From: Thermodesulfobacteriota bacterium | Lineage (GTDB): Bacteria; Desulfobacterota; QYQD01 | Length of the DNA stretch: 64,000 nt | Assembly (NCBI GenBank): GCA_040754095.1 | Contig: JBFMFO010000002.1 | Span: 73,853 to 137,852 of the forward strand | Reading direction: 5' to 3' | Part shown: positions 1 through 64,000 of the stretch, in pieces | Layout of the letters: the number at the start of each line of letters is the position of its first letter | How positions within the stretch are numbered: the stretch's first letter is position 1 | Program-made: the position numbers and the translations under genes | Notes under the pieces: model-generated | What the model was told of the DNA's origin: nothing | Database searches by the model: none | What the model saw: only the letters and a program-made list of their open reading frames with translations

Positions 1-28
1 TGAAAACTAACGAACTACAGGTTGAGAA

Positions 29-691
29 ATGTTCACCGGAATCGTAGAGACCCTGGGTACCGTAAGAAAAAAGGCCTCTTCCGGCGAGGGGTTGAGACTT
101 ACGATTGAGGCCGATATAAAGTGGTCTGACCTGATGCCGGGAGAAAGTATTAGTGTGAACGGGACCTGCCTGACCGCAACAGATTTATCCGGTCCGGTAT
201 TTACCGTAGATGTCTCTCCTGAGAGCATCCGCCGGACTACCATGGGCCGGATCAATATAGGCGATAAGGTAAACCTGGAAAGGGCATTAAGGCCCACAGA
301 TCGCCTGGGCGGTCATATCGTGACCGGACATATAGATGCGACAGGGGTTGTCTTGAGCCGGCAGGAGCAGGCCGCTTTTACCCTGTTTTCTATTCGGATT
401 CCAGAGGGATTTGCCGGATACGTGATAGAAAAGGGATCCATCGCCGTAGATGGCATCAGCCTTACAGTAAACGATTGCCATGATTCTTTGTTCTCTGTAT
501 CCATCATCCCTTTTACTGCCCGGCACACCACTATAGGCCGGCGCAAAGCGGGCGACGCCGTTAATATCGAATTTGATATTATCGGCAAGTATGTGGAAAA
601 ATTGCTCTCAAGGGGCCGGAACGATAAGGCCGGGGATGTAGAGAAGGGCGGGATCAGCCGGGAGTTTCTGGCCGAACATGGGATTGTCTAA
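29..691 (+). CDS. ribE: riboflavin synthase alpha subunit
   Basis: N-terminus MFTGIVE and the two-lumazine-binding repeat architecture typical of riboflavin synthase; sits upstream of ribBA and ribH. Confidence 0.9.
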   Translation: MFTGIVETLGTVRKKASSGEGLRLTIEADIKWSDLMPGESISVNGTCLTATDLSGPVFTVDVSPESIRRTTMGRINIGDKVNLERALRPTDRLGGHIVTGHIDATGVVLSRQEQAAFTLFSIRIPEGFAGYVIEKGSIAVDGISLTVNDCHDSLFSVSIIPFTARHTTIGRRKAGDAVNIEFDIIGKYVEKLLSRGRNDKAGDVEKGGISREFLAEHGIV

Positions 692-712
692 GCAAGCTAA
701 GGAGATAATAAA

Positions 713-1918
713 ATGCCTGTAACTACCATTGAAGAGGCCCTGAAAGATATTAAGGCCGGAAAGATGGTCATCCTGGTTGATGATGAGGACAGGGAAAACG
801 AGGGCGACCTGACCATGGCAGCGGAAAAGATTTCACCGGAGGCCATTAATTTCATGGCCCGTTATGGCCGGGGTCTGATATGCCTTTCTCTTACTCAAGA
901 AAAGATTGAACAGTTGCAAATTCCTATGATGATCGGCCATAACACATCCCCTTTTCGAACTGCCTTCACTGTATCCATAGAAGCAAAACGGGGGGTAACT
1001 ACCGGAATTTCTGCGGCAGACCGCGCCACAACCATACTTACCGCCATTGCCGACGATGCCGGCCCTGATGATCTGGTCATGCCCGGGCATATTTTCCCAT
1101 TAAGGGCGCGTAAAGGCGGTGTTTTGGTGCGCACCGGCCAGACCGAAGGCTCGGTTGATCTGGCCAGAATGGCCGGATTGAAACCGGCCGGCGTCATCTG
1201 CGAGATCATGAAAGATGACGGCACCATGGCCCGTCTCCCTGATCTGGAGATATTCGCGGCAGAACATAACCTTAAGATCGTTACCGTCCGTGATATAATA
1301 GAATACCGGCTCAGAAACGAGAGCTTTGTGCATCGGGCGGCAACGACGCTTCTTCCTACCCTATACGGCGGGGAATTTACGGCCATAGCCTACACTAATG
1401 ATATAGACGATAGCGAGCACCTAGCCCTGGTTAAGGGTGAGATTAACCCTGAAGATGAAGTTCTGGTGCGCGTCCATTCCGAGTGTCTTACCGGCGACGT
1501 GTTAGGCTCCCTGCGTTGCGATTGCGGTAAACAATTGCAGGCCGCCATGAAAATGGTGGAACGGGAAGGGAAGGGGGTTATACTTTACATGGCCCAGGAG
1601 GGCCGGGGCATAGGCCTTGTCAATAAGATCAGGGCCTATGCCTTGCAGGATCAGGGAAGGGATACGGTAGAAGCCAATTTAGAGCTGGGCTTTAAAGCCG
1701 ACCTCAGGGACTACGGCATAGGCGCACAAATACTGCACGATCTTGGCGTTCGCAAGATGAGGCTTCTGACCAATAACCCCAAAAAGATTATTGGCCTGGA
1801 GGGATACGGCCTTAGGGTTACAGAAAGGGTGCCTATCGAAGTCCCTCCCGGTAAAGAGAATATCCGTTATCTCAAGACTAAAGAGAAAAAGATGGGGCAT
1901 ATATTGAACCTTGATTAA
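713..1918 (+). CDS. ribBA: bifunctional 3,4-dihydroxy-2-butanone-4-phosphate synthase / GTP cyclohydrolase II
   Basis: 401 aa; DHBP synthase N-half and GTP cyclohydrolase II C-half (CxxC...C zinc motif, CDCGKQL); RBS GGAG upstream. Confidence 0.92.
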
Positions 1919-2008
1919 ACTTTTAAGCGTTCAGCAGTCAGCCGTCAGCAATCGGTAGTGAGATTGGTTGATAAAATCAATAAATTTTTAAAAAAAGAGG
2001 GAAGAAAC

Positions 2009-2497
2009 ATGGCCAGAGTATTCGAAGGCAAGGTACGGGCCGAAGGGCTCAAGATAGCCATTATCATCAGTCGATTTAATGACTTTATCGGTGAACGCCT
2101 TATGGGCGGGGCCATGGATGCCTTGCTGCGTCACGGAGCAAGCGAAAAGGATATCGATATATACAAGGTTCCGGGGGCCTTTGAGATTCCGCTGGTGGCC
2201 AAAAAGGCAGCTGCCGCCGGTAAATATGATACTGTAATCTGCCTGGGCGCGGTCATCAGAGGGGCAACGCCACATTTTGAGTATGTCAGCGCCGAAGTCT
2301 CCAAGGGAATAGCCCAGGTATCTCTAGATACCGGTGTTCCTCTGGCTTTTGGTATCCTTACCACAGACACTATTGAGCAGGCCATTGAACGCGCCGGAAC
2401 TAAAGCAGGCAACAAGGGATGGGACGCGGCTCTGGCCGCTATTGAAATGGTCAATCTTATTAAGGCCATTCACCGCAAGGACACAAAGGAAACCTAA
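2009..2497 (+). CDS. ribH: 6,7-dimethyl-8-ribityllumazine synthase
   Basis: MARVFEGK...SRFNDFI lumazine synthase signature; start moved to the ATG at 2009 behind an AAGAGGGA RBS (the six-frame ORF began at 1958). Confidence 0.9.
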
Positions 2498-2685
2498 GAT
2501 AAGAAGAGGTAACTACTCGGGTATCTTGCCACAAAGGCACCAAGATATCTTATATGTTTTCTTTTTGTGTCTTAGTGGCTGAATAGTTAAAAAAATAGTC
2601 AATGTTTTTTAAAAATTTGCGTTCTTTGCGTCTTGGCGGTGAAAAGGTATTACAACTGCCGGAACCTCTTTGAAAGACTTATCGT

Positions 2686-3111
2686 ATGGGCATTCGCCGG
2701 AAGGCACGAGAAAGCGCTCTTCAAATATTGTACGAAATGGACCTGACCGGGTCGGGGGCGGAAAAGGCGACGTCCGCCTTCTGCGCTTCATTTAAGATTC
2801 CGGAGCAGGCACATGATTTCTGCTTACGACTGGTCAAAGGTGTCGAGACCCATCGGGGACAAATAGATAGTTTAGTTAATGGGCATTCTGAGCACTGGCG
2901 GCTGAATCGAATGTCGCGGGTGGATCGGAATATCTTGCGGCTGGCTGCATTTGAACTCTTGTATTGTGACGACATCCCCCCTAAGGTAACTATCAACGAG
3001 GCAGTAGAGCTGGGTAAAAAATTTGGGACCGAAGACTCCGGTCCTTTTATAAATGGAATACTGGACGCCATCTACGATGCCAAGATAAAGAAGCTCATAG
3101 CTGGTAGCTGA
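2686..3111 (+). CDS. nusB: transcription antitermination factor NusB
   Basis: RRKARESALQILY N-terminus; 141 aa; classic ribH-nusB linkage. Confidence 0.9.
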   Translation: MGIRRKARESALQILYEMDLTGSGAEKATSAFCASFKIPEQAHDFCLRLVKGVETHRGQIDSLVNGHSEHWRLNRMSRVDRNILRLAAFELLYCDDIPPKVTINEAVELGKKFGTEDSGPFINGILDAIYDAKIKKLIAGS

Positions 3112-3181
3112 TGGCTCATAGCGATCAGCCATGAACCATGCGCCATGAACATTGTCAGGGTAGGAGTGATAAAACTTAGTT

Positions 3182-5680
3182 ATGACGGAAGTACAAGCGA
3201 ATAACTACGCCTTTCAAGAAATAGAGACGCGCTGGCAGGCGTATTGGAAAGCGAATAAGACTTTTAAGACCGAAGCAGACGGTGCAAAGGATAAATTTTA
3301 TCTCCTTGAAATGTTCCCTTATCCCTCAGGCAGGATTCATATGGGGCATGTCCGCAACTATACCATAGGGGATGTCTTTGCGCGCTACAAGCGAATGAGA
3401 GGCTATAACGTACTCCACCCCATGGGCTGGGATGCCTTTGGACTTCCGGCAGAAAATGCGGCCATAAAACATAAAATTCATCCTGCCCGGTGGACATATG
3501 AGAACATCAATTATATGCGTTCTCAGCTGCAAAAAATGGGATTTAGCTATGACTGGGACAGGGAGATTGCCACCTGCGATCCAGGCTATTATCGTTGGGA
3601 ACAGCTATTTTTTATCGAGATGCACAAGAAGGGGCTGGCATATCGCAGGGAATCTCCAGTTAACTGGTGTGAAAAATGCGGCACGGTTTTAGCTAACGAA
3701 CAGGTAGTGGGAAGCGGTGTCTGCTGGCGCTGCGACACGCCGGTTACTATTCGCCGGTTGAAGCAGTGGTTCTTTAGAATCACGGCTTACGCCGAAGAGC
3801 TGCTGGCGGAATGTGACCAGCTTACCGGTTGGCCTGAAAAAGTGGTTACCATGCAAAAAAACTGGATCGGCAAGAGTGAAGGGGCCGAGATCCACTTTCC
3901 TGTCGAGGGTTCCGATAAAAAGATAACGGTATTTACCACCCGGCCGGACACCGTCTTCGGAGCTACTTTTATGAGCCTGGCGGTTGATCATCCGTTAGTC
4001 CTCGAACTTTCCTGTAGCGCCTCGCGGGAGGCCGCTGTGCTGGCCTTTGTAGAAAAAGAAAATCGTGAAAAAAGATTGCGTACCGGGGGCGAAGACTTTG
4101 AGAAGGAAGGCGTCTTTACAGGGGCCTATTGTCTGAATCCCCTTACCGGCCGGCGTATGCCCATATTCGCAGCCAATTTTGTTTTAATGGAGTATGGCTC
4201 CGGCGCAGTCATGGCCGTACCGGTACACGATCAGCGTGATTTTGAATTTGCCCGCAAGTACGGTCTGGACGTTGTGGTGGTTATTCAACCGCCGGGAGAG
4301 AAGCTCTACCCTGAAAATATGACTGAGGCCTATGTCGAAGAAGGCACAATGGTCAACTCCGGTCAATTCAATGGCATGAACAGCAACGAGGCCAAGGGGG
4401 CGATTGTTCGTCACCTTGAAGTAACCGGCCTGGGCAAAAAGGCGGTAAGTTACCGGCTGCGGGACTGGGGTATCTCCAGGCAGCGCTACTGGGGCGCGCC
4501 GATACCCATTATTTACTGTGATACATGTGGCGCTGTGCCTGTCCCGGAAAAGGATCTGCCGGTTGTGCTTCCCCTGGATGCCGAAATAGATGAGACGGGC
4601 CGCTCACCTCTTCCCCGGCTCAGTTCCTTTGTCAACACCACGTGCCCTTCCTGCGGCGGGGCCGCCCGCCGGGAAACAGACACCATGGATACATTTGTTG
4701 AGTCTTCATGGTACTTTGCCCGCTATGCCTGTCCCGACTACGCGGAAGCCCCTCTTGACCGGGCCGGAGTCGATTACTGGCTGCCGGTTGACCAATATAT
4801 AGGCGGGGTAGAGCATGCCATACTTCATTTATTATATGCGCGTTTTTATACCAAAGTACTGCGTGATCTAGGCTGGCTTAATATAAATGAACCGTTTAGA
4901 AATCTCCTTACTCAGGGAATGGTCATAAAAGACGGAACAAAGATGTCGAAGTCCAAGGGCAATGTGGTCGATCCCGATGACCTTATAACTCGCTATGGCG
5001 CAGATACAGTACGCCTTTTTTCCCTGTTTGCCGCCCCTCCGGAACGCGACCTGGAGTGGAGCGACCAGGGCGTGGAGGGCGCCCATCGTTTCCTGAATCG
5101 GATCTGGCGCCTTGTAACTGAAAACCGGGGTACAATAGACCAATCTCCGGCTGTAATCAATATATCTGAACTAAAGGGCGAGTCAAAGGCGCTGCATCGT
5201 AAGATTCATCAGACCATTAAAAAAGTCGGCACTGATATTGAAGACAGATTTCATTTCAATACCGCCATAAGTGCTATAATGGAACTGGTCAACGATGCTT
5301 ATGGTGTCATCGGATCAGGCGATAAAAATCCGCAGACCCTGGCTGTCTTGAAACTGGCGATAGAGACCGTCATCGTATCACTCTCACCGTTTGCGCCTCA
5401 TATTTCCGAAGAGCTGTGGCAAACCATGGGGCATAAGGAACTGCTCTCATCAGCTTCCTGGCCTTCCTATGATGAAGATGCAGCCCGCCAGGAAAAAATA
5501 GAGCTTGTTGTCCAGGTCAACGGCAAAGTACGCAGCCGTGTCGAGGTGGATGCCGGGCAAGGAGAATCAGAGATCAAGGCAGCCGCCATTAGCGACCTGC
5601 GTATCAAAGAATGGATTAATGGAAAAGAAATTAAAAAGGTCATCATAGCCGGGAATAAATTGGTAAACATCGTGATTTAG
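3182..5680 (+). CDS. leuS: leucyl-tRNA synthetase
   Basis: 832 aa; class I aaRS motifs HMGH ([15 protein letters not shown]) and KMSKS present. Confidence 0.95.
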
Positions 5681-5702
5681 GCATAAGAAAGGTTACATTA
5701 AA

Positions 5703-6218
5703 ATGGAGAGATACGCTAGAGTTATCATTCCGTTACTGCTATTTTTTTTCATCTCCGCCTGTGGGTATCACTTTAGCGGACAAGGCAACCCCTTTTCCGA
5801 AGATATAAAGACCATAGCTATTCCGGTATTCAGTAATCAGACGGGAGAGGCAGGGTTCGAAAATTATTTTACAAACCAGTTGGTCTATGAATTTACAAGC
5901 CGGAAAAGGCTGAAGGTGGTCGATATCAAGGATGCGGATGTCGTTCTAAAAGGTAAAATAAAGTCGATTAACCTGCCGGATATATCCTTTAGCGGCACTT
6001 ATCTGGGGCTGGAAAGGAAGGCGGTAGTTACGATAGACGCGGTATTAGAAAAACGCGACGGCAGCGTACTCTGGCAGAACAAAGACATAATCAGAGAAGA
6101 GGTCTATAAGGTGGAGAGCAGCCCCCTTACCACAGAAAGTAATAAGCAGGCGGCCCTTCATAAGATCGCCACTGACCTTGCCGAGATGATCCACATGCGG
6201 ATATTTGAAGACTTCTAA
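5703..6218 (+). CDS. lptE: LPS-assembly lipoprotein LptE-like
   Basis: Lipoprotein signal peptide with lipobox (FISACG); 171 aa; conserved position immediately after leuS. Confidence 0.6.
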   Translation: MERYARVIIPLLLFFFISACGYHFSGQGNPFSEDIKTIAIPVFSNQTGEAGFENYFTNQLVYEFTSRKRLKVVDIKDADVVLKGKIKSINLPDISFSGTYLGLERKAVVTIDAVLEKRDGSVLWQNKDIIREEVYKVESSPLTTESNKQAALHKIATDLAEMIHMRIFEDF

Positions 6219-6227
6219 TTGATGAAT

Positions 6228-6395
6228 TCGTAAAAAGCCCAAAATATCACGCAACGCCGCCAAGGACGCAAAAAAATAGAATTTGGAACTCAGGAACTCA
6301 TGAAAAAATCTTTCATTCCTGATTTTTTGATTTCCAGATTTTAATTTTTCCTTCGCGGTCTTTGCGCCTTTGCGTGAGAAATAGAAATGGCCTGT
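6228..6395 (-). repeat. MITE-like element, family A copy 1 (~170 bp; terminal inverted repeats of cgcaaag(g/a)cgcaaag type)
   Basis: About 85-90% identical to the reverse complement of 9092-9264; TIR-like ends cacgcaacgccgccaaggacgcaaa / ttcgcggtctttgcgcctttgcgtg. Confidence 0.75.
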
Positions 6396-6423
6396 ACCTG
6401 TATAGATACAAGCCATTTCTGAC

Positions 6424-6702
6424 TTAGCTTTGTGAGCCGGATTGAAGAGCGTTTACATGTCTGGTCAAACGCGAAATTTTGCGAGCAGCGTTTCTGTGAT
6501 GGAGTGTCCCCTTGGAAGCAGCCTTGTCGATGACCGGAATAGCTTTAGCCAGAGACTCCTTGGCCTTATCCGGTGATTTTTCTGCCATAGCTGTCTGGAC
6601 TGCTTTGATTACATTTTTAACCCGGGTTTTAATAGCTTTATTAATTTCCTGTTTTTTTTCAGCCTGTTTAGCCCTTTTAATCGCTGAGTTATGATTAGCC
6701 AA
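6424..6702 (-). CDS. rpsT: 30S ribosomal protein S20
   Basis: MANHNSAIKRAKQAEKK... basic 92-aa protein typical of S20. Confidence 0.9.
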   Translation of the reverse strand: MANHNSAIKRAKQAEKKQEINKAIKTRVKNVIKAVQTAMAEKSPDKAKESLAKAIPVIDKAASKGTLHHRNAARKISRLTRHVNALQSGSQS

Positions 6703-6981
6703 CTCCCGCCCTCCTTAGAAAATCCTGAATTATCTTGAACTAAAGCACTCATATAAATAATTGGTTAAAGGTATTATGTCAAGGTTTTTCCGACTCTTTG
6801 TCGGCGGCTTCGTAAAAAAAAGTCCCCAAATACCTCGCCCCCTTTTGTTAACATATATCATTTTGGTAGTGCGTATACATAATCCTGTGCTAAAATAATT
6901 TGGAATCAGAGATATATTCCCCGCCGGCTATAGCCGTCCTGGAGATATACAAATTGAAGGCGCTGGAGCGCAAAACTTAAC

Positions 6982-7845
6982 ATGCCGGAACTTCCAGAAG
7001 TCGAGAATATAGTAAGAGACCTCCGGCCAAAGCTCTGTGGTAAGTTTATAAAATGGGTTGAAATCACCCATCCTGGCATAATAGCAGGCACGCCCCGGCG
7101 CATCTCAGACCGGAAAAATAGTCTTCCAGGGCTCCTAAGAAATAAGAAAATCAAAAACCTGTCCCGGAAAGGCAAATGTATTGTCTTTGATCTGTCAAAT
7201 GGCTATGAGCTTAGCATCCATCTGGGCATGACCGGTCAATTATTATACCGGCAGAAGGGCGGGGCGATAGATCGGTATACCCGCATGGTCCTTCATCTTA
7301 ATGATAATCTACATGAATTACGCTTTGCCGATATGCGTCGTTTTGGCTGGGTTTCCCTCCGGTCGAAAATACGCCGGGGCGTGAGACCGGGTGAAGACAA
7401 AAATGCCTATCTGGATAACCTGGGGCCTGATGCCCTGACCCTCGACCTAAAAGGGTTCAAAACCTGTCTCTCTAACCGAACCGGCACAGTAAAAGGTCTC
7501 TTACTCAATCAGCATATTATAAGCGGCATGGGGAATATTTATACGGATGAAAGTCTTTATCGGGCCGACATCCATCCGCAAAAAAAGGTAAGTACGCTCA
7601 CTGAACATGAGATCAAAAGACTCCATAAGGCCATCGGGCAGATACTCAAAGAGGCTATTGTCTGTGGTGGTTCTAGTATCAGCACCTATAGGCTGCCGGA
7701 TGGAAAAGAGGGGGAATTCCAGAGACAGCATAAGGTATATCAGCGGCAAGGCAGACCGTGCCCGCGATGCAAGACGCCTATTGTCAGGATAAAGGTGGCC
7801 GGGCGGGGGACCTATTTTTGTCCAAAATGTCAAAGTGAAAATTAG
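6982..7845 (+). CDS. mutM: formamidopyrimidine-DNA glycosylase
   Basis: MPELPEVE catalytic N-terminus; C-terminal CxxC-x16-CxxC zinc finger. Confidence 0.9.
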   Translation: MPELPEVENIVRDLRPKLCGKFIKWVEITHPGIIAGTPRRISDRKNSLPGLLRNKKIKNLSRKGKCIVFDLSNGYELSIHLGMTGQLLYRQKGGAIDRYTRMVLHLNDNLHELRFADMRRFGWVSLRSKIRRGVRPGEDKNAYLDNLGPDALTLDLKGFKTCLSNRTGTVKGLLLNQHIISGMGNIYTDESLYRADIHPQKKVSTLTEHEIKRLHKAIGQILKEAIVCGGSSISTYRLPDGKEGEFQRQHKVYQRQGRPCPRCKTPIVRIKVAGRGTYFCPKCQSEN

Positions 7846-7924
7846 CGTATAGCGGAACGTTATCATGCTGACTTACTGAAGTTTTCTGAGTTGTTAGGAA
7901 ACCCCTTGTGTTTCTGAGCGAAAC

Positions 7925-8045
7925 TTGCTGGAGCAGCGGGGCCCCCTTCGCGGGCGAGCAGGAAGGGGAAAACCCGTCTTAGGCGGAAAGGGGCAAGCAT
8001 TCCCCGCCTGCGAGTCCGCTGGAGGGGGATCGCTGCGCAAGCCGT
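7925..8045 (+). other. GC-rich structured intergenic element (candidate ncRNA or cis-regulatory RNA) upstream of the radical SAM gene
   Basis: Nested G-run/C-run hairpins (ggcggaaaggggcaagcattccccgcctg; cccccttcgcggg) in an otherwise AT-rich spacer. Confidence 0.25.
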
Positions 8046-8157
8046 GAAGCGAATAAATTAAGGGGGTTCACTTAAGAAATGTAAAATTATAAATAAGATC
8101 AAGTAATATGGGATGCGTCTTTAAAAACTCAGGAACATGCTAAATTAATACGAACTC

Positions 8158-9087
8158 ATGTTCGAACCGGCCTACATAGAAACATATAGAATAAACGAGA
8201 TCAAGCCCCGCATCGAAAAAGCTAATAAAATACTTGAAGAATGTTGCCTATGTCCACGAAAATGCCGAGTTAATCGGATACAGAACGAAAAAGGGATATG
8301 CCGTACAGGCAGACTTCCCATGGTCTCCAGCTTTAGCCCGCATTTTGGAGAAGAGGCCCCGCTTGTAGGTCGGTATGGATCGGGGGCCATATTTATCACA
8401 AACTGTAATCTCCTCTGCGTTTTTTGTCAGAACTGGGAAATCAGTCACCTCGGAGAAGGCGAAGAAATCTCCCTGGAACAATTTGCCCTGCTGATGCTAT
8501 ATTTACAAAACCTAGGTTGCCATAACATCAATTTTGTCACTCCAACCCATGTTGTGCCTCAGATACTGGAGGCCCTATCCATAGCCATTGAGGGCGGACT
8601 TCGCGTCCCACTGGTTTATAATACAGGTGGGTATGATTCCATCGAAACAATTAAGCTACTGGATGGTATTTTTGATATCTATATGCCTGATTTTAAATAC
8701 TGGGATGAAGAGGTGGCCATAAGACTCTCCAAGGCGCCCGGTTACCCGGAGATAGCCGGCCAGGCCATCAAAGAAATGCACCGCCAAGTGGGCGACCTGA
8801 CTGTAGATTCCAATGGCATAGCACAACGTGGACTTCTGGTGCGCCATCTGGTCCTGCCGGATGGTCTAGCCGGGACGCGGGATGTTATGCGTTTTCTGGC
8901 CCGGGAAATATCGCCGAATACCTACGTGAATATAATGGACCAGTATCGGCCCTGCGGCGAAGCGTATAAATATCCTCCCCTTGACCGGCGTATAACTGTC
9001 GAGGAATACCGTGAGGCGATCACGATGGCCGGAGAAGAAGGGATAACCAGGCTTGACCCGCGGAAACGGACACTTATACTGTACTGA
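8158..9087 (+). CDS. radical SAM protein, PflX-like (pyruvate formate-lyase activase homologue, COG1313)
   Basis: CX3CX2C motif (CNLLCVFC) plus an N-terminal Cys cluster; 309 aa. Confidence 0.7.
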   Translation: MFEPAYIETYRINEIKPRIEKANKILEECCLCPRKCRVNRIQNEKGICRTGRLPMVSSFSPHFGEEAPLVGRYGSGAIFITNCNLLCVFCQNWEISHLGEGEEISLEQFALLMLYLQNLGCHNINFVTPTHVVPQILEALSIAIEGGLRVPLVYNTGGYDSIETIKLLDGIFDIYMPDFKYWDEEVAIRLSKAPGYPEIAGQAIKEMHRQVGDLTVDSNGIAQRGLLVRHLVLPDGLAGTRDVMRFLAREISPNTYVNIMDQYRPCGEAYKYPPLDRRITVEEYREAITMAGEEGITRLDPRKRTLILY

Positions 9088-9091
9088 CGGC

Positions 9092-9264
9092 TTCGTAAAA
9101 AGTCAATTTCTCTCGCAAAGGCGCAGAGACTGCGAAGAAAAATGAAAATCTGGAAATCAAGAAATCAGGAATAAAAGATTTTCCATGAGTTCTTGAGTCT
9201 CAAATTCTATTTTTTGCGTCCTTGGTGGCTTTGCGTGATATTTTGTAATTTTTACGAGATCGTC
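9092..9264 (+). repeat. MITE-like element, family A copy 2 (full length, TTCGTAAAAAG ... CTTTTTACGAG ends)
   Basis: Inverted-orientation copy of 6228-6395; both outer termini present. Confidence 0.75.
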
Positions 9265-9284
9265 AACATCGGGGTCTTAAGGTT

Positions 9285-9914
9285 ATGAGCGGTAAACGTA
9301 TATTCGCGGTTGGTGATATTCATGGATGCCTTGCTAAGCTGGAAGGGATGATGGGTATCCTTCCGGTTAACCTCGGCCAGGATATTCTTATCTTTCTTGG
9401 AGACTATATTAACCGCGGTCCGGCTTCCCGTGAAGTCATCGACTATCTCCTGGATTTAAAAACTAAGGCAAGTCATATGGTATTTCTCATGGGCAACCAT
9501 GAAAAGATGTTCCTGGATTATCTTGACCAGGTCAATCCCTTTTTATTCATCCTGAATGGAGGCCAGAAGACCATCGATGCCTATAGCAAAAAAAAGAAGT
9601 TTTCCCTGCCACCGGATCATCATGATTTTTTCCGTTCGCTGCGCCTTATATATGAGACAGAGGACTATATCTTTGTTCATGCCGGCCTCCGGCCTTATTT
9701 GCCGCTAAAGGACCAAAAAATAGAAGACATTCTCTGGATAAGAGAGGCCTTTTTTTCTTCTATGTACGACTTTGGCAAGAAAGTCATCTTCGGTCACACG
9801 CCATTTGGTGAGCCGCTGGTGATGGGAAACAAGATAGGCATTGACACCGGTGCAGTTTACGGCAATAAACTGACATGCGTTGAGCTGCCTGCACAAAAGT
9901 TTTATTCTTTTTGA
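9285..9914 (+). CDS. metallophosphoesterase (Ser/Thr phosphatase / ApaH-like family)
   Basis: GDIHG, GDYINRG and GNHE calcineurin-like phosphoesterase motifs. Confidence 0.7.
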   Translation: MSGKRIFAVGDIHGCLAKLEGMMGILPVNLGQDILIFLGDYINRGPASREVIDYLLDLKTKASHMVFLMGNHEKMFLDYLDQVNPFLFILNGGQKTIDAYSKKKKFSLPPDHHDFFRSLRLIYETEDYIFVHAGLRPYLPLKDQKIEDILWIREAFFSSMYDFGKKVIFGHTPFGEPLVMGNKIGIDTGAVYGNKLTCVELPAQKFYSF

Positions 9915-9971
9915 CCATATTTATACCCCCTTGTCGAGCAATCAGCACTCAGCTATCAGCATGAAGCCGGT

Positions 9972-10038
9972 CCACCGTTCACTGTTGACCGTTTACCGAA
10001 AGAAAATGTCGGACAACGGTTAACGGTTAACGGATAAC
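9972..10038 (+). repeat. CCGTT-rich hairpin repeat, family D copy 1
   Basis: ccgttcactgttgaccgtttaccgaaagaaaatgtcggacaacggttaacggttaacggataac; arms complementary. Confidence 0.6.
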
Positions 10039-10213
10039 AAACATGCTGACGGCTGATGGCGGATAGCTGAAAGCGTGAAGTTCGCCTCGGCGAATCTGCC
10101 TGTGGCACGACCGGAAACAGTAGTTCCCGGCCTATGGTCGGCCCAGGGCCGGATGAGCACTAACTACAACCCGCCAGGAATTTCTAATTAAGATTTAAGA
10201 AAAAAACCCCTCA

Positions 10214-10242
10214 TGCCGATGCAAAAAACAGTGGTAGTCCCA
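10214..10242 (+). promoter_or_regulatory. sigma-28 (FliA)-like promoter upstream of cheA (TTTAAG-N15-GCCGATGC)
   Basis: -10 GCCGAT matches the GCCGATAA consensus; TAAG-type -35 at 15-nt spacing. Confidence 0.3.
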
Positions 10243-10281
10243 TTATGTATAGTCAAATAAGGAAAACTTAGAGGGATAGAG

Positions 10282-12540
10282 ATGGACAACGAACCCAAAA
10301 CCTTGCAGGAGATATTAGATGATATTGCACTCAAGGCTATAATGCTGACCCCGGGCAATCTGGTTGAGTTAGGGGAACTCCTCTCCAAGATCGAAGAGGT
10401 TATGGCCTATGATGATACAACCCTCCCGGCAGCTGTAAAGAAGATAGGTAGGGGACTCAAACTTATTATAGAAAAGATCATATTGGGCGAGATACCCGAC
10501 ACGGACGTAGTCTATGAAAAAATAAGCCAGGCCATCTCTATGTTGCAGGATATTTGCAGAGAAAAAGATCATGAGCAGGCCAGCGCTTCTCTTAAAAACT
10601 TTAATGGACTGCTTAAAGAATTAAATCTTCCGGATACGGAAGGGCAAACAGCGGGACAAGATGACATAACAATGGAAGAGGAGGCAACACCTGAAGCTCC
10701 TGTGACCAAAAGCAAACCGGTTATAGACATTACTCAGGATAAAGAATTGCTTACCGGTTTTATTAGCGAGAGCATGGAACATCTTGAACAAATTGAGGTG
10801 GACATCCTCTCCCTTGAACAGTCTCCCGAGGATAAGGACTGCATAAACGCTATCTTTAGACCATTCCATACTATAAAAGGTGTCTCAGGCTTTTTAAATC
10901 TACAGGATATTAACAAGTTAGCCCATGAAACGGAAAATATCCTGGACAGGGCCAGAAACGGCGAACTTTTGATCTCCTCAGAAATTATTGACCTTATCCT
11001 GGACGCCTGTGATGTCCTGAAAAGAATGATAATGGACATAAAAACGGCCTTGGAGACAGGTACATTAGAGCAAAAGGATTACGACCTGGACAGTGTTATT
11101 AGCCGGATAAAGGCCGCACAGGAAGGGGAGGCAGGAAAAGAGGCCGCCTGTCCGGAGTCTAAATTAGTAGGTGAGATACTGGTCGAAAAAGGGGTAGCTG
11201 ATACGGAGGCCATAGATAAGGCCCTGGAAAAACAGCGAGATTCCGGTGAAAAAATCGGGGAGATTATCATCAGAGAGGCCGCTGTTAAACCCAAAGAGGT
11301 CGTCCATGCCCTGCGTGAACAAAAAGCTATGGCCTCCATTGCGTCTGCCGGGACTGCCAATAGCGCCGTCAAGGTGGACATCGGCAAGCTCGATAACCTG
11401 GTAGATATGGTCGGTGAGCTGGTCATCACCCAGTCCCTTATCTGGCAGAATTCCCACGTCCAGGCCATACGGGATCAGAAACTTATGCGTGATTTCTCCC
11501 AGCTAAGCCGTATTACTACTGAGCTACAGAAGACAGCCATGTCATTGCGAATGGTGCCCATAAAACAGACCCTTCAGAAAATGATCCGGTTGGTAAGGGA
11601 TCTGGCCAAAAAATCTGAAAAACAAGTTGATCTTCAGATGAGCGGTGAGGATACAGAGATCGACCGCAATATGGTGGACGCCATTTACGATCCCTTGGTG
11701 CATATGATACGTAACTCTATAGACCATGGCATTGAGATGCCGGATGAAAGAGCAGCTAAAGGCAAGCCGGCCACCGGCACCATATGGTTAAGGGCTTATC
11801 AAAAAGGCGGTAACATTGTGATTGAGATCGAGGATGACGGACAGGGCCTGAACCGCGAGAAGATATTAAAAAAGGCAAAGGAAAAGGGATTGATTAAAAA
11901 CACCGAGGGGCTTTCCACATTTGAAATTGATAATCTTATATTCCAGGCCGGATTTTCTACAGCCGATAAGATAACCGATGTCTCCGGCCGGGGCGTAGGG
12001 ATGGATGTAGTAAAGAAAGCCATAGAGAAGTTGCGCGGCAAGGTGGAGATAAATTCGCGTCCGGGACAAGGTTCTACATTCACCATTAAGGTTCCGCTTA
12101 CCCTGGCTATTATCGACGGCATCATAGTAAAGGTAGGGGTGGAACGTTATATAGTGCCGACAGTGGTCATTAAAGAGACTATAAGGCCGCGGCAGGAAGA
12201 ATATAGCACTGTCCATGGCAAGGGCGAGATGATTAAGGTCAGGGGAAATCTTATCCCGTTAGTAAGATTATATAAGATGTTTGATATTGATGCCGAACAT
12301 AAAGACCCTTGCGAGTCCCTGGTAGTTGTGGTTGAAAACGAAGGACGGCAGAAATGCCTGCTGGTTGATGACCTCCTGGGCAAACAGGAAGTGGTCATCA
12401 AGAGTCTCGGAGACCACATGAAAAATGTCAGAGGACTGGCTGGAGGGACTATTTTAGGAGACGGAAAAGTAGGGTTGATTTTAGATATAAACGGCATATT
12501 TAGTGTGGCTGAAGAACAAAATTTGGGGATGCTGCATTAA
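10282..12540 (+). CDS. cheA: chemotaxis histidine kinase CheA with an extra N-terminal domain and an inserted MshEN-like tandem motif
   Basis: Hpt box FRPFHTIKG, dimerization domain, HATPase (GRGVGMDVV G2 box), C-terminal CheW-like P5 domain; 752 aa. Confidence 0.9.
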   Translation: MDNEPKTLQEILDDIALKAIMLTPGNLVELGELLSKIEEVMAYDDTTLPAAVKKIGRGLKLIIEKIILGEIPDTDVVYEKISQAISMLQDICREKDHEQASASLKNFNGLLKELNLPDTEGQTAGQDDITMEEEATPEAPVTKSKPVIDITQDKELLTGFISESMEHLEQIEVDILSLEQSPEDKDCINAIFRPFHTIKGVSGFLNLQDINKLAHETENILDRARNGELLISSEIIDLILDACDVLKRMIMDIKTALETGTLEQKDYDLDSVISRIKAAQEGEAGKEAACPESKLVGEILVEKGVADTEAIDKALEKQRDSGEKIGEIIIREAAVKPKEVVHALREQKAMASIASAGTANSAVKVDIGKLDNLVDMVGELVITQSLIWQNSHVQAIRDQKLMRDFSQLSRITTELQKTAMSLRMVPIKQTLQKMIRLVRDLAKKSEKQVDLQMSGEDTEIDRNMVDAIYDPLVHMIRNSIDHGIEMPDERAAKGKPATGTIWLRAYQKGGNIVIEIEDDGQGLNREKILKKAKEKGLIKNTEGLSTFEIDNLIFQAGFSTADKITDVSGRGVGMDVVKKAIEKLRGKVEINSRPGQGSTFTIKVPLTLAIIDGIIVKVGVERYIVPTVVIKETIRPRQEEYSTVHGKGEMIKVRGNLIPLVRLYKMFDIDAEHKDPCESLVVVVENEGRQKCLLVDDLLGKQEVVIKSLGDHMKNVRGLAGGTILGDGKVGLILDINGIFSVAEEQNLGMLH

Positions 12541-12551
12541 TTATAATGAAT

Positions 12552-12636
12552 GTCATTAGTCAATAGTCATTTGTCACCGGTAAAAGAGAACAATCTTCCA
12601 CCTTCAACCAATGACCGATGACTGATGACCAGTGAC
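12552..12636 (+). repeat. GTCA-rich long hairpin repeat, family B copy 1
   Basis: gtcattagtcaatagtcatttgtcaccggtaaaag ... ccaatgaccgatgactgatgaccagtgacc; left arm nearly identical to 61307-61341. Confidence 0.7.
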
Positions 12637-12683
12637 CTTGCCTATAAGCTGAAAGCTTATATATGAAAAAGGGGAGTTAAATT

Positions 12684-13064
12684 ATGCCGGCAGATAAGAA
12701 CATGAGAATATTGGTGGTTGATGACTTTAATACCATGCGCCGTATAGTAAAAAATATTCTGAAACAACTGGGATTCGAAAATGTAGGCGAGGCCGAAAAC
12801 GGTCAGGAGGCGCTTGAGGTCTTGAAAAAAGAAAAATTTGACTTCATCATAACCGACTGGAACATGCCGGTTATGACCGGTCTTGATCTGCTTAAGGCGA
12901 TCAAGGCAGACGCCGCATTAAAAGACCTCCCAGTAATGATGGTGACTGCCGAGGCGCAGCAACAGAATATCGTGGAGGCGGTTAAGAATGGGGCCAGCAA
13001 CTATATCGTCAAGCCATTTACGGCCGAGGTTCTGGAAGAAAAGATAAACAAGATATTTAAGTAA
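12684..13064 (+). CDS. cheY: chemotaxis response regulator CheY
   Basis: 126-aa single receiver domain; DD...D...K phospho-acceptor pattern ([16 protein letters not shown]). Confidence 0.85.
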
Positions 13065-13068
13065 TTTG

Positions 13069-13893
13069 ATGTTTGACGACCTTACCGATAACGAATTCGA
13101 GCTCTTCAGTAAGCTCATCTATACCAAGGCTGGCATTAACCTCCACACAGGCAAGAAGGAATTACTGCGCGCCAGGCTGGCCAAAAGGCTGAGAAGCTCT
13201 AATTTTCACAGTTTTCAGGAATATTATGATTACGTGTTGCAGGACAAAAGTGGGGAGGAACTGGTTCGGCTGCTGGATAGCGTATCCACCAACCTGACGA
13301 GTTTTTTTCGTGAATCCAAACACTTTCAATTCCTGGCAGATGAGGCACTGCCGGGCCTGCTTGCAGATAAAAAAAGGGGCGGAAGGATAAGGATCTGGAG
13401 CGCCGGTTGTTCATCGGGAGAGGAGCCTTATTCTCTTGCAATAACTATTTTAGAACATAAGGCAGGCATCCCGGCGTTGAACTTAAAAATATTGGCAACC
13501 GATATATCTACAAGGGTCTTAGCTACAGCCGAGCAGGGGATATACCCGGAAGAACGATGCAAGGATATTAATACTGATATCCTGAAAAAATACTTTCAAA
13601 AAGGACAGGGCCGGTGGCAGGGATACGTCCAGGTTAAGCCTGTAGTCAGGAACTTCATCCAGTTTATGAGATATAACCTCATGGAACCATGTCCATGTAA
13701 GGAACCTATGGACATAATTTTTTGCCGTAATGTGATGATCTATTTCGATAAGAACACACAGGAAAAAGTAGTAAACGGTTTTTATTCGGCGCTAGGTGAA
13801 GGCGGCTACCTTTTTATCGGGCACTCAGAAAGCCTGACGGGTATAAAGCATGCCTTTAAATATGCGCGCCCGACTGTCTATCAGAAAAAATAG
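13069..13893 (+). CDS. cheR: chemotaxis protein methyltransferase CheR
   Basis: CheR N-terminal helical domain plus SAM-dependent methyltransferase domain (IWSAGCSSGEEPYS); start taken at the ATG at 13069. Confidence 0.9.
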   Translation: MFDDLTDNEFELFSKLIYTKAGINLHTGKKELLRARLAKRLRSSNFHSFQEYYDYVLQDKSGEELVRLLDSVSTNLTSFFRESKHFQFLADEALPGLLADKKRGGRIRIWSAGCSSGEEPYSLAITILEHKAGIPALNLKILATDISTRVLATAEQGIYPEERCKDINTDILKKYFQKGQGRWQGYVQVKPVVRNFIQFMRYNLMEPCPCKEPMDIIFCRNVMIYFDKNTQEKVVNGFYSALGEGGYLFIGHSESLTGIKHAFKYARPTVYQKK

Positions 13894-13907
13894 AAAAAGG
13901 ATCGGTT

Positions 13908-14393
13908 GTGGCTAGCAAATTCGTCGTCGGTATTGCAGATATGTGCGTAAGCAAAGACCCCGCGGCTATTTTAATTACTTACTCTCTGGGGTCCTGCATA
14001 GGCGTGTCCATTTATGATCCTGTAGTCAAGGTGGGGGGGTTGCTTCATCTAATGCTTCCTGAATCAAAGATAGCCCCGGACAAGGCAGAAAAAAATCCGT
14101 GCATGTTTGCAGATACAGGCGTGCCCTTGCTTTTCAAAGAAGCATATAAATACGGCGCTGATAAAAAACGCATAATAATTAAAATAGCGGGCGGGGCACA
14201 GGTTATGGATGCCAGCGGCTTTTTCAATATCGGCAAACGTAACTACATGGCTCTTCGCAAGATCTTTTGGAAAAATGACGTTCTTATAAGCAAAGAAGAC
14301 ATAGGTGGTAATGTCAACCGCACTATGCGCCTTGAGATAGGCACGGGGCGCGTCTATCTCAAGGTATCGGACAGCGGAGAGATAGAGCTATGA
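13908..14393 (+). CDS. cheD: chemoreceptor glutamine deamidase CheD
   Basis: VGIADMCVSKDPAAILITYSLGSCIGV CheD signature with catalytic Cys; GTG start. Confidence 0.85.
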   Translation: MASKFVVGIADMCVSKDPAAILITYSLGSCIGVSIYDPVVKVGGLLHLMLPESKIAPDKAEKNPCMFADTGVPLLFKEAYKYGADKKRIIIKIAGGAQVMDASGFFNIGKRNYMALRKIFWKNDVLISKEDIGGNVNRTMRLEIGTGRVYLKVSDSGEIEL

Positions 14394-15223
14394 AAGATCT
14401 CAGGACCATTACTAAAGATATCAAGGAATTACCGCCACTTCCGGAAGTGGCACAGAAGGTATTTTCCTTGCTAAACGATCCCAAAAGCAACGTTCAGGAT
14501 ATGGTCAAGGTTATACAGCTTGACCAGGCTATGACGGCTAATATATTGAAATTATGCAATTCTGTATACTTCGGTCTGAAGAGAAAGATCAGTTCTTTGC
14601 AGGAGGCCCTGGTCTTGCTCGGCCAGAAAAATTTACACGAAATCATTATGACAGACAACAGCGGTAAATACTACCAAAGGGCCGGTGCAGGTTATAGCCT
14701 GGGGAAAGGCGAACTCTGGAGACATTCTGTGGCCTGCGCCCTTCTTTCTCAGATATTGGTGCGAAAAACAGGGTTGCCTGAAGATCCTTTTTTATTTACC
14801 GCCGCTCTCCTTCACGATATCGGCAAGGTGATACTCAGCACTTACGTCAAGACAGAATATGATCAAATAATCAGGTTGGTTAAAGAACAACAATATCCCT
14901 TTTTGCAGGCAGAAAAAGAGATTATCGGGATTGATCACGCCGAATTAGGGGGATGGATCGCCGAGGAATGGAATTTTCCCGGGGCCCTAGTAGAAGCGAT
15001 TGCCCAACATCATACGCCTGATACGGAGAATTACATCTCCTGTATCGTTCATCTCTGTAATCTGATGACTATCATGATGGGTATCGGCACGGGTTATGGC
15101 CTAGCTGACTATGGGAAAGATGCTGTCATGAAAAAATTGGGTCTGAAAGAAAGACATCTCGAATCATGTATGGTTGAACTATGGCATGAACTCCAGAAGG
15201 CGGAAGACCTGCTTAAATGTTAA
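14390..15223 (+). CDS. HDOD domain protein
   Basis: HD-related output domain pattern (LHDIGK, HAELG); 277 aa; overlaps the cheD stop by 4 nt, so probably co-transcribed. Confidence 0.75.
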   Translation: MKDLRTITKDIKELPPLPEVAQKVFSLLNDPKSNVQDMVKVIQLDQAMTANILKLCNSVYFGLKRKISSLQEALVLLGQKNLHEIIMTDNSGKYYQRAGAGYSLGKGELWRHSVACALLSQILVRKTGLPEDPFLFTAALLHDIGKVILSTYVKTEYDQIIRLVKEQQYPFLQAEKEIIGIDHAELGGWIAEEWNFPGALVEAIAQHHTPDTENYISCIVHLCNLMTIMMGIGTGYGLADYGKDAVMKKLGLKERHLESCMVELWHELQKAEDLLKC

Positions 15224-15267
15224 CTCAATAAATGCCTGCCTGACGGCAGGCAGGGAGGCGGCTTCTT

Positions 15268-15647
15268 ATGGCCTTTAATGTCTTAATAGTCGATGACTCT
15301 ATGGCCATGCGCAGCGTTATACGCAAGGTCATCTCGATTTCCGGCTTCGATGTCGGGGCCTTTTTTGAGGCCGGCAATGGAAAAGAAGCGCTCGAAGTCC
15401 TTAATGGGCAGTGGATAGACCTGGTTCTAAGTGATATTAATATGCCGGAGATGGATGGCCTCACTTTTGTAAAAAAGATGAGAGAGCATGAGATCTATAA
15501 AAACATCCCGGTAGTTATGATAACCACTGAAGGCTCCCAGGCCTGTATAGATGAAGCCATGTCATTGGGGGTTAAGGGGTATATCCAGAAGCCGTTTATG
15601 CCTGAGGTAATTAAGGAAAAACTCGAAGAGATTATGGAGAAGACCAG

Positions 15648-15651
<4 letters not shown>
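15268..15651 (+). CDS. CheY-like single-domain response regulator
   Basis: 127-aa receiver domain (VDDS...SDINMP...QKPF). Confidence 0.8.
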
Positions 15652-17188
<1,537 letters not shown>

Positions 17189-17296
17189 GATGACCTTGCA
17201 AGAAGTAGCTCATCCTAAAGTTGACATAATATATCTTATCCGACGTTACGCAGGGTATGCAAAAACTTTTGAGCCTCTTGCGAAAGTCCCAATTCT

Positions 17297-17445
17297 GTCA
17301 TTCCCACAGCGATTCTGACTGGATTCCCAATCAAGCACCCGGTTCCTTACTGGATTCCCGCCCGCCCCGCCTCCAGCGGACCATAGGCAGAGTCGGCGTT
17401 CTCGTCCGCCCTTGTGCGGGACCTGGACGGCTTTCGCGGGAATGA
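17297..17445 (+). repeat. family E ~150-bp element with tcattccc(a/g)c(a)gcg termini and an internal actggattccc duplication
   Basis: gtcattcccacagcg ... actggattccc x2 ... GC-rich core ... ttcgcgggaatgat; lies in a 470-bp gene-free gap. Confidence 0.45.
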
Positions 17446-17565
17446 TAAATAGCATTGAGTATTTTTCCGTAAAATTAATATAATATTAACTAGACATAAT
17501 GTTATACATTATATTAATCATCAACTGATTTGATATTACGTTAATTAATTAATTTTATTTAAACC

Positions 17566-17583
17566 ATGGAAAAACTTTTCCAT
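17566..17583 (+). promoter_or_regulatory. perfect 8-bp-arm palindrome ATGGAAAA-ac-TTTTCCAT in the AT-rich leader of the bEBP gene
   Basis: Seen directly; followed by further TTTCCA motifs (ttttttccac); candidate operator. Confidence 0.3.
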
Positions 17584-17658
17584 TTTATAAGAATTTTTTT
17601 TCCACTTTTTTTAAAAAAAATTTCCTTTTAGTCGATAAAATAAGATATAGTATAAGAC

Positions 17659-18750
17659 ATGGAGACGGCAGCCAGTATGGATATTATGGATATGATAGTT
17701 GGGGAAAGCGAACCAATTAAAAGAATAAAAGAGCTTGTTAAGCAAATAGTCGATACTGATCTGACGGTTGTAATTTACGGAGAAAGCGGTGTCGGCAAGG
17801 AATTAGTGGCCCGGTCCTTACATTTCCAATCCCACCGCAAAAATTCCCCATTTGTTAAGGTCAATTGTGCCGCCCTTCCCTCCGAGCTCCTGGAAAGTGA
17901 ATTATTTGGCTATGAAAAAGGTGCCTTTACCGGGGCTGACGGGCTGAAGCCCGGTAAATTTGAACAGGCAAATGACGGTACCATATTTTTAGACGAAATT
18001 GGAGATATGCCGTTAACATTGCAATCAAAATTGTTGCAGGTACTTCAGGATGGCGAATTCTCAAGAATTGGCGGCAAAAAGGATGTCAGGGTGAATACCT
18101 GGGTAGTCTCAGCAACTAACCACGACCTGGAAAACGAGGTTAAGCGAGGTCTTTTTAGAGAGGATCTTTTTTATCGTTTAAATATTATAAAAATCCTGGT
18201 GCCTCCCCTCCGCGACAGAAAGGAAGATATACCTATTCTGCTCAATCACTTCCTCTCACGCTATTGTAGCCAGTTTAATTCTAATTTCGTTCCGGATAAA
18301 GAAGTACTGGATATATTTTTTAGTTACCACTGGCCTGGAAATGTGCGGGAAATGGAAAACTACGTAAAAAGACTCCTGGTCCTGAATGATTGGGAACAAT
18401 TAAAGGAAGAAATTCTCGATAAAATCCATGCGGCACCCACAAGAAGGGATATGGCCATAGCGGCACCGGATGTAAAAGCAAAAGAAAAAATATCTCAGGA
18501 TGTTCTGGAGAAGTTAATAGATCTGGGTGAAGAAAAAGAGAGGATTATCTCCCTTCCTTCCCTTAAAGAAATCAAAAAACAGGCCCTCCTGAAGATCGAA
18601 AAAGAGGTGATAGAGGAGGTTTTAAAGAGAACGAACTGGAATAAGAAACTGGCCGCACGACATCTTAAGATCAGCTATAAGGCCCTGCTTTATAAAATAA
18701 AGGAGGCGGACATAAAAAAACCACCCGATTTAGAAAAGGAAAGAAAATGA
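17659..18750 (+). CDS. sigma-54-dependent transcriptional activator (bEBP) lacking an N-terminal sensory/receiver domain
   Basis: AAA+ domain starts near residue 20 (GESGVGKE Walker A; GAFTGA motif as EKGAFTGA; Walker B DEIGD); C-terminal Fis-type HTH (AARHLKISYKALLYKIKE). Confidence 0.85.
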   Translation: METAASMDIMDMIVGESEPIKRIKELVKQIVDTDLTVVIYGESGVGKELVARSLHFQSHRKNSPFVKVNCAALPSELLESELFGYEKGAFTGADGLKPGKFEQANDGTIFLDEIGDMPLTLQSKLLQVLQDGEFSRIGGKKDVRVNTWVVSATNHDLENEVKRGLFREDLFYRLNIIKILVPPLRDRKEDIPILLNHFLSRYCSQFNSNFVPDKEVLDIFFSYHWPGNVREMENYVKRLLVLNDWEQLKEEILDKIHAAPTRRDMAIAAPDVKAKEKISQDVLEKLIDLGEEKERIISLPSLKEIKKQALLKIEKEVIEEVLKRTNWNKKLAARHLKISYKALLYKIKEADIKKPPDLEKERK

Positions 18751-18778
18751 GGTAGTATTCACTATAAGACTTGCAGAT

Positions 18779-18840
18779 GAGAAAAATATTTCCACTACCA
18801 GGAGAAAAAACTTCCACAATAAGTTACCACTATTTCCATT
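18779..18840 (+). promoter_or_regulatory. candidate enhancer (UAS): three TTCCAC/ACCACT direct repeats ~100-150 nt upstream of the sigma-54 promoter
   Basis: tttccactacc, cttccacaat and ttaccactatttcc spaced about 12-24 nt apart. Confidence 0.3.
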
Positions 18841-18934
18841 TACGTCTTAAACGTTTCTGTCCGGGATTTACACATATAATTAAATCATTCATAATATCCA
18901 ATAGTTATTAATTGTCTATGGACTATAAAAGTTC

Positions 18935-18950
18935 TGGCACCTTTTTTGCT
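18935..18950 (+). promoter_or_regulatory. sigma-54 (-24/-12) promoter: TGGCAC-N5-TTGCT
   Basis: Exact match to the TGGCAC N5 TTGCW consensus; GG and GC are 12 nt apart; ~95 nt upstream of the PilZ-PAS gene and directly downstream of the bEBP gene. Confidence 0.6.
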
Positions 18951-19043
18951 CAATATTGGAAGCGTTCAAAATGTTATGTTAATGTTATGTTACCGGCACT
19001 CTTATGTTAAGTTTAGTCCGGACTTAAAGAAAGTGGTGTTAAT

Positions 19044-20555
19044 ATGCATTTAGATGGTGAAAGAAGAAGACATTTTCGTATCCCGTTACGGCTTCCCGTC
19101 CGTCACCGTGTTGCCGGCAGAGATTTTGAAGACAGTATTGCCTTAGATATTCATCAAAACGGGGCATTTATTTTATCGGAAGAACTACCGGACGTTGGAA
19201 CCGCCATAAATCTGAATTTTACCATTCCGGAGACGGACCAATTAGTCAGAGTCAAGGGCGACGTACGCTGGGTCATTGATCGTCAACCCAATCATGAATC
19301 CGGTATGGGCATTAAATTTGAAAAACCTGTATCCTTTGTAATGCCCATAGAATTAGTCTCACAATATATGGATAATAACCTGGCGGCATTTGTTGATTAT
19401 GCCCGGCATCCGTTTTACCCTGAGATTCAACAACTCAAAAATCTGAACAACCACGTCATTAACTCGGTAAATAATGGGGTTATTATATTAGACGAGGAAT
19501 TTGTAATCAGAAATTACAATCCAAAACAATGTGCTGCATTCATACCGGAAAAGCAAAAAGTAATCGGCCGACCCATCTGGGAGGTGAATAACCTATTTAA
19601 TTTACGGTATCAGGAAAAGACATTTAAAGACATATTGCAGGAAGTCTTAGGTGGTAAGAGCTATAGAATTAAAAATGTTTCTTATGAACCACCTCTAGAA
19701 GAATCAAATAATCACTACTTAGACTTGGAACTAAGGCCCGTTATCGAAGCTAGTGGCGCTGTTTCAGGTATAATAATCGTAATCCAGGACGTTTCAAAGG
19801 AAAGGCAATGGGCCTTACGGGAAAAAGAGCTTGAATCAGTCCTTATTGAACAATCCAGGCATTCTTCCGTCGGACTGATAATAAACGGATTATTGAATAA
19901 CATGGTCAACCCTCTTTCTTCCATACAAGGCAGGCTTGAATTGTTAAATCTCGAGATGCAGGCCGGTAAAAATAACTTGGCAGATTCTTCTCGTAGCACC
20001 CAGGTCGAAGATACGCCGAGACGTGGGATAGACAACCTTGATAAGTATATAGAAGGTCTGAGGATGATCGGTCATAATGTACAAACTCTCTCTGATCTGT
20101 GTCGTAATTTCATGGCCAGGATAAAGAAAGAGCAGGACACGATGCCCCGGCTTCTTAATCTGAATGATATTATTATGAACGAGATTATGTTCCTGGAAGC
20201 AAACCAGAAATTCAGGTATGAAATTAACAAAAAGTTGGCCCTAGCAAAAGACCTTCCCTTTATATGGGGGGCTTATATCGATTTTTCACAACTTATTTTC
20301 AATCTCTTAGACTATTGCATCAAGGCCATGAACCTTTCTGATAAAAAAGAGCTTTTTATTTCCACCGGATTTGAAAATAATATGATTTGTCTGGATATAA
20401 GACATTCGGGCACGACTTCAAAACAAGCGCCACAAAACGATTTTCTGCTATGTCTTCTTAATCTTTTAAGAAAAAAATACAATTTTGACCTATCCGTCCA
20501 GGAACAATATAGCAACACCATATTTTCTTTACGTATCCCGGTTTCTGAAGATTAA
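19044..20555 (+). CDS. PilZ domain - PAS - degenerate histidine-kinase-like protein
   Basis: N-terminal PilZ motifs (RRRHFRIP, DIHQNG, GMGIKF), central PAS-like region, HisKA-like helix (NNMVNPLSSIQG) and a HATPase-like C-terminus without clear G1/G2 boxes. Confidence 0.6.
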   Translation: MHLDGERRRHFRIPLRLPVRHRVAGRDFEDSIALDIHQNGAFILSEELPDVGTAINLNFTIPETDQLVRVKGDVRWVIDRQPNHESGMGIKFEKPVSFVMPIELVSQYMDNNLAAFVDYARHPFYPEIQQLKNLNNHVINSVNNGVIILDEEFVIRNYNPKQCAAFIPEKQKVIGRPIWEVNNLFNLRYQEKTFKDILQEVLGGKSYRIKNVSYEPPLEESNNHYLDLELRPVIEASGAVSGIIIVIQDVSKERQWALREKELESVLIEQSRHSSVGLIINGLLNNMVNPLSSIQGRLELLNLEMQAGKNNLADSSRSTQVEDTPRRGIDNLDKYIEGLRMIGHNVQTLSDLCRNFMARIKKEQDTMPRLLNLNDIIMNEIMFLEANQKFRYEINKKLALAKDLPFIWGAYIDFSQLIFNLLDYCIKAMNLSDKKELFISTGFENNMICLDIRHSGTTSKQAPQNDFLLCLLNLLRKKYNFDLSVQEQYSNTIFSLRIPVSED

Positions 20556-20588
20556 CCTCCACAGAAAAAATTATAAAGAAACCACAGA

Positions 20589-20641
20589 GCACACAGAGTT
20601 TTTAAAATTTAAAATTCTTTTTCTCGGTGTTCTCTGTGGTT
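20589..20641 (+). repeat. family A-like mini hairpin (cacagag variant)
   Basis: aaccacagagcacacagag - 24 nt AT-rich loop - ctcggtgttctctgtggtt; between the PilZ-PAS gene and rtcA. Confidence 0.5.
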
Positions 20642-20659
20642 AATCTTTTGATAAAACCT

Positions 20660-21751
20660 ATGATCGAAATCGATGGCTCCTATGGAGAGGGTGGCGGGCA
20701 GATATTACGGACCGCTCTAAGTCTATCCTGTCTCCTCCAGAGGCCCTTCCGCATATATAACATCCGCGCTAGCAGAAAAAATCCCGGTCTGCGCCCGCAG
20801 CATCTGGCCGGTGTAAAGGCAGCAAAGGCGATCAGCCAGGCAGCGGTTGACGGCGCCACTATCGGTTCGACTACCCTTGCCTTTCGGCCTGTTACACTAA
20901 AAGGCGGCAAATATTTCTTTGATGTGGCCGAAGAAAGGGGAAGCGCTGGATCCGTCTCTCTGGTCTTTCAAACCATATCACTTCCATTAGCTTTTGCAGG
21001 CAAGCCTTCCGATGTGACCATAAAAGGCGGCACTCATGTGCCCTGGAGTCCACCCTTTCACTACCTGGCCGTGGTATTTATTCCCACCATAGAAGGAATG
21101 GGCATGGTGGTAGATGCCCATCTTGAACGATGGGGTTGGTATCCTATGGGCGAAGGCATCGTCCATTTTTCTATAAAGTCCGCCAGAGGCGGGCTGAAAA
21201 GCATATCTAAAACCGACAAGCTGCGACCGGAAGAGGTGACCGCAATATCAGCAGCTTCCAATCTTCCGGAACACATCGTAACCCGGCAGAAGAGACAATT
21301 GTTAAATAGAATTTTTGAAGATGCGCCACGGCGTGCCACGGAGGGGACAACAATATCCTGTGAAGAGATTACGGCGCCTTCCATTGGTCAGGGAACTTTT
21401 GTATTCTTAAGGGTTCGGGGAGGCAACTCCTTTGCCGGTTTTTCGGCCCTAGGAACCAGAGGGAAGCGGGCGGAAGAAGTAGCCGATGAGACTGCCGATT
21501 TATTCCTCTCCTTTCTGGATAGTCAGGCGGCTGTAGATAGACACCTGGCCGATCAGCTTATTCCCTATATGGCCCTGGCTGATGGAGAAAGCAAAATCTT
21601 TACCGCAGAAATAACCCTGCACCTCATGACCAATATCTGGGTTGTTGAACATTTTACCCAGGCCAGGTTCCATATAGAGGGCACACTTGGCGCTCCCGGC
21701 ACCGTAACATGCCTTCCAGACAAGAAGCTGAAAGCTGATGCTAAAAGCTGA
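20660..21751 (+). CDS. rtcA: RNA 3'-terminal phosphate cyclase
   Basis: MIEIDGSYGEGGGQILRTALSLS RtcA signature; the last ~10 codons are encoded by a GCTGA-rich repeat. Confidence 0.85.
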   Translation: MIEIDGSYGEGGGQILRTALSLSCLLQRPFRIYNIRASRKNPGLRPQHLAGVKAAKAISQAAVDGATIGSTTLAFRPVTLKGGKYFFDVAEERGSAGSVSLVFQTISLPLAFAGKPSDVTIKGGTHVPWSPPFHYLAVVFIPTIEGMGMVVDAHLERWGWYPMGEGIVHFSIKSARGGLKSISKTDKLRPEEVTAISAASNLPEHIVTRQKRQLLNRIFEDAPRRATEGTTISCEEITAPSIGQGTFVFLRVRGGNSFAGFSALGTRGKRAEEVADETADLFLSFLDSQAAVDRHLADQLIPYMALADGESKIFTAEITLHLMTNIWVVEHFTQARFHIEGTLGAPGTVTCLPDKKLKADAKS

Positions 21752-21755
21752 AAGC

Positions 21756-24026
21756 TTATTTTATGCTCCCCAAGGCCTTTTCCGCCTCTCTGGCCTCCGG
21801 GAAGGCACGACTTATACCAAGGGCCTTGGTCAACTCTGCCTTGGCTTTAGCTTTATTTCCTTTCTTAAGGTAAGCCATGCCTAAGTGATAATGAATGCTG
21901 GGATGATTAGGAATCTTCTTAATGGCATCTTCAAACTCTTTTATAGCCCTCTCAACAATATTTTTCTTATAGTATATCCATCCCAGAGTATCAGCGATGC
22001 CCGGGTCTTCAGGGTTCTGTTCCTTGGCCATTTGGGCCAGGGTAAGGGCTTCGTCTATGTTTCCGCCATGTTCCGCCAGATTACAGGCCAGGTTATTTGC
22101 CGCCGGTGCAAATTTCGGATTGATTTTTAAGATTTCCCGATATTCTTTCTGGGCGGCGTCATATTTACCCCGGGAATCATATAAGACCCCCAGACTCATA
22201 CGGGCGGTTATAGCCTTTGGATTCCTTTTTATGGCCTCCTGAAACTCTGCCATGGCCTTATCCGTGCGTTTTGTGGCTGCATACAGCCTCCCCAGGGCCA
22301 TATACGGAGAGACAAAGTCAGGACTGATACTGATTGCTTTCTTGTAGTTTACTTCCGCAAGATCAACCTTCTGATCCGCCAAGTGGAGATTGCCGAGCAG
22401 GTTATAGATAAAAGGATTGTTGGGGGAACGTTTAAGCTGTTCCTCCGCTCGTGTTATGGCCTTTTTCAGATCTCTCCCCGCCACGTGAATAGAAACCACC
22501 TGGCTCAAGGCATCAATAAGATGGGGGTTTAACTTTAAGGCGTCTTCAAACTCACTTAACGCCGAATTATTCTGGCCTATCACACGGTAAGCTATGCCCA
22601 GACGATAATAACCTGCCGGTGACCTGGGAGCTATTTTCTTGGCCTCCTGATATTCCTTTTGCGCCTCCTTGACCTTCTTTTGCCCCATATAACTGTCTCC
22701 CAGGAGGAGCCTGGCCTGGAAATTTCCCGGCTGAATCTTGATCGCTTCCTGCAATTCCCTTTGTGCTGCATCAACAGCCCGTTCTCCCAAATAGACCTCG
22801 GCCAGCAGCAATCTTGCCTTTGTAAGGCCCGGCGCCTGCTTAACGACCTCAACCAGGCTGTTTTTAGCGAGCTGGGTTTCACCTTTCCCGATATGGGCCA
22901 GGGCCTTATAATAGCGGACGTCCTGAAGACGCGGCTCTTCTTTAAGAATCCCATCAAATTCGGTCAGGGCATTGGTAAAATCTCTCTTATTGAGATAAAT
23001 CCGACCCTTAAGTATCCGGGCCGGGATGTTCTTTTCGTTTTCGTCAAGAATATCTTCCAGTTCTTTTTCGGCCTCTTTTATCTTTCCAAAGTCATAATAG
23101 AGCGTGGCTATGGCATTTTTGATATTCAAATCATCAGATTTAGCCTCCGAAGCCTTCTTAAACCCGGCAAGGGCAGGTTCAAATTTATTCTGTAAGGCAT
23201 AATATCGTCCCAGGACCATAAAAGGTTTCGGGTCCTTGGGATCGAGCTGTGTGGCCTTTTTAAAGGTACCCTCAGCCTCTGTCGGCCTGCGTGTTGCCAT
23301 ATAGAAATTGCCCAGTATAATGTAATAGTCTGCTTTCTTGGGGTTTAAGGAGATAATCTTCTTCAATTCGGCCTCTGCCTGGTCAATTCGTCCGGTACGG
23401 GCATAAAAGTCAGCCAGTGTGAGCCGGGGGGCAGGCGCTTTCTCGTCTGCCGCCATTGCCTTTTTAAGGTATTCCTCCGCGAGGTCTAATTTCTTCTGCC
23501 CTGCATAAATCCTGGCCAGTAATATGTAGGCCGGAGACTGTTTAGGATCGAGCGCAATAACTCTATTCAGGGTGGCAATAGTTTCGTCGGGTTTACCTTC
23601 TGCCAATAGAATGTTGCCTGACAGATAGAGGGCATCAATATTGTCAGGCTCCTTTTTTAAGACTAAGGCGGCCTTTTCTTTTGCCTCCGGCAGCTTTCGG
23701 CCTAACATGTATAGATTTCCAAGTTTAATCTGGGCATCGTATAGCTCAGGATTAAGTTCCACCGTTCGGCTTAGTTCTCCAAATGCACCCCTTAGATTCC
23801 CCTTTTTGAGATAAACAAGGCCTAATTGATGGTGCCCATCTACATATTTGGGATCGATCTGGAGGGCATTCTTGAACTCAATAATGGCCTCATCCAGCTT
23901 ATTTTCCTTAACCAATTCCATGCCCTTTTTATAATGTTTAGCCTTCTTTTCCTCAGGAGTGCTGCAGCCGACACATATCAGCATTATTACTGCAACCAGG
24001 GAAAACCAAAACCTTTCTGTCCTCAT
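21756..24026 (-). CDS. TPR-repeat lipoprotein
   Basis: Lipoprotein signal (LICVGCS), then about 20 tandem TPR units (repeated Y/A/G/L pattern); 756 aa. Confidence 0.8.
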   Translation of the reverse strand: MRTERFWFSLVAVIMLICVGCSTPEEKKAKHYKKGMELVKENKLDEAIIEFKNALQIDPKYVDGHHQLGLVYLKKGNLRGAFGELSRTVELNPELYDAQIKLGNLYMLGRKLPEAKEKAALVLKKEPDNIDALYLSGNILLAEGKPDETIATLNRVIALDPKQSPAYILLARIYAGQKKLDLAEEYLKKAMAADEKAPAPRLTLADFYARTGRIDQAEAELKKIISLNPKKADYYIILGNFYMATRRPTEAEGTFKKATQLDPKDPKPFMVLGRYYALQNKFEPALAGFKKASEAKSDDLNIKNAIATLYYDFGKIKEAEKELEDILDENEKNIPARILKGRIYLNKRDFTNALTEFDGILKEEPRLQDVRYYKALAHIGKGETQLAKNSLVEVVKQAPGLTKARLLLAEVYLGERAVDAAQRELQEAIKIQPGNFQARLLLGDSYMGQKKVKEAQKEYQEAKKIAPRSPAGYYRLGIAYRVIGQNNSALSEFEDALKLNPHLIDALSQVVSIHVAGRDLKKAITRAEEQLKRSPNNPFIYNLLGNLHLADQKVDLAEVNYKKAISISPDFVSPYMALGRLYAATKRTDKAMAEFQEAIKRNPKAITARMSLGVLYDSRGKYDAAQKEYREILKINPKFAPAANNLACNLAEHGGNIDEALTLAQMAKEQNPEDPGIADTLGWIYYKKNIVERAIKEFEDAIKKIPNHPSIHYHLGMAYLKKGNKAKAKAELTKALGISRAFPEAREAEKALGSIK

Positions 24027-24046
24027 CTGATTCTCCTTTTTATATC

Positions 24047-24138
24047 TTACCTCGGAGCACGCCTGTCTGCGTACGACGCACAGGCAGGCCGAGATTGGCG
24101 TGGTGGCGGGTTGCGGCCTATGTGAGCTTTGCGGTGAA
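24047..24138 (+). repeat. family A-related element (ggagcacgc...gctttgcggtgaa)
   Basis: Shares ggagcacgc and a ctttgcggtgaa terminus with 27533-27610; contains the hairpin gcctgtctgcg/cgcacaggcagg. Confidence 0.45.
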
Positions 24139-24146
24139 TATTAGAG

Positions 24147-24887
24147 TTATTCCAGCCTACGCTGCCGCACTATCTCAAAGAGAATAACGGCTCCGGCCAC
24201 CGCGGCATTAAGGGAAGAAACCTTCCCTACCATGGGGATAGAAACCATTAGATCGCAATGCCTTCTGACCAATGGACGAATGCCTTTGGCCTCGCTGCCG
24301 ATAACCATGGCGACATTAGTTTTAAAATCTGTCTCATAAATCGTCTTATCGGATTCAGCGGCCGTACCGATAATCCAATATCCGGCCTCTTTTAATCTCT
24401 CAAGTGCCCTTACAATATTTGTAACCCTGGCCACAGGCACATAAGTGAGCGCGCCGGCCGCCACTTTTTCTACTGTCCCGGTGACCTGTGCAGACCGGTC
24501 CTTAGGAATTACAATAGCTTGAACCCCGGCAGCGTATCCGCTTCTTATTAATGAGCCAAGGTTCTGTGGGTCAACTATCCCGTCCAAAACCAATATCAGA
24601 CCGTATGCCTTAGTAGCAACATAACTTAATATATTTTCTAGGGTTTCGTAACTAATCTCTTGAATGTATGCTACTATGCCCTGATGATGGCTATGGCCGA
24701 CAATATGTACCAGGACCTCTTCCCTCTCAAACTGTACGCTAACTGACTGCGAACGGGCCAGATCTATGATGGCCTGCCTGGCTTTTCCCTGACCTCCGTA
24801 CTTAACCAGGATTTTTTGGACTAATTCCGGATTGTTTTTGAGCTTTTCTTGGACCGGGTGTATTCCCCATATCAGATCAGGCATCAT
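24147..24887 (-). CDS. rlmB: 23S rRNA (guanosine-2'-O)-methyltransferase RlmB / TrmH-family SpoU methyltransferase
   Basis: SpoU_sub_bind N-domain plus SPOUT methyltransferase C-domain (GSEAKGI, NAAVAGAV). Confidence 0.8.
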   Translation of the reverse strand: MMPDLIWGIHPVQEKLKNNPELVQKILVKYGGQGKARQAIIDLARSQSVSVQFEREEVLVHIVGHSHHQGIVAYIQEISYETLENILSYVATKAYGLILVLDGIVDPQNLGSLIRSGYAAGVQAIVIPKDRSAQVTGTVEKVAAGALTYVPVARVTNIVRALERLKEAGYWIIGTAAESDKTIYETDFKTNVAMVIGSEAKGIRPLVRRHCDLMVSIPMVGKVSSLNAAVAGAVILFEIVRQRRLE

Positions 24888-24908
24888 CTACCCGCTATTT
24901 GCTAAACG

Positions 24909-25520
24909 CTATACGCTGATTGGCAACCAGTTAAGTGAAGGAACGACGCGGGAGCGGCGGCAACGTTCGGCCTGGACTATAGCTGTAAAACTACGAACTG
25001 CCTCGTCCAGGTCATCATTTATGATAACGTAATCATATTCCCGAACAGCCCTTACCTCGTTGCGGGCATTGGCCATGCGCAGTTTTAAGGCCTCTTCGTC
25101 ATCGCTTTGTCTTTTTCTGAGCCGTTCCTCCAGAACCTCCCATGAGGGAGGCAAAATAAATATGAGTATGGCCTCAGATAGTTGATCCCGCACCTGCCTT
25201 GCGCCCTGGACATCTATGTCCAGCAGGATGTCTTTCCCTGATCCCAGACAGTCATTTATCTGTCTTTTAGCCGTGCCATAGTAGTTGTTATGTACAAGGG
25301 CCCACTCCAGAAAATCTTTGCGTTCCCTCATGCGAAGAAATTCATCTTCGGAGACAAAGAAATAATCAGCCCCGTCCTTTTCGCCGTAACGCGGTGGACG
25401 TGTGGTGTGTGAGATGGAATAGGCCAGATCCGGGATAGATTCCAGGACCCGATGGCATACCGTGGTCTTTCCGGCCCCGGAAGGCGCGGAAATTACGAAC
25501 AAGCTACCTTTTCCCGGCAC
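24909..25520 (-). CDS. gmk: guanylate kinase
   Basis: P-loop GPSGAGKTT and SISHTTRPPR guanylate kinase signature. Confidence 0.9.
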   Translation of the reverse strand: MPGKGSLFVISAPSGAGKTTVCHRVLESIPDLAYSISHTTRPPRYGEKDGADYFFVSEDEFLRMRERKDFLEWALVHNNYYGTAKRQINDCLGSGKDILLDIDVQGARQVRDQLSEAILIFILPPSWEVLEERLRKRQSDDEEALKLRMANARNEVRAVREYDYVIINDDLDEAVRSFTAIVQAERCRRSRVVPSLNWLPISV

Positions 25521-25804
25521 TATTTTTCTTTCACCTCTTCTTCCCTGAAGATATCGCTCGTAAAACGCTGGGCAATAGTCTCGGCCTGGATTGCGGAGAG
25601 GATGATATGGTTGCTGTCCGTAACGATAATAGAACGCGTCCTCCTCCCCTGAGTAGCATCGATCAGCATCTTACTTTCTTTGGCCTCTTCTTTTAACCTC
25701 TTCATCGGCGCTGAACTTGGATTGACAATGGCGATTATCCTGTCCATCACCACGGAATTGCCAAAACCTATGTTAAGCAATCTTGAATCCATGGTCTTAC
25801 TCAC
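25520..25804 (-). CDS. remA: DUF370 / RemA-like DNA-binding protein
   Basis: NIGFGN...SAPMKRL...[13 protein letters not shown] motif set matching RemA/YlzA; conserved yicC-remA-gmk synteny. Confidence 0.75.
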
Positions 25805-25814
25805 TTTAAGTCAC

Positions 25815-25935
25815 TCCCTTTCACCTGAAAATCCCCCTCTGTCCCCCTTTTCCAAAGGGGGAATTGATGATGCTCCCGTCTTTTCCCAAGGCGAGACTTC
25901 ACGGGATCCCCCCTTAGTAAAAGGGGGGTACGGTG
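25815..25935 (-). other. poly-C/poly-G nested hairpin element between yicC and remA (candidate ncRNA or 5' leader)
   Basis: tcccccttttccaaaggggga; atccccccttagtaaaagggggg; outer aaaatccc...gggatttt pairing. Confidence 0.25.
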
Positions 25936-26011
25936 GGATTTTAAATTTTGATTGATGCCTGTTTTTTATTTATCTCTGTGTCCTCTGTGTCTCTGTGGTG
26001 AATAAGCGCTT

Positions 26012-26890
26012 TTACTCTACATTTTGCACCTGTTCCCGCATCTTTTCCAGTTCAGACTTGATATCCACAACCTTGTGCGAAATAAACGCATCTCCAGCCT
26101 TTGAGCCTATGGTATTGGCTTCCCGGTGCATTTCCTGAATAAGAAAATCAAGTTTTCTGCCTATAGCTTCATCTGTATGCGCCAGTCCCCTGAATTGGTC
26201 GAAATGACTTCTTATGCGGACCAGCTCCTCGGTAACGTCAGAGCGGTCCGCCATAATGGCTACCTCCTGGGCAAGACGCATCGGATCAACATCTATATCC
26301 TCTAAAAGGGCCTTAATCCTCTCCTCAAGCTTGTCTCTGGATACCTTTATTGCATCAGGTACGCGATTCTGTATATCATTAACCAAAGAAGAAAGGAGGT
26401 CAAGTCGTTTTATAAGGTCTGCGTAAAGCGCCCTACCCTCCTCTATTCTCATCTTCTCCATGGAACTCATACCTTCGGCAAGGATTGGTTCTATAATCTC
26501 CCAGTCTTTTTCAATATCTATCGCTTCCTCTTTTATCAAAATAAGATCCTTAAAGGAAGTCATAAGGGATAGTTCTATCTCCCCCTTAAGGTCGAATTGC
26601 TCCTTCAGGAGGCCTAGAATCTTGTGATAGGCAGCAGCCAATCCCGTGTCCAATTCGAGGTTCTGTACCCTTGTTGCGTCGCCATTAACCTGGAGCATAA
26701 TTTCTATCCTGCCCCGGGAAAATTGTGCGGCTATCTTTTTCCTGATTCGTTCTTCGAGGGTTGTATATTTTTTGGGGAGCCGTAAACTGATATCTAAATA
26801 TCTATGGTTTACCGACTTCATTTCAATAGTCAGCAGTCCACACGGCAGTTCACCGTTGGCCCGACCAAAGGCCGTCATACTTTTAAGCAC
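26012..26890 (-). CDS. yicC: YicC/YloC family stress-induced protein
   Basis: MLKSMTAFGRA N-terminus and YicC-like N-domain/DUF1732 pattern; 292 aa. Confidence 0.85.
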   Translation of the reverse strand: MLKSMTAFGRANGELPCGLLTIEMKSVNHRYLDISLRLPKKYTTLEERIRKKIAAQFSRGRIEIMLQVNGDATRVQNLELDTGLAAAYHKILGLLKEQFDLKGEIELSLMTSFKDLILIKEEAIDIEKDWEIIEPILAEGMSSMEKMRIEEGRALYADLIKRLDLLSSLVNDIQNRVPDAIKVSRDKLEERIKALLEDIDVDPMRLAQEVAIMADRSDVTEELVRIRSHFDQFRGLAHTDEAIGRKLDFLIQEMHREANTIGSKAGDAFISHKVVDIKSELEKMREQVQNVE

Positions 26891-26902
26891 TGTTTACTCC
26901 TT

Positions 26903-26994
26903 GCTATCGGCTATCAGCGATCAGCTGTCAGCTTTATTTGACTCATGGACTTTGACTTTTGTTTTCTGATAGCTGAAAGCTGACTGCTGATAGC
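26903..26994 (+). repeat. GCTGA/TCAGC-rich hairpin repeat, family C
   Basis: gctatcagcgatcagctgtcagcttt ... ttctgatagctgaaagctgactgctgatagc; related fragments at 1926-1958, 3106-3150, 9930-9962, 10035-10075, 12637-12662, 21725-21760, 41748-41790, 53879-53912. Confidence 0.6.
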
Positions 26995-27515
26995 TATTTT
27001 AACTGAAAAAGATATTTTCGCCGGATCTGTTCCATGATCGTCCTCACCTTCTGACCAGCATAATCCGGATATGTCCAGGGCAGGGTCTGGAATCCGCCCT
27101 TACTGTAGATGAGGGTGAGATCGGCATAAATCCCCTTGTCCAGGTAAATACGATGGGTATAGTTCTTACCCGTGGCCAAAATCAACCTTTCGGCCACGAT
27201 GTACCCCGGATCAATGTTTACCCGACGTTTGCCTTCTAAAGCCCCTTTCATCTCTACGGCATTGGTCTCGTGTTTGATATCCGGGAGGAGAGAAGGGTCT
27301 ATCAGCGACTCAAAGGCGGCGAACCGCCGCACAAGAGGAGCGCCCAACTCTGTGTTATAATAATCTGTCTGATCAAAGGGCAAGACCTCGCTTATAAAGT
27401 CCACATCGCCCCAGCGATCGGCCAAGGCCGTTATAGTCTCATTAATCAAGGATTCGTTCTTAGCTATAATGCTCACCAAAAGCTTGGCTGGAGAGGAAGG
27501 TTTCGGCCTGCTCAT
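26994..27515 (-). CDS. hypothetical protein (DUF4416-like)
   Basis: 173-aa ORF between yicC and hldA with a coding-like composition; family assignment from memory only. Confidence 0.4.
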   Translation of the reverse strand: MSRPKPSSPAKLLVSIIAKNESLINETITALADRWGDVDFISEVLPFDQTDYYNTELGAPLVRRFAAFESLIDPSLLPDIKHETNAVEMKGALEGKRRVNIDPGYIVAERLILATGKNYTHRIYLDKGIYADLTLIYSKGGFQTLPWTYPDYAGQKVRTIMEQIRRKYLFQLK

Positions 27516-27532
27516 AATATTTCAGATTTTTT

Positions 27533-27610
27533 ACCGCAGAGGCCGCGGAGCACGCAGAGTTTTATCTTTATTTATATTTATCTCTGCGCCCTTTGCGCCT
27601 TTGCGGTGAA
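27533..27610 (+). repeat. family A mini-element: two TIR-like arms around an AT-rich loop
   Basis: accgcagaggccgcggagcacgcagag - ttttatctttatttatatttat - ctctgcgccctttgcgcctttgcggtgaa; ends 4 nt from the hldA stop. Confidence 0.6.
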
Positions 27611-27613
27611 TAA

Positions 27614-28603
27614 TCATAGGTCGGTAATAGCATTTATCAATTCCACCGCCCGTACAGTAGCCGTGCCTATTTTGCCTACCACGATGCCGGCGGCAAAATT
27701 AGCCAGGGTGGCTGCCTCGCGCGGGGTAAGGCCGGCGGCCAGTCCCAAGGTCATAACAGCAATCACCGTATCCCCGGCCCCGGTAACATCATAGACCTCT
27801 TTGGCTACCGTGGGGATTAAATACACCCCCTGCCCTTTTTCGATAAGCGCCATGCCGGCCTCTCCACGGGTAACAAGGGCAGCCTTGCATTGGACCAGCT
27901 TCTTCAGCTTTTCCCCGGCCCGACCCAGTGATTCGTCTGAGTCGATCCTGATGCCGGTTATGCTTTCCGCCTCAAGCTGGTTTGGGGTAAAAATAGTCAC
28001 TCCCTTGAAGAGGCGCACATCCCGCACCTTGGGATCTACGGCCCAGATAACCTTATTTTTGGACAGAAGGGCTCTTAAGCCATCCATCAATTTTGGACAG
28101 ATCACTCCCTTGGCGTAGTCTGAAATTATAACGGCAGAGGTATCGGCGAGGTTGTCGCGGACACAGTATAAGATCTTCCCGATACTCTCTTCTGATATTT
28201 TTTCCCTGTTTTCCCGGTCAAAACGTACTACCTGCTGTCCATGAGCCACGATACGTGTCTTGACCGTAGTCGGCCTTGACTCATCAACCACGATGCCCTC
28301 GGTTGTACAGCCAAGTTTCCGTAGTTCCCTGACCACGCGGCGCCCCATCTCATCCCTGCCCACGACCGCGCAAAGAGAGGCCTGCGCGCCGAGCGAGCAG
28401 ATATTGTGCACTACGTTTCCCGCCCCTCCCAGCATCCGGGACTCATCCCTTACATCAACCACCGGTATCGGCGCCTCGGGAGAGATGCGGGATACCTTGC
28501 CCCATATAAACTCGTCCATCATGACATCGCCGATGACCATGATTTTTACGGCGTGAAAACGGTTAACGGCTTCCTTCAATTTTTCTTTATCAAGGCCTGT
28601 CAT
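27614..28603 (-). CDS. hldA: D-glycero-beta-D-manno-heptose-7-phosphate kinase (HldE domain I / RfaE kinase)
   Basis: pfkB carbohydrate kinase fold with RfaE-type N-terminus (VMVIGDVMMDEF); GG and DTxGAGD motifs; 329 aa, kinase domain only. Confidence 0.8.
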   Translation of the reverse strand: MTGLDKEKLKEAVNRFHAVKIMVIGDVMMDEFIWGKVSRISPEAPIPVVDVRDESRMLGGAGNVVHNICSLGAQASLCAVVGRDEMGRRVVRELRKLGCTTEGIVVDESRPTTVKTRIVAHGQQVVRFDRENREKISEESIGKILYCVRDNLADTSAVIISDYAKGVICPKLMDGLRALLSKNKVIWAVDPKVRDVRLFKGVTIFTPNQLEAESITGIRIDSDESLGRAGEKLKKLVQCKAALVTRGEAGMALIEKGQGVYLIPTVAKEVYDVTGAGDTVIAVMTLGLAAGLTPREAATLANFAAGIVVGKIGTATVRAVELINAITDL

Positions 28604-28690
28604 ATCTCTAACCTGACTTTGAACGTTATATTAAGTCTTGACGGGTAACATACCATATATCCAGACCGGGAAGCAATAATATGTGCATGT

Positions 28691-29887
28691 TCAAATCAGC
28701 CCCATTAACCTAAATATCCGCTCGAACCTCATCTCCCAGGTATGTTCACGGCGGGCGCGCTGATACCCGCTCTTTCTTATGGCCTCAGCCTTTTCAGGAT
28801 TGGAAAGAAGGTCTTGAATCTTTGAAACAAGATCTTCAAAGTCGGTGTATATCACAACATCTGTGCCCAAATCATAGAATCGCTCTAATTCCCGGTTATA
28901 CTCGGTCAGATACAGCCCACCGCTCATAGGAATCTCAAAATCCCTGCCCTTGAGGCAGTAGGTATCCTTATGGCCCACTACTCCGCCAAAACCGAGGTTT
29001 ATTTTGCTTCTAGAATACATGCGCACCATGTCTTCCGTGGATAGCGGACCATTCGGCCAGCCGTAGCCGTAGGGTTCAACCTTAATGCCCCGCTCTCTAA
29101 GCCTTTCAATGACTTCAGGACGGTTTCCATAACACTGCCCTACAAAGGACACATCAATAGTTCTATCCACGTCGTATGGCCTGTGAATTTCAGGGTTCGC
29201 GCCTTCAGGGAGGTAAACAGGAAGGGCGCCTTCCACACAATACTTTTTCAGCGCATCCTCGGTGCTTGTCCAGCAAAGGTCAAAATAACGACAGATGTCT
29301 CTGGACCCCATGGCCTGGCCCTGTCTGATTTTTCCCACAAAATGTTCCTTGTCGTTCAGGGCGAGATTAAGCATGGGAACGCCAAAGGCCCTTGGTGCCT
29401 GCATGGTCTCCGGTGTCACCAGTTCGCCGGAAAGATAAGCGAAGATTATATCGATCTTATCTTCTTTGATCCATCGTCCCATGCGTTTGACAAGATGCCT
29501 GTTCATCTCTGCCTTTACCGAAGTATGCCAATCTTTTTGCTGATGGTTGAATTCCTCAAACCAGTCGTAATGTCGAACAGCGCCGAATTTTGCAAGAGCA
29601 GGCTTCAGGGATTCGTTCTCCCAGTTATAGTGATGATAAATAGCAAAGATGTGCAACTCACCCTTTGGTTTCGCTTTTAAATGGGGAAATTTTTGTATTA
29701 TGGTCTGCCGGATAGTTCGGTCATCAGGTATGGTGAGATGGCGTGATGCAAATATCGAATTATAATGGTCGAGTTCCCGTTCCAGCCTCTTCTTGTTCTT
29801 CCAGGCCCTGAATTGTTTTCTAAGCTTTTTTAGCGATTCACCCTTCATGACTTTTGTCTTAAGATGCTCAGGATCTACCAAACACAT
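28691..29887 (-). CDS. CgeB-like glycosyltransferase (GT1-like C-terminal domain)
   Basis: C-terminus resembles CgeB / Glyco_trans_1_2 (FEIPMSGGLYLTEY...RARREHTWEMRFE); 398 aa. Confidence 0.5.
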   Translation of the reverse strand: MCLVDPEHLKTKVMKGESLKKLRKQFRAWKNKKRLERELDHYNSIFASRHLTIPDDRTIRQTIIQKFPHLKAKPKGELHIFAIYHHYNWENESLKPALAKFGAVRHYDWFEEFNHQQKDWHTSVKAEMNRHLVKRMGRWIKEDKIDIIFAYLSGELVTPETMQAPRAFGVPMLNLALNDKEHFVGKIRQGQAMGSRDICRYFDLCWTSTEDALKKYCVEGALPVYLPEGANPEIHRPYDVDRTIDVSFVGQCYGNRPEVIERLRERGIKVEPYGYGWPNGPLSTEDMVRMYSRSKINLGFGGVVGHKDTYCLKGRDFEIPMSGGLYLTEYNRELERFYDLGTDVVIYTDFEDLVSKIQDLLSNPEKAEAIRKSGYQRARREHTWEMRFERIFRLMGLI

Positions 29888-30603
29888 GTCCGATTGGCGA
29901 ATTCACTATTTTCGTAATGATAGGACCTTGACTTACGATTGAATAAGAATGGATCAAGAGAAGAACCGATATCCAGTAAGATATTGTTAGGGTTAACTAA
30001 CCACAACTCGTATATCAATATTTCGGAAAGAGGGCCGGCGGCAAACAGGAATATGGTATTTTTATAGGTACTCCCTTTCAGATCAAGCAGGGCTTTGACG
30101 TAATCTCTGTTTTTTTCCCAAAAAACGACACAATTCCCTGGAATGGGGATAAAATCTTTAATGGGTATAAGTTCTTCTAGTTTTTTAATCTTTGCCTTAC
30201 TGTTAGTGCAAATCACGATATCCTTTTTCGACGCGATGAGCGTCTTGAAAAAATGTTCCTGAAAGAGTGGACAGTTGGCGTTTACCCAAATATTGGAGAA
30301 AGTCAGATTCTCGCGTCCTGTTCGAATCTGGGCCAGCAAGTAGTCGTGATTGACCTTATCACAGCAGGTGCAGGAGATGCCGTAGAAGAAGCCGGGGTCG
30401 CTACACAGCAGGGCTTTTCGCAGGTCAGCCCGGAAAATAAGATTCTTATCTTGCTTGTAGAGCCAGCCGTCTTTATTGCCAATGGTATTGTTCTTAAGTA
30501 CATTTGCCTCCCCGTCGGCATATCTCGAAAGGGCCATGGAGTCCGATTCCATAATCATCTTCATTAGTTCAAAAAAATCGCTTTTAAAGTCCTGCTTCAT
30601 CAT
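29875..30603 (-). CDS. putative GT-D (DUF1792-like) glycosyltransferase
   Basis: SRYADGE motif resembling the R-x-GDGE signature of DUF1792/GT-D enzymes; sits inside the glycan cluster; AT-rich. Confidence 0.35.
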   Translation of the reverse strand: MMKQDFKSDFFELMKMIMESDSMALSRYADGEANVLKNNTIGNKDGWLYKQDKNLIFRADLRKALLCSDPGFFYGISCTCCDKVNHDYLLAQIRTGRENLTFSNIWVNANCPLFQEHFFKTLIASKKDIVICTNSKAKIKKLEELIPIKDFIPIPGNCVVFWEKNRDYVKALLDLKGSTYKNTIFLFAAGPLSEILIYELWLVNPNNILLDIGSSLDPFLFNRKSRSYHYENSEFANRTCVW

Positions 30604-31670
30604 TTTTTCTCAGTTTTTTCCTTTTTATCGATAAATTCTGATAGAATTCGAACGATTTTTTGGGACGCATCTCCGTCCCCGTAAGGAGACTTTTTAATAA
30701 ATTTTAGGGGCGTCTTGGCCCATTCAATAACTCTTTCAATATCTTTATCTGCCAAATGTCCCAAACCCATCTCAATCACTTCCGGTCGTTCTGTCTTTGC
30801 TCTGACGATTAACATCTTCTTATTGAAGCAGGTAGCTTCTTCTTGGATACCGCCGCTATCCGATATGATAAAACGAGCTTGATTTATTAACCTCAACATG
30901 TCCGGATAACCAATCGGTGGGATAACACGGATATTATCGGCTGTGAGTCTCGATCGATGCTTAGTAACGTTAGGATTTGGGTGTATAGGAAAGATCAGTT
31001 CCAGTTCCGGATTCTTGGAAGCAACTTTTTGCAATTCATCAAATAGCTGTGCCATGTGAGCATGGTTCTCTCTGCGATGTATCGTGACTAAAACCTTATT
31101 CGATTGATCCACAGTTAAGTGGAGACGATCCTTAAAATAATTAACAGCATCAACAATGGTATTTCCTACCAGATATATGTTCCGTGCACCACTATTGACG
31201 AGATTATCGTAAGCCTGTTTGGTTGGGGCGAAATTGAGACAGGCTACTTGAGTAATTAGGGTTCTATTCAACTCCTCGGGATAGGGACTTTCCATATCGA
31301 AGGTGCGTAATCCAGCTTCTACATGGGCGACCTTGATATTATTATAAAAGGCCATTTGTGCAAGTGCCCAGGCTGTTGTAGTATCTCCCTGAACAATAAC
31401 CATATCAAAATGATGATTAGAAAAAAGCCTTTCAGCGGCTTGACAGATCTTGATAAAACTCATTCCCAAAGAGTTATGTTTGCCACTTCCGCAGAAAACA
31501 TCAGCAAAACTAAAATCAGGTGATGGCACTAATTCTTTGACGTCTTCGTATAAATCGAGCTGTTGCCCGCTAAAAAGTGTTTTAAATGGTAACGCCTGCG
31601 CTTTCAGCTCATTAATTACCGGAAAAAGTTTGATTATCTCAGGTCTAGTACCAAATGCCACGAGTATCAT
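30600..31670 (-). CDS. wecB: UDP-N-acetylglucosamine 2-epimerase (non-hydrolysing)
   Basis: MILVAFGTRPEIIKLFPVI N-terminus and epimerase_2 family pattern; 356 aa. Confidence 0.85.
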   Translation of the reverse strand: MILVAFGTRPEIIKLFPVINELKAQALPFKTLFSGQQLDLYEDVKELVPSPDFSFADVFCGSGKHNSLGMSFIKICQAAERLFSNHHFDMVIVQGDTTTAWALAQMAFYNNIKVAHVEAGLRTFDMESPYPEELNRTLITQVACLNFAPTKQAYDNLVNSGARNIYLVGNTIVDAVNYFKDRLHLTVDQSNKVLVTIHRRENHAHMAQLFDELQKVASKNPELELIFPIHPNPNVTKHRSRLTADNIRVIPPIGYPDMLRLINQARFIISDSGGIQEEATCFNKKMLIVRAKTERPEVIEMGLGHLADKDIERVIEWAKTPLKFIKKSPYGDGDASQKIVRILSEFIDKKEKTEKK

Positions 31671-32410
31671 AATAGAATAGGCTTATACCCTCGTTCGATT
31701 TCATGTCTGACGACCCGCCAAAACTCCTTTGACTTATCAGAACTACAGCTAATAGCTACCTTGTCCACACCCCGTTCCGGTTTTACTGATCCCCATAAAG
31801 ACCTATCGTTTTCCGGATGAGGGGGACAGGCAACACGAATATTATGACGCTGGAGCATGGCGCAAAAATGAATATCTTCACCGAAACTCCGGAGAAGAGG
31901 CTCTTCATCCCAGAAATATCTAGCCCATTCCCGCCGCAAAAACCAGCTATGACCAACTACGTCCACATATTCCGGATGAGTGTTCATAGCCTCCCAGCCC
32001 ATCCTGGGTTTTTCCGTCTTCAGTTCGTTACTCGATAAAAAACGGAGGCCTATCGTTCCACACATTACATTTTTGCTATCGACGTAGCTTAAACAATTTT
32101 CAAACCAACGTTCCCCCGGCATCGTATCATCATCAAAAATGCAAACGTATTCTCCCTCCATACATGAGGCCATGGAAAACCGTGGGATAATACCAAAGTT
32201 GTAATCACAGATAATCTTTTTTATATGTTTATCATTTTTAAAACTCACCAGTTGTTTTCTTTCCAGGAAACCTAACTTCTTAGGTGGGCTATTATACCAT
32301 AGTACAACTTCGTGAGGACGGATGCTTTGATCAAGTACTCGCTCAACCTGTTCCTCTAAGAACTGTGGTCTGCACCACGCCGTTAAGATAACAGAAATTT
32401 TAGTTTTCAT
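31667..32410 (-). CDS. GT-A fold glycosyltransferase (family 2-like)
   Basis: ISVILTAWCRPQFLEEQVERVLDQS N-terminal GT2 pattern and DxD (IFDDD). Confidence 0.45.
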   Translation of the reverse strand: MKTKISVILTAWCRPQFLEEQVERVLDQSIRPHEVVLWYNSPPKKLGFLERKQLVSFKNDKHIKKIICDYNFGIIPRFSMASCMEGEYVCIFDDDTMPGERWFENCLSYVDSKNVMCGTIGLRFLSSNELKTEKPRMGWEAMNTHPEYVDVVGHSWFLRREWARYFWDEEPLLRSFGEDIHFCAMLQRHNIRVACPPHPENDRSLWGSVKPERGVDKVAISCSSDKSKEFWRVVRHEIERGYKPILL

Positions 32411-33021
32411 GTGTGATGAATCCGTATTATGTCGTCTTTGACATCAAAAATTGAGTTTGAGTACTTTTCCCCCACAAACTCTCTGAGTTGAGACAAGGTG
32501 GGGTAACCATTTTGTCCGGTGAAACTCCTCGCATCATCAATTAAAATGACATGATTCTTAATAGGATGGCTAAAAATGTATTGCAGTTCCTTCATTATTG
32601 GTGTGTCTAAATCTCCCTTACCGGTTTCTCCACCTGAATAATGTGCATCAAGCCAAAACAGAACCGGTTCTTTAATATTGCTTAAAATTTTCGGTAAAAT
32701 ATATCCGCTATCGCCATAATACAGACAAATATGTCTGTGACCCGCAAACTTTTTAACTGCTTTTTGGTACAAAGGTTCATATACTTCTATAGAGTGTATA
32801 GATGTAAAGTAATTTCTCATCGACTCAACCATATCTCCATAATACGTTCCGGTTTCTACCATAATTCTAATTCTAAACCTATCCGCATATTTTTTTACTA
32901 CCCATTGTTTTACTACATGGGGAGGGGGGATAGGTCTTCCTTTAATTATCCAAAACAATCTATCCCATACTTTATTAGGCAATATTCTTTTTATCTCTTG
33001 TTTAAAATTTCTATAACCCAC
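32407..33021 (-). CDS. class I SAM-dependent O-methyltransferase (TylF/MycF / CmcI-like)
   Basis: VETGTYYGD SAM-binding-like motif and LDAHY...G pattern; 204 aa; AT-rich. Confidence 0.5.
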   Translation of the reverse strand: MGYRNFKQEIKRILPNKVWDRLFWIIKGRPIPPPHVVKQWVVKKYADRFRIRIMVETGTYYGDMVESMRNYFTSIHSIEVYEPLYQKAVKKFAGHRHICLYYGDSGYILPKILSNIKEPVLFWLDAHYSGGETGKGDLDTPIMKELQYIFSHPIKNHVILIDDARSFTGQNGYPTLSQLREFVGEKYSNSIFDVKDDIIRIHHT

Positions 33022-34170
33022 TTAATACATCCTCTTTTCATATACCTTTAAAACTCTATCCACTGTCACTTCCCATGTATTATGGAGCGCTGTTTCTAAG
33101 GCTTCCTTCCCCATTTTGGTCCTGACTTCCTCATCCATCATCAAGGCAATTCTACTGGAGATTTTATCTGCATCGTCTGTATTCTCAAGAATAAAACCAT
33201 TAATCCCCTCTTTCACCAAGTCCTTTGCTCCCACGTTTCCACTGATTATGACTGGCAAGGAAGCCGCCATGGCTTCGAGTACGGACATCCCAAAGGTGTC
33301 AAATTTCGAAGGCATGGAAAAGATATCGCTGGCCGGATAAATTTTATCGAGCAGCTCTTTCTGAACAATCCCTGCAAAAACGACTTGGTCTTTTATTCCT
33401 AAATTGCGAGCCAACCTTTTGTACTTCTCATCATCACCTTTTCCTACGACCAGTAATTTAACCCTTTCCGAGGGGTGTCTCAACTTGAAGTTAGCTAACC
33501 CCATCATAAGCTTATCAAGGCCCTTAATATCAAAATTCATAGAAACAAACAAAATCACCCGATCTGATAAATCTATGCCAAATTTCTTTCTTATCTCCTG
33601 GCGGCAATGCTGCCGATCAACCCCTTGAAATCTTTGGATATCAACACCGGGAGGGATGACATGGACTTTGTCTGGATTAATATCTTTATATTCTTGCAGG
33701 AATTTCTCCTTGGCCAGGTTGGATACGGCCAGAAATCTCCGGCACCTTTTGTTTGTGACCAGTTTTTTTTCGGCCCATGTCGTTGCGTAATCAAAGAGGC
33801 TCACGCGTTTTTTACGCACTTCACGGACCCAGATTCGGTGCGGGATACCGTGCATGGTAAATATGTCGGCATTAAATATCCTGTCATGGGCGTGGACCAA
33901 GTCGAAGACCATTTTTGATATCTTGCGGTCTGCGAAATACGCGAAACTGACTGTGGTCAGGAATTTGGGGAGACCAATAACCGGAACGTGATGAAAGGTA
34001 ATATGTTCTGAGTTTTTTTGCCATTTATTAGCAAAAACATGCACTTCAAATCGCCTGTCCTGAGCAATCCTTTCCGTCAATTCAGCGACAAAACCTTCCG
34101 CCCCACCTACCAAGCCGTATTTTGGAATAACAACGGCTATTTTGCGGGGATTAAGAGGATTAATTAACAT
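33022..34170 (-). CDS. glycosyltransferase family 4 (GT-B, RfaG-like)
   Basis: GT4 N-domain plus Glycos_transf_1 C-domain (E-x7-E region; FGMSVLEAMAASLPVI). Confidence 0.8.
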   Translation of the reverse strand: MLINPLNPRKIAVVIPKYGLVGGAEGFVAELTERIAQDRRFEVHVFANKWQKNSEHITFHHVPVIGLPKFLTTVSFAYFADRKISKMVFDLVHAHDRIFNADIFTMHGIPHRIWVREVRKKRVSLFDYATTWAEKKLVTNKRCRRFLAVSNLAKEKFLQEYKDINPDKVHVIPPGVDIQRFQGVDRQHCRQEIRKKFGIDLSDRVILFVSMNFDIKGLDKLMMGLANFKLRHPSERVKLLVVGKGDDEKYKRLARNLGIKDQVVFAGIVQKELLDKIYPASDIFSMPSKFDTFGMSVLEAMAASLPVIISGNVGAKDLVKEGINGFILENTDDADKISSRIALMMDEEVRTKMGKEALETALHNTWEVTVDRVLKVYEKRMY

Positions 34171-34177
34171 TAGAGGG

Positions 34178-35131
34178 TTAAAGGAGTCTTCTCTTACCGA
34201 CCAAATAATAATTATTTGGTGAATGCCGAAGTTGCCAATTACACCATTCTATATCAGTTCTGGTATCTATCCAGTTTCTAAAGAACTCGATGTTATTTAC
34301 TTTTTCGAACTGATGTTGATAGGCGATCATAAATGTCTTAAATTGAGATGTTAAAGAGAGAATAGACTCTCTAAGGTCCATCGGCACCTCACTAATTGAC
34401 CAAGTGGCGATGAACATAGAATCCATCCCTTCAATATGTACTGGAATGATATCCATCATCTGTTCTAAATCCGAGAGGCAAATTACGCCATTTTCGGCGT
34501 CATTGAATGATTCGACTGAGTGGACTAATATGGCTGTGGATTTAAGATAGAACTGTTGCAATGCAGAAAAAGGGGGGAGGTCAAAAATAACATATTTCCC
34601 CCTGAATCCCAAATTGTGAAGTAATCTGCACATGCCTCCATAACCACCGCCAAATTCAAGGACAAAATCCATGTCATTAACATGCGTTTCGTTTTGTTCT
34701 TCAAATTTAGCTAAGCAGTAGGCCTGATGAATCAAGTTTCCGCTACTAACTGGATATCTCCAATATGGTATTGGATATCCAGTTGTAGATTCCTTAATTG
34801 CTTCACGCCAACGGCTTCTCCATTCAGGATGATTCTTAAGATATTTTAATTCTATTTTTACATATCTGGCATTCGTTACAAACATCGTCTGTACGATAAC
34901 GTCCCAGCGGAGGAACTCTCTGGGGTCATCATTTATGACTAATTCTCTCAGACGGTTTATATTCTTTAACCATGCTTCTTCGCAGGGTAATAAATTTGCC
35001 ATCTTCAATTGTGAAAGTCCATGAAAAGTGGCTTTAAGTTCGCTAACTAATTCTTTTTCCCTGTTGGTTGGTGGCGCAAGTGGTTTATCAAATGCGACCG
35101 ATACTAATTTGGAAATGAGATTCTTCAACAT
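34178..35131 (-). CDS. putative SAM-dependent (sugar O-)methyltransferase
   Basis: LEFGGGYGG glycine-rich SAM-binding motif I followed by an acidic residue at the end of beta2 (IFD). Confidence 0.4.
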   Translation of the reverse strand: MLKNLISKLVSVAFDKPLAPPTNREKELVSELKATFHGLSQLKMANLLPCEEAWLKNINRLRELVINDDPREFLRWDVIVQTMFVTNARYVKIELKYLKNHPEWRSRWREAIKESTTGYPIPYWRYPVSSGNLIHQAYCLAKFEEQNETHVNDMDFVLEFGGGYGGMCRLLHNLGFRGKYVIFDLPPFSALQQFYLKSTAILVHSVESFNDAENGVICLSDLEQMMDIIPVHIEGMDSMFIATWSISEVPMDLRESILSLTSQFKTFMIAYQHQFEKVNNIEFFRNWIDTRTDIEWCNWQLRHSPNNYYLVGKRRLL

Positions 35132-35137
35132 ATATGC

Positions 35138-36418
35138 CTAGTTTTTATTCCGTATTACTATGGTGACTCCATAATTAAGACGCCATAAAATAGTCATCAT
35201 AGCGAAAATAGCGTAAAGCACAATCGCAGGTGGGCCACTGTGTATGTTTTCAAACATCCCCTGGATAAAGACGGCAACAAATGCAGCCATGAGACAAAGT
35301 CCCCAGCTTTTTATAAAATCGTCTTTTCCATATTTCATTGTCTTCCATCCCATTCGGACAAATGCAAATATTATGTAAAGATACAATGCAAGGCCTACAA
35401 GACCGAGTCTCGCGGCCACATCAAGTAATAAGTTATGAGGAGCAGCAGTAGGCGTTTCTTGTCTATATTCGATGGGTATTCTTGCGTTATATCTATTTAA
35501 AAGATCCTTATTATCATAAGTTTGCATTCCAAAACCGATACCGGTGATTGGGTAATCTTTAACGATTTCGATGAAGTTATAAGTTATGTTTATTCTAGGA
35601 TCATTCCGTATTTTACTTACGATGCTTTGCGTGGCTAAACGATGCCTTACAGGCAAAAATATCATAGCAACTAACAAAAACATAATAAAAATGACCACTG
35701 TTTTTTTATTTTTCAAAAATAATATAGGCAGAGAAAACACGATGGCGAGCAATGTACCTATCGTTTGTGTTAAAAGGGTGGCCAAAGACGTTACTATTAG
35801 GCAAATGGCGAGGAGAGTTTTACGATATATGCTTATCTTCTCATGGAGATATTGTAATGATAAGATAATGGCAAATAGGGTTACAATACCAATAATGTTA
35901 ATTGGAATTTCAGTGAAGTCAAGGCCAAGTCGTGTTGTTATATTATTTCCCAAGAAGAAGTAAAAATAAGTGATTGCCCAGATCGAAAAAGCCGCTGCGG
36001 ATAAGATTGTGACCCACATTAACCCCACAAGCCGTTTCTTAGCATTAAAAAAATTGACCAATATATAATAGAAAGTTAAATACTTTAGTAAATGTGCATA
36101 AAAGTCATGGATGCTATTTGGGTTGTTGAGCGCAAAGAACAGGCCAACAAAGACCCAAATGGTAAAGAGCGCAAAGGGCATACTCAATGGCATCTTGAAG
36201 GAAAAACTAACCTTTTTAAAAACTAACAGCAGAAGTACGATAAGGGCCGAAAGATAAAAACAAGCTTCCTTTATCGTGGTTGTGTGGGGAAAGGGGTTGA
36301 AGAATAAGAATATTCCCATTAATATGGGAATGCTTTGTTTAAAAAGTTCGAATATTCTATCGCCTTTTTTTACCTTTTCCATTGGTTTTAAGTCACTGAC
36401 AGCTTTGTCATACAACAT
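35138..36418 (-). CDS. O-antigen ligase / polymerase family membrane protein (WaaL/Wzy-like)
   Basis: 426 aa with about 10-12 hydrophobic helices and a periplasmic loop region; sits in the glycan cluster. Confidence 0.7.
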   Translation of the reverse strand: MLYDKAVSDLKPMEKVKKGDRIFELFKQSIPILMGIFLFFNPFPHTTTIKEACFYLSALIVLLLLVFKKVSFSFKMPLSMPFALFTIWVFVGLFFALNNPNSIHDFYAHLLKYLTFYYILVNFFNAKKRLVGLMWVTILSAAAFSIWAITYFYFFLGNNITTRLGLDFTEIPINIIGIVTLFAIILSLQYLHEKISIYRKTLLAICLIVTSLATLLTQTIGTLLAIVFSLPILFLKNKKTVVIFIMFLLVAMIFLPVRHRLATQSIVSKIRNDPRINITYNFIEIVKDYPITGIGFGMQTYDNKDLLNRYNARIPIEYRQETPTAAPHNLLLDVAARLGLVGLALYLYIIFAFVRMGWKTMKYGKDDFIKSWGLCLMAAFVAVFIQGMFENIHSGPPAIVLYAIFAMMTILWRLNYGVTIVIRNKN

Positions 36419-36576
36419 ACTGAATAATCTCTCTTTTCTAAAAAAGCACTCAGCTTAGACCGTGAGAGGTTTCTTATCATATTTGATCAAAAGATGCATC
36501 ATTTTTGCCTCCATGATAGGTTATGGTATATAATTTTGGGACCTATGAAACCCGACAAGATTTAATAACCAAGTGT

Positions 36577-37359
36577 ATGATAGAAAAGATTCCCCTTTCA
36601 ATCGCCATAATAACCAAAAACGAGGCAGAAAACCTACCCGGATGTCTGAAAAGCATAAGCTTTGCCGGGCAGATTGTTGTGGTGGATTCCGGCAGCACCG
36701 ACGACACGGTAAAAATTGCAGCAGACTTTGGGTGCGACGTATTCATCGAACCTTGGCGGGGATTCGGTCTCCAAAAGCAATTTGCCATCGATAAATGCAG
36801 AAATAAATGGATACTCGTGCTGGATGCGGATGAACGAATACCACAGGAAACCGCTCTTGCTATAAAACATATTGTTTCTAAAGATTCAGGAAGTATTGCC
36901 GGGTATAGCTTCCCCAGAAAAAACTACTTTCAGGGGCGATGGATCAGGCACTCCGGATGGTGGCCGGACCGGGTGGTCAGGCTTTTCCAGAAGGATTACG
37001 GTCAAATGTCCCAGGCAAAGGTCCACGAATCCGTAGTGGTCAATGGTCCCGTGCGGGAGGTGGATGTGCCCATAGAGCATTATACCGAAAGTCGCTTTAG
37101 TCAAATTTTACTTAAGATAGACCATTATTCCACCTTGGCCGCCCAAGAGGCATTTGACCAAGGCAGAAAAGCCTCGGTCTGGTCTGCTGTCTTCCGCGCA
37201 TCTCTTACATTTTTTCAGGACTATTTTTTAAGATTCGGGGTTCTGGATGGCGCACAGGGATTCACCCTGGCCATTACCGATTCGGTGAATAAATTCTTTA
37301 AATATGCCAAGTTGGCTGAATTAAACAGACAGGCCAAACTGAATCGGCATAATCGCTGA
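36577..37359 (+). CDS. glycosyltransferase family 2 (LPS core, WaaE/KdtX-like)
   Basis: LSIAIITKNEAENL ... VVDSGSTDDT ... LDADE GT2 motifs; start taken at the ATG at 36577. Confidence 0.8.
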   Translation: MIEKIPLSIAIITKNEAENLPGCLKSISFAGQIVVVDSGSTDDTVKIAADFGCDVFIEPWRGFGLQKQFAIDKCRNKWILVLDADERIPQETALAIKHIVSKDSGSIAGYSFPRKNYFQGRWIRHSGWWPDRVVRLFQKDYGQMSQAKVHESVVVNGPVREVDVPIEHYTESRFSQILLKIDHYSTLAAQEAFDQGRKASVWSAVFRASLTFFQDYFLRFGVLDGAQGFTLAITDSVNKFFKYAKLAELNRQAKLNRHNR

Positions 37360-37390
37360 CTATAGGTGTAGTCACTGGTCATTAGTCAAA

Positions 37391-37496
37391 GTCAATTTTT
37401 CACGCGAAGACGCAAAGACCGCGAAGACAACGTATTGTTATCAAAGAAAAAATTTTGCGTCCTTGGCGGTTTTGCGTGATATTTTGGATTTTTTAG
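37391..37496 (+). repeat. family A short variant (two TIR-like ends, ~105 bp)
   Basis: cacgcgaagacgcaaagaccgcgaag ... ttttgcgtccttggcggttttgcgtgatatttt. Confidence 0.6.
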
Positions 37497-37529
37497 AAAC
37501 CGTCAACTCTGTGAACTCTGTGGTAACAA

Positions 37530-38444
37530 ATGGATATTTCATTCATTATTGTCAATTGGAACACGAAAAACCTGCTGCGAAACTGTCTGAATTCCATCCG
37601 CAAGACGGTACAAGGTATCGCTTTTGAGATCATCGTGGTTGATAATGCCTCTCATGATGGAAGCGTGGCCATGCTGCGTGAGGAGTTTCCGCAGGTTACG
37701 ATTATCGAAAACAACACCAACCGTGGCTTCGGGGCGGCCAATAACCAAGCTATTAGTATCATGAAGGGCCGCTATGCATTGTTTCTGAATACAGATACAG
37801 TTTTAAAAGAACATGCCGTTTATGAACTATTTTCCTTTATGGAGGCCCACCCGAAAGCGGCCATGGCCTGCGGACAGCTTTTGAATGCCGACGGGAGCAA
37901 GCAGAATTCAATTGCCAATTTTCCGACTCTTTTTACGCTCCTCCTTAATACCTCTCTTCTCGAATACCTTTTCCCGAAATACTATCCAAGCAAGCGATAT
38001 AATTACAAAGAGCCGATTGAAATCGACTCAGGGATTGGCGCATGTCTTATGGTGCGGAAGCAGGCCATAGATGAAGTCGGAATGTTCGATGAGCGCTACT
38101 TTTTCTTTTTTGAAGAGACAGACTGGGCGTTACAAATGAAAACGGCAGGCTGGAAGATTTACCATGTCCCTTCAGCCTTTATTTATCATCTCCAGGGACA
38201 GAGTATCGGTCGGGATGTTCGTTCCCGGATCGAGTTTTATCGTTCCCGGTATCAATTTTTTCGAAAATGGAAGGGCCGTAGCTACTATCAATTTGTTTCT
38301 CTGGTAATCTTCGTACGTACGATCATAAATTGGTTATTAACGTCATTTTGGAATCTGGTCACGCTTTTTACTAATAAAAAATTAAGGAATAAATGGGTAG
38401 TCAATTCAAAGCTTATACTCTGGCACTTAAACGGTCGCCCCTGA
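37530..38444 (+). CDS. glycosyltransferase family 2
   Basis: ISFIIVNWNT ... VVDNASHDGS ... LNTD GT2 motifs; 304 aa. Confidence 0.8.
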   Translation: MDISFIIVNWNTKNLLRNCLNSIRKTVQGIAFEIIVVDNASHDGSVAMLREEFPQVTIIENNTNRGFGAANNQAISIMKGRYALFLNTDTVLKEHAVYELFSFMEAHPKAAMACGQLLNADGSKQNSIANFPTLFTLLLNTSLLEYLFPKYYPSKRYNYKEPIEIDSGIGACLMVRKQAIDEVGMFDERYFFFFEETDWALQMKTAGWKIYHVPSAFIYHLQGQSIGRDVRSRIEFYRSRYQFFRKWKGRSYYQFVSLVIFVRTIINWLLTSFWNLVTLFTNKKLRNKWVVNSKLILWHLNGRP

Positions 38445-38452
38445 GTGGATAG

Positions 38453-39565
38453 ATGTTTATTAAAGGTCAACCTCTTCAAAAAAGAGATACAGAAAATATC
38501 CTCATCATACAACTGGGTGATATTGGTGATGTGGTCTGGGTTACCCCGACCTTATGGGCCGTCAAAGAAAAATATCCGGCCGCAAACGTATCGATTCTTG
38601 TGTGGGAAGGTTTTGGAACACTTTTAGCAGAAGACCCGTCTCTCCATAAGATATTTGAGGTCAGGCGTTATAAAGGAAGCTTCTTTAAAAAAGCCATCGA
38701 GCAAATACGCTTTATAAGAGGCTTGCGTAAGGAACATTTTGACCTTGTCTTTGATCTACGGGCCGGGGATCGGGGAGCAATAATGGCCTATATTACAGGC
38801 GCCCCGATTAGGGTGTCCATGCTTTACCGCAACGTGCCCTTCTGGCGAAATATGTTATTTACCCATGTGGTTGATCCTCCCGCACCCCCGGAAAAGATTT
38901 TAGGCGCTGCAGAGCAATCCCTCCGTATTGTGAGAGAATTCGGCATCAATACGGAAAATACCATTCCCAAATTGTGGGTTTCTGGAAATGTTAAAGAGCA
39001 GGTGCGGCAACTCCTCGATCGCCAAAACATTCTTAATCTCAATCAACGATGGATTACACTAAATTCCTTTTCCAGGTGGCAATATAAAGAATGGGATTAT
39101 GATAAATGGGTTCAGATCATGGACTGGATGTGGGACAAATATGAGCTTTCAACAGTCATTGTCGGCTCTCCTGAGGAAAGAGATAATGCATCTGAATTAG
39201 CTAAAAAATGCCGGGGAAGAGTATTTAATCTCGCCGGCCAGACCACATTGGGTGAGTTGGCCGGAGTACTGGCCTTGAGTTTTTTACATGTGGGTGTAGA
39301 TAGCGCGGCTCCTCATATAGCCGCGGCTGTGGGGACTCCTACTATAACTATCTACGGCCCCTCAGACTGGAAGGACTGGGCGCCTCCGGGCGACGATCAC
39401 CGTGTCGTCATCCCCGATGACGACTGCGCGCCCTGCCATCAGAAAGGCTGTGATTCTACGGGGTGGAGTAAGTGCCTTCAGAATCTTGAAACGGATAAGG
39501 TACAAAGAGCTATTCAAGAGATGATGGAAACACAAGCGCAGAGAAACGATACATTTAGTGCCTGA
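38453..39565 (+). CDS. glycosyltransferase family 9 (LPS heptosyltransferase, RfaF/WaaC-like) with a Cys-rich C-terminal tail
   Basis: ILIIQLGDIGDVV N-terminus typical of GT9; 370 aa; C-terminus DDDCAPCHQKGCDSTGWSKC. Confidence 0.8.
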   Translation: MFIKGQPLQKRDTENILIIQLGDIGDVVWVTPTLWAVKEKYPAANVSILVWEGFGTLLAEDPSLHKIFEVRRYKGSFFKKAIEQIRFIRGLRKEHFDLVFDLRAGDRGAIMAYITGAPIRVSMLYRNVPFWRNMLFTHVVDPPAPPEKILGAAEQSLRIVREFGINTENTIPKLWVSGNVKEQVRQLLDRQNILNLNQRWITLNSFSRWQYKEWDYDKWVQIMDWMWDKYELSTVIVGSPEERDNASELAKKCRGRVFNLAGQTTLGELAGVLALSFLHVGVDSAAPHIAAAVGTPTITIYGPSDWKDWAPPGDDHRVVIPDDDCAPCHQKGCDSTGWSKCLQNLETDKVQRAIQEMMETQAQRNDTFSA

Positions 39566-39940
39566 ATGTTGCGTTAAAACCCTCATATTTATTATGCAGC
39601 ATTCTTGATAGTCTCATAAAAAGTTCACACTGAACCAAACCGGATGAAGTTTCCACCTTGTCCTTGGGTATCTTCTGGGCCCCAAACCGACATAACCTTT
39701 CCCAATCCTTTCCGCCTGTTCATTGAAGCTCCCCGCAGCAAGCAGCGGGGAATGCGCTCGCTATGCATGTTCATAAGGAACTCTACCTGTAGTTAGCCCG
39801 CCCACGAGTAACCCTGTTATGCAATATTTTCCGTGCCGTTTTTATGACGGCATTATGTGGCTGCAAGATGGCAAAAGCAGGTTGCTTTTTAAGATGAGGT
39901 GGAGTAAAGAAGATGTCTCACATCACCTCTGGAGGGAATA

Positions 39941-41044
39941 ATGAGTAAACCCCTTGTGGCTGAATATATTCAAAGCCTTGTTCCCTATCCGCCCGGCAAA
40001 CCGATCGAAGAATTGGAAAGGGAATACGGGATAAAAAACTCTATAAAACTGGCCTCAAACGAAAATGCTTTAGGCCCATCGCCAAAGGCGGTGGAGGCTA
40101 TCAATGCCGCCCTTGGCAAGTTGCACCGTTACCCGGACGGCAGCGGTTATTATCTGAAAAAGGGCTTAAGCGAAAAACTCGGTCTTAGTATGGAAAACAT
40201 CGTCCTCGGCAACGGCTCTAACGAGCTGATCGAGCTGATTGTGCGCACCTTTCTTAACCCCGGCGACGAGGCCATCAGCAGCGATCCCACCTTCCTGGTC
40301 TATAGAAAAATGGTGCAGGCCGTAGGCGGCCGAAATATGGTCGTGCCGCTGAAGGAAGGCAGCCATGACCTGGCCGGGATGGCAAAAGCGGTTACCGCCC
40401 GGACAAGGCTAATATTTCTAGACAATCCCAATAATCCCATGGGGACTGTAGTTGCAAAAAAAGCCTTTGAACAATTTCTAAAAGACATCCCGCCGGATGT
40501 GTTCGTGGTGGCCGACGAGGCCTATTATGACTTTGTTACCACGGATAGCGCCTTCTGCGGGCTGGATTACCTTGATTCCCCTTATCCGATCATAACATTA
40601 AGGACCTTCTCCAAGGCCTATGGCCTGGCCGGACTCCGTATCGGCTACGGGGTGATGAAAAAGGAACTCTCCGAATATATAAACCGCATCAGGCAGCCTT
40701 TTAATGTCAATGCCCTGGCCCAGGTGGGCGCCCTGGCGGCGCTGAATGATGAAGGGCATCTGGCCAAAACAAAGGAAATGGTCAGGGAAGGTCTTAATTA
40801 TCTTACAAATGAAGTCGAACGACTTGGTTACCGCTGTCTTCCCACCCAGACTAATTTTTTCCTCATAGACATAAAAACGGACGGCAAGGCGGTTTACGAG
40901 ACCCTCCTTCGCAAAGGGGTTATTGTAAGGCCCATGCATGCCTACAACCTGCCCGATTATATCCGTATAACCGTTGGCCTCCCGGCGGAAAACAAGCGAT
41001 TTCTGGGCGCATTTAAAGAGGTCATGGAATCCCGTGGCCGATGA
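39941..41044 (+). CDS. hisC: histidinol-phosphate aminotransferase
   Basis: Class II aminotransferase; PLP lysine context (RTFSKAYGLAGLRIGY). Confidence 0.9.
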   Translation: MSKPLVAEYIQSLVPYPPGKPIEELEREYGIKNSIKLASNENALGPSPKAVEAINAALGKLHRYPDGSGYYLKKGLSEKLGLSMENIVLGNGSNELIELIVRTFLNPGDEAISSDPTFLVYRKMVQAVGGRNMVVPLKEGSHDLAGMAKAVTARTRLIFLDNPNNPMGTVVAKKAFEQFLKDIPPDVFVVADEAYYDFVTTDSAFCGLDYLDSPYPIITLRTFSKAYGLAGLRIGYGVMKKELSEYINRIRQPFNVNALAQVGALAALNDEGHLAKTKEMVREGLNYLTNEVERLGYRCLPTQTNFFLIDIKTDGKAVYETLLRKGVIVRPMHAYNLPDYIRITVGLPAENKRFLGAFKEVMESRGR

Positions 41045-41060
41045 TAGGATCCCGAAGGGG

Positions 41061-41747
41061 TTGCTCATAACTATAGACGGGCCGGCCGGCGCAGGGAAAA
41101 GCACTGCGAGTAAGAAATTAGCCGATATTCTGGGGTATGTGTATCTGGACACCGGCGCCTTATACAGGGCCTTAGCGCTTGCTGCCCAAAAAAATAATCT
41201 TAACCCCGATAAAGGAGAAGACCTGGAAAGGCTGTGCCGCAAGCCCGCCATCGCCCTGACCTATAACGCCGGCAAACTAACGGTTATCATGGCCGGAGAG
41301 GATGTCAGTGAAGAAATCCGAGCCCCGGAGATCAGCATGCTTTCATCATATATCTCGGCCAAGCCGATGGTCAGAGAATCCTTGCTGGAGATGCAAAGGG
41401 ACATCGGTAAAAGGGGAGGCGTAGTGGCGGAAGGAAGAGATATGGGAACCGTGGTCTTCCCCGATGCCGATGTCAAATTTTATCTTGACGCTTCACCGGA
41501 AGAAAGGGCCTCAAGAAGGCACAAAGAACTACTGCAAAAAGGCAATAGCCCGGATTACAACCAGGTCTATAAGGAAATGTTAAAAAGAGACGCCAACGAC
41601 AGCAGCCGGGCCGTAGCCCCGTTAATACCTGCCCCGGATGCTATTTTTGTAGATAGCACAGATAAAAGCATAGATGAGGTAATTGCCTTCATGCTGGCCA
41701 AGATAGAAGAAGGGGAAAGGTCAAAATCTAAAGTTCATGGCTCATAG
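41061..41747 (+). CDS. cmk: cytidylate kinase
   Basis: ITIDGPAGAGKST P-loop at the N-terminus; start inferred at a TTG at 41061 (the six-frame ORF from 40974 overlaps hisC). Confidence 0.85.
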   Translation: MLITIDGPAGAGKSTASKKLADILGYVYLDTGALYRALALAAQKNNLNPDKGEDLERLCRKPAIALTYNAGKLTVIMAGEDVSEEIRAPEISMLSSYISAKPMVRESLLEMQRDIGKRGGVVAEGRDMGTVVFPDADVKFYLDASPEERASRRHKELLQKGNSPDYNQVYKEMLKRDANDSSRAVAPLIPAPDAIFVDSTDKSIDEVIAFMLAKIEEGERSKSKVHGS

Positions 41748-41837
41748 CTGATGGCTGAAATCTGATTGCTGAAAGCGTGAATCTGGAAACAGTAGTTTCC
41801 GGATGAACAAAGTTAGATATTAAATCCGTGAAACAGG

Positions 41838-41866
41838 TTGAACTTTCCGGCTCAATTTGTTATATA
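41838..41866 (+). promoter_or_regulatory. sigma-70-type promoter for rpsA (TTGAAC-17nt-TATATA)
   Basis: Near-consensus -35 and -10 hexamers with a 17-nt spacer, ~40 nt upstream of the rpsA RBS. Confidence 0.45.
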
Positions 41867-41906
41867 CTACACAATAGTTATTGAAAATAGGGAGAATTGT
41901 TGATTA

Positions 41907-43682
41907 ATGGACATGAAAAATCACACTACAACGGAAGAAATGTCGAAAACAGACCTGCTTAAGTCCGACAGCGAAGAGAATAAACAGGACACGGCCCATC
42001 GCAGCCAGGAGGCCGCCGAATCGCTGGAATTTAATAAACTTTATGAAGAGAGCCTGAAGACGATCCAAAAAGGTGAGATTTTTCAGGGCAAGATTATAAG
42101 TATTAACAGAGACTATGTGTTGGTTGACGTAGGCTGTAAGTCAGAGGGTCAGGTGCCTATTGAAGAATTCACAGACGAAGATGGTCAGGTGCAGGCCTCT
42201 GTCGGAGAAACAATAGATGTTTACCTGGAAAGGCGAGGCCGGGAGGATGGCTTATCCTTACTGTCTAAAAAACGGGCCGATAGAATCAAGTCCTGGGATA
42301 CCATCGAGCAAAACTTCAGCGAGGGTTCCAGTATAGAAGGCAAGATAGTGGGGAAGGTTAAGGGCGGCTTTAATGTAGATATCGGCATTAATGCATTTTT
42401 GCCCGCATCTCAAGCTGATCTACGGCCGATCAAGGACACGGAAAGTCTCATCGGCAATAAATATCGTTTCAGGATATTAAAAATAAACCGAGACCGCTCT
42501 AACGTCATTCTCTCACGGCGGGCCCTTTTAAACGAAGAAAGAAAGGCATTGAAAAACAAAACGCTTTCTACAATTGCGGAAGGACAAACAGTAGAAGGAA
42601 AGGTCAAAAATATCACTGACTACGGCATATTTGTCGATCTGGGAGGCATTGATGGCCTTTTACATATAACCGATATGTCCTGGGGGAGAGTAGAGCATCC
42701 CTCCAGTGTATATAGGCCCGGCGACGCCATAAAGGCAAAAATCCTCAGCGTTGACCGGGGAAACGAAAAGATTTCGCTGGGATTAAAACAGCTAATCTCT
42801 GATCCATGGGAATCAGTTACAGATAAATATCCGCCCGGTGCACGGGTTCAGGGAAGGGTAGTCAGCCTCGCCGAATATGGCGCCTTCGTGGAGTTGGAAG
42901 AAGGTGTGGAGGGTTTGGTACACATTTCAGAGATGTCGTGGAACAAAAAGATTCGCCATCCGCATCAAGTGCTGTCCATGGGCGACACTGTCGAGGTAAT
43001 GGTCCTGAATACTGATGCCAAGGCCAAACGCATTTCTCTGGGGTTAAAGCAGGTGAAACCTAACCCATGGGACGTTATAGCAGAAAAATATCCGGTAGGA
43101 ACGGTAATTGAAGGGAAGATCAAGAACATTACGGACTTCGGGATATTTATCGGTATAGAGGAAGAGATTGACGGCCTGATACATATCTCTGACCTTTCCT
43201 GGACGAAAAAGATTAAACATCCGGCCGAACTCTACAAAAAGGGGCAGCTTATTAAGGCCATTGTCCTGGGTATAGACAGCGAACATAAAAAATTCTCCCT
43301 TGGAGTCAAGCAATTGCAGCCCGATCCCTGGAGTAAGGTTTCCAGCGTCTATCCCGCAGGAACCAGGGTAACCGGCGCTATAACAAACATCACGGACTTC
43401 GGTATCTTTATCCAGTTAGAAGAAGGGATTGAAGGGTTGGTGCATGCATCTGAGGTCAGCCGGGATAAATCGAAGGATATACGTGAACTTTACAAGACGG
43501 GTGATATGGTTACTGCCCAAGTGATAAATATCTCACCGGAAAAAAAGAAGATTGGTTTATCCATAAAAAAACTGGAAATAGAAGAAGAGAAATCTTCCGC
43601 TAATGGCTATCTCGCCAAGGATGAAAACGCCACATCTACTCTGGGAGATCTTTTAAAGAGAGAACTCGCCAATAACCATTAA
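41907..43682 (+). CDS. rpsA: 30S ribosomal protein S1
   Basis: Six tandem S1 domains (repeated G-x-V-x-G-x-V-x-x-I-x-x-F-G-x-F-V); 591 aa. Confidence 0.9.
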   Translation: MDMKNHTTTEEMSKTDLLKSDSEENKQDTAHRSQEAAESLEFNKLYEESLKTIQKGEIFQGKIISINRDYVLVDVGCKSEGQVPIEEFTDEDGQVQASVGETIDVYLERRGREDGLSLLSKKRADRIKSWDTIEQNFSEGSSIEGKIVGKVKGGFNVDIGINAFLPASQADLRPIKDTESLIGNKYRFRILKINRDRSNVILSRRALLNEERKALKNKTLSTIAEGQTVEGKVKNITDYGIFVDLGGIDGLLHITDMSWGRVEHPSSVYRPGDAIKAKILSVDRGNEKISLGLKQLISDPWESVTDKYPPGARVQGRVVSLAEYGAFVELEEGVEGLVHISEMSWNKKIRHPHQVLSMGDTVEVMVLNTDAKAKRISLGLKQVKPNPWDVIAEKYPVGTVIEGKIKNITDFGIFIGIEEEIDGLIHISDLSWTKKIKHPAELYKKGQLIKAIVLGIDSEHKKFSLGVKQLQPDPWSKVSSVYPAGTRVTGAITNITDFGIFIQLEEGIEGLVHASEVSRDKSKDIRELYKTGDMVTAQVINISPEKKKIGLSIKKLEIEEEKSSANGYLAKDENATSTLGDLLKRELANNH

Positions 43683-43698
43683 TAAAACGCCATAAGAC

Positions 43699-44589
43699 AT
43701 GAAAAAGCATCCGATCTTATTCGGGCTAACCATTCTGGCCTCTATTTTTTTCGGACTCATTGTTATTGTTTTTATATTTGCCTGGATCGGCGACCAAGGG
43801 CATCTATTAACACCGGGCGAAAAGATAGGCATAGTTGAAATAAACGGGTTAATCACAGACTCTAAAGAAACCGTCCAGGACCTTTCGGCCTTACGTAAAA
43901 ATCCGCAGATTAAGGCCATTGTTGTCCGTATCGACAGTCCGGGCGGCATAGTGGGCGCTGCTCAGGAAATATATACTGAGGTAAAGAGGGCCGGCCAGGT
44001 AAAACCGGTGGTCGCCTCCTGCGGCTCTATAGCTGCCTCCGGCGGCTACTATATAGCGGTAGGGGCAAATAAGATCATAGCCAATCCCGGGACGATAACC
44101 GGCAGCATCGGCGTCATTATGAAGTTTGCCAACGCAGAGGAACTATTACGTAAAATCGGCCTGAAAGTAAGCTCTTTAAAAAGCGGCGAATTAAAGGACG
44201 CAGGCTCCCCAACCCGGGAAATGACGGCCAAAGAAAAGGCCATGGTTCAGGGAGTCATAGATGATGTACAATCCCAGTTTGTAGAAGTTGTGGCCAGCGG
44301 ACGCAAAATGCCTCAAGAAAAAATCCGGGGAATAGCCGATGGCCGGATATTCTCCGGCAGACAGGCCATGGAACTGGGCCTGATTGACAAACTCGGGAAT
44401 ATGGAAGAGGCCATAACCGCGGCCGGACAGATGGCGGGCCTTAAAGAAGAGCCCGAAGTGATATACCCCAAGAAAAAAGGAATATCCTTCTGGGAACTTA
44501 TCCTGGACACCACCTTTAGGGAGGGCGTTCTGGAGGGGCTTTTCTACATCCCCTACAAACTTTCTTTCGAGGCCGGATTAGGGGCTTAG
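43699..44589 (+). CDS. sppA: signal peptide peptidase SppA (36K type)
   Basis: N-terminal TM helix plus S49 peptidase domain (catalytic Ser in SIAASGGYY, Lys downstream). Confidence 0.85.
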   Translation: MKKHPILFGLTILASIFFGLIVIVFIFAWIGDQGHLLTPGEKIGIVEINGLITDSKETVQDLSALRKNPQIKAIVVRIDSPGGIVGAAQEIYTEVKRAGQVKPVVASCGSIAASGGYYIAVGANKIIANPGTITGSIGVIMKFANAEELLRKIGLKVSSLKSGELKDAGSPTREMTAKEKAMVQGVIDDVQSQFVEVVASGRKMPQEKIRGIADGRIFSGRQAMELGLIDKLGNMEEAITAAGQMAGLKEEPEVIYPKKKGISFWELILDTTFREGVLEGLFYIPYKLSFEAGLGA

Positions 44590-44657
44590 CTCCGCTTTGC
44601 TACGCAATTGGAATACTGGGATATGTGTGAAAAATAAATAACGGGCAGGTGTATCTT

Positions 44658-44936
44658 ATGGTTAAAAGCGATCTAATAAATCAACTAAGCGTACGGTTCC
44701 CTAAATATTACAAAAAAGACATACAGGTCATAGTGGATACCATCTTTGAGACCATGCAAAAATCTCTATCTCAAGGCAGGCGTGTAGAAATAAGAGGTTT
44801 TGGCACTTTTAATCCCCGGATGAGGAAGTCACGCCTAAGTAAAAATCCAAAGACCGGGGCGGCAATGGAATTAAAGGCCAGGAGAACAGTCCTCTTCAAG
44901 ATGGGTAGAGAACTTAAAAAGTCCTTAGCTGAATAG
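44658..44936 (+). CDS. ihfB: integration host factor beta subunit / HU-family DNA-binding protein
   Basis: MVKSDLINQL...RVEIRGFGTF...NPKTG HU/IHF fold signature; sits downstream of rpsA as in many proteobacteria. Confidence 0.7.
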   Translation: MVKSDLINQLSVRFPKYYKKDIQVIVDTIFETMQKSLSQGRRVEIRGFGTFNPRMRKSRLSKNPKTGAAMELKARRTVLFKMGRELKKSLAE

Positions 44937-45536
44937 GCCGATACCTCCCTTCCCTGCGCGTATTATTTCCGGGCTGTCATCAATAAGCGAAACTACTGTA
45001 GAAGGCTCAGGATACAGTATTCCCCCATCAACAACCAAGTTCAAAGAAGGCCCTAATTTTTCTTCTATCTCTTCAGGGTCTCCGGTCATTATCTGAGAAT
45101 CTCCTACAGCAGCGCTGGTGCTGACAATAGGATGCCCCAATGCCCGTACTATAGCCAGACAAACGGTATGGTCAGGAACTCTGATCCCAACCGTTCTGCG
45201 GCGGGTAAGCATTAATTTTGGCACCAGACCAGACCCCTCCAGGATAAATGTATAGGGCCCGGGCAGCAGCTTTCTCATAATCTTATAGGCAAAGTTGGAA
45301 ACGTGGGCATATTCGCTGATATTCTTAAGGTCGGCGCAGATAAAACTAAAGGGCTTATGCCTTGGCCTCTGTTTTATCTGGTAAATCTTCTCTATAGCCT
45401 TTTTATTAAAAATATCACAACCTATCCCATATACAGTATCAGTCGGATAAGCAATAATCCCGCCGGAACGGAGCACTTCTACTATCCGGTTAATTAATCT
45501 GGGTTGGGGATTGACAGTGTTAACGGAAATAATCAA
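44925..45536 (-). CDS. tsaC: L-threonylcarbamoyladenylate synthase (YrdC/TsaC)
   Basis: YrdC-like domain (GGIIAYPTDTVYGIGCD); 203 aa. Confidence 0.85.
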   Translation of the reverse strand: MIISVNTVNPQPRLINRIVEVLRSGGIIAYPTDTVYGIGCDIFNKKAIEKIYQIKQRPRHKPFSFICADLKNISEYAHVSNFAYKIMRKLLPGPYTFILEGSGLVPKLMLTRRRTVGIRVPDHTVCLAIVRALGHPIVSTSAAVGDSQIMTGDPEEIEEKLGPSLNLVVDGGILYPEPSTVVSLIDDSPEIIRAGKGGIGLFS

Positions 45537-45614
45537 AAGGTATCAGCCTCCCTTTCCTTTTGTCTGTGAATATAGTAATATATAAAACTCAATGTCAAGC
45601 CCAGCCCTGTCTCC

Positions 45615-48028
<2,414 letters not shown>

Positions 48029-48034
48029 AAATGC

Positions 48035-48117
48035 GTAACCGTTCACCGTTGTTAGTTCACTGTTCACCGAAAAAAGATATTCAGGTTTTTACGGACAACG
48101 ATTAATTGATAACGGCA
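48035..48117 (+). repeat. CCGTT-rich hairpin repeat, family D copy 2
   Basis: gtaaccgttcaccgttgttagttcactgttcaccgaaaaaag...tacggacaacgattaattgataacggcaaat; same motif order as 9972-10038. Confidence 0.6.
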
Positions 48118-48223
48118 AATGGATAGTTCCGGGTGCGACCAGAAGTCTCAGCAAGTCTCCAGGGGTCGGACGGGGACGGATGCTGTTCTACAAGGAGAAA
48201 TCAAAAGTAAGGTCTATGCGATC

Positions 48224-49786
48224 ATGAAAGATAATATTCATGCCGAAAAAATACTGATTCTGGATTTTGGTTCGCAATATACCCAGCTTATTGCCAGGCG
48301 CATCCGCGAAAACAAGGTTTATTGCGAGATTCACCCCTTTAACCTGTCGTTAGCCGCGATCCGCGCCTTCCAGCCGAAGGGTATTATACTCTCCGGAGGG
48401 CCGTCCTCGGTCTATGACAAGGGCGCCCCCATAAGCACACCGGAAATCTATAATCTTGGCGTACCGGTACTGGGCATCTGTTATGGTATGCAGCTTATGG
48501 CCCATCAATCAGGCGGAAAGGTGGCGCATGCCATAAAGCGGGAATACGGTCATGCCGATCTCTTAATCGACGATGCCAGAGACCTGTTTTACGGCCTGGA
48601 ATCGGGCCCGGAGAAGACCTGCCGGGTGTGGATGAGCCATGGGGACAAGGTTAACCGCCTCCCGGCCGGATTCGCGCCTGTCGCCCACACTACGCACTCC
48701 CCTATTGCCGCCCTGCGGCACAGGGAAAAGCCTCTATTCGGGGTGCAATTCCATCCCGAGGTAGTGCACACCTCCATCGGAAACCATATCCTGAAAAACT
48801 TCATAATCCGCATCTGTAAGATCAAACCGCGCTGGACCATGAAGTCCTTTATTGAGACCACAGTGGAGGCCATTAGAGAAAAGGTCGGCCCGGATCGGGC
48901 TATTTGCGGCCTCAGCGGCGGCGTGGACTCTTCAGTAGTAGCCGTGCTCATGCATAAGGCCATCGGCCCGCAGCTTACCTGTATCTTTGTAAATAATGGG
49001 ATGCTCCGGAAGGGCGAGCCGGAAAGCGTCCGCAATCTCTTTACGCGGCACTATAAGATCAAACTCGCCGATATTGACGCCTCAGGGTATTTCCTTAAAC
49101 AACTCAAAGGGGTCGTTGATCCTGAGGTCAAGAGGCATATCATAGGTCACGGCTTCATACATATCTTCGAGAAGGAGGCCCGGCGCATAGGCAAAGTCAA
49201 GTACCTGGCCCAGGGCACACTGTACCCGGATGTTATTGAAAGCGTTTCCTTTAAAGGCCCTTCCGCCGTAATCAAGACCCATCATAATGTGGGCGGCCTG
49301 CCGGAAATCATGAAACTTGAACTCATTGAACCCCTCCGGGAACTATTCAAGGATGAAGTGCGCAAGGTCGGCCTGGAGCTGGGCATGCCAAAGGATATCG
49401 TCTATCGGCAGCCGTTTCCCGGACCGGGGCTGGCCATCCGTATCCTTGGTGAGGTAACCGCAGAAAGGCTGGCTATCCTGCGGGAGGCAGATGCCATCGT
49501 CCTCGGAGAGATGAAAAAGGCCGGTTTGTACCGAAAGGTATGGCAGTCCTTTGCTGTCCTCTTACCTATCAAGACGGTGGGAGTTATGGGCGACCAGAGG
49601 ACGTATGAGCATGTCATAGCCCTCCGGGTGGTGGACAGCCTTGATGCCATGACTGCCGATTGGAGCCGGATACCCTACGACCTCCTCGGCGCTATATCCA
49701 ATCGCATCATTAATGAGGTAACGGGTATAAACCGCGTAGTTTACGACATCTCTTCCAAGCCGCCCAGCACTATAGAATGGGAATAG
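48224..49786 (+). CDS. guaA: GMP synthase (glutamine-hydrolysing)
   Basis: [17 protein letters not shown] GATase N-terminus, catalytic Cys in GICYGMQ, ATP-PPase SGGVDSSV; start taken at the ATG at 48224. Confidence 0.95.
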
Positions 49787-49806
49787 GATAATAATATTAG
49801 TGTATC

Positions 49807-52800
49807 ATGGAACGTGCCAATTTTATCCATCTGCATGTCCATACCGAATACAGCCTCCTGGACGGCGCCATCCGCCTGAAGGATCTGTTCCGCACGGCCA
49901 AGGAATATGGGATGCCGGCCATAGCCATGACCGATCACGGCAACATGTTCGGCGCAGTTGAGTTCTATGAGACAGCCCGCAAAAACGATATAAAACCCAT
50001 CATCGGCTGCGAGGTCTATGTAGCGCCCAGAAATCGTTCGGATAAAACCGCGCGGGGAAACGAAGAGACCGCCTTTCACCTGGTCCTCCTGGCCCAGAAC
50101 CGGGAGGGATACAAAAACCTCTGCCGGCTGGTAACCGCCGCATACTTTGAGGGCTTTTACTACAAGCCGCGCATCGATAAAGAACTCCTGGAAAAATATA
50201 ACGCCGGACTTATCGCCATGAGCTCCTGCCTGCATGGCGAGATACCTTTTGCCCTCCTTCACGAAGGCGAAAAGGCCGCCCTGGAAAAAACCGCTGCATA
50301 CGCCCGCATCTTTCCGGATCGCTTTTACTTAGAACTGCAGGAAAACGGCATAGCCGAACAGAAGACGGTTAACAGCGGCCTTAAGGTGATCGCCGATCGC
50401 CTCTCCCTCCCCCTGGTAGCTACCAATGACTGCCACTATCTGCGCCGGGAAGACGCCCGCATCCATGACGTCCTCCTCTGTGTGCAGACCGGAAAGACCG
50501 TAGGGGATCAGAACCGGATGAGATTCTCTACCGACCAGCTTTACCTGCGCGCGCCGGCCGAGATGGAGTCGCTTTTTTCCGATACCCCGGAGGCCTTACA
50601 AAATACGGTAGAAATTGCCCGGCGTTGCAATCTGGAACTCGAACTGGGGGAATATCATTTTCCCGTCTATCCTGTGCCGGAGGGAGAAACGCTCGACAGC
50701 AAACTGACAGAGGAAGCCGAAAAGGGGCTTAAAGAACGGCTTGAGGCCATAACCCGGAAGGAAGGGCCGGATAAAAAAAGAGAGGCGGTTTACCGGGAGA
50801 GACTGGCCTACGAGCTGGACGTTATCCGGCAGATGGGTTTTCCCGGTTATTTTCTCATCGTATCCGATTTTATCAACTACGCCAAGAAGAAGGACGTCCC
50901 GGTCGGTCCGGGCCGCGGTTCGGCCGCCGGCAGCCTGGTGGCCTATGCCTTACGCATCACGGACATTGACCCCTTGCCCTATAACCTCCTCTTTGAACGC
51001 TTCCTGAACCTCGAAAGACGCAGCATGCCGGACATCGACGTCGATTTCTGCAAGGACAGAAGGGAAGAGGTCCTGGAATACATATCACAAAAATACGGAG
51101 GCAAGGACTACACGGCCCAGATCATAACCTTTGGTAAGATGCAGGCCCGGGCCGTGATACGGGATGTGGGACGGGCCATGGACATGCCTTACGGCGAGGT
51201 GGACCGGATAGCCAAGCTGATCCCCAATCAACTGAATATAAGACTGGAAGAGGCCCTGGAAAAAGAGGTGCGGCTCAGGGAATTGGCCGAACAGGACCCC
51301 AGGGTGAAAGACCTGATTACGGTCTCTATAGCCCTGGAGGGACTGCCGCGGCACGCCTCTACCCACGCGGCGGGCGTGGTCATCTCGGATAGACCCATAG
51401 TGGAATATCTGCCGCTCTATCGGGGTCCCAAGGGTGAAGTCCTCACCCAATACCCCATGAAGGCCGTGGACAAGATCGGCCTGGTCAAATTTGATCTCCT
51501 GGGCTTGAAGAACCTGACTATCATCCGTCATGCCCAGGAATTGATTCAAAAAAAATATAATGAGGCCTTTGACCTCGGTCAGATACCCCTGGATGACAAA
51601 GAAACCTATGAGCTCCTTTCCCGCGGAGACACAACCGGCGTCTTCCAGCTTGAAAGCGCAGGGATGAAAGAATTGCTTGTCAAGATGAAACCCCAGACCT
51701 TTACAGACCTCATCGCCTCCGTGGCCCTCTACCGTCCGGGACCGCTGGAAAGCGGCATGGTCGATGACTTCGTAAAGGGGAAACACGGCCAGATCGAGGT
51801 AAGTTATCCCGTACCCCGGTTGGAAGAGATACTCAAAGAGACTTACGGGGTCATCGTTTATCAGGAACAGGTCATGCAGATCGCCGGAACCCTGGCCAGC
51901 TACTCCATGGGTGACGCCGATGTCCTGCGGGCGGCTATGGGAAAGAAGATACCGGAAATAATGGCCGCGCAGAGGGAAAAGTTCGTCACCGGCGCCGTAA
52001 AAAACAGCGTCCCCAGGAAAAAGGCGGAAAAACTCTTTGACCTCATGGAAAAATTCGGCGGTTACGGCTTCAATAAGTCCCATAGCACGGCCTATGCCCT
52101 TATCGCCTATCAGACCGCCTATCTCAAGGCCCATTATCCCCTGCCCTTTATGGCTGCCCTGCTTACCAGCGACATGGACTCCACGGATAACGTGGTTAAA
52201 CATATAGCAGAGTGTCGTGAGCATGGGATTGAAATCCTGCCGCCGGACATCAATGAAAGCGACAGCGACTTCAGCGTGGTTAAAGGCAAGATTCGTTTTG
52301 GTCTGGCCGCCGTAAAGAATGTGGGGATGGGGGCCATTGAATCCATAATCGCCGCCCGGGCCCAGGAAGGCCCGTTCACCGCCCTGGAAAACTTTTGTCT
52401 CAGAGTTGACCTGCGGCGGGTCAACCGCCGGGTGACGGAAAGCCTGATAAAAGCCGGGGCCTTTGATTCTATGGGCGCCAAGCGCGCCCAGCTTTTTGCT
52501 ATCCAGGATGACGCGATAGAACTGGCCCAAAGCAGGCAGCGTCAAAAGGAATCCGGCCAAATGTCTATATTCAGCGAAAAGACCCTTCCGGATACCGGTT
52601 CACTCATCACTCTGCCTATCATGGAAGAGTGGCCTCGAGACCAGTTACTAAATTTTGAGAAGGAGGCGCTGGGCCTCTACATAAGCGAGCACCCCCTTAA
52701 CGGATACACCCGGGAAATGGAAAAGCTGGCCACGACCGATACTGTTCAGGTCGCTACCCTCCCGGAGGGTAAAGAAGTTACCCTGGCGGGCATGGTCAGG

Positions 52801-53289
52801 AACATAAAAGAGATAAGCACCAGAAAGGGTGAACGGATGGCATTCCTTTCTTTGGAAGACCTTCAGGGGGTGGTTGAAATAGTAGTTTTTGCGGATACTT
52901 ACCGTGACTGCCAGGATCTACTTAAAAGCGATAAGCCCTTACTGGTAAAAGGTAAGATCGCCGGCGATGAAAGAGGGTCTAAGATAATAGCGTCTGAGGT
53001 TTTAGCTCTAAGCCAGGCACTGGAAAAAAGTGTCGCCGCATTGGATGTGCGGCTTTCCCTGGTGGGATTAACGCCGGAAAAGATTGCAGGGTTAAAGAAT
53101 ATAGTCGAGGGGCACAAGGGTCATTGCCCATTGTTTCTCCATTTTAATCTCCCCGGCAAGGGCGAAGTGATTATAAGTCTCCCATCCGCGCTTAAGGTCG
53201 CCCCTTCTGCCGGGTTTATAAAGGAGATCGAGGCCTTTTTGGGCTATCCGGCCGTTCAAAACTCCCAGATTAACGGTGCATCCAGCTAG
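49807..53289 (+). CDS. dnaE: DNA polymerase III alpha subunit
   Basis: PHP domain (FIHLHVHTEYSLLDG), polymerase core, OB fold; 1160 aa. Confidence 0.95.
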   Translation: MERANFIHLHVHTEYSLLDGAIRLKDLFRTAKEYGMPAIAMTDHGNMFGAVEFYETARKNDIKPIIGCEVYVAPRNRSDKTARGNEETAFHLVLLAQNREGYKNLCRLVTAAYFEGFYYKPRIDKELLEKYNAGLIAMSSCLHGEIPFALLHEGEKAALEKTAAYARIFPDRFYLELQENGIAEQKTVNSGLKVIADRLSLPLVATNDCHYLRREDARIHDVLLCVQTGKTVGDQNRMRFSTDQLYLRAPAEMESLFSDTPEALQNTVEIARRCNLELELGEYHFPVYPVPEGETLDSKLTEEAEKGLKERLEAITRKEGPDKKREAVYRERLAYELDVIRQMGFPGYFLIVSDFINYAKKKDVPVGPGRGSAAGSLVAYALRITDIDPLPYNLLFERFLNLERRSMPDIDVDFCKDRREEVLEYISQKYGGKDYTAQIITFGKMQARAVIRDVGRAMDMPYGEVDRIAKLIPNQLNIRLEEALEKEVRLRELAEQDPRVKDLITVSIALEGLPRHASTHAAGVVISDRPIVEYLPLYRGPKGEVLTQYPMKAVDKIGLVKFDLLGLKNLTIIRHAQELIQKKYNEAFDLGQIPLDDKETYELLSRGDTTGVFQLESAGMKELLVKMKPQTFTDLIASVALYRPGPLESGMVDDFVKGKHGQIEVSYPVPRLEEILKETYGVIVYQEQVMQIAGTLASYSMGDADVLRAAMGKKIPEIMAAQREKFVTGAVKNSVPRKKAEKLFDLMEKFGGYGFNKSHSTAYALIAYQTAYLKAHYPLPFMAALLTSDMDSTDNVVKHIAECREHGIEILPPDINESDSDFSVVKGKIRFGLAAVKNVGMGAIESIIAARAQEGPFTALENFCLRVDLRRVNRRVTESLIKAGAFDSMGAKRAQLFAIQDDAIELAQSRQRQKESGQMSIFSEKTLPDTGSLITLPIMEEWPRDQLLNFEKEALGLYISEHPLNGYTREMEKLATTDTVQVATLPEGKEVTLAGMVRNIKEISTRKGERMAFLSLEDLQGVVEIVVFADTYRDCQDLLKSDKPLLVKGKIAGDERGSKIIASEVLALSQALEKSVAALDVRLSLVGLTPEKIAGLKNIVEGHKGHCPLFLHFNLPGKGEVIISLPSALKVAPSAGFIKEIEAFLGYPAVQNSQINGASS

Positions 53290-53291
53290 TT

Positions 53292-53885
53292 ATGTCTGAA
53301 TTAAAGAAAATCCTGGAGGCCTTGATATTCGTCTCCGAAACACCGCTCCGCCGGGATAAGATTATCGATGCCCTCCCGGAATACAAAAAGGAGGAGATAG
53401 AGGCGACCCTGATTCAACTCAAGGACGAATACGATGCCGAAGGCCGCAGCTTCGCCCTTTATGAGGTAGCCGAAGGCTTCCAGTTCAGGACAAGGCCTGA
53501 ATACCGGGATTGGATCGCCCGCCTGAAAAAATCCGCTCCGGCGCGACTCAGCCGCGAGGCCATGGAAACGCTGGCCATTATCGCCTACAAGCAACCCATA
53601 TTGCGGTCTGAAATAGAAAGGATCCGGGGGGTAGATGTGAGCGGCGTTCTGAAATCGCTTCTGGAGAAAAAACTTATTCGCATCGTGGGACGCAACAAGG
53701 AATTAGCCGGGAAACCCCTTATCTATGGGACCACCCAAAGATTTTTAGAGGTATTTGATCTAAGGGATCTGTCCTCCCTTCCCAGTCTTAAAGAAATCAA
53801 GGCCCTTACTCCTGATACTGTCGAGGGCAAAGAAAGGACTCCGGACCTCTTTGACCGGTCTGAGGGAACCGGAGTTGATAGCTGA
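53292..53885 (+). CDS. scpB: segregation and condensation protein B
   Basis: ILEALIFVSETPL N-terminus and tandem winged-helix ScpB pattern. Confidence 0.85.
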   Translation: MSELKKILEALIFVSETPLRRDKIIDALPEYKKEEIEATLIQLKDEYDAEGRSFALYEVAEGFQFRTRPEYRDWIARLKKSAPARLSREAMETLAIIAYKQPILRSEIERIRGVDVSGVLKSLLEKKLIRIVGRNKELAGKPLIYGTTQRFLEVFDLRDLSSLPSLKEIKALTPDTVEGKERTPDLFDRSEGTGVDS

Positions 53886-53914
53886 CGGCTGAACGCTGAT
53901 AGCTGGAATGTTTT

Positions 53915-54670
53915 ATGGAAGAAAGGCTGCATAAGACATTGGCCCGGCTCGGGATCGCCTCGCGAAGACACGCCGAAGATCTTATTCGCCAGGGCAAAGT
54001 TACGCTAAATGGCCGCATAGTTACCGCCATGGGTATAAAGGTGGATACCGAAAAGGATATGATCCTCATCGATGGCAGGCCGCTACCGCCCCCGGCGCCT
54101 CTTATCTATGTCCTGCTAAATAAGCCCAGGGGATATGTTACCACGCTGCGGGATCCCCAAAAAAGGCCGATAGTTACCGACCTCATGAAAGATATATCTG
54201 TCCGTGTCTGTCCGGTGGGAAGGCTGGATTACGACACCGAGGGTCTTCTATTGCTTACCAATGACGGGGACTTGTCCTTTAAACTCCAGCACCCGCGTTT
54301 TAAGGCGTACAAGACCTACGAAGCAGAGGTAAAAGGGAGACCTGCGAAGCAGGCTATTGATCGCCTGAGAAACGGAGTTATTATAGAAGACCGCAAGACG
54401 CAGCCTGCCCTGCTTAAGTGCCTCCGGGAAGGAGAAGATTCATCTCTTCTGGAGATAACCATCCGGGAAGGCCGGAAAAGGCAGATAAAAAAGATGTGCG
54501 CAATCATAGGGCACCCCGTGCTCAACCTGCGCCGTACAGCTTTTGCCGATCTCAAATTGGGTCATCTGGCCCCTGGCCAGTACCGGCTTCTCCGCCCGGA
54601 AGAGGTCAGAAAACTCAAAAATTACGTAACCATGCAGCCACAAAGTCGCCAAGACGCAAAGAATGGATAA
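53915..54670 (+). CDS. rluB: rRNA pseudouridine synthase (RluB/RsuA family)
   Basis: S4 domain (RLHKTLARLGIASRR) plus PseudoU_synth_2 catalytic motif (GRLDYDTEGLLLLTNDG). Confidence 0.85.
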   Translation: MEERLHKTLARLGIASRRHAEDLIRQGKVTLNGRIVTAMGIKVDTEKDMILIDGRPLPPPAPLIYVLLNKPRGYVTTLRDPQKRPIVTDLMKDISVRVCPVGRLDYDTEGLLLLTNDGDLSFKLQHPRFKAYKTYEAEVKGRPAKQAIDRLRNGVIIEDRKTQPALLKCLREGEDSSLLEITIREGRKRQIKKMCAIIGHPVLNLRRTAFADLKLGHLAPGQYRLLRPEEVRKLKNYVTMQPQSRQDAKNG

Positions 54671-54818
54671 GAAGAAAAGAAATGTCACATATCTCTTAGT
54701 GCCTTAGTGTCTTTGTGGCGGTGGTTTTTCACGAAACCGCCAAATTATTCTTTACAAGCTTATACAAGCTTTGGTATATGTATTGACCTAAGCCAAGACA
54801 GGTAGTGAGGATAGTGCC

Positions 54819-55103
54819 ATGAACAAGTCAGATTTAGTAGCGGCCCTGAGCAAAGAGACCGCCTTGACCAAGCAGGTAGCCGAAGAAGTAATTGACACTG
54901 TCTTTGAGGCCATGAGTCAGGCGCTGGTGGCCGGCGAGGGTATTGAGATAAGGGGACTGGGTAGTTTTGTAGTAAAGGACTACAAACCCTACATAGGCCG
55001 CAACCCCAAAACAGGCCGGAATATCGACGTATCTGCCAAAAAACTTCCATTCTTTAAGGCGGGTAAGGAATTAAAAGAACGGGTCAATTCCCAAAAGCCA
55101 TAA
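54819..55103 (+). CDS. HU/IHF-family DNA-binding protein
   Basis: MNKSDLVAALS...GIEIRGLGSF...RNPKTG signature; 94 aa. Confidence 0.8.
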   Translation: MNKSDLVAALSKETALTKQVAEEVIDTVFEAMSQALVAGEGIEIRGLGSFVVKDYKPYIGRNPKTGRNIDVSAKKLPFFKAGKELKERVNSQKP

Positions 55104-55107
55104 ATCA

Positions 55108-55980
55108 TTGCATTGTTATCCTGGCGTGACGCTAAAGCCTAAGGGTTCATCCATCACAGTCAACATATTTCTTTTTGTGCTGACGGTCATTTCAACCACG
55201 GCGGCCGGGGCCCTCCAGCAAGGAGTCTCCTTAGCTGACCTGCTTAAAGACTGGACCCTTTTAACCAAAGGAATCCCCTTTTCCTTTACCCTCCTGGCCA
55301 TACTCATAACCCATGAGATGAGTCACTATTTCGTCTCCCGATACCACGGTGTACACGTTACCCTGCCCTTTTTCATCCCTGCCCCATCGGTAATCGGCAC
55401 CTTCGGGGCCTTTATCCGGATAAAATCACCCATGGAAGACCGAAGGGCACTCCTGGATATCGGCCTCTCCGGACCACTGGGAGGAGCCGTCGTAGCCATC
55501 CCGGTGCTCTATATCGGGCTTAAGATGTCCACTATTCAGGTAATGCCTAAACCCATCGGCGTGGAACTCGGGTCTTCCATCCTCCTTGACCAGATGGTAC
55601 GGCTCACGCTGGGCAAACTACCTGACTATTATCAGGTCGTCCTCCACCCGGTAGCCTTTGCCGGCTGGATCGGGCTCCTGGTGACATCTCTTAACCTCAT
55701 CCCCATCGGCCAACTGGACGGCGGACATATCGCCTACGCCATCCTGGGAGAGAAATCAAGGGGGCTCGCCATTGTCTGTTTTATCGCCCTTATAATCCTC
55801 GGGCTGACGGGCTGGTCCGGCTGGTTTATATGGGCGGGGCTGCTCTACGTTATGGGCTGGCAGCATCCCCCGCCGCTTAATCCCGCCATTCCACTGGACA
55901 CAAAACGAAAGTGGCTTGGGGTACTGGCCTTGATCCTTTTTGTGGTGACCTTTACTCCGACACCGTTCAGCGGGTTTTAG
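55108..55980 (+). CDS. site-2 protease (M50) family membrane metalloprotease
   Basis: HEMSHY (HExxH) within a TM helix, multiple TM segments, downstream LDGG motif. Confidence 0.75.
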   Translation: MHCYPGVTLKPKGSSITVNIFLFVLTVISTTAAGALQQGVSLADLLKDWTLLTKGIPFSFTLLAILITHEMSHYFVSRYHGVHVTLPFFIPAPSVIGTFGAFIRIKSPMEDRRALLDIGLSGPLGGAVVAIPVLYIGLKMSTIQVMPKPIGVELGSSILLDQMVRLTLGKLPDYYQVVLHPVAFAGWIGLLVTSLNLIPIGQLDGGHIAYAILGEKSRGLAIVCFIALIILGLTGWSGWFIWAGLLYVMGWQHPPPLNPAIPLDTKRKWLGVLALILFVVTFTPTPFSGF

Positions 55981-56127
55981 GCAAATATAACGCATTGACC
56001 TGGGCCTGTCTTTCCTTTAGAATTTAAAGCCAGGGCGCAGATAGAAACATCTCAAATTTCAAATTTGAGATTTAAGATGTTTCCTTTGCGTCTCTGCGGT
56101 GAACTTTTTGATAATACGAAATAATTC

Positions 56128-59010
56128 ATGGGGGACACGATGAAAAAGGTAATATTTGTCCTTTGTTTAATAGTCCTCGGCATTTTTTATTTTTGCAACT
56201 GTTATGCTGAGGAAGGCTTTCAGGTCCTGGCCCCGGCCCGCGCGGTTAAGCTGTCTTATCAGGTTATAGGCGAAAGCAAGTTACTGGTTTCGGCCCTGGA
56301 TGCCGAAGATAATCCTGTTGAGGGACTGAAGGCCGAAGACTTTGTAGTGCAAATGGGACGGAAAAAAGCCAGGATATTATCGGCGGAGCCCCTTGAAACC
56401 AGAAGGGACGTAGGGCTGAACGTGGTCCTGGTTGTGGATAATTCTTTTTCCATGAAGGAGCGCCATGCCGTACAGCCGCTCCTCTCGGCCCTGGAAGAAT
56501 TTCTCAAAATAGTGCGGCCCATCGACGATGTTCAGGTGGTGGTCTTCGATGATGCACATACCATAAGGGTCAATGAACGCGACCTGCACGTCAAGACCTT
56601 TCATTCCAATGATGTCTTAAGGCTCAGGGAATTTTTCCGGGAAAGCTTTGATCGCGGGTTGACCAACCGGACCTTCCTCTACGAAGGCATGGCGGCCGGA
56701 CTGGATTTAATCCAAAAGACGCCGGAAAAGGGCAATAAGTTTCTCGTGCTCTTCTCAGACGGCGAGGATCTCAACAGCACCTTGGACCGTAAGGCGGTAG
56801 AGGCCGCGGCCGGGAGGATAGTGAATCTTGCGGCCTATTCCATAGACTATATGCCGGTGACGGCTCCGGACCCCTTTCTTAAATCGTTTGCCGAGGCCCA
56901 TGGAGGCAAGATATGGAAGGCTGCTTCCGCCGTTGAACTTCTGCCCATTTTCCAGTCCTTTTCTACGACCTTGTTTCATCGCTACGTAGTTACGTATCGT
57001 TTTCTAAATCCTCCCCAGGGAACATTGTCCCTGGAGCCTGCGGAATTAAATTTTGACATGTTTACCATGAACGATGGCTCGCCGGTATTGAATCATGTAT
57101 TCTTTGAGGCCGGCAAAAGTGAGATTCCCGGAAAGTATGTCCTTCTGAAGGACAGGGCGCAGACGCAGGCCTTTGATGAAAAGACCCTGAAATCTGCGCC
57201 GGAGTTGTATTACAACCTGCTCAATATCGTGGGCAGACGTCTGACCCAAAATCCTATGGCCCGGGTGCGTATCGTAGGCTGCAACTCAGATACCGGTGTG
57301 GAGAAGAATAACCTTGATCTTTCGAGCCGCCGGGCCGAGGCGGTAAGGACCTATCTTTATAACGTCTGGGGGATGGATCCCCTGCGCATGAAGGTGGAGA
57401 CCCGCAATCTGCCGGCGCAGGCCACGGCTATGGACGTACTGGGCGGACGGGCGGAAAATCAGCGGGTAGAAATTATATACGATCTGCTGGCTATGCAGGC
57501 GGATGCGGCAAATGCTTTTATTCCAGAAACGAACGGCATAGATGAGATAAAAATCCGGCCGCAGATAACGGCCGAATATGGCATTGCCGATTGGGAACTC
57601 ACCCTCCTCGGCAATAATGAACCTATAAAGACCATAAAGGGCACGGGTAACCTAAAGCCGTTATATGCGTTTCCTCTGGACGAACTGGGCCGGGCGAGGC
57701 TGGCCGCTATCGGCAACCTTGAAGCCCGTATCAGAGTGACGGACGTCTATGGTGATATCCATGAAACTACTGCGGGTCCCTGTCCGGTAAGGGGTTCCAG
57801 GAAAAAAGTGATACATGGGCTTGTGCCTCCACCCTCCGGATCGCTGGACATGGATCCGGATAAGATAACTATCGAGGAAGTGACCACGGTCGACAGCTCT
57901 CCATTACTTAATTATGTATATTTTGAGACAGGCGAAGGAGTAATCCCCGGTCGTTATGCCCTTTTCACAGATAAGGCTGAAACCGGGGTATTTAAAGAGA
58001 GTGGATTAAAAGGCACGATGGACAAGTATCATCACATCCTGAACGTTATAGGAAAACGAATGACCGGGCATCCGGAGGCCCGTATAAAAATTGTCGGCTG
58101 TAACGCGCATTATGGCGTGGAGCGGGGTAAACTTAACCTCTCCCGGCAGAGGGCCGGGGCCGTACAGTCTTATTTAAAAGATATATGGGCCATAGACCCG
58201 GCCCGGATGGATATTGAGACCCGCAGTCTGCCGGCCATGGCCAGCACCAACCGGATAAATGAGGGGAGAGTCGAAAACCAGCGCGCGGAGATATATTCTG
58301 ATTCCCCGGCCATAACTGATACCATAAAAAGCACATATATGGAGGCGGTGAGCGACGCCAAAGAAATCCGGCTCTTGCCACAGATCCAGGCCGGGTATGG
58401 CGTAGCGCATTGGGATATGGAGATAATGGGTGATGACGCCGTAATCCGTTCTGTAGATGGCGAGGGAGAACCTGCGCCGGCCTACGCCTTCGATTTGAAA
58501 GACCTTGATCTCCGCAAGATCGGCGCTTACAAAAATCTCAGCGTTCGCATGGAGGTCATAGACGAAAAAGGGCAGAGCTATAAGACCGTTTCCGCACCTT
58601 CTTCAGTCACGTTTATAAAACGCGAGGAACAGGTTGCCCAGAAGACGGGCCATAAGGTGCTGGAAAAATATGCACTTATACTCTTTGACTTTGATCGTGC
58701 GGATATAAAGGAACAGAATAAGGCCGTCCTGAATCAGATAATCGGGAGGATAAAACAACTCCCGGCCGCCGTGGTGAAGATCGTCGGCCATACAGATACC
58801 ATAGGCAAAGAAGATTACAACCTGAAGCTGTCGGAGAGGCGGGCCAGGGCTGTTTACGATCAGATACTGGCCGGAGGGATTACAGCGGATGATAGAATCA
58901 CCTATGCGGGCGTAGGCCCCCGTGATCCCCTTTATGATAACAGCCGGCCGGAGGGCCGGGCACTCAACCGGACGGTGACCGTTTGCCTGGAGTATGAGGT
59001 AAAAGAATAG
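56128..59010 (+). CDS. secreted vWA-domain protein with three OmpA-like domains
   Basis: Signal peptide; vWA MIDAS (VVLVVDNSFSM); two tandem ~230-aa repeats each ending in a variant OmpA-like domain (IVGCNSD / IVGCNAH ... ENQRVEI); then a canonical OmpA_C domain (VGHTDTIGKEDYNLKLSERRA...NRTVTV). Confidence 0.75.
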   Translation: MGDTMKKVIFVLCLIVLGIFYFCNCYAEEGFQVLAPARAVKLSYQVIGESKLLVSALDAEDNPVEGLKAEDFVVQMGRKKARILSAEPLETRRDVGLNVVLVVDNSFSMKERHAVQPLLSALEEFLKIVRPIDDVQVVVFDDAHTIRVNERDLHVKTFHSNDVLRLREFFRESFDRGLTNRTFLYEGMAAGLDLIQKTPEKGNKFLVLFSDGEDLNSTLDRKAVEAAAGRIVNLAAYSIDYMPVTAPDPFLKSFAEAHGGKIWKAASAVELLPIFQSFSTTLFHRYVVTYRFLNPPQGTLSLEPAELNFDMFTMNDGSPVLNHVFFEAGKSEIPGKYVLLKDRAQTQAFDEKTLKSAPELYYNLLNIVGRRLTQNPMARVRIVGCNSDTGVEKNNLDLSSRRAEAVRTYLYNVWGMDPLRMKVETRNLPAQATAMDVLGGRAENQRVEIIYDLLAMQADAANAFIPETNGIDEIKIRPQITAEYGIADWELTLLGNNEPIKTIKGTGNLKPLYAFPLDELGRARLAAIGNLEARIRVTDVYGDIHETTAGPCPVRGSRKKVIHGLVPPPSGSLDMDPDKITIEEVTTVDSSPLLNYVYFETGEGVIPGRYALFTDKAETGVFKESGLKGTMDKYHHILNVIGKRMTGHPEARIKIVGCNAHYGVERGKLNLSRQRAGAVQSYLKDIWAIDPARMDIETRSLPAMASTNRINEGRVENQRAEIYSDSPAITDTIKSTYMEAVSDAKEIRLLPQIQAGYGVAHWDMEIMGDDAVIRSVDGEGEPAPAYAFDLKDLDLRKIGAYKNLSVRMEVIDEKGQSYKTVSAPSSVTFIKREEQVAQKTGHKVLEKYALILFDFDRADIKEQNKAVLNQIIGRIKQLPAAVVKIVGHTDTIGKEDYNLKLSERRARAVYDQILAGGITADDRITYAGVGPRDPLYDNSRPEGRALNRTVTVCLEYEVKE

Positions 59011-59848
59011 ACAGCCGCATGCTTATGTCGCAGGCCGGGGCTGAGTGAGTGAGGGCCCCGATGGATATTAAATCCACGCCGGTCTCCGCTATTTCCCGCA
59101 CGTTCTTTAAATTTACCCCGCCCGAGGCCTCCAGTATGGCCTTTCCCCCGGTCAGGGCCACAGCCTCTTTCAGTGTCGGGATGTCCATGTTGTCCAGGAG
59201 AATGGCCCCGGCTCCAGCCTCCAGAGCCTCCTGGAGCTGGTCTATGTTGCCGACTTCTACCTCAACCTTCATGCCAGGCGGGGCAGAGGCCCTAGCCCGC
59301 CTAATGGCCTCAGATAATGAGGGAACCGCGGCCAGGTGGTTGTCCTTGATTAAAACGGCGTCGTAGAGGCCGAAGCGGTGATTATGGCCGCCCCCCATCC
59401 GGACGGCGTACTTTTCCAGAAGGCGCAGGCCGGGGGTGGTCTTCCGGGTGTCCAAGATCTTAACCGGCAACCCGGCCACGGCCTCAACGAATTTATGGGT
59501 GTGGGTGGCGATACCCGATAGTCGCTGCAGAAAATTGAGGGCTACCCTTTCCCCTCTGAGCAGGTCGGCGACCGACCCGTAACCCTCGGCCAGTACCTCT
59601 CCATGTGCAGCTCGCCCCCCGTCTTTGAGGAGAGCTTTAAATTCAATAGCGGGGTTCAGCGTATGAAAAACTTGCCCGGCGATTTCAATCCCGGCGACCA
59701 GGAAGTCCTGTTTGGCTACGATGGTGGCCTGTCCCTGGAGTTCAGGATCGATCAGGGCCTCCGTGGTCAGATCCCCCGGCCCGATATCCTCAGCCAGGGC
59801 CTGTTCGATGAGAAATTTTATTGATGTAGATATATCCATAGGCATCAT
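58964..59848 (-). CDS. nadC: nicotinate-nucleotide pyrophosphorylase (carboxylating)
   Basis: ALAEDIGPGDLTT N-terminus and QPRTase C-domain; its 3' end overlaps the convergent vWA/OmpA gene by 47 nt. Confidence 0.9.
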   Translation of the reverse strand: MMPMDISTSIKFLIEQALAEDIGPGDLTTEALIDPELQGQATIVAKQDFLVAGIEIAGQVFHTLNPAIEFKALLKDGGRAAHGEVLAEGYGSVADLLRGERVALNFLQRLSGIATHTHKFVEAVAGLPVKILDTRKTTPGLRLLEKYAVRMGGGHNHRFGLYDAVLIKDNHLAAVPSLSEAIRRARASAPPGMKVEVEVGNIDQLQEALEAGAGAILLDNMDIPTLKEAVALTGGKAILEASGGVNLKNVREIAETGVDLISIGALTHSAPACDISMRLSILLPHTPGKRSPSG

Positions 59849-60624
59849 CCTTTTATCTCCACCAACTTCCCCACCCGATCCTGCCAGGATAGTGAAAGAC
59901 CGGTAGCAGCCGAAGACTGTTTAAGAAAATTTTTGACGGTTTGATAGGCCTTCTCCGGGTGATTATTAACCTGGCTCAAATGGGCCAGGACTATGTGCTG
60001 CAACCCGGGATGGAGTATCTCTTCCAGCAACTGGCAGGTCTGATAATTTGATAAATGGCCTAAACGCCCTTTTATCCTCTGTTTCAGCTCCCACGGATAA
60101 GGGCCGTATTCCAGCATCTCCGGGTCATGATTGGCCTCCATAATCACGGCCTGGCAGCCCTTCAGCTCGTTAGAAGCAAGGCGCGTAACCATCCCCAGGT
60201 CCGTAGAGATGCCCAACTTAACCCGGTCGTTACTGACGCAAAGGCCGATCGGATCAGCGGCGTCATGAGGGATGGAAAAGGGGTGAACGGTAATACTATC
60301 GACACTGAAAGACCGGCCGCTCTCGACAGTGCATACCTCTTTTATACGGCCCAGGTATCTAGCCGCAGCCCGATGGGTAGCAGATGTCATATAGACGGGC
60401 AGGTCAAAACGGCGCGAGATAACACCGACCCCGCGGATATGATCATTATGTTCATGGGTGACTATGACACCGTTCAGAGAATCCGGAGAAACCCCGATAG
60501 TGTTTAAGCGCCTCGTAATTTCCGTTGCGCTCAATCCCGCATCGACCAGGAAGCGTGCCCCTTGAGACTCCAGGTACGTACAATTCCCCTTACTGCCGCT
60601 GGCCAGTACACAAAATCGGATCAC
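59845..60624 (-). CDS. MBL-fold metallo-hydrolase (YycJ/PhnP-like)
   Basis: HEHNDH metal-binding motif and beta-lactamase fold pattern; 259 aa. Confidence 0.75.
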   Translation of the reverse strand: MIRFCVLASGSKGNCTYLESQGARFLVDAGLSATEITRRLNTIGVSPDSLNGVIVTHEHNDHIRGVGVISRRFDLPVYMTSATHRAAARYLGRIKEVCTVESGRSFSVDSITVHPFSIPHDAADPIGLCVSNDRVKLGISTDLGMVTRLASNELKGCQAVIMEANHDPEMLEYGPYPWELKQRIKGRLGHLSNYQTCQLLEEILHPGLQHIVLAHLSQVNNHPEKAYQTVKNFLKQSSAATGLSLSWQDRVGKLVEIKG

Positions 60625-60838
60625 CTCCGGCCTCCATCGAATAATGTTAGAGAGAACCGATAATTCTTAGGTCAATCTGTGGGGAGAGTCAAGAAATATT
60701 TGTAGGAGTGTCTTTTTTAACACTCTGCCTCCACCTTATCTATATCATGCTTTTTCGTAGCATTATTGTCCCGTATCATGTAACTTAATCCGTCAAATCG
60801 CAGATGCGCCGGGGCGCAAACTTGGACAGGAATAGGAA

Positions 60839-61321
60839 ATGACCAAACCGGATCAAACAAACGTGGTAGAAATCTTCACAGACGGGGCGTGCAGCGGGAA
60901 CCCCGGGCCGGGCGGATGGGGCGTTATCCTGCGCTTTGGGGCGCATGAAAAAGAGTTGTCCGGATTCAACCCGGATACTACCAATAACCGCATGGAGCTT
61001 CTGGCCGCCATACGGGCCCTGGAAAGCCTGAAAAAACCTTGCCGGGTTATATTAACCACGGATTCGGCCTATCTCAAAAACGGCATTACCACCTGGATAC
61101 ATAACTGGAAAAAAAGAGGCTGGTGTAAGAGCAATAAAAAGCCGGTGGAAAATGTGGATTTGTGGCAGCGGCTTGACACCTTAGCATCCCGGCACAATAT
61201 CGAATGGCGCTGGGTTCGCGGCCATCAGGGACACCCGGAAAATGACCGCGCCGACCGGTTAGCGGTTTCCGCCATTAAAAAGGCCCTGGCCGGTGAGATA
61301 GTGGATGTCATTAGTCAATAG
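60839..61321 (+). CDS. rnhA: ribonuclease HI
   Basis: [15 protein letters not shown] ... RMEL ... TDS ... catalytic DEDD pattern; the last 5 codons lie inside a GTCA-rich hairpin repeat. Confidence 0.9.
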
Positions 61322-61392
61322 TCAGTTGTCACTGGTAAAAGTGATCCATCTTTCCAACTTAATCAATGACTAATGACCAGTGACCAGTGACG
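61307..61392 (+). repeat. GTCA-rich long hairpin repeat, family B copy 2 (overlaps the rnhA stop)
   Basis: gtcattagtcaatagtcagttgtcactggtaaaag ... aatcaatgactaatgaccagtgaccagtgacg. Confidence 0.7.
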
Positions 61393-61439
61393 TTTTAAAT
61401 TTTGGCATTGATTTGAACTTTTAACTTTGAACTTTTAAC

Positions 61440-62123
61440 TTAAGCCTGCTTCACTCCCTCCTTCCCTTGCTCGCTGATATGTCTTATGACCCGGCCTTCG
61501 ACCATGAAAATGACATCCTCGGCAATATTGGTAGCCAGGTCGGCTATGCGCTCCAGATTAAGGGCAACGATGAGGAGGTGAACCCCTTGACTAATAGTCG
61601 ATGGGTCATTCATCATGTGTTCCAGTATGTCGCAGACCACCTTTAAGTAAAGGTTATCTATAACGTCATCCCGCGCGCAAACAGACGCAGCGATACGGGT
61701 ATCTTGATTAACAAAGGAGTCTATGGCCTCCCGTAGCATCTCCTGGCAATTGCCGGCCATCCTGTTCAACCCCAGAGGTTTAATCATAAAAGGCTCTTCG
61801 GCCATGAGGACAACACGTTCAGCGATATTAACGGCCTGGTCGCCCATACGCTCCAGGTCGATATTAATGCGCATGGCCGTCGTTATAAAACGCAGGTCTA
61901 TGGCCATGGGCTGCTGGAGGGCCAGAAGCTTCAGGCACTGATGATCTATCTCGTTTTCCAGCCGGTCTATCTCCTCGTCTTTGTCTATAATACAATGGGC
62001 CTCGTACACATTGCGTTTGTTAAATGCAAGGATGGTGTCTTTCAATAATTCCTCAACCAGAGAAGACATCTCCAGGAGCTTAATCTTTAAATTTGTCAGT
62101 TCGTGGTGGAAGGTGGTGGGCAT
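61440..62123 (-). CDS. phoU: phosphate signalling complex protein PhoU
   Basis: Two PhoU repeats (E...D...ERIGD motifs); 227 aa; directly downstream of pstB. Confidence 0.9.
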   Translation of the reverse strand: MPTTFHHELTNLKIKLLEMSSLVEELLKDTILAFNKRNVYEAHCIIDKDEEIDRLENEIDHQCLKLLALQQPMAIDLRFITTAMRINIDLERMGDQAVNIAERVVLMAEEPFMIKPLGLNRMAGNCQEMLREAIDSFVNQDTRIAASVCARDDVIDNLYLKVVCDILEHMMNDPSTISQGVHLLIVALNLERIADLATNIAEDVIFMVEGRVIRHISEQGKEGVKQA

Positions 62124-62138
62124 AGTTTATCTCCGGTA

Positions 62139-62900
62139 TCACCCGAATCGGCCGGTGATGTAATCTTCAGTCTGTTTGAGTTTGGGTCTGGTAAACATCG
62201 TCTCCGTATCATCAACCTCAACGATCCGCCCCAGGTAAAAAAACGCGGTAATGTCCGATACCCGCGCCGCCTGTTGCATATTATGGGTAACGATAATTAT
62301 AGTATATTTTTCCTTGAGTTGGTGAATTAATTCTTCAATGCGCTGGGTGGCAATCGGATCCAGGGCCGACGCCGGCTCATCCATAAGCAGGACTTCCGGT
62401 TCGACCGCCAGGGCCCGGGCGATGCAAAGGCGCTGCTGCTGCCCGCCGGAAAGACCCATGGCCGATTCCTGAAGCCGATCCTTGACCTCATCCCAAATGG
62501 CCGCATCGATAAGGGCCTTTTCCACAATCTCGGCCAGTTTATTCCTGTCCTTTAAGCCGCCAATACGCAGGCCATAAGCCACGTTGTCAAAAATAGACTT
62601 TGGGAATGGATTGGACTTTTGAAAGACCATGCCGATGCGTCGCCGGATATCCACGACATCCACAGAACGATCATATATATCGTGTCCATCGATAAAGACC
62701 TTACCTTCTATCCGCACACCTGCGATGGTCTCATTCATACGGTTTAAACAGCGCAGAAAAGTGCTCTTCCCGCACCCCGAAGGCCCGATAAAGGCCGTGA
62801 CCTTATAGGGCGGTATCCGAATACTTATATCATGAAGGGCCTGAACCGGGCCGTAAAAAAAATTAAGTCCTTCCGTCCATATCTTGGCTTCTTCCGCCAT
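62139..62900 (-). CDS. pstB: phosphate ABC transporter ATP-binding protein
   Basis: Walker [13 protein letters not shown] signature LSGGQQQR, Walker B LLMDEP. Confidence 0.95.
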
Positions 62901-62909
62901 AAGATTTTC

Positions 62910-63758
62910 TTAATCTCGTTTCTTGCGAAAATGATACCGGATAATTACCGCGACCAGATTAAGACCGACCACAAGCGCGATCAGAACAAGGGCCGTGCCG
63001 TAGGCCAGGGGCATTACCTTTTCCACGTCATGGTGCTGGGTGGCCAGGACATACAGGTGGTAAGGCAGGGCCATGAACTGGCTGAAGGGGCTGTCCGGGA
63101 GGAACGGGAGAAAAAAGGCCGCGCCGGTAAAGAGGATGGGTGCGGTCTCACCCGCGGCCCTGGCCAGCCCCAGAATCGTTCCGGTAAGCATCCCGGGGAT
63201 GGCATAGGGCAGGACATTGGTGCGGATGGCCTGCCACTTGGTAGCTCCCAGGGCCAAAGCCCCGTCGCGATATGACTTGGGTACAGTTTTGAGGGCCTCT
63301 TCGCTCGCCGTAATCGTCCAGGGAAGTGTAAGAAGCCCTAGCGTGAGCCCCGCCGACAGCACGGAGGCTCCAAGATGAAGCATGCGCACGAAGATAGCCA
63401 CACCGAATAGCCCATAGACAATGGAGGGAACGCCGGAGAGATTGCGAATGGAAAGACGTATGACACGGGTAAGCGGACCATGCGGGGCATATTCGTTAAG
63501 ATAAACGGCGGCGAACATACCCAGCGGAACCGCAAACAAGGCTGTAATCACGGTAACATAGACCGTGCCGACTATCGCCGGGAATATACCGCCCTCGGTC
63601 ATGCCCATCCGGGGTTCCGCCGTCAAAAATTCCCAGGAGATGACACCGATCCCCTTATAGAAGATATCAAACAGGATGAATCCCAGAATAAGCACCACAA
63701 GAACGCTGCCCAGGCGGAACAAATTAAAGCCGAGCGTCTCCACCGTCTCTTTCTTCAT
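62910..63758 (-). CDS. pstA: phosphate ABC transporter permease PstA
   Basis: 6-TM ABC permease with EAA-like loop; follows pstC with a 1-nt overlap. Confidence 0.9.
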   Translation of the reverse strand: MKKETVETLGFNLFRLGSVLVVLILGFILFDIFYKGIGVISWEFLTAEPRMGMTEGGIFPAIVGTVYVTVITALFAVPLGMFAAVYLNEYAPHGPLTRVIRLSIRNLSGVPSIVYGLFGVAIFVRMLHLGASVLSAGLTLGLLTLPWTITASEEALKTVPKSYRDGALALGATKWQAIRTNVLPYAIPGMLTGTILGLARAAGETAPILFTGAAFFLPFLPDSPFSQFMALPYHLYVLATQHHDVEKVMPLAYGTALVLIALVVGLNLVAVIIRYHFRKKRD

Positions 63759-64000
63759 TACTGCTCCACCTCCTGATACTTCTGGAGGATAATATCGGAG
63801 ACGAGATTAACCAGAAAAGTCATTACAAACAAGACAAAACCGATAACAAAAAGGGCGTGATAGTGGGCCGAGCCAAATGGGACCTCGCCGAGTTCGATGG
63901 CAATAGTGGCCGTCATGGTACGCACAGCGTCCAGAAACGAGTGAGGCATGGCCTGAGCGTTGCCCGTGGCCATAAGAACGGTCATGGTCTCCCCGATCGC
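63758..64000 (-). CDS. pstC: phosphate ABC transporter permease PstC (3' portion; truncated by the window end)
   Basis: Hydrophobic permease C-terminus upstream of pstA; the ORF runs off the window. Confidence 0.7.
   Translation of the reverse strand, partial: AIGETMTVLMATGNAQAMPHSFLDAVRTMTATIAIELGEVPFGSAHYHALFVIGFVLFVMTFLVNLVSDIILQKYQEVEQ

Follow-up and report, generated by a model that had tools for sequence, protein, structure and literature searches.

The rpsT-mutM region of a Thermodesulfobacteriota contig (JBFMFO010000002.1; the window analyzed here is a stretch of 64,000 nucleotides) contains two gene-less repeats of about 170 bp in opposite orientation. This raises the question of what kind of element they represent, how such elements spread, and whether a gene can be assigned to them. 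A first-pass annotation, made from the letters of the sequence, had taken them for non-autonomous MITE-like elements that could invert the 2.7-kb segment between them.

Three copies in the window

The two inverted copies are genuine. Copy A lies at 6219-6388 on the minus strand and copy B at 9085-9266 on the plus strand; they are 87% identical, and their neighbor genes are, according to Pfam, lptE, rpsT (minus strand), mutM, a radical SAM gene and a metallophosphoesterase. With positions 9080-9275 as blastn query against the window, 6219-6382 is recovered on the opposite strand (87.2% identity over 164 nt, E 5e-49). An nhmmer profile detects the two copies with E-values of 4e-61 and 6e-58, and a repeat search resolves them into four collinear inverted blocks of 86-93% identity. 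A third copy (copy C) was found at 37374-37509: both of its ends match (E 3e-34), and its interior is short and unrelated to that of copies A and B. A right-arm pattern with 20 specified bases and up to three mismatches has three matches in the window, which are exactly copies A, B and C; in a control with 100 shuffles, no match is expected by chance.

The closeness of copies A and B, and nothing further, speaks for a local duplication limited to the rpsT-mutM locus without any wider family. Copy C is located 28 kb away, and a search beyond the window, in other MAGs and metagenomes, recovered related copies (87-92% identity) at 13 distinct sites, which leaves this explanation with a negligible probability.

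A nested hairpin in three layers

The element is a nested hairpin composed of an outer inverted repeat, core arms and an exchangeable interior. The outer inverted repeat (TTGAyGnnTTCGTAAAAAG / CTTTTTACGAnnTCrTCAA) is lineage-specific. The core arms measure about 27 nt and consist of three CGCAAAG units of 8-9 nt, in agreement with the earlier description of the inverted-repeat ends; the full copy has TTCGTAAAAAG / CTTTTTACGAG. A single arm (TCACGCAAAGGCGCAAAGACCGCGAAG) contains three direct units and is not self-complementary. The three units stand at 8-9-nt spacing, and the two arms are 11 to about 150 nt apart. The interior is either 26 nt long or an 80-nt hairpin built from other units.

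Copy B represents the full long form. Its left outer module (9085-9102), whose TGA is the stop codon of the radical SAM gene, is followed by the left core arm (9111-9137; TCTCGCAAAGGCGCAGAGACTGCGAAG), an interior (9138-9211) that is an inverted repeat of GAAATCA / TGAGTTC units, the right core arm (9212-9238) and the right outer module (9248-9266). The entire copy folds as a single long hairpin (RNA MFE -61.9 kcal/mol, z -5.5). Copy A is also a long form, with the element orientation on the minus strand; on the plus strand, its right outer module (6219-6237; TTGATGAATTCGTAAAAAG), right core arm (6247-6273) and left core arm (6351-6377) appear as reverse complements, with the interior at 6274-6350. 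It begins directly 3' of the lptE stop codon, adjoins the conserved rpsT terminator hairpin (6385-6420) and is devoid of a left outer module; one outer module is likewise missing in L014 and L028. Copy C (37391-37506, plus strand) is a short form, in which the left core arm (37400-37426) is followed by a 26-nt interior (ACAACGTATTGTTATCAAAGAAAAAA), the right core arm (37453-37479) and the right outer module. Other unit-repeat modules flank this copy, i.e. GTCA heptamers at 37361-37388 and CTCTGTG units at 37508-37524.

Core arms also occur in elements without an outer module, further modules are nested within the interior in L039, L040 and L044, and in about 25 copies the ends never enclose a gene. 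The interpretation as a dispersed, non-coding inverted-repeat element is supported, whereas that of a unitary MITE with fixed terminal repeats is not: outer module, core arms and interior combine variously, and at a fixed site the interior may be exchanged or flipped. Integron attC cores R''/R' (RYYYAAC ... GTTRRRY) are absent from these hairpins, whose base reads TCACGC...GCGTGA without AAC/GTT cores.

Among the shorter family members listed in the first-pass annotation, 37391-37496 is in fact the full short form, copy C, but most of the presumed solo ends belong to sister families; their nhmmer E-values range from 0.01 to 5. The feature at 27533-27613, directly 3' of a gene's stop codon, is a complete small hairpin (ACCGCAGAGGCCGCGGAGCACGCAGAG - loop - CTCTGCGCCCTTTGCGCCTTTGCGGTGAA) of a sister CGCAGAG/CTTTGCG unit family, and another complete small hairpin, from a CACAGAG/CTCTGTG unit family, is located at 20589-20641. 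Single arms are found at 25963-26005 (three units, CTCTGTG x3 + GTGAA, adjoining a gene's stop codon), at 2616-2646 (three units, TTTGCGTTCTTTGCGTCTTGGCGGTGAA) and at 56083-56106 (two units, CCTTTGCGTCTCTGCGGTGAA, with a gene start 25 nt downstream). The arm at 2616-2646 has a decayed ortholog in L034 and carries a further insertion in L032. A possible solo outer module at 6795-6830 (GGCGGCTTCGTAAAAAAAAGTC) is weak, with the outer module only, 14 nt exact and E 0.09.

Turnover at orthologous sites

The genomes compared share about 92-95% coding DNA identity and diverge by about 12% at four-fold sites. At this distance all three window copies are polymorphic: for each site, at least one relative has either nothing or another hairpin. 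The site of copy B carries the long form in the window and L032, a short form with flipped interior in L036, and only 11 nt between the flanking genes in L034. At the site of copy A, a different small hairpin is present in L034. At the site of copy C, the window and L055 have the short form and L057 has the long form, whereas L058 is empty; at a fourth site, L004, L037 and L046 have the short form, L041 and L042 the long one. Interior swaps are hence seen at three independent sites and a flip at one, with the arms unmoved. Nearly all intergenic hairpins differ among the window, L032 and L034. The elements turn over quickly. Empty sites may also be deletions of unstable palindromes instead of sites that never received an insertion.

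In the segment between copies A and B, the genes of L032 and L034 have the order and orientation seen in the window. The longest exact run common to copies A and B is 16 nt, and efficient RecA recombination requires roughly 25 nt. Because of the conserved gene order in two relatives and the short exact match, the 2.7-kb inversion is unsupported, and we infer that the elements do not drive it.

The polymorphism bears on the classical MITE, the reading of the first-pass annotation, according to which the copies are deletion derivatives of an insertion sequence with a DDE transposase, moved by cut-and-paste and framed by target-site duplications. Small size, lack of coding capacity, inverted ends, many copies and presence/absence polymorphism are all as expected of such an element. 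However, three filled-versus-empty comparisons at the window sites revealed no consistent target-site duplication, just microhomologies of 3-6 nt, such as TGA/TTGA. Likewise difficult to reconcile with a MITE are the layered ends, of which either outer module can be absent, the interiors exchanged or flipped in place, and the lack of any gene between the ends of the copies. In line with the first-pass annotation, no transposase appears among 58 of the 61 ORFs of the window or among 20 flanking ORFs, nor is one present beside any of the loci examined. A search of viral contigs and PLSDB plasmids with the element gave zero matches. We therefore regard a classical MITE as very improbable. The copy in L043 has a 9-nt flanking direct repeat, which overlaps conserved element sequence.

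Arms shared across phyla and with GxxExxY genes

The core arm is found well beyond this lineage, in Chloroflexota, Acidobacteriota, Bacteroidota, Verrucomicrobiota and Proteobacteria. A cross-phylum arm scan yielded 29 loci where about one is expected by chance, and CTTTGCGTCCTTGGCGGCTTTGCGTGA is common to about 25 of them. Assemblies break within the element, and Logan contigs end 74 nt inside. A literature search with the arm sequence returned primer noise only, and a supplement search for ISGme8/9 had no result.

The gene that recurs beside these arms encodes a GxxExxY protein (PF13366/TIGR04256). In two loci of the unbiased arm scan (L013 and L026), it lies directly between arms. At a protein identity to the query of 43% or more, three-unit arms flank or bracket the gene at 10 out of 10 independent loci, in Chloroflexota, Gamma- and Alphaproteobacteria, Bacteroidota and Gemmatimonadota (further loci with arms at this threshold: L047-L054, L059-L068, L069-L071 and L072). 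In L069 and L072, the gene is enclosed by a left and a right arm. Over 23 nt, the right arm of copies from the window's lineage matches the arm beside GxxExxY in L013 without a difference, and the window core arms fit the pattern of (T)TCAC plus three C[GA]C[N][AG][AG]G units at 8-9-nt spacing with imperfect complement. Two of the sister families belong to the same picture: the arms of the hairpin at 27533-27613 are of the type that flanks GxxExxY in Gemmatirosa (L070), and the arm at 25963-26005 is of the type that brackets it in Bacteroides finegoldii (L072). Both B. finegoldii and Gemmatirosa possess gene-less hairpins nearby that are made of the same arms as at GxxExxY. In 50 kb of Bernardetia, clear arms occur only at the gene, with one isolated two-unit regex match elsewhere, at position 1145. 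The arm unit changes with protein divergence, from CGCAAAG to CGCAGAG/CACAGAG, and three homologs below 40% identity have different flanking repeats (CACGGATTCG, ACAAATCG).

According to published notes, the function of GxxExxY is unknown and the family has undergone multiple transfers between divisions. A PDB sequence search with the protein gave zero matches. The structure model (pLDDT 91) has Cas4 and lambda exonuclease as top fold matches, and the D, ExK and QxxxY residues are fully or almost fully conserved across the alignment; as modeled, GxxExxY is a small RecB/Cas4-like PD-(D/E)XK nuclease.

What is more challenging is the connection to the window itself. In a tblastn search of the window and about 448 kb from this lineage and the arm-bearing loci, GxxExxY was detected only at L013 and L026. 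With no GxxExxY gene among the lineage sequences searched, the window elements would be tied to it by the sequence of their arms. An outer module or a long interior was never seen beside a GxxExxY gene among the loci examined. In Chloroflexota, GxxExxY sits between two complete hairpins and not within one; therefore, the gene cassette may target or adjoin hairpins without owning them. For the cognate gene that the first-pass annotation suggested searching for, there is a candidate that does share the arms, but it encodes a predicted nuclease instead of a transposase and was seen in other lineages only. GxxExxY may nevertheless be the long-sought partner gene of the hairpin repeats.

A different partner would be required if the elements were comparable to REPINs or BIMEs, with the arms corresponding to REP sequences and the inverted doublet as the unit that a single-copy HUH enzyme (RAYT or IS200/IS605-type) moves as single-stranded DNA. 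Such a system would fit the hairpin doublet, the occurrence of arms in L-loop-R and R-spacer-L order and in tandem clusters, the lack of target-site duplications and the position of copies in gene 3' regions. IS200/IS605 elements insert adjacent to a target, and TTGAT or TTGGTG is present at the left junction of the polymorphic copy A and B sites. We dropped TTGAT as an IS200/IS605-type target: TTGAy is not readable as such because other copies carry it within their conserved outer module. Furthermore, the single arm is not palindromic and has no GTAG-type conserved head, and the same 27-mer recurs across phyla, whereas REP sequences are species-specific. In the gene tables, a RAYT or Y1 gene stands beside none of about 45 loci; the gene recurring beside the arms is a putative PD-(D/E)XK nuclease and not an HUH enzyme. 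A REPIN-like system is accordingly improbable here.

As the best explanation of the whole, we propose that the gene-less, fast-turnover hairpins are non-autonomous derivatives of an element associated with the GxxExxY nuclease, to which we assign a probability of roughly 0.55.

Position, fold and constraint

The copies are located just 3' of stop codons, between co-directional or convergent genes and in both orientations. On our reading, unit-repeat arms are present in 18 of about 25 gaps between co-directional or convergent genes, as opposed to 0-1 of 5 between divergent ones. The orientation of the element relative to genes is mixed, with three sense, two antisense, four convergent and one divergent.

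Such a distribution is compatible with a structure that serves the host, i.e. a 3' stem-loop or stabilizer or a nucleoid-protein site, which would be spread by recombination only and beside which GxxExxY cassettes would prefer to land. The preference for sites right after stop codons and the rarity in divergent promoter regions agree with this, as does the stability of the hairpin (z -5.5 to -2.4 for the window copies, the forward strand folding better in two of three because of G-U pairs). In Chloroflexota, the right arm has GAGAGGA at its end, 5-8 nt upstream of the ATG, which could act as ribosome-binding site. Binding of IHF/HU has been proposed for sites that are architecturally identical, judging by the figure legends (Aklujkar et al. 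2009, PMC2700814). Orthologous copies also diverge somewhat less than four-fold sites, 7.4% versus 12.1%.

Yet the elements occur in either orientation relative to transcription, and the stem lacks compensatory changes: substitutions in it are uncompensated, in arm-defined samples that are biased by the search pattern. Uncompensated substitutions together with the modest difference in divergence indicate that sequence constraint is weak at best. The element has no T-tract, and in a promoter/terminator scan of 5900-9600 the counts were at chance, with terminator-like sites in neither copy. Two promoter-like matches, which fall within the chance-level total, overlap the left end of copy B (9053-9080, plus strand; 9106-9078, minus strand). 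Rfam gave no match at gathering score across the window; within 5900-9600, its sole match with E < 1 is an insignificant one on the rpsT terminator (E 0.42). Close relatives have freely empty sites, even between two genes that are probably co-transcribed, and identical arms in unrelated phyla, with units that track the divergence of GxxExxY, are hard to explain by a service to the host alone. On balance, we consider a host-serving structure unlikely as origin of the elements; any role for the host is probably restricted to that of stem-loops in transcripts.

A possible mode of spread

Under the preferred reading of a nuclease-associated element, those of the window would be non-autonomous relatives of hairpin elements whose loop can hold GxxExxY. 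The nuclease is predicted to recognize or cut the arms, or the cruciform or hairpin formed by them, and repair templated by another copy with the same arms might then spread or swap the content of the loop in a homing-like gene conversion. A more far-reaching proposal, which we offer tentatively and consider less likely than not, is that arms and GxxExxY constitute an unrecognized class of mobile elements across phyla, in which arms or cruciform would be recognized by the predicted nuclease, and gene and loop cargo would spread by homing-like repair into gene-less hairpins, thereby generating nested, fast-changing repeats; the large PF13366/TIGR04256 family would then also gain a function.

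In many environmental bacteria, intergenic DNA is full of short hairpin repeats, and outside of REP-RAYT their origin and spread are unexplained. The present locus is tractable in this respect, in that the state of three sites (empty, short, long or flipped) can be read off across near-identical genomes. If the link to GxxExxY, a family with thousands of members, is true, repeats common to unrelated phyla, assembly breaks at GxxExxY genes and the origin of nested "Russian-doll" repeats find an explanation. For annotation it is relevant that the elements supply stop codons and C-terminal residues to neighbor genes and generate spurious ORFs.

Comparison with known systems

MITEs such as Correia/NEMIS and the cyanobacterial Nezha are non-coding, intergenic elements of 100-200 bp with inverted ends and presence/absence polymorphism among strains. 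The window elements resemble them in size, ends, coding capacity, location and polymorphism, but are modular and nested, show no consistent target-site duplication, apparently have no fixed ends, and have no cognate DDE insertion sequence among the loci examined. As in homing endonuclease genes and ORF-bearing intervening sequences of 23S rRNA, a small ORF, nuclease-type or selfish, would be carried in the loop of an extended stem and would spread by break repair from an occupied copy. In contrast to homing systems, no intron or intein is involved here, the "empty alleles" are multi-copy dispersed hairpins, and cleavage is a prediction.

The small dispersed repeats of Nostoc, which Elhai and colleagues reportedly described in 2008, are said to be tiny modules embedded in hairpins and in tandem heptamer repeats (STRR), nested, variable between relatives and free of target-site duplications. 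To our knowledge, no partner gene has been identified for them. Nesting, variability and missing target-site duplications are alike in both cases; organisms and sequences differ.

REPINs, the REP-RAYT system and BIMEs are likewise short, non-autonomous hairpin doublets, clustered and nested, which occur in gene 3' regions without target-site duplications and have a partner gene flanked by the same repeats (Bertels & Rainey 2011, PMC3116915). REP units, however, are palindromic, species-specific and served by an HUH tyrosine transposase (PMC3116915), whereas the arms described here contain three direct units, cross phyla and have a PD-(D/E)XK protein as candidate partner.

The closest architectural parallel comes from Geobacter metallireducens, where paired tandem octa-, nona- and heptanucleotide sites of classes 1-3 were described as "predicted global regulator binding sites" (Aklujkar et al. 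2009, PMC2700814). Besides the proposed IHF/HU binding, the portions of that paper which present the sites make no mention of mobility, nesting, cross-phylum spread or a link to GxxExxY (PMC2700814). According to its figure legends, these sites likewise have three to five tandem 7-9-nt units per arm, with the arms paired on opposite strands at variable distance, and class 2 consists of three units of TCTCCGTS[Y] (PMC2700814). As described there, they are also present in tens of copies, mostly intergenic, in a relative within the Desulfobacterota, and differ from the window elements in the sequence of their units.

Structure of the element

Copies A (6219-6388, minus strand) and B (9085-9266, plus strand) represent one element of about 180 bp in opposite orientations. 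A blastn comparison within the window aligns them at 87.2% identity over 164 nt (E 5e-49), and profile searches recover them with E-values of 4e-61 and 6e-58; the two inverted copies reported in the first-pass annotation are thus borne out. Copy C (37391-37506, plus strand) has both ends in common with A and B, its interior being short and unrelated. A right-arm pattern of 20 specified bases matches exactly three sites in the window, namely these three copies, with none expected in shuffled sequences. The Pfam-supported neighbours are leuS, lptE, rpsT (minus strand), mutM, a radical SAM gene, a metallophosphoesterase gene and cheA. The window has a GC content of 47.5%, and its close homologues carry the names of Thermodesulfobacteriota or Desulfovibrionales MAGs.

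Alignment of the window copies with relatives in other genomes defines three layers: an outer inverted repeat, the core arms and an interior. The outer repeat (TTGAyGnnTTCGTAAAAAG ... CTTTTTACGAnnTCrTCAA) is two-sided in copy B, one-sided in copy A and at two loci from elsewhere (L014, L028), and decayed in other copies. The left core arm, TCACGCAAAGGCGCAAAGACCGCGAAG, and the right core arm, TTTTGCGTCCTTGGCGGCTTTGCGTGA, each consist of three units at 8-9-nt spacing; they are imperfect complements with mismatches at recurring positions, and at one locus (L045) the left arm is of the CACAGAG type. Interiors measure 26 nt in the short form and about 80 nt in the long form. The long interior is an inverted repeat in its own right (GAAATCA / TGAGTTC units), within which an extra module is nested in three relatives. 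The entire element of copy B folds into a single long hairpin (MFE -61.9 kcal/mol, z -5.5), and none of about 25 copies contains a gene between its ends. What emerges is a genuine non-coding repeat that is dispersed, hairpin-forming, modular and polymorphic.

Two features adjoin copy A. A mechanical ORF of 123 aa (6045-6416, minus strand) runs across the copy and the end of lptE and is almost certainly spurious; repeats of this kind will seed false "hypothetical proteins". Directly 3' of rpsT lies the probable terminator of that gene, a conserved stem-loop with a T-rich tract behind it (6385-6420). It is kept in the syntenic relatives L032 and L034 while the neighbouring repeat varies, and its match to Thr_leader is weak and insignificant (E 0.42).

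Dispersal, polymorphism and turnover

Scans of genome collections and metagenomes reveal 13 distinct sites with copies at 87-92% identity, so that, together with copy C, the family extends well beyond the locus at which it was first noticed. Moreover, all short-read contigs with the radical SAM gene end 74 nt into the element, which is the signature of a repeat.

Occupancy of the sites varies among relatives, several of which are syntenic with the window. L032 differs from the window at 12.1% of four-fold sites (5.6% overall) and L034 at 16.6% (7.5% overall). Between the radical SAM and phosphoesterase genes, the long form is present in the window and L032, and the site is empty in L034 (an 11-nt gap). 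In L036, another relative, the interior at this site is short, and the core module has the opposite orientation with respect to the outer module (70 of 81 positions match in the flipped alignment, versus 57 of 84 in the unflipped one). Between lptE and rpsT, L034 has a different small hairpin. Where copy C lies, the window and L055 share the short form, L057 has the long form and L058 nothing. A fourth site, 3' of a response-regulator gene, carries the short form at L004, L037 and L046 and the long form at L041 and L042. Between orthologous copies 26 of 352 positions differ (7.4%), a proportion a little lower than that at four-fold sites.

It had been proposed that the inverted pair might mediate inversion of the 2.7-kb segment between the copies. 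This found no support: from lptE through rpsT and mutM to the radical SAM gene, the window, L032 and L034 have the same order and orientation, this comparison disclosed no crossover product, and the longest exact run common to A and B is 16 nt. The swapped interiors do suggest ectopic conversion between copies. Arm-guided break repair or gene conversion would be a mechanism by which interiors are exchanged and flipped in place.

A classical MITE is one of the main rival explanations; the inverted repeats of the element are layered, with the outer one sometimes on one side only. At the junctions, comparison of filled with empty sites disclosed microhomologies of 3-6 nt only and no consistent target-site duplication. 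No transposase or integrase domain was found in the 58 of 61 window ORFs examined, to which extent the earlier statement on transposases holds, nor in 20 ORFs beside arm-bearing loci. The element matches no Rfam family, and viral contigs and plasmids yielded no match.

Another main rival, following an idea of Aklujkar et al. 2009, is a stem-loop or nucleoid-protein site that serves the host. HU/IHF binding has been proposed for similar repeats in Geobacter (PMC2700814). Substitutions in the arms are uncompensated, copies lie in either orientation with respect to the flanking genes, and shuffled sequences contain promoter-like and terminator-like sites at least as often. The window does encode an HU-family DNA-binding protein (44649-44936), which is relevant only through the Geobacter proposal.

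Core arms across phyla and the GxxExxY family

Scanning 596 Gb with the 20-base right-arm pattern, for which about one chance match is expected, returned 29 loci. A longer consensus, CTTTGCGTCCTTGGCGGCTTTGCGTGA, is common to about 25 of them. Three or four matches are coincidences in coding sequence (L003, L008, L027). The MAG labels comprise Thermodesulfobacteriota/Desulfobacterales, Acidobacteriota, Anaerolineae, Bacteroidota, Verrucomicrobiota and Gammaproteobacteria, and the GC content of arm-bearing loci ranges from 36% to 68%. The partner arm, TCACGCnAAGnCGCAAAGnnCGCAAAG, usually lies 11-150 nt from the right arm, in the order left-loop-right or right-spacer-left, and some arms form tandem arrays.

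At two of these unbiased loci, a 127-aa GxxExxY / PDDEXK_3 gene (PF13366, TIGR04256) lies directly between arms. In the Anaerolineales locus (L013) the order is hsdM, two hairpins, the GxxExxY gene and two hairpins; the other locus belongs to a Gammaproteobacteria MAG (L026). No further GxxExxY gene was found in about 448 kb comprising the window, syntenic relatives and arm-bearing loci of other phyla. At every inspected locus with a protein of 43% or higher identity to the query, three-unit arms adjoin the gene. This amounts to ten independent GxxExxY loci: L013, L026, L047-49, L050-53, L054, L059-68, L069 (Bernardetia), L070 (Gemmatirosa), L071 (Sphingomonas) and L072 (Bacteroides finegoldii). 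In Bernardetia and B. finegoldii the gene is bracketed by left and right arms (for example TTCACCACAGAGGACGCAGAGGACACGGAGGA - gene - CTCTGTGACCTCTGTGTCCTCTGTGGTGAA), and in Sphingomonas arms occur on the upstream side only. Distant homologues (33-37% identity; Treponema, Fusobacteria, Prevotella) are flanked by other repeats, CACGGATTCG/CGAATCCGTG, AATCCGTGTACC and three copies of ACAAATCG; the unit sequence hence shifts as the protein diverges.

In 50 kb of Bernardetia, clear three-unit arms were seen by eye only at the GxxExxY gene; a regular expression, which misses their spacing, detected a single isolated two-unit match (position 1145) but no arm of three units. Arms of the gene-flanking type also form several gene-less hairpins in B. 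finegoldii (24.8 kb) and Gemmatirosa (50 kb), as expected if gene-bearing and miniature forms coexist in one genome. Many of the contigs with a GxxExxY gene measure less than 1.5 kb, which suggests flanking repeats. In L047 and L048 (GCA_034432975.1 and GCA_034434035.1), an identical GxxExxY protein follows a fumarase gene and the downstream genes differ; cassette and hairpins hence coincide with a break in synteny.

The structure model of the protein (pLDDT 91) shows a minimal PD-(D/E)XK fold, and Foldseek places Cas4 and lambda exonuclease closest to it (E 1e-4, TM about 0.5). In the alignment E77, K79, Q91 and Y95 are invariant, and D67 occurs in at least 90% of sequences. One paper describes the function of the family as unknown and reports multiple transfers between divisions.

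In sequence type, the core arms belong with those that occur next to GxxExxY genes in several phyla. The window copies are probably non-autonomous relatives of hairpin elements able to carry this nuclease gene in or beside the loop.

Other unit-repeat hairpins in the window

Nearly all co-directional or convergent gaps hold hairpins with arms of tandem 7-9-nt units; by reading, such arms occur in about 18 of 25 of these gaps versus 0-1 of 5 divergent ones. The unit families include GCTGAnn, nnnGTCA, ACCGTT, CACAGAG and CGCAGAG. Most of the supposed solo ends of the 180-bp element belong to such sister families instead. Over the first 15 kb, almost no intergenic hairpin is alike in the window, L032 and L034; the differences lie in presence, in replacement or in nesting.

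GCTGAnn / nnTCAGC heptamers, often GCGTGAA-ended, form hairpins or arms at 1922-1953, 3091-3127, 9950-10079, 26905-26993, 41731-41781 and 53877-53916. The hairpin at 9950-10079 encloses in its loop another one, of ACCGTT heptamers; of the two, only the outer is present in L032 and neither in L034. Hairpins of nnnGTCA / TGACnnn heptamers lie at 12543-12639, 61298-61394 and 37361-37388, the first two being 79% identical at a distance of 48.7 kb. At the cheA/cheY site, the hairpins of L034 are built of quite other units (TCAGC, and GGGTT/AACTCG).

Repeat arms also enter the 3' ends of genes and provide the stop codon and last residues, as in nusB (3091-3111), cmk (41731-41747) and the stop of the radical SAM gene (9085-9087); the window, L032 and L034 accordingly have different NusB C-termini. 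The gap from mutM to the radical SAM gene holds a GC-rich, highly self-complementary block of about 300 nt (7846-8157), conserved in L032 with internal replacements. L034 has in its place 70 nt with an outer-module-like TTGATGCATTTGTAAAAAAG and a single CGCAGAG-type arm.

Further modules recur in relatives. A separate one, CCCCCTTTTCCAAAGGGGGAATTGA..., occurs at 25819-25877 and in other Thermodesulfobacteriota MAGs at 87-92% identity (L018 31-69 and 1229-1267; L028 1215-1274). Two small modules, CCCCGCAGCAAGCAGCGGGGAATGCG... and GGTCGTGCCACAGGCAGATTCGCCGAGGCGAAC, are found at 39731-39773 and 10081-10113, in L028 (171-213) and in the interiors of L039, L040 and L044, where GGTCGTGCCACAGGCAGATTCGCCGAGGCGAAC is nested in the long interior of the element. 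A GTCATTCCCRCAGCGATTCTGA...GGGAATC-type repeat occupies the long gap between cheB and a sigma-54 activator gene (17300-17450) and has another location in L034, at cheA/cheY (10190-10260).

Comparison with known systems

Among published descriptions, the one closest to the element is of paired sites of tandem octa-, nona- and heptanucleotide repeats in Geobacter metallireducens (PMC2700814). As described, their architecture is the same as that of the window element; the description gives neither mechanism nor partner gene. REPIN-like mobilisation by an HUH enzyme is a further main rival to the kinship with nuclease-bearing hairpins that we favour. The REPIN-RAYT system is the nearest mechanistic analogue; its enzyme belongs to a superfamily different from that of GxxExxY, and its repeat unit differs as well.

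Follow-up and report, generated by a model that had tools for sequence, protein, structure and literature searches.

The 64-kb window, by which we mean the whole stretch of DNA analysed, carries on its plus strand an intact cheA gene set in a chemotaxis operon. The 752-residue product, for which homologues of equal length and 95% identity exist, is matched by the NCBIfam CheA models and by Pfam Hpt, H-kinase_dim, HATPase_c, and CheW; Pfam thereby recovers all four parts of a CheA histidine kinase, namely a P1 Hpt domain with its phospho-His, P3, a P4 HATPase_c domain, and a CheW-like P5. The CheR-CheD-HDOD-CheB set found downstream also adjoins related CheAs, and the relatives' CheA genes lie beside MotAB/flagellin genes or MCP-CheW genes. 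The window ORFs that were scanned include no GGDEF, EAL, or HD-GYP gene. The features, all on the plus strand, are the following:

10282..12540, plus strand: cheA, intact ORF of 752 aa; probable pseudo-Hpt, Hpt (P1), MshEN_N, P3, P4, and P5, without P2
10282..10626, plus strand: N-terminal five-helix domain, aa 1-115; AF2 helices 8-20, 27-42, 50-67, 74-94, and 97-113, pLDDT about 75-88
10732..11058, plus strand: Hpt (P1) domain, aa 151-259; Pfam PF01627 at 57 bits, AF2 helices 151-259
11059..11163, plus strand: P1-to-module linker, aa 260-294; one helix (269-281), then a disordered stretch with Pro291
11164..11235, plus strand: MshEN_N motif 1, LVGEILVEKGVADTEAIDKALEKQ, aa 295-318; L1 V2 G3, G10, I17, L21, Q24
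11236..11250, plus strand: spacer RDSGE, aa 319-323; 5 residues, the canonical MshEN length
11251..11322, plus strand: MshEN_N motif 2, KIGEIIIREAAVKPKEVVHALREQ, aa 324-347; K1 I2 G3, A10, V17, L21 R22, Q24
11323..11367, plus strand: short, Ala/Ser/Gly-rich module-to-P3 tether, aa 348-362; sequence KAMASIASAGTANSA
11362..12507, plus strand: kinase core, with P3 at aa 361-421, P4 HATPase_c at 470-607, and P5 CheW-like at 613-742 (PF02895, PF02518, PF01584)
12684-13064, plus strand: cheY, downstream of cheA, by Pfam
13066-13893, plus strand: cheR, downstream of cheA, by Pfam
13908-14393, plus strand: cheD, downstream of cheA, by Pfam
14390-15223, plus strand: HDOD protein gene, downstream of cheA, by Pfam
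15268-15651, plus strand: second REC gene, downstream of cheA, by Pfam
15648-16115, plus strand: CheX-like gene, downstream of cheA, by Pfam
16136-17188, plus strand: cheB, downstream of cheA, by Pfam

The phospho-acceptor His196 (nt 10867-10869) sits within FRPFHTIKG (aa 192-200), and the Pfam limits of Hpt (155-247) and H-kinase_dim (361-421) leave the tandem between the Hpt and dimerization domains, as an earlier sequence-only reading of this DNA had placed it. The two 24-residue motifs and the 5-residue spacer described in that reading are confirmed at aa 295-318, 319-323, and 324-347; its coordinates (11161-11321) begin one codon early, at K294, and stop one base short, and are otherwise exact. 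Both motifs keep Gly at position 3 (G297 and G326) and Gln at position 24 (Q318 and Q347), as well as hydrophobic residues at positions 2, 17, and 21 (V296, I311, and L315 in motif 1; I325, V340, and L344 in motif 2). Position 10 is G304 in the first motif and A333, not Gly, in the second, whose position 11 is Ala, with Lys in most relatives. A relaxed regular expression for the tandem, run over all six frames of the window, matches the CheA site alone and finds nothing in 20,000 shuffles of the CheA sequence. The single-motif expression matches 0.6% of CheA shuffles and also the P3 helix in about 30 homologues; specificity therefore lies in the tandem alone.

Three lines of evidence (a curated HMM, profile-to-PDB matches, and the predicted fold) identify this segment as a genuine MshEN_N/GSPII four-helix module and bear out the proposal that an MshEN-type tandem stands at the P2 position. 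The NCBIfam model NF053729 (NF053729.1; "c-di-GMP motif, MshE-related"), with a cut-off of 38 bits, gives 46 bits for the whole CheA and 51-52 bits for the segment by itself, and it matches all 42 aligned CheA modules at E<=1e-6. In phmmer and family-profile searches against the PDB, the only significant matches are the N-termini of PilF GSPII (1e-23), PilB (Geobacter, 4e-9; Myxococcus, weaker), and MshE (5htl, 7e-8). The AF2 model of aa 286-360 contains four helices at a pLDDT of 81, rising to about 90 in the core: motif 1 forms alpha1 and alpha2 (296-303 and 308-321) and motif 2 forms alpha3 and alpha4 (325-332 and 337-356/359), the alpha3-alpha4 turn being predicted despite A333. All of the top 13 Foldseek matches in the PDB are PilF GSPII and MshE structures, 11 of them c-di-GMP-bound, mostly with an rmsd of 1.1-1.8 Å over 55-59 residues at a probability of 1.00, a comparison of a predicted model with solved structures. 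The comparison of an AlphaFold model with MshE, suggested earlier as a check, thus gives a four-helix bundle that superposes on MshE (1.3 Å) and on c-di-GMP-bound PilF GSPII-B (1.1 Å) over about 56 residues.

The other suggested check, Pfam T2SSE_N (PF05157), came back negative, with no match at E<=10 in CheA or in an isolated 100-aa piece. This outcome is expected, since most of what the PF05157 model describes is the C-terminal alpha/beta subdomain (MshEN_C / T2SSE_N1), which is absent from CheA, P3 following only about 15 residues after Q347; we do not count the outcome against the homology of an MshEN_N-only module. Wang et al. 2016 (PMC5013675) recognised a class with 'MshEN_N only, no T2SSE_N1 domain', to which the CheA module belongs. 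Annotation based on Pfam misses such a module entirely, and proteins of this kind appear in databases as ordinary CheAs.

In the full-length AF2 model, the module reaches a pLDDT of only 61-74 and appears as a bead on flexible linkers, with pLDDT below 50 at aa 283-293 in the P1-to-module linker and at aa 351-364 around the module-to-P3 tether, and with no confident module contacts to P1, P3, or P4. A rigid helix running from alpha4 into P3 was considered, since the isolated model extends to aa 359, but was rejected on the low full-length values at 351-364.

Position 1 of the two motifs is L295 and K324, and the sequence-only reading had taken this replacement of the lead Arg as a reason to doubt c-di-GMP binding. 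The replacement is real, but it is no liability. In V. cholerae MshE, where MshEN_N was first defined as a 53-residue c-di-GMP receptor module, G11 and G40 are essential, a change of R9 costs less than five-fold, and the isolated MshEN_N (aa 1-62) binds c-di-GMP at 0.35 uM (Wang et al. 2016, PMC5013675). PilF GSPII-B, whose native position 1 residues are K and L, binds with a KD of 6 nM, its K167L variant has a KD of 2 nM and K167R one of 150 nM, and the position 1 consensus has been extended to (R/K/L), which takes in both CheA residues (Neissner et al. 2024, PMC11731258). The CheA residues at positions 2, 17, and 21 are Leu or conservative substitutions for it, and Ile for Leu at positions 17 and 21 of PilF costs only 2.4-fold. 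On the MshE pattern, in which the Gly3 backbone amide reads guanine O6/N7 and Gln24 contacts ribose and phosphate, all positions predicted to contact the ligand are retained in the CheA module.

These positions are also the ones that the family keeps. The comparison covered 59 homologous CheA modules, whose identity in this segment is just 30-49% once the query's own subgroup is set aside. Both motifs have an invariant G3 and Q24 (G297, G326, Q318, and Q347) in all 59, only L, I, V, or M occurs at positions 2, 17, and 21, and L300, A314, and R345 are invariant as well. An independent metagenomic set, found with a degenerate DNA pattern of the module that was checked on the window first, has contact residues that are invariant or conservative in 56 of 58 CheAs. 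The spacer is 6-8 residues long in most relatives, against 5 in the query, and position 10 of motif 2 is variously K, N, E, A, H, or G. More than 100 CheAs make up the family, most of them from Thermodesulfobacteriota and from sediment or freshwater metagenomes, and relatives of the query carry one to three modules (most have one) or two Hpt domains. A search of a representative library, whose ranking is dominated by many-repeat proteins and gives no count of module-bearing CheAs, returned a CheA kinase core in 19 of the 149 newly fetched top proteins.

The module stands where a P2 domain normally sits, and this part of the earlier claim holds: no P2/CheY-binding Pfam match is found in CheA, or in the isolated 100-aa piece, even at E<=10, and aa 260-294 could not accommodate a P2 because the segment, one helix followed by disorder, is too short. 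A displacement of P2 by the module is not what the clade records. Members without the module also lack P2, among them two relatives (P0007 and P0008) in which two Hpt domains are combined with about 100 aa of low-complexity linker, and we therefore rejected an evolutionary replacement of P2 by the module in this clade.

The extra N-terminal part of about 150 aa pointed out previously consists of five predicted helices (aa 8-113) and a disordered linker (aa 120-147), and it is probably a degenerate Hpt/P1 domain without the phospho-His. A nearly invariant Glu38 occupies the His column of Hpt, and the domain profile finds weak matches to T. maritima CheA P1 (2ld6/1tqg, E 0.015-0.058). In an hhalign comparison, the domain aligns in register with the Hpt of the same protein at E 0.018 and a probability of 2.6%, which is suggestive only.

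The analysis shows what the domain is, how it is predicted to fold, and that its ligand-contact residues are conserved; that the module binds c-di-GMP, and that it affects the kinase in one direction or the other, we infer. Our reading, to which we give a probability of about 0.6, is that an MshEN_N bundle built into the P1-P3 tether of a P2-less CheA most likely binds c-di-GMP, and that its occupancy alters the reach of P1. Most likely, each protomer would take up one c-di-GMP in the manner of MshE and PilF. Recognition of the two guanines would fall to the backbone amides of G297-E298 and G326-E327, with L295 and K324 stacking on the bases and Q318 and Q347 keeping the ribose-phosphates in place, and two triangular hydrophobic clusters (V296/V340/L344 and I311/L315/I325) would complete the site. 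The searchable literature yielded no binding data for any CheA MshEN_N.

c-di-GMP binding unwinds the first turn of alpha1 in PilF GSPII-B. In CheA, the same turn is the exit point of the P1 linker, on a module that is tethered to the N-terminus of P3 by no more than about 15 residues and lies beside the P4 ATP-binding domain. If the ligand remodels this turn, P1 access to P4 and/or CheY is expected to change, and CheA output (autophosphorylation or phosphotransfer) would come under direct second-messenger control. The coupling of the module to the kinase is itself conjecture, because the model shows a bead on flexible linkers without confident contacts. A switch in which ligand folds the whole domain was rejected, as PilF GSPII-B is rigid with and without ligand and the change is confined to the first turn of alpha1.

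Whether the module still binds nucleotide is the point on which the foremost alternative turns. By analogy with PilF GSPII-A, a motif match does not guarantee binding: that domain is inactive even with its consensus restored, because its alpha1 is capped and elongated and because of inter-subdomain contacts. In CheA, no helix-extending N-cap is expected for alpha1, which starts at V296 in the AF2 model, because Pro291 and disorder lie before it. The CheA domain could nonetheless be a relic that binds no nucleotide and serves as a folded spacer or a partner docking site, in the way that Xanthomonas PilB engages PilZ, and non-binding MshEN/GSPII domains do exist (XpsE, PilF GSPII-A, and Xanthomonas PilB). 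The PilZ-bound N-terminus of X. citri PilB appears among the fold matches at ranks 14-17, although at 11-12% identity and E >=0.6, against 25-36% identity for the ligand-bound structures, and a PilZ-PAS-kinase-like gene lies about 6.5 kb downstream, with an imperfect PilZ DxSxxG motif (DIHQNG). Positions 10 and 11 of motif 2 depart from the consensus and the family is not uniform in spacer length, yet the known non-binders have lost precisely the residues that are invariant in CheA (G3 to V/L/A and Q24 to H/R/V) and have S or G at position 1. A spacer role alone would hardly account for G3 and Q24 staying strictly invariant in both motifs of more than 100 diverged CheAs, and we regard a relic as unlikely.

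A more specific form of the c-di-GMP reading holds that the loaded MshEN_N acts, on its short tether beside P4, as a ligand-dependent substitute for P2, either switching the access of P1 to the ATP site or redirecting phosphotransfer between the two CheY-like receivers and the CheB of the operon; we consider it improbable. Were it true, the c-di-GMP level would reprogram chemotactic output at the kinase, not at the motor or the receptors.

Very unlikely is the simpler proposal that the module, with or without a ligand, replaces P2 as a docking domain for CheY/CheB that speeds phosphotransfer. The module does occupy the P2 position of a P2-less CheA, and the operon encodes two single-domain receivers and CheB, all needing access to P1. 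Yet it is a four-helix bundle and not the alpha/beta fold of P2, A. veronii CheA holds both P2 and MshEN_N, clade members lacking both have only a low-complexity linker, so that docking there is dispensable, and there is no evidence of an MshEN_N-receiver interaction. Least probable of all is sensing of another cyclic dinucleotide such as 3'3'-cGAMP, which Geobacter and related former Deltaproteobacteria use as a messenger: MshEN binds cGAMP measurably but weakly (KD 330 uM) and the half-sites differ systematically, motif 2 having an invariant R345, a non-Gly turn, and K at position 1, but the Gly-X backbone-amide arrangement, which favours guanine through O6/N7 and is incompatible with adenine because of a clash at N6, is preserved in each half-site, and the data hold no sign of adenine recognition.

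Returning to c-di-GMP, its inputs to chemotaxis in the literature searched act on receptor methylation (MapZ-CheR1), on PilZ-containing receptors, and on a phosphatase (PlzC-CheX). A fourth input is the flagellar motor (YcgR). No link between the messenger of the sessile/motile decision and the chemotaxis phosphorelay would be more direct than a receptor domain within CheA itself. The window and its family offer a clean and compact test case, with no P2, short linkers, and invariant ligand-contact residues, and the clade supplies natural controls, namely CheAs with nothing but a disordered linker where the module would be.

A set of comparisons with known systems places this CheA:

(i) As in MshE (5HTL), two 24-residue motifs are joined by a 5-residue spacer, with Gly3, Gln24, and hydrophobic residues at positions 2, 6, 7, 17, and 21. 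The CheA module differs in lacking the MshEN_C alpha/beta subdomain and the secretion ATPase, its host being a CheA kinase, in having L and K at position 1 where MshE has R and R, and in having Ala where MshE has Gly at position 10 of motif 2; identity is about 25%.

(ii) T. thermophilus PilF GSPII-B (8PDK, and 8PE0 for K167L) is the best match in both sequence and fold, at 30-36% identity and an rmsd of 1.1 Å, and its K167 and L196 at position 1 are the mirror image of L295 and K324 in CheA. In PilF, a traffic ATPase is preceded by three full GSPII domains, all of which include a C-terminal subdomain, and motif 2 is one residue shorter.

(iii) The fusion is not unprecedented, as the sequence-only reading's word 'unusual' might imply, for CheAs of the order Hpt-P2-MshEN_N-P3-P4-P5 were listed from sequence in 2016 (Wang et al. 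2016, Supplementary Table 4, PMC5013675), and the query is a P2-less member of that kind. Like A. veronii CheA, it has an MshEN_N-only module directly N-terminal to P3, with a tether of 13-15 residues after Gln24, and A. veronii motif 1 also has a non-Arg residue (Met) at position 1. A. veronii CheA retains P2 and has a 9-residue spacer, whereas the query lacks P2, has an additional probable pseudo-Hpt, and has a 5-residue spacer. For neither protein was an experimental test of CheA-MshEN_N found in the literature searched.

(iv) MapZ-CheR1, PilZ-domain chemoreceptors, and PlzC-CheX wire c-di-GMP into chemotaxis as indirect inputs, and neither these nor CckA and ShkA have a dedicated receptor domain inside CheA. 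The messenger is received by the CA domain of CckA and by the Rec1-Rec2 linker of ShkA; in the other systems, PilZ adaptors take this role. Like the c-di-GMP-regulated kinases CckA and ShkA, the query CheA would place a second messenger directly on a histidine kinase.

The intact cheA gene encodes a 752-aa kinase in which the tandem sequence quoted by the sequence-only reading is present at aa 295-347, ahead of the dimerisation domain P3, and with the five-residue gap it had described:

10282..12540, + strand: cheA, intact ORF, 752 aa
CheA aa 155-247: Hpt domain (Pfam)
CheA aa 295-318, nt 11164-11235, + strand: motif 1, LVGEILVEKGVADTEAIDKALEKQ
CheA aa 319-323: spacer RDSGE, between motifs 1 and 2
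CheA aa 324-347, nt 11251-11322, + strand: motif 2, KIGEIIIREAAVKPKEVVHALREQ
CheA aa 361-421: H-kinase_dim, P3 (Pfam)
CheA aa 470-607: HATPase_c, P4 (Pfam)
CheA aa 613-742: CheW-like, P5 (Pfam)

The phospho-His is H196, within FRPFHTIKG. Between aa 247 and 361 Pfam has no match, and even at E<=10 it recognises no P2/CheY-binding domain in CheA. The extra N-terminal domain, also noted earlier, is borne out as a confidently predicted five-helix bundle at aa 1-115 (window 10282-10626). It looks like a degenerate Hpt/P1, with a family profile that weakly matches T. maritima CheA P1 (2ld6, 1tqg; E 0.015-0.058) and an hhalign alignment in register with CheA's own Hpt, and, since its nearly invariant Glu38 stands in the phospho-His column, this bundle may be a phosphomimetic pseudo-P1.

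That the segment is an MshEN_N (GSPII N-subdomain) module, a reading to which we give a probability of about 0.95, follows from three independent lines of evidence: (i) The curated model NCBIfam NF053729.1 (53 positions) matches aa 297-347 above its cut-off of 38 bits, at 46 bits in whole CheA and 51-52 bits when the piece is taken alone, with weaker NCBIfam matches to the MshEN-bearing proteins NfrB, EpsG, and PilB.

(ii) In the PDB, a phmmer search with a 100-aa piece finds the T. thermophilus PilF GSPII domains (E 1.5e-16) and MshE 5HTL (1.7e-3), and a profile of 42 CheA segments finds PilF GSPII (1e-23), Geobacter PilB (4e-9), MshE (7e-8), and, at weaker significance, Myxococcus PilB, with no significant matches beyond these four kinds.

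(iii) The AlphaFold2 model of aa 286-360 (mean pLDDT 81, ~90 in the core) has four helices (aa 296-303, 308-321, 325-332, and 337-359), and its best 13 Foldseek PDB matches are all PilF GSPII and MshE structures, 11 of them c-di-GMP-bound, most with rmsd 1.1-1.8 Å over 55-59 residues at probability 1.00.

The original observation is confirmed and its MshEN interpretation supported. The expected Pfam T2SSE_N match did not materialize in this CheA, in keeping with its having no C-terminal alpha/beta subdomain; Wang et al. 2016 (PMC5013675) put such proteins in a class of their own, "MshEN_N only, no T2SSE_N1 domain". Pfam recognises none of the CheA modules as T2SSE_N, and its sole signal for them is a weak DUF4388/PatA_N match (P0045 aa 283-334 and P0068 aa 357-410, both homologues, and the cheA of related locus L002), which at the sequence level hints at kinship between PATAN-associated helices and the MshEN motif.

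A relaxed regex for the tandem has the CheA site as its sole match in a six-frame translation of the window, and 0/20,000 shuffled CheA sequences match it. A single 24-residue match is not specific: the corresponding regex hits 0.6% of shuffled CheA sequences and, in ~30 homologues, the first P3 helix (MVGELVITQSL...DQ; window ~11395-11470), so counting by single motif would over-call CheAs.

In MshE, guanine O6/N7 are recognised through the backbone amides of Gly3 and the next residue, positions 2, 17, and 21 make two triangular hydrophobic clusters, Gln24 holds the ribose-phosphate, and the contact made by position 1 is limited to stacking on the base. Both G11 and G40 are essential, a change of R9 costs less than five-fold, and the isolated 62-residue subdomain binds c-di-GMP at 0.35 uM (PMC5013675). 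The CheA counterparts are G297/G326, Q318/Q347, and, at positions 2, 17, and 21, V296/I311/L315 in motif 1 and I325/V340/L344 in motif 2. The lost position-1 Arg, which had made binding seem uncertain, is no longer a concern because PilF GSPII-B, with native K167 and L196 at this position, binds c-di-GMP at 6 nM, its K167L mutant binds at 2 nM and K167R only at 150 nM, and the consensus has been formally widened to (R/K/L) (Neissner et al. 2024, PMC11731258). Ile for Leu at positions 17 and 21 costs PilF 2.4-fold. [quoted passage not shown] The CheA module probably binds c-di-GMP.

A full-length search returns thousands of CheAs, and module content was scored in the best 120, of which 58 carry the module immediately ahead of P3. 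About 45 of the 58 match the query type (~730-775 aa, one module), and another group, at 830-860 aa, carries the module in two or three tandem copies. The multi-module CheAs P0045, P0048, P0068, P0076, P0083, P0088, P0094, and P0113 often have the canonical R/K at position 1, and some relatives (among homologues or representatives P0147-P0231) pair two Hpt domains with two modules. The closest relatives are MAG proteins labelled Desulfovibrionales, Thermodesulfobacteriota, Desulfobulbaceae, Desulfofervidus, and Dissulfurirhabdus. Among the ~900-aa relatives without the module, most (for instance P0007, with 71% identity over the core) combine the N-terminal domain with two Hpt domains and a ~100-aa low-complexity linker; P0008, also module-free, likewise has two Hpt domains and such a linker. 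They too have no P2; therefore, the whole clade is P2-less, with either disorder or MshEN_N beads in its P1-P3 tether.

In an alignment of 59 modules, which share just 30-49% identity outside the query's own subgroup, G297, L300, A314, Q318, G326, R345, and Q347 are invariant; at position 1, motif 1 has R (18), P (17), K (9), or L (7), and motif 2 has K (49) or R (8). NF053729 matches 42/42 modules of the CheA alignment A1 at E<=1e-6. A degenerate DNA pattern for motif 2, checked on the window and then run on metagenomes, matches at least 120 loci; among the 120 listed, the module is present in 119, and 62 lie in CheA ORFs that share the Hpt-module-core layout. Where the listed metagenomic CheA ORFs have enough upstream sequence, 56/58 show an independent motif 1 (G3, L21, Q24), and the spacers of these 56 are of 6 (32), 7 (17), 8 (4), or 5 (3) residues. 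In a 1.84-billion-protein representative library, the profile finds 14,799 proteins at E<=1e-3, and 19 of the 149 newly fetched from the best 150 have a CheA kinase core, in some cases together with two Hpt domains and two modules. The strongest profile matches (representatives P0121-P0146) are proteins other than CheA in which 4-10 MshEN_N-like stretches follow one another in tandem; some of these proteins are ~1,160 aa long.

The first gene of a che operon is cheA itself (cheA, cheY, cheR, cheD, HDOD, REC, CheX-like, cheB), followed by a sigma-54 activator and a PilZ-PAS-kinase-like gene. The ORFs scanned in the rest of the window have housekeeping or envelope glycosyltransferase functions; none of them encodes an MCP, CheW, a flagellar protein, or a GGDEF/EAL protein. 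Related CheAs lie beside FlbD-MotA-MotB-flagellin genes, in an MCP-CheW-CheA unit, and in a CheA-MCP-CheW-MCP-CheR-CheD-HDOD-CheB operon of Dissulfurirhabdus thermomarina; of the 25 metagenomic CheA loci that span 7 kb or more among the matches listed, CheY is encoded nearby in 20, CheR in 16, CheD in 14, HDOD in 12, and CheB in 12. These neighbourhoods are most consistent with a flagellar chemotaxis pathway.

The HDOD gene (14390-15223; in related locus L005, 18326-19180) has cheD on one side and the next receiver or cheB gene on the other, and the CheR-CheD-HDOD-CheB order recurs in D. thermomarina; to our knowledge, HDOD has no known role in chemotaxis. The sigma-54 activator (17659-18750), without a receiver domain, is just upstream of the PilZ-PAS gene (19044-20555), whose 503-aa product has an N-terminal PilZ, which keeps RRRHFR (RxxxR) and has DIHQNG in place of DxSxxG, a PAS, and a histidine-kinase-like C-terminus. 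On both strands of 28691-39565, GT1, GT2, GT4, GT9, UDP-GlcNAc 2-epimerase, and Wzy-like O-antigen ligase genes probably form an LPS or exopolysaccharide locus unrelated to the CheA module.

In the full-length AF2 model (mean pLDDT 72.5), the module is a folded bead with a disordered linker on either side (aa 283-293 and 351-364), and the downstream tether is 11-15 residues across the family. In the T. maritima P3-P4-P5 structure, the N-terminus of P3 adjoins P4; with so short a tether, the two modules of a dimer should therefore adjoin the ATP-binding domains, at the very place where P1 has to dock. Ligand binding to PilF brings a single intrinsic change, in which the first turn of alpha1 unwinds, and the bound dinucleotide stays partly exposed. 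That turn is the attachment point of the P1 linker in CheA. Our preferred interpretation is that c-di-GMP occupancy would shift the reach or orientation of P1 or make a new docking surface, either of which would tune autophosphorylation or phosphotransfer, with a sign that is not predictable. We regard the odds of a functional effect of c-di-GMP on kinase output as even.

The sequence-only reading took such a module in CheA to be unusual; the fusion is known at the catalogue level, because Wang et al. 2016 (PMC5013675) already list MshEN_N inside CheA, and an NCBIfam motif model exists too. The CheA described here is a P2-less case of this catalogued fusion. We found no experimental studies of CheA-embedded MshEN_N in the searchable literature, and although unsurprising to a c-di-GMP specialist, the fusion offers a clean system in which to test whether a second messenger acts directly on CheA. 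Compared with the listed CheAs, the one described here lacks P2, carries the extra N-terminal pseudo-Hpt, has the canonical five-residue spacer, and has sister forms with multiple modules or none. For c-di-GMP acting directly on histidine kinases, CckA and ShkA are precedents, with binding sites that are unrelated.

Follow-up and report, generated by a model that had tools for sequence, protein, structure and literature searches.

The window examined in this study, i.e. the whole stretch of 64,000 nucleotides, originates from an uncultured lineage of the Thermodesulfobacteriota; exact protein matches assign it to MAGs named Thermodesulfobacteriota bacterium. Between the genes cheA (stop codon at 12538-12540) and cheY (start at 12684), positions 12552-12636 belong to one copy of a dispersed palindromic repeat of about 100 nt. 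This copy, termed B1, extends in full from 12543 to 12648. Its arms are each composed of four degenerate heptamers, GTCAnTn and the complementary type, in the order GTCATTA GTCAATA GTCATTT GTCACCG, a 25-nt loop, and AATGAC CGATGAC TGATGAC CAGTGAC; the element ends are TATAATGAAT..CTTGCCTATAAG. A second copy, B2 (61298-61395), encodes with its first 24 nt the RnhA residues IVDVISQ and the stop codon. B1 and B2 (12543-12639 and 61298-61394) are 79% identical over 97 nt, the non-repetitive loop included, and both are predicted to form long imperfect hairpins on either strand, with MFE values of -28 to -40 kcal/mol and z-scores of -3.2 to -6.5 relative to dinucleotide shuffles (B1: MFE -30/-40, z -4.7/-6.5). 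A single B arm is located at 37361-37392, immediately 3′ of the stop codon of a glycosyltransferase gene, and its positions 37361-37388 are 82% complementary to 12619-12646. The preliminary description of this DNA had proposed a hairpin family with copies at 12552-12636 and 61307-61392 and a fragment at 37362-37392, which is confirmed as a dispersed hairpin by these values. All 16 B units read from the sequence have the GTCA core, while the flanking positions vary. B elements are palindromic out to their ends (TATAGTGAATGTCA.. / ..TGACGTTGCCTATA), a terminal inverted repeat as found in MITEs. B2 is followed by element K (61410-61441), a (TTTGAACTTTTAAC)x2 array which extends to the phoU stop codon, and the pairing of B2 with TTTGAAC recurs at the metagenome locus L217 in a different gene context.

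When every spacer of the window was read, at least eight families with units of 7 or 8 nt were found, whose members are lone arms, complete hairpins or hairpins placed inside the loop of another hairpin. The units comprise a conserved core of 4-5 nt and variable positions, and the curated element set amounts to 2,017 nt, equivalent to 32% of the non-coding bases of the window. Regarding family C, the hairpin reported in the DUF4416-yicC spacer was recovered at 26903-26995 (C1, with TCAGC/GCTGA heptamer arms; MFE -43/-36, z -7.5/-6.2), and pieces of the family were found at seven further places. These are a single arm (AGCnnTC x4) at 1926-1953, 7 nt 3′ of the ribBA stop codon, which is kept in four genomes and carries a 26-nt insert in one of them (L223); a C-like hairpin at 3092-3150 spanning the final six nusB codons and the stop codon; two arms at 9937-9965 and 10044-10079; an array at 21725-21756 at the convergent ends of rtcA and hyp756, coding for the RtcA tail KLKADAKS and the stop; a single arm at 41737-41781 which together with an S module (41737-41800) includes the cmk codons for HGS and the stop; and a strain-specific segment with a C-type arm at 53862-53905, which codes for the ScpB tail EGTGVDS with its stop and fills the 29-nt scpB-rluB spacer. 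The two arms around position 10000 belong to a composite (C[D1]C + R + S, approximately 9933-10158) in which they enclose D1 (9972-10038), followed by R (about 10083-10115) and S (about 10108-10130). The C[D1]C part (9933-10082) has an MFE of -62 and a z-score of -7.1. The other D copy, D2 (48033-48118), is a CCGTT-type hairpin 4 nt 3′ of the guaB stop codon. Thus, both copies of family D that had been described exist, they share the same architecture and D1 folds, whereas the fold of D2 is weak (z -1.7) and the two are identical in only 54 of 96 aligned columns. A third D, a half-copy with 92% identity, is situated just 5′ of window position 1 (L098).

Besides B, C and D, further families and modules were named E, F, G, H, I, J, K, O, P, R and S. 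E1 (6219-6392) is a nested hairpin of about 170 nt between the convergent genes lptE and rpsT, whose 8-mer outer arms enclose a GGAACTCA-type hairpin. Its inverted copy E2 (9088-9266; frame CTTCGTAAAAAG...TTTTTACGAG) begins at the stop codon of a radical-SAM gene, and E3 (37385-37495) is followed by a G-type arm, both together covering 37385-37522. The ends of E elements, CTTCGTAAAAAG / CTTTTTACGA, are terminal inverted repeats, and an A-tract and a T-tract (CGTAAAAAG...TTTTTACG) flank the elements of this family. In H (2469-2646; MFE -63, z -5.5), outer TTCACCGCAAGG../..GGCGGTGAA 8-mer arms surround inner hairpins, and the 5′ arm constitutes the final nine ribH codons. F (27530-27610; MFE -43, z -8.4) is an 8-mer-periodic hairpin of the CGCAGAG/CTCTGCG type, 3 nt 3′ of the pfkB stop codon. 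G (20559-20650), a CCACAGAG-type hairpin, lies 3 nt 3′ of the PilZ-PAS stop codon; L223 and another relative, L225, possess AGTCA/AGCTGA arrays instead. I (56036-56103) is a hairpin with a ..CTCTGCGGTGAA arm; in a closely related strain it harbors an insertion between TTTGCGTCT and GCGGTGAA (window position about 56091), of which the two ends (124-130 nt each) had no match in the other loci compared and contained no readable ORF. P (24040-24146) combines a TTCACCGCAAAG arm with a hairpin 3′ of the spoU stop codon, O (25963-26005) is a lone CTCTGTG-type 8-mer arm 6 nt 3′ of the yicC stop codon, and J (54695-54745), 3′ of rluB, is a CTTAGTGC 8-mer array with a small hairpin. The preliminary description had overlooked the periodic (7/8-nt) build of the arms, the nested elements and the families E1-E3, F, G, H, I, J, K, O, P, R and S.

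A lag test detected 11 arrays of period 7 and two of period 8 in the window, compared to 0.1-0.15 in shuffled sequences. The excess is limited to these two periods: there was one array of period 4 and none of periods 5, 6 and 9-12. Twelve of the 13 period-7/8 arrays are mostly intergenic while coding sequence accounts for 91.5% of the window. From the excess over shuffles and the intergenic placement, chance can be excluded. The same test applied to 1.4 Mb from 80 other genomes, collected via DnaE (relatives listed are at most 55% identical), yielded 1.09 period-7 and 0.41 period-8 arrays per 64 kb. A high repeat density in this housekeeping region had been asserted before, and it holds with about 2 kb of elements, about a third of the non-coding DNA, and 11 period-7 arrays against approximately one per 64 kb elsewhere. 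MFE values of -20 to -62 kcal/mol (z about -4 to -8) were obtained for the hairpins B1, B2, C1 and D1 and for C[D]C with its nested fold. The sense strand was the more stable one in about six hairpins and the antisense strand in about four, and comparison of the strands and of their G-U counts, intended to detect a role at the RNA level, favoured neither strand consistently and showed no sense-strand bias in G-U pairing. Among 10 B copies, chosen by a fixed 18-mer, none of 17 pairs was informative for covariation and no double change occurred; Rfam gave no matches for the whole window at the gathering threshold. In two samples, Logan contigs match the window with 100% identity and end within repeats at 61334, 12576 (B1), 10089, 25834 and 39745/39753, three of them at 61334 within B2. 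Multi-copy sequence has this effect on short-read assemblies, and an artefact of one assembly can be ruled out.

The elements are positioned 0-7 nt past stop codons or over the final one to nine codons. In tandem spacers, the median gap between stop codon and element is 2 nt, compared to 35 nt between element and next start codon, and the element is nearer to the stop than to the start in 15 of 17 cases (binomial p=0.002). All three convergent spacers and none of the four divergent ones contain elements (Fisher p=0.03). The placement at gene 3′ ends, which had been recognized from the sequence, is substantiated by these figures. The distance of 0-15 nt given for it agrees with the median and is exceeded in the composite, where D1 begins 58 nt past the stop codon because it is nested inside the C arms, which themselves start after about 20 nt. 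Six genes end inside an element, namely ribH, nusB, rtcA, cmk, scpB and rnhA, while in DUF4416 and phoU the stop codon alone touches it. The statement that stop codons and last residues lie within repeats is therefore valid by translation for rnhA (..IVDVISQ), rtcA (..KLKADAKS), nusB (..KLIAGS), cmk (..HGS) and scpB (..EGTGVDS), and has to be restricted to the stop codon for DUF4416.

To follow the elements among close relatives, the window was compared with strain 2 (L085, GCA_049323255.1), L223 (GCA_028715605.1) and L225 (GCA_031082315.1), whose cheA genes are 96-99.7% identical. Strain 2 is about 99% identical and spans the larger part of the window; L223 and L225 are fully syntenic over window positions 1-22.5 kb, with cheA nucleotide identities of 95.8% and 96.2%. 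Apart from divergence of wzy and small compensating indels in three genes, structural differences are confined to repeat regions. According to our reading of the alignment, 11 of the 15 spacers compared differ structurally among the four genomes, and all changes in these 11 involve periodic or hairpin repeats 3′ of a gene. Unchanged spacers include the promoter spacer of the divergent pair rpsT|fpg and the long leader at s54|PilZ. The changes comprise insertion, deletion, nesting, exchange and steps of 7 nt.

The composite at about 9928-10158 exists in four states in the four genomes: it is full in the window, replaced by 30 unrelated nt in strain 2, reduced to a C hairpin without D in L223, and present in L225 with D minus one 7-nt unit and without the R module. 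E2 retains its outer frame CGGCTTCGTAAAAAG...TTTTTACGAGATCGTCAAC in all four genomes, and inside this frame it carries one of three periodic hairpins that are unrelated to one another. E1 of strain 2 carries a 60-nt R-module insert within the inner loop. Between cheA and cheY, three genomes possess B1 (143 nt) and L225 a nested C-type hairpin in its place (142 nt), and in every genome the occupant of this spacer has a folding energy of -35 to -41 kcal/mol. The scpB-rluB spacer measures 29 nt in the window versus 243 nt, including a composite hairpin, in strain 2. In L223 and L225, the 3′ part of H is exchanged and the RibH tail is the same. Furthermore, L225 contains a heptamer-hairpin insertion of approximately 190 nt right after the cheB stop codon, flanked on both sides by an 8-bp duplication, GATGACCT; this site is empty in the window and in L223. 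For B, C and D, no clean empty site and thus no definable target duplication was found among the genomes compared, where replacements were seen instead. Differences of 7 nt in unit number (D1 versus L225, L217 versus B2) indicate that slippage acts on the arms.

The repeats remodel the C-termini of housekeeping proteins. In every case, the Pfam domain ends ahead of the residues encoded by the repeat. ScpB terminates with ..DLFDRSEGTGVDS in the window and with ..DLFDRS in strain 2; homology breaks at 53861, directly past the last common codon, so that each strain's stop codon is supplied by its own repeat. NusB ends with ..AKIKKLIAGS in the window, with ..AKIKGTN in strain 2, and with ..DAISHQLCQGGSDKT (final residues SHQLCQGGSDKT) in L223 and L225, where the 68-nt hairpin is gone and the nusB-leuS spacer comprises 2 nt. 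This event may have been an insertion, or a deletion between GCCATC-type repeats; its polarity is ambiguous. RtcA has a different tail in each of the four genomes, and the difference between window and strain 2 was traced to a 1-nt indel, a single G at 21740 inside the array. The final 24 nt of rnhA correspond to the 5′ end of B, as seen in copies situated elsewhere in non-coding contexts. Of 15 RnhA orthologues (84-91% identity), 10 terminate with GEMDVDSL[QRE]P, three including the window with GEIVDVISQ, and two otherwise. In the syntenic relative L219 (RnhA 83% identical), B2 is absent, the rnhA-phoU gap is 4 nt, and a C-type heptamer array runs across the stop codons of both genes and codes for both tails. 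The proposal that C-termini had been remodelled is thus corroborated by the NusB, RtcA and ScpB tails, which diverge at the repeat start between strains of about 99% identity, and by the variable RnhA tail among orthologues. Identical tails in relatives free of the repeats, which would speak against the proposal, were not seen in this ortholog comparison: in the repeat-free relative L222, with no array in 17 kb, RnhA has a different tail, IDVDWTGNIKK. Repeat-free relatives are rare among those examined, since the same slots are mostly filled by other repeats.

Beyond this lineage, the 18-mer shared exactly by B1 and B2 is present in at least 120 metagenome stretches. Ten true B homologues were recognized among the matches listed; they contain the same loop and the ends TATAGTGAAT...GTTGCCTATAG in other gene contexts, and, according to our reading, seven are oriented one way with respect to the upstream gene and three the other way. 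The remaining matches represent different GTCA-heptamer arrays, with GTCATTG-type units in many of them. Among 93 non-redundant listed matches, an inverted TGAC array followed within 170 nt downstream in 37 (40%) and was located upstream in five, at a background of 2.8%. Crude ORF calls placed 18 metagenome GTCA arrays in convergent and eight in divergent spacers; by the same calls, no bias towards the stop codon was seen in tandem spacers (22 of 44). E-inner, R and other modules are common to the window and L217, L109 and L198, with E-inner and R both present at L217. A literature search for the repeat sequences returned coincidences with primers only.

Taken together, the shared loops and ends, the presence or absence of elements between strains, the nesting and the one target duplication indicate that the repeats are mobile or at least propagated by copy-and-paste. 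They probably represent at least eight families of mobile palindromic repeats of the MITE or REP/BIME-like kind, dispersed in this uncultured lineage and turning over at gene ends. They are a nested form, periodic with 7 or 8 nt, of a known kind of intergenic palindromic (selfish) repeat and not a new system. Presumably, they spread by a transposase acting in trans, by recombination between related copies, or by both, and the number of units drifts by replication slippage. Several swaps retain the outer frame and even the length of the spacer (143 vs 142 nt between cheA and cheY), which fits recombination or selection for a filled slot better than simple transposition. Where an element overlaps a gene, it provides the stop codon and a new tail beyond the conserved domain. 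Persistence beside stop codons might be due to tolerance of insertions at these places, and perhaps existing hairpins are targeted; purifying selection would then leave those copies that lie past the stop codon and ahead of the signals of the next gene. In transcripts, the elements are predicted to form stem-loops of -20 to -60 kcal/mol.

REP and REPIN sequences carry a conserved terminal tetranucleotide of the GTAG type that is recognized by RAYT. By eye, no common GTAG was seen at the ends of the elements; the B ends show TATAGTGAAT.., the cores are GTCA, TCAGC and CCGTT, and the fragment at 37361 contains a single stray GTAG. The annotated sequence available for the lineage (window, flanks and relatives) amounts to about 100 kb, and in it no transposase or RAYT gene and, among the called genes, no PF01797-type Y1 transposase was found. 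Repeated extragenic imperfect palindromes, often as inverted doublets, do occur in about 100 kb of the lineage. The REP/BIME-like reading put forward earlier thus fits insofar as the elements are mosaic, nested palindromes at 3′ ends, whereas REP proper was not shown, as neither GTAG nor a Y1 gene was seen. The REP, BIME and REPIN sequences of Enterobacteria and Pseudomonas have several properties in common with the elements described here: they are short extragenic imperfect palindromes, often inverted doublets forming hairpins of about 100 nt, they build mosaics with small motifs, are enriched downstream of genes, fill the same slots in related genomes and cause assembly breaks (for REPINs, PMC3116915). 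On the other hand, the arms in the present elements are tandem degenerate 7/8-mers, nesting is extensive, and many unrelated families coexist in one genome.

Gene ends are also altered by MITEs such as the Correia elements of Neisseria, the Rickettsia palindromic elements and Nezha of cyanobacteria. Like these, the elements are non-autonomous palindromes of 100-200 nt, a target duplication was observed (one event), and insertions at coding ends create new C-terminal residues. They differ by arms periodic with 7/8 nt and by interiors swapped like cassettes within constant frames, and no parent insertion sequence is known. Tandem heptamers have reportedly been described as STRR repeats of heterocystous cyanobacteria by Mazel et al. 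in 1990 and as long heptanucleotide SSRs by Mrazek et al. in 2007 (both as cited in PMC4679880). STRR repeats are not known outside heterocystous cyanobacteria and consist of the exact units CCCCAGT, TTGGTCA and CAACAGT. The window has head-to-tail heptamers between genes in common with them, and GTCATTG-type units (compare the STRR unit TTGGTCA) are abundant in the at least 120 metagenome matches. However, the host belongs to the Thermodesulfobacteriota, the units are degenerate, TTGGTCA is the only STRR unit that the GTCA-type core resembles, and the ends and loops of the elements are defined, each element behaving as a dispersed unit. TAACTGA heptamers, which have been reviewed together with long heptanucleotide SSRs, are located upstream of start codons (PMC4679880), whereas the elements of the window follow stop codons.

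A close architectural likeness was found in Geobacter metallireducens, a member of a related phylum, in which dozens of intergenic sites consist of 3-5 tandem units of 7-9 nt, paired on opposite strands at variable distance (PMC2700814). Their classes 1-3 (GTTGCTYN, TCTCCGTS and MTYCTGA) were interpreted as possible IHF/HU 'global regulator binding sites', and insertion sequences lie at a fixed distance from some of them (PMC2700814). Paired inverted arrays of 7-9-mers and nearby insertions (element I in strain 2) are shared with our elements, and units are alike (TCTCCGTS and CTCTGCG, MTYCTGA and nnGCTGA), a likeness seen at the level of unit sequence. A strain comparison, a 3′-end bias or an effect on coding ends was not reported in that paper (PMC2700814).

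Among the other explanations, the possibility that the stem-loops are maintained by the host as punctuation of gene ends, i.e. as barriers to 3′-exonucleases, intercistronic stabilizers or terminators whose sequence is free to vary, deserves the most attention. It is compatible with mobile elements, and we consider it possible though rather unlikely. The proximity to stop codons is in line with it, and slots are kept filled although their content changes: between cheA and cheY, B1 or the nested C-type hairpin folds at -35 to -41 kcal/mol, and the rSAM-mph spacer always contains a long hairpin in a constant A/T-tract frame. In addition, the window contains no more canonical short terminators than expected by chance. 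A consensus terminator scan, which admits loops of 3-8 nt only, gave counts near the shuffle expectation and no B, C or D element. Yet in close relatives several slots are empty or unstructured (mph-cheA in strain 2, nusB-leuS and PilZ-rtcA in L223 and L225, the latter with z-scores of -1.6 and 0.1). Neither a G-U preference of the sense strand nor a clear difference in stability (about 6 sense, about 4 antisense) was found, B copies are present in both orientations (7 vs 3), and most B, C and D copies lack a U-tract.

With intrinsic terminators, the elements share stem-loops right after genes, the A/T-tract frame of the E family and the TTTT directly after B2. T-tracts were seen by eye at B2 and in the E family only. 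B1, C1, D1 and D2, by contrast, have long mismatched stems and loops of 25-45 nt, with no T-run after the stem. Several elements lie between co-directional genes (cheA-cheY, scpB-rluB, ribBA-ribH-nusB-leuS). Because of this position and the missing T-tracts of most copies, a role of B, C and D as terminators is unlikely; judging from sequence, they may at most be stabilizers of 3′ ends or intercistronic regions, or neutral. The E family, on the other hand, is plausibly a bidirectional transcription terminator.

A more far-reaching idea is that the position after the stop codon is a maintained slot for interchangeable hairpin cassettes of iterated 7/8-nt cores, kept by a trans-acting, structure-specific recombinase or by an oligomeric RNA- or DNA-binding protein. 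As a whole, the idea is improbable. If it were true, occupancy and outer frames would be retained while interiors are exchanged, the factor would recognize the iterated cores or the folded hairpins, and the system would both punctuate gene ends and drive fast evolution of C-terminal tails. It may also be speculated that units containing TGA, TAG or TAA are safe at coding ends since 7 and 8 are not multiples of 3 and such units close all three frames within three units. As a signal, stop codons in all frames were not significant: approximately eight of 11 unit types qualified, compared to about half of random heptamers (one strand).

We regard it as still somewhat less probable that the elements are primarily arrays of binding sites, in which iterated cores of 4-5 nt at a spacing of 7-8 nt are bound by an oligomeric DNA or RNA protein and the hairpin is secondary. 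Invariant cores with variable neighbours, as GTCA in the B units, and the existence of single-arm arrays without a partner are consistent with this view, as is the polarity of the metagenome copies, where the inverted TGAC arm lies downstream in 37/93 and upstream in 5/93. Precedents have been proposed, namely IHF/HU in Geobacter metallireducens (PMC2700814) and S1/Csp/CsrA at TAACTGA repeats (PMC4679880). At least eight unrelated cores would, however, require as many proteins, families swap freely at one site, no candidate protein is linked, and conserved cores are also expected of copies which are young or homogenized by recombination.

Least probable of these alternatives is a purely local origin, in which slippage produced heptamer arrays comparable to the long SSRs of Mrazek et al. 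and template switching the inverted arms, without any mobility. Changes by single 7-nt units, the 1-nt indel within an array and the frequency of single arms point in this direction, and in many bacteria long SSRs are most often built of heptamers, as cited in PMC4679880. Nevertheless, non-repetitive loops and ends are shared at unrelated loci and between metagenomes, whole composites are present or absent between strains, and one 8-bp target duplication exists. The shared loops and this duplication contradict local origin as the sole explanation; slippage still contributes. Integron attC sites, which are likewise imperfect hairpins at the 3′ ends of cassettes, were considered and rejected, as no integrase is present and the genes have housekeeping functions and conserved synteny.

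With the mobile palindromic repeats favoured here, near-isogenic genomes provide a natural comparison in which, within about 1-4% divergence, most gene ends of a housekeeping region have seen turnover of small palindromic repeats. Essential proteins (NusB, RnhA, ScpB, RtcA and PhoU) have thereby repeatedly received a new stop codon and new last residues. In practice, the annotation of C-termini and start sites is unreliable in such genomes, assemblies break at the elements, and differences between the tails of close orthologues should not be taken as adaptive. Close architectural precedents exist in Geobacter and cyanobacteria; what makes the region valuable is that turnover, and the way it alters protein ends, can be followed with unusual clarity. 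Represented by many MAGs and strain variants, this lineage would be well suited to resolving both spread and function. Cyanobacterial STRRs, the 'global regulator sites' of Geobacter and long heptamer SSRs may be one architecture, i.e. inverted arrays of 7-8-nt units. An equal nested architecture, built of unrelated units, was also found in a Syntrophales MAG (L015).

The nested design of the window repeats was also detected in an unrelated genome, the Syntrophales MAG STB_114 (L015), in which heptamer arms of the AAAGTGA type enclose an octamer hairpin of the GGTCGAGA type (4766-4943 and 7532-7767). With seven arrays per 12.5 kb, the array density at this locus exceeds that of the window. Another half-copy of the C[D] composite (C arms of TCAGC/GCTGA heptamers around the D1 hairpin, window 9933..10158) lies directly upstream of window position 1 (L098, 1-87). 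It is inverted, 92% identical to window 9937-9998, and the Logan contig terminates within it.

Element I, a hairpin repeat with an arm (window 56036..56103), is interrupted at window ~56088-56093 in strain 2 (GCA_049323255.1) and in one Logan sample by an insertion situated precisely between TTTGCGTCT and GCGGTGAA (L095 11276-11399; L001 1-124; L004 1-27). Since both assemblies containing the insertion end approximately 125 nt into it, the inserted DNA probably represents a multi-copy insertion sequence which targets this repeat end. For ISGme8/9 of G. metallireducens, a fixed distance from similar sites has been reported (PMC2700814).

The spacer between fpg and the radical SAM gene (7846-8157) contains nested hairpins that form a G+C-rich run, GGAGCAGCGGGGCCCCC...GGGGGATCGCTGCGC, and revealed no match in Rfam. 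The hairpins are kept in three genomes, with altered tips in the syntenic relative L223 (GCA_028715605.1), while in L225 (GCA_031082315.1) the entire run is replaced by a repeat of the F-type, the 8-mer-periodic hairpin family (CGCAGAG/CTCTGCG). This run may represent either a structured RNA or a further class of repeat. A module at 39731-39774 (..CCCCGCAGCAAGCAGCGGGGAATGCGCTCGC..) shares 95-98% identity with sequences of the metagenome loci L109 and L198, and three Logan contigs begin within it, at 39745/39753. This module is a further repeat of the dispersed kind and lacks heptamer periodicity. In the s54-activator | PilZ leader, the 11-mer AATGTTATGTT occurs twice in exact tandem (18970-18992); in both L223 and L225 this site is shorter by about 10 nt. 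A small hairpin, GCCTGCCTGACGGCAGGCAGG (15233-15254), separates the HDOD gene from the response-regulator gene and is present in four of four genomes with single changes in loop and stem. It was among the few short G+C-rich hairpins obtained by the terminator scan, albeit in antisense orientation to the flanking genes.

A minus-strand ORF of 756 aa (21756-24026), convergent with rtcA, has no Pfam family on record and is kept in all related genomes. The sole coding stretch without alignment between the window and strain 2 is the O-antigen polymerase region (wzy; 35330-36045), and in the adjoining glycosyltransferase genes (32417-35330) identity drops to 97%. wzy and its neighbours are typical strain-variable surface-polysaccharide genes.

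Follow-up and report, generated by a model that had tools for sequence, protein, structure and literature searches.

In the NifL–NifA system of Azotobacter vinelandii (PDB 9qq6), a PAS-containing non-kinase derived from a histidine kinase is encoded beside a sigma-54 enhancer-binding protein (bEBP), and the inhibitory complex requires no more than the DH, GHKL and AAA+ domains (PMC12998190). PspF and HrpR/HrpS, whose partners are PspA and HrpV, are natural bEBPs of AAA+ and HTH domains only; PspF activates an adjoining sigma-54 promoter, and PspA, the product expressed from it, in turn inhibits PspF by binding its AAA+ domain. PspF also autoregulates its own sigma-70 promoter through enhancer binding. 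FleQ and VpsR are bEBPs that bind c-di-GMP directly, which links this nucleotide to sigma-54-type activators, and FleN, an anti-activator working in trans, makes contact with the AAA+ domain. In Caulobacter, DivL is a PAS–DHp–CA protein without a phospho-acceptor His that signals through protein binding rather than phosphotransfer; its CA domain still binds ATP, its ligand is phospho-DivK and its target is the kinase CckA. PilZ adaptors (HapZ–SagS, MapZ–CheR1, TssZ–HinK) relay c-di-GMP by binding or sequestering a signalling protein or transcription factor, as when TssZ sequesters the regulator HinK (PMC10912698). A partner protein has already been inferred for bEBPs without N-terminal domains (Kazakov et al., PMC4641369).

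Within the window, by which we mean the whole 64-kb stretch of DNA that was analysed, the gene of a bEBP composed of AAA+ and HTH domains is followed by that of a PilZ–PAS–pseudo-histidine-kinase, and the two products match the two chains of 9qq6. Compared to NifL–NifA, however, the differences are substantial: NifL binds ADP at an intact GHKL site and its redox sensor is FAD-PAS1, whereas the nucleotide boxes of the window pseudokinase are gone and it carries a PilZ domain as N-terminal sensor; the GAF domain of NifA has no counterpart in the window bEBP; the gene order is reversed, in two separate transcription units; and the bEBP would drive its partner's gene from a sigma-54 promoter, with no nif context. 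Because the CA-like domain is without the nucleotide site that NifL needs (for ADP) to bind NifA, the NifL analogy is incomplete. Neither window protein meets any NCBIfam equivalog cut-off, with scores far under those for NifL (36 vs 242) and NifA (344 vs 529), and the bEBP also stays under the PspF cut-off (287 vs 444). The bEBP has the domain make-up of PspF and HrpR/HrpS and, like PspF, adjoins the sigma-54 promoter that it would activate, but the window genes are tandem rather than divergent, and the partner is a PilZ–PAS–pseudokinase instead of a coiled-coil PspA/IM30 protein or HrpV. The nucleotide-binding site of FleQ is within its own AAA+ domain, whereas the window receptor would be a separate PilZ protein. 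DivL-like signalling by protein binding is what we propose for the pseudokinase, although DivL has neither a PilZ domain nor a bEBP partner. HapZ, MapZ and TssZ are single-domain PilZ proteins that target a kinase, a methyltransferase and a LysR-type regulator, and they have neither a fused pseudokinase nor a bEBP partner.

Results

The bEBP gene (17659–18750, + strand) encodes 363 residues, in which a Pfam search found Sigma54_activat (residues 13–179, E 9e-70), AAA_lid_14 (185–256) and the Fis-type HTH_8 (312–349) and no further domain, and thus no regulatory domain. An in-frame stop at 17656 leaves no room for a hidden N-terminal domain upstream; both results bear out the earlier note, which had described an activator devoid of regulatory domains. 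Walker A (GESGVGKE) occupies residues 41–48 and GAFTGA is intact, and no orthologue has lost either of these motifs or Walker B. The orthologues in distant loci (54–60% identity) begin right at the AAA+ motif M-(E/D)-L-I-(V/I)-G. The HTH region (..ISYKALLYK..) is kept among orthologues of both clades, a pattern that fits recognition of a single common DNA motif. The best PDB match is the NifA chain of 9qq6 (E 9e-76), but bit scores are nearly tied (NifA 258.6 vs NtrC 256.1 and FleQ 254.2), and the bEBP is only marginally nearer to NifA than to NtrC or FleQ. No rpoN gene was found in the DNA examined; since the bEBP is intact, we infer that the genome has one.

The second gene (19044–20555, + strand) encodes a 503-residue protein with a PilZ domain (residues 6–95, 19059–19328; Pfam E 4e-13), a PAS domain (136–254, 19449–19805; Pfam) and a pseudokinase module consisting of a DHp-like hairpin (255–363, 19806–20132) and a CA-like domain (364–503, 20133–20552). 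Neither the HisKA nor the HATPase_c model of Pfam reaches E 0.01 on this protein. Residues 229–457 nonetheless align to the FixL kinase core with a family profile (E 8e-9), and the AlphaFold model (pLDDT 76.9) matches PAS–histidine-kinase structures at E 3e-17; NifL of 9qq6 is matched by profile (E 1.4e-5) and by fold (E 1.4e-14), and the C-terminal part of DivL by fold (4q20, E 2e-9). The H-box equivalent, LLNNMVNPLSSIQGRLELL, has no phospho-acceptor His, the N-box reads NLLDYC with Tyr replacing the metal-binding Asn, G1 reads D-I-R-H-S-G-T with His replacing the adenine-contacting Asp, and both the G2 box and the ATP lid are missing. Loss of the His, the N-box Asn, G1 and G2 is family-wide, extending to all orthologues and to the wider family at ~22–25% identity; none of the 31 family members examined has a His at or beside the H-box position, and the next-best database matches beyond the family are ordinary kinases with every box. 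The degenerate ATP-binding boxes reported earlier are thus confirmed, in every orthologue as well as in the window, and the degeneracy exceeds that description in that the phospho-acceptor His is absent too.

Sequence conservation within this family is highest at the former H-box. The best-conserved 15-residue stretch is the His-less H-box (residues 283–301, majority-residue fraction 0.83), which is also the most conserved patch of the dimeric DHp/CA scaffold, and across the family an H-N/S-G motif is conserved and Cys353 does not vary. The RRxxxR motif of PilZ is universal in the family, and the canonical (D/N)xSxxG occurs in about 40% of the members listed. In the window's clade this second motif is D-I-H-Q-N-G, with His for Ser, and c-di-GMP binding by the window protein is therefore only putative.

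A sigma-54 promoter with an exact match to the consensus TGGCAC-N5-TTGCT (TGGCACcttttTTGCT, 18935–18950, + strand) lies 185 nt past the bEBP stop and 94 nt ahead of the ATG at 19044, with GG at −25/−24, GC at −13/−12 and a predicted transcription start at ~18961. It is the sole site within one mismatch of the consensus across the window, where 0.029 exact matches would be expected by chance, and it is conserved in the related loci L001–L006, including L004, in which the protein is just 60% identical and the remaining intergenic DNA cannot be aligned. Sites matching at least 9 of the 11 consensus positions precede the pseudokinase gene in 11/11 distant genome loci, against a background of ~0.07 per kb per strand in those loci, and 5/5 metagenome loci likewise have sites with 9 or 10 of the 11 positions matched; a −24/−12 promoter is present in each of the 20 related loci whose upstream DNA is long enough. 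The promoter that had been recognised ~185 nt after the bEBP stop is therefore an exact match, kept in relatives and far above chance.

Upstream of this promoter is a candidate enhancer (18779–18839) composed of three phased, imperfect 16-bp palindromes with the consensus TGGAAAA-N2-TTTTCCA: GAGAAAAATATTTCCA at 18779–18794, GAGAAAAAACTTCCA at 18802–18816 and TTACCACTATTTCCAT at 18824–18839. Their right halves finish 22 bp apart, at 18794, 18816 and 18838, and the sites lie 97–157 bp upstream of the promoter TGG. Earlier these had been taken as TTCCAC-type direct repeats that could form the enhancer; the location was right, but the repeats are the right halves of the palindromes rather than direct repeats. 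Distant loci have equivalent palindromes at constant offsets of −129, −107/−105 and −85 from the promoter, and palindrome density is 5.2 per kb in the stretches between bEBP and pseudokinase genes vs 0.24 per kb elsewhere, a 22-fold enrichment. In L010, insertion of an ISL3 transposase has separated the bEBP gene from the enhancer, and enhancer and promoter remain with the target gene. The spacer from enhancer to promoter (18840–18934) is 72% A+T and contains an IHF-like site, TATCCAATAGTTA at 18895–18907, one mismatch from consensus; judging by this match, the spacer may be a bending region.

The leader of the bEBP gene holds a second three-site array (17567–17626), a candidate autoregulatory operator with the layout of the enhancer, its right halves also ending 22 bp apart: TGGAAAAACTTTTCCA at 17567–17582, a perfect palindrome and the window's only zero-mismatch site, AAGAATTTTTTTTCCA at 17589–17604 and TTAAAAAAAATTTCCT at 17611–17626. 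The longer perfect palindrome pointed out previously, ATGGAAAAACTTTTCCAT, is indeed present at 17566–17583. This three-site, 22-bp arrangement is conserved in 4/5 close relatives: L005 and L006 both have the sites found about −92 and −70 from the ATG, L002 retains the one at −69 and, at −91, a degraded 11/14 match, and the L001 leader is without the palindromic sites. In the distant clade, leader palindromes are merely sporadic. No GG-N10-GC element occurs between the leader sites and the bEBP ATG, and sigma-70-like hexamers lie upstream of the leader sites (17455–17515).

Twenty related loci (5 close, 10 distant genome and 5 metagenome loci) extend far enough upstream to show what precedes the pseudokinase gene, and in every one a bEBP gene is its immediate upstream neighbour; wherever the 5′ end of this gene falls on the contig, the bEBP is intact and without an N-terminal domain. 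Identity across clades is 54–60% for the bEBP and 21–26% for the pseudokinase. The pair occurs in at least three genomic contexts. In the window it follows a CheA-CheY-CheR-CheD-HDOD-CheY-CheX-CheB operon that ends at 17188, as had been noted; in the distant clade it adjoins a divergent REC-GGDEF gene with an intact GGDEF motif and a single-REC gene (77–88% conserved) convergent on the pseudokinase gene; and in L019 ddl and argS flank it. Adjacency to Che genes is limited to the window's clade (the window, L002 and L005), and the suggestion that the pair is an output of the chemosensory pathway thus finds no general support.

Directly after the pseudokinase stop, a stem-loop (20570–20652, + strand) followed by a UCUUUU stretch folds at −27.6 kcal/mol (z-score −5.25; 0/200 shuffles fold as well) and is likely to be the transcript end or a module boundary. 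DNA past this stop cannot be aligned among close relatives, and flanking DNA is rearranged exactly at the module edges. The next gene varies, being rtcA (20627–21751) in the window vs rpsT in L002 and L003; for this reason, and because the strong hairpin separates it, rtcA was rejected as a member of the module. A sigma-54 bEBP near an RNA 3′-phosphate cyclase gene recalls RtcR–rtcBA, but the window bEBP has no CARF domain, there is no rtcB and the score is under the RtcR cut-off (295 vs 650), and identification as RtcR was rejected; the bEBP–rtcA adjacency is best read as coincidental.

Discussion

The explanation that we favour overall, at a probability of roughly 45%, is a self-contained two-gene sigma-54 module in which the bEBP switches on the pseudokinase gene and the gene product acts back on the bEBP. 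Very probably, the bEBP activates this gene through the palindromes and the sigma-54 promoter: its Fis-type HTH would bind the three 16-bp palindromes, which their 22-bp phasing places on the same face of the DNA, three dimers would form one hexamer, and this would remodel sigma-54 RNA polymerase at TGGCAC-N5-TTGCT for a start near 18961. Autoregulation of the bEBP, also proposed in the earlier note, is plausible and on balance probable, given the identity of the motif and its conservation in close relatives; the leader array would let the bEBP regulate its own, apparently sigma-70-type, promoter.

More tentatively, the pseudokinase would act as a trans-acting sensor for the bEBP by direct contact with the AAA+ domain, with PilZ (through c-di-GMP) and/or PAS gating the binding. 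We propose this because the bEBP has no sensory domain and the pseudokinase is catalytically dead with a dimeric DHp/CA scaffold best conserved at the former H-box, which makes it the best candidate for the partner control that had been postulated. Points in favour are the constancy of the pair through differing genomic contexts, the rearrangement of flanking DNA at the module edges, the conserved His-less H-box in a partner that otherwise diverges much more than the bEBP, the family-wide loss of kinase residues, the matches of both proteins to 9qq6, the PilZ motifs and the REC-GGDEF cyclase gene of the distant clade. Since the bEBP would then control expression of the protein that modulates it, the result would be a feedback loop like PspF–PspA. 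To our knowledge, the trans-acting partners of bEBP AAA+ domains (PspA, HrpV, NifL, FleN) are all inhibitors, and inhibition is therefore the favoured sign. The adjacency of the two genes is nevertheless equally expected if the pseudokinase is a mere regulated output.

On that reading, which we consider unlikely, the bEBP would be constitutive or set by its own expression or an unlinked partner, and the pseudokinase would either dock a phosphorylated single-domain receiver as DivL does (the neighbouring CheY or the distant-clade REC) or form a heterodimer with a genuine kinase, and would in either case relay the c-di-GMP or PAS signal to something else than the bEBP. REC genes are indeed nearby, with two CheY in the window operon and single-REC and REC-GGDEF genes in the distant clade; the best-conserved surface, the H-box region, is the receiver-docking site in true kinases; DivL is among the fold matches; and a regulator adjoining its target is common for bEBPs (PMC4641369). 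Against this, the REC neighbours vary by clade and are absent from L019, whereas the bEBP–pseudokinase pair is constant. The bEBP would also be left without signal input in every locus, and sigma-54 systems exist for tight, signal-dependent control. A role for REC proteins is compatible with the two-gene module, in which they could provide an additional input.

It is much less probable that the bEBP senses c-di-GMP through its own AAA+ domain as FleQ does, with the PilZ protein an unrelated effector under its control. FleQ is among the nearest solved relatives of this domain (E 2e-74), but when we mapped the FleQ c-di-GMP contacts (PMC10723142) onto the bEBP–FleQ alignment, 5/7 were not conserved: R144, R151, E330 and E332 correspond to D11, E18, H197 and L199, and R138 maps to the short N-terminal tail, after which the distant-clade proteins start. 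Only two arginines also used for ATP are kept (R185=R52, R334=R201). We find it harder still to credit an active kinase or phosphatase with non-canonical residues, paired with the bEBP as an unorthodox two-component system. The DHp and CA folds are retained, and the H-N/S-G motif and Cys353 could in principle function; the His is absent throughout the family members examined, however, the N-box Asn, the G1 Asp, the entire G2 box and the lid are gone, and the bEBP has no receiver domain to take the phosphoryl group. Finally, that promoter and repeats are chance features of AT-rich DNA, with the pseudokinase gene on a sigma-70 promoter such as the 10/12 site TTTACA-17-CATAAT in the spacer (18867–18895), is scarcely credible, as such sites are no commoner there than in shuffled sequence, whereas exact sigma-54 sites are rare by chance and this one is kept where surrounding DNA has diverged past alignment, at a constant distance from palindromes conserved in both clades.

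Under the favoured two-gene module, the two proteins look descended from an AtoS/NtrB-type kinase and an NtrC-type regulator, with the phosphotransfer chemistry lost on both sides. Comparison of these loci suggests that uncultured sulfate-reducer-type bacteria share a conserved two-gene switch, made of a sensorless bEBP and a PilZ pseudokinase gene predicted to be driven by sigma-54.

A bEBP gene and a pseudokinase gene travel as a pair

The gene for the bEBP, a 363-residue sigma-54 enhancer-binding protein (window 17659–18750, + strand), lies between a Che-like operon and rtcA and directly 5′ of the gene for a 503-residue protein (19044–20555, + strand) with PilZ (residues 6–95) and PAS (residues 136–254) domains and a kinase-like C-terminal half, referred to here as the pseudokinase. 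The window has a G+C content of 47.5%, and its closest relatives are MAGs labelled Thermodesulfobacteriota. We compared six contigs with close homologues (L001–L006, the window clade), twelve loci from species-representative genomes and six metagenome loci, all of them from uncultured Deltaproteobacteria, Desulfobacterales or Thermodesulfobacteriota. The bEBP gene stood directly 5′ of the pseudokinase gene in 20 of 20 loci with upstream DNA (5 close, 10 distant genome and 5 metagenome loci, the window not counted); with near-duplicates taken into account (L015/L016, L010/L011, L012/L013 and L017/L024), these ~20 loci represent perhaps 8–10 independent lineages.

The surroundings of the pair vary. 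In the window clade, a Che operon is found upstream, and either rtcA (window, L001 and L005) or rpsT (L002 and L003) is found downstream. In the distant clade, the upstream neighbor, transcribed divergently, encodes a REC-GGDEF protein whose GGDEF motif is intact, and downstream lie a convergent single-REC gene and then GalT-like, dksA, moaC and dnaJ genes (REC-GGDEF at 2835–3851 and single-REC at 7514–7888 of L011, both on the − strand; also in L009–L013, L017, L020 and L022–L024). The single-REC gene is 77–88% identical across loci, no neighbor being better conserved, and the products of both flanking genes may feed further signals into the module. At locus L019, ddl and argS flank the pair. 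At L010, an ISL3-family transposase gene (4225–5469; DDE_Tnp_ISL3, E = 8e-60) separates the bEBP gene from the enhancer, and the enhancer and promoter still adjoin the pseudokinase gene. DNA past the pseudokinase stop codon, where the window has a hairpin of −27.6 kcal/mol (z-score −5.25), is unalignable even between close relatives. Because the flanks vary and the DNA after the stop codon does not align, the conserved unit comprises two genes, those for the bEBP and the pseudokinase, with the enhancer and promoter between them, and nothing more.

At L019, the bEBP, palindromes and promoter are intact, the pseudokinase ORF (2630–3730) was called at 366 residues, and tblastn matched query residues 7–481 in pieces; a frameshift or truncation in this copy is possible.

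The Che-like operon (10282–17188; CheA-CheY-CheR-CheD-HDOD-CheY-CheX-CheB) precedes the bEBP gene, and an earlier note on this DNA had suggested that the module is possibly an output of the chemosensory pathway. The adjacency is seen in the window clade, but the different neighbors in the distant clade and at L019 rule out the Che operon as an obligatory partner in general. No GGDEF, rpoN or MCP gene was found in the window by tblastn and regular-expression searches and a Pfam scan of 26 ORFs. Beside the Che-like operon, no MCP or stand-alone CheW gene is present among the annotated window ORFs, and the operon may represent an 'alternative cellular function' chemosensory system whose receptor is encoded elsewhere. 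CheY or REC proteins are encoded near the module, and the pseudokinase may be a mere output, for example a DivL-like docking site for such proteins. That role would be compatible with control of the bEBP by the pseudokinase, as proposed in the Discussion, and both could coexist.

In the window, rtcA (RNA 3′-phosphate cyclase; 20627–21751, + strand) directly follows the module. Its nearness to a sigma-54 activator looks coincidental, since rpsT replaces it in L002 and L003, and we rejected it as part of the module; a strong hairpin lies between the two and the flank is unalignable. Neither rtcB nor a CARF-type rtcR was found near rtcA. A gene for a 756-residue protein composed almost entirely of TPR repeats (21756–24026, − strand) converges on rtcA and is kept in L001 and L005. 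Downstream of the Che-bEBP-pseudokinase block, L002 and L003 carry rpsT, lptE, leuS, nusB and ribH (L002 8167–12668), and window ORFs upstream of the Che operon (2686–6702) match this segment in ORF length only; if they correspond, an inversion or rearrangement breakpoint would lie immediately after the pseudokinase stop codon.

The bEBP lacks a regulatory domain

Sigma-54 enhancer-binding proteins usually, yet not obligatorily, carry an N-terminal regulatory domain. The only Pfam domains in the bEBP are Sigma54_activat (residues 13–179; PF00158, 234 bits versus a cut-off of 20.2), AAA_lid_14 (185–256) and a C-terminal Fis-type HTH (HTH_8, 312–349; 44.6 bits versus a cut-off of 22). Walker A occupies residues 41–48 and GAFTGA is intact; GESGVGKE, FLDEIGDM and GAFTGA are all present and are kept in 15 orthologues. 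Just 12 residues precede the AAA+ domain, with no REC, GAF, PAS, V4R or CARF domain among them, and the reading frame is closed three bases 5′ of the ATG by a stop codon at 17656. Proteins from the distant loci, which are 54–60% identical to the window bEBP over essentially the full length, start at the M-(E/D)-L-I-(V/I)-G motif of the AAA+ domain and therefore have no N-terminal domain whatsoever. The Pfam assignments, the closed frame and these orthologues agree with the earlier description of an activator without a regulatory domain.

The bEBP might itself sense c-di-GMP in the manner of FleQ, in which seven residues contact the nucleotide (R138, R144, R151, R185, E330, E332 and R334; PMC10723142). 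The bEBP keeps equivalents of two of them (R52 for R185 and R201 for R334), but both arginines also serve ATP binding; at other contacts it has D11, E18, H197 and L199, and R138 falls in the short tail. FleQ-type sensing by the bEBP is therefore unlikely.

The pseudokinase appears to be a dead histidine kinase with a PilZ domain

No HATPase_c or HisKA Pfam match reached an E-value of 0.01 in the C-terminal half of the pseudokinase. A profile built from the pseudokinase and its six close homologues aligned residues 229–457 to the FixL kinase core (E = 8e-9) and residues 365–455 to the NifL chain of PDB 9qq6 (E = 1.4e-5). An AlphaFold (AF2) model computed from 15 diverse family members had a pLDDT of 76.9, compared to 37.9 with only 7 close homologues, and consisted of a PilZ barrel, a PAS fold, a helical hairpin (251–315 and 326–363) and an alpha/beta domain. 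Foldseek searches with this model matched PAS-histidine kinases (E = 3e-17), NifL (E = 1.4e-14, rank 10) and DivL (E = 2e-9). The C-terminal half is thus predicted, by profile and model, to be a histidine-kinase fold with a DHp hairpin and a CA domain.

The residues required for catalysis are gone from this predicted fold. The H-box reads LLNNMVNPLSSIQGR, with N285 at the position of the FixL phospho-acceptor His; window-clade members have N or T there, those of the distant clade have Asp or Glu, and none of 31 family members has a His at this position. The metal-binding Asn of the N-box is replaced by Tyr (NLLDYC), the G1 Asp is replaced by His (D-I-R-H-S-G-T), and the alignment to FixL lacks the G2 box and ATP lid. 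These losses are common to six homologues at 60–95% identity and to a wider family, 21–25% identical to the window protein and comprising ~14 clusters at 50% identity, whose consensus reads LLEDIVNPLSAVVGRLDLL ... HNGKAL; the next-best database matches after this family are ordinary kinases with DxGxG and N-box motifs. The distant members were recovered only by exhaustive HMMER search of representatives; a profile search of a 5.8-billion-protein word index returned only the six close homologues, as did a single-sequence search. The degenerate ATP-binding boxes reported in the earlier note therefore extend family-wide, and neither the orthologues nor the wider family yielded a member with intact kinase boxes. 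With the H-box His, N-box Asn, G1 Asp, G2 box and lid all lost, retention of residual kinase activity is very unlikely, and by its residues the protein is best described as a dead histidine kinase.

The best-conserved segment of the pseudokinase is the former H-box helix (residues 283–301), with a majority-residue fraction of 0.83, compared to 0.40 for the PilZ and PAS domains. Cys353 in DHp helix 2 (window 20100–20102) is invariant across the whole family, and a conserved H-N/S-G motif (H-S-G in the window, 20403–20411) replaces the G1 box.

The PilZ domain (PF07238) scored 49.9 bits versus a cut-off of 22.5 over residues 6–95. Its first motif, R7-R8-R9-H-F-R12, has invariant R7, R8 and R12, and RRxxxR is present in all full-length family members. 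The second motif is D/N-I-H-Q-N-G in the window clade, with His in place of Ser; elsewhere in the family this residue is S, N or T, many members having a canonical (D/N)xSxxG. Because RRxxxR is invariant and many members have the canonical second motif, c-di-GMP binding is likely for the family judging from these motifs; the window pseudokinase itself is a candidate receptor only.

A sigma-54 promoter and phased palindromes precede the pseudokinase gene

Between the two genes lies TGGCACcttttTTGCT (18935–18950, + strand), which matches TGGCAC-N5-TTGCT at 11 of 11 specified positions, 185 nt past the bEBP stop codon and 94 nt ahead of the pseudokinase ATG at 19044. It is the sole site within one mismatch of the consensus in the 64-kb window. 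TGGCAC-N5-TTGCT is kept in all five loci of L001–L006 that cover the region, including L004, whose protein is 60% identical and whose remaining intergenic DNA is unalignable. In 11 of 11 distant genome loci and 5 of 5 metagenome loci, 9 or 10 of the 11 consensus positions are matched by a GG-N10-GC element that lies 50–150 nt ahead of the pseudokinase gene (220–320 nt in two loci), compared to a background of ~0.07 such elements per kb per strand. With 0.029 exact matches expected per window and the element kept in related loci, a chance match is very unlikely, and the promoter called in the earlier note stands on its exact match and its retention in 5 of 5 close (covering the region) and 16 of 16 distant loci.

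In both clades, 16-bp palindromes with the consensus TGGAAAA-N2-TTTTCCA occur 5′ of these promoters at a density of 5.2 per kb, compared to 0.24 per kb elsewhere in these loci. The three window sites (18779–18794, 18802–18816 and 18824–18839) have right halves (TTCCA) that end exactly 22 bp apart. Offsets from the T of TGG are −157, −133 and −111 in the window clade and nearly fixed at −129, −107/−105 and −85 in the distant clade, the phased palindromes spanning −157 to −97 and −130 to −70, respectively, in keeping with enhancer sites ~80–160 bp from the promoter. The earlier note had taken TTCCAC direct repeats for the enhancer; enhancer sites do lie upstream, but the repeats are the right halves of palindromes. 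Three dimer sites on one helix face would fit assembly of a hexameric activator. The spacer between enhancer and promoter is 72% A+T and contains a one-mismatch IHF-like site (consensus match only). The 64-kb window contains no further enhancer-plus-promoter pair, only 3-mismatch palindromes without promoters, and neither the window nor any fetched locus yielded an RpoN-box ORF.

The bEBP gene's own leader has the same three-site layout, with palindromes 22 bp apart at 17567–17582 (perfect), 17589–17604 and 17611–17626 (weaker). Sites at about −92 and −70 from the bEBP ATG are kept in L005 and L006, and L002 keeps the −69 site and a degraded match at −91. The L001 leader is without the palindromes, and in the distant clade a single leader site is present in some loci only (L015 and L017). 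There is no −24/−12 element among the leader palindromes, and sigma-70-like hexamers lie upstream; the simplest reading of this layout is therefore that the bEBP would repress its own sigma-70 promoter through these sites, as in pspF.

An Rfam scan of 17100–21800 returned nothing credible; neither a c-di-GMP riboswitch nor any other RNA family matched the leaders. The predicted 5′ leader of the pseudokinase transcript (18961–19043 in the window, 1470–1680 in L001 and 6166–6287 in L002), likewise without an Rfam match, is hypervariable among close relatives: the window copy carries a ~10-nt duplication within ATGTTATGTTAATGTTATGTTA, a 47-nt insert directly follows the promoter in L002 and L003, and L001 has a repeat-rich insert of ~130 nt.

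Discussion

Neither protein reaches an NCBIfam equivalog cut-off. The bEBP scored 344 bits against NifA (cut-off 529), 286.5 bits against PspF TIGR02974 (cut-off 443.6) and 294.5 bits against RtcR NF038308 (cut-off 650); unlike RtcR, which has an N-terminal CARF domain, it has no N-terminal domain. The pseudokinase scored 36.4 bits against NifL TIGR02938 (cut-off 242) and 55 bits against AtoS (cut-off 646). The DH, GHKL and AAA+ domains are enough to form the NifL–NifA complex (PMC12998190), and the pair has precisely these. However, NifL has a nucleotide-binding GHKL domain and a FAD-binding PAS1, whereas the pseudokinase has degenerate nucleotide boxes and a PilZ domain in place of PAS1. No nif genes are present among the annotated neighbors, nor is a PspA/IM30 gene among the neighbors. 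By analogy, the module would work like NifL–NifA and PspF–PspA and be a member of neither. Within the literature searched, neither a PilZ-pseudokinase nor a PilZ partner of a bEBP is described, and the same holds for PilZ-PAS-DHp-CA proteins lacking both the His and the ATP site.

An activator with no regulatory domain should by default be active, with some other factor holding it back, as for PspF and HrpRS. Kazakov et al. made the same argument for four N-domain-less EBPs of D. vulgaris (PMC4641369). The pseudokinase, a PilZ- and PAS-containing multi-sensor scaffold, is the only protein that always travels with the bEBP, and we infer that it controls the activator. The closest genuine kinases in NCBIfam, AtoS and ZraS, are both partners of NtrC-type regulators, as would fit descent from a two-component pair in which the His, the ATP site and the receiver were all lost. 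We propose, with a probability of roughly one in three, that the pair is a fossil two-component system that now acts as a stoichiometric switch, in which c-di-GMP-controlled binding of the DHp/CA region to the AAA+ domain gates the bEBP. In its evolution, a PAS kinase of AtoS/NtrB type would have shed its His and ATP site and acquired a PilZ domain, and the receiver would have been lost from its NtrC-type partner. The pseudokinase, incapable of phosphotransfer, would bind the AAA+ domain of the bEBP, as suggested by the constant pairing, the conserved H-box helix and the NifL–NifA-like domains. c-di-GMP, a PAS signal or both would govern this binding, and a docked phospho-REC protein may also control the pseudokinase. 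Three dimers on the three phased sites would build the hexamer, and the loop would be autoregulated; because the bEBP would transcribe the gene of its own partner, a feedback loop of the PspF–PspA type would result. The observations in the earlier note are confirmed, and its interpretation is partly supported and sharpened to that of a trans-regulated sigma-54 activator with hypothesized c-di-GMP control.

To our knowledge, natural bEBPs without a regulatory domain are few, each well-studied case (PspF and HrpRS) has revealed a trans-acting control protein, and NifL–NifA is so far the sole example of a histidine-kinase-derived anti-activator of a bEBP. With just two genes, one promoter and a 16-bp operator, the module is compact and could be reconstructed in E. 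coli, so that the hypothesis is directly testable though the hosts are uncultured. The pseudokinase family, PilZ-bearing and completely stripped of its catalytic residues, has been kept across a broad Thermodesulfobacteriota clade. If the proposed mechanism is correct, it would provide a new route from c-di-GMP to sigma-54 transcription, a fourth way beside direct binding to FleQ, VpsR or BerB-type activators, and would represent a second, independently evolved NifL–NifA-like mechanism, meaning that this solution arose more than once.
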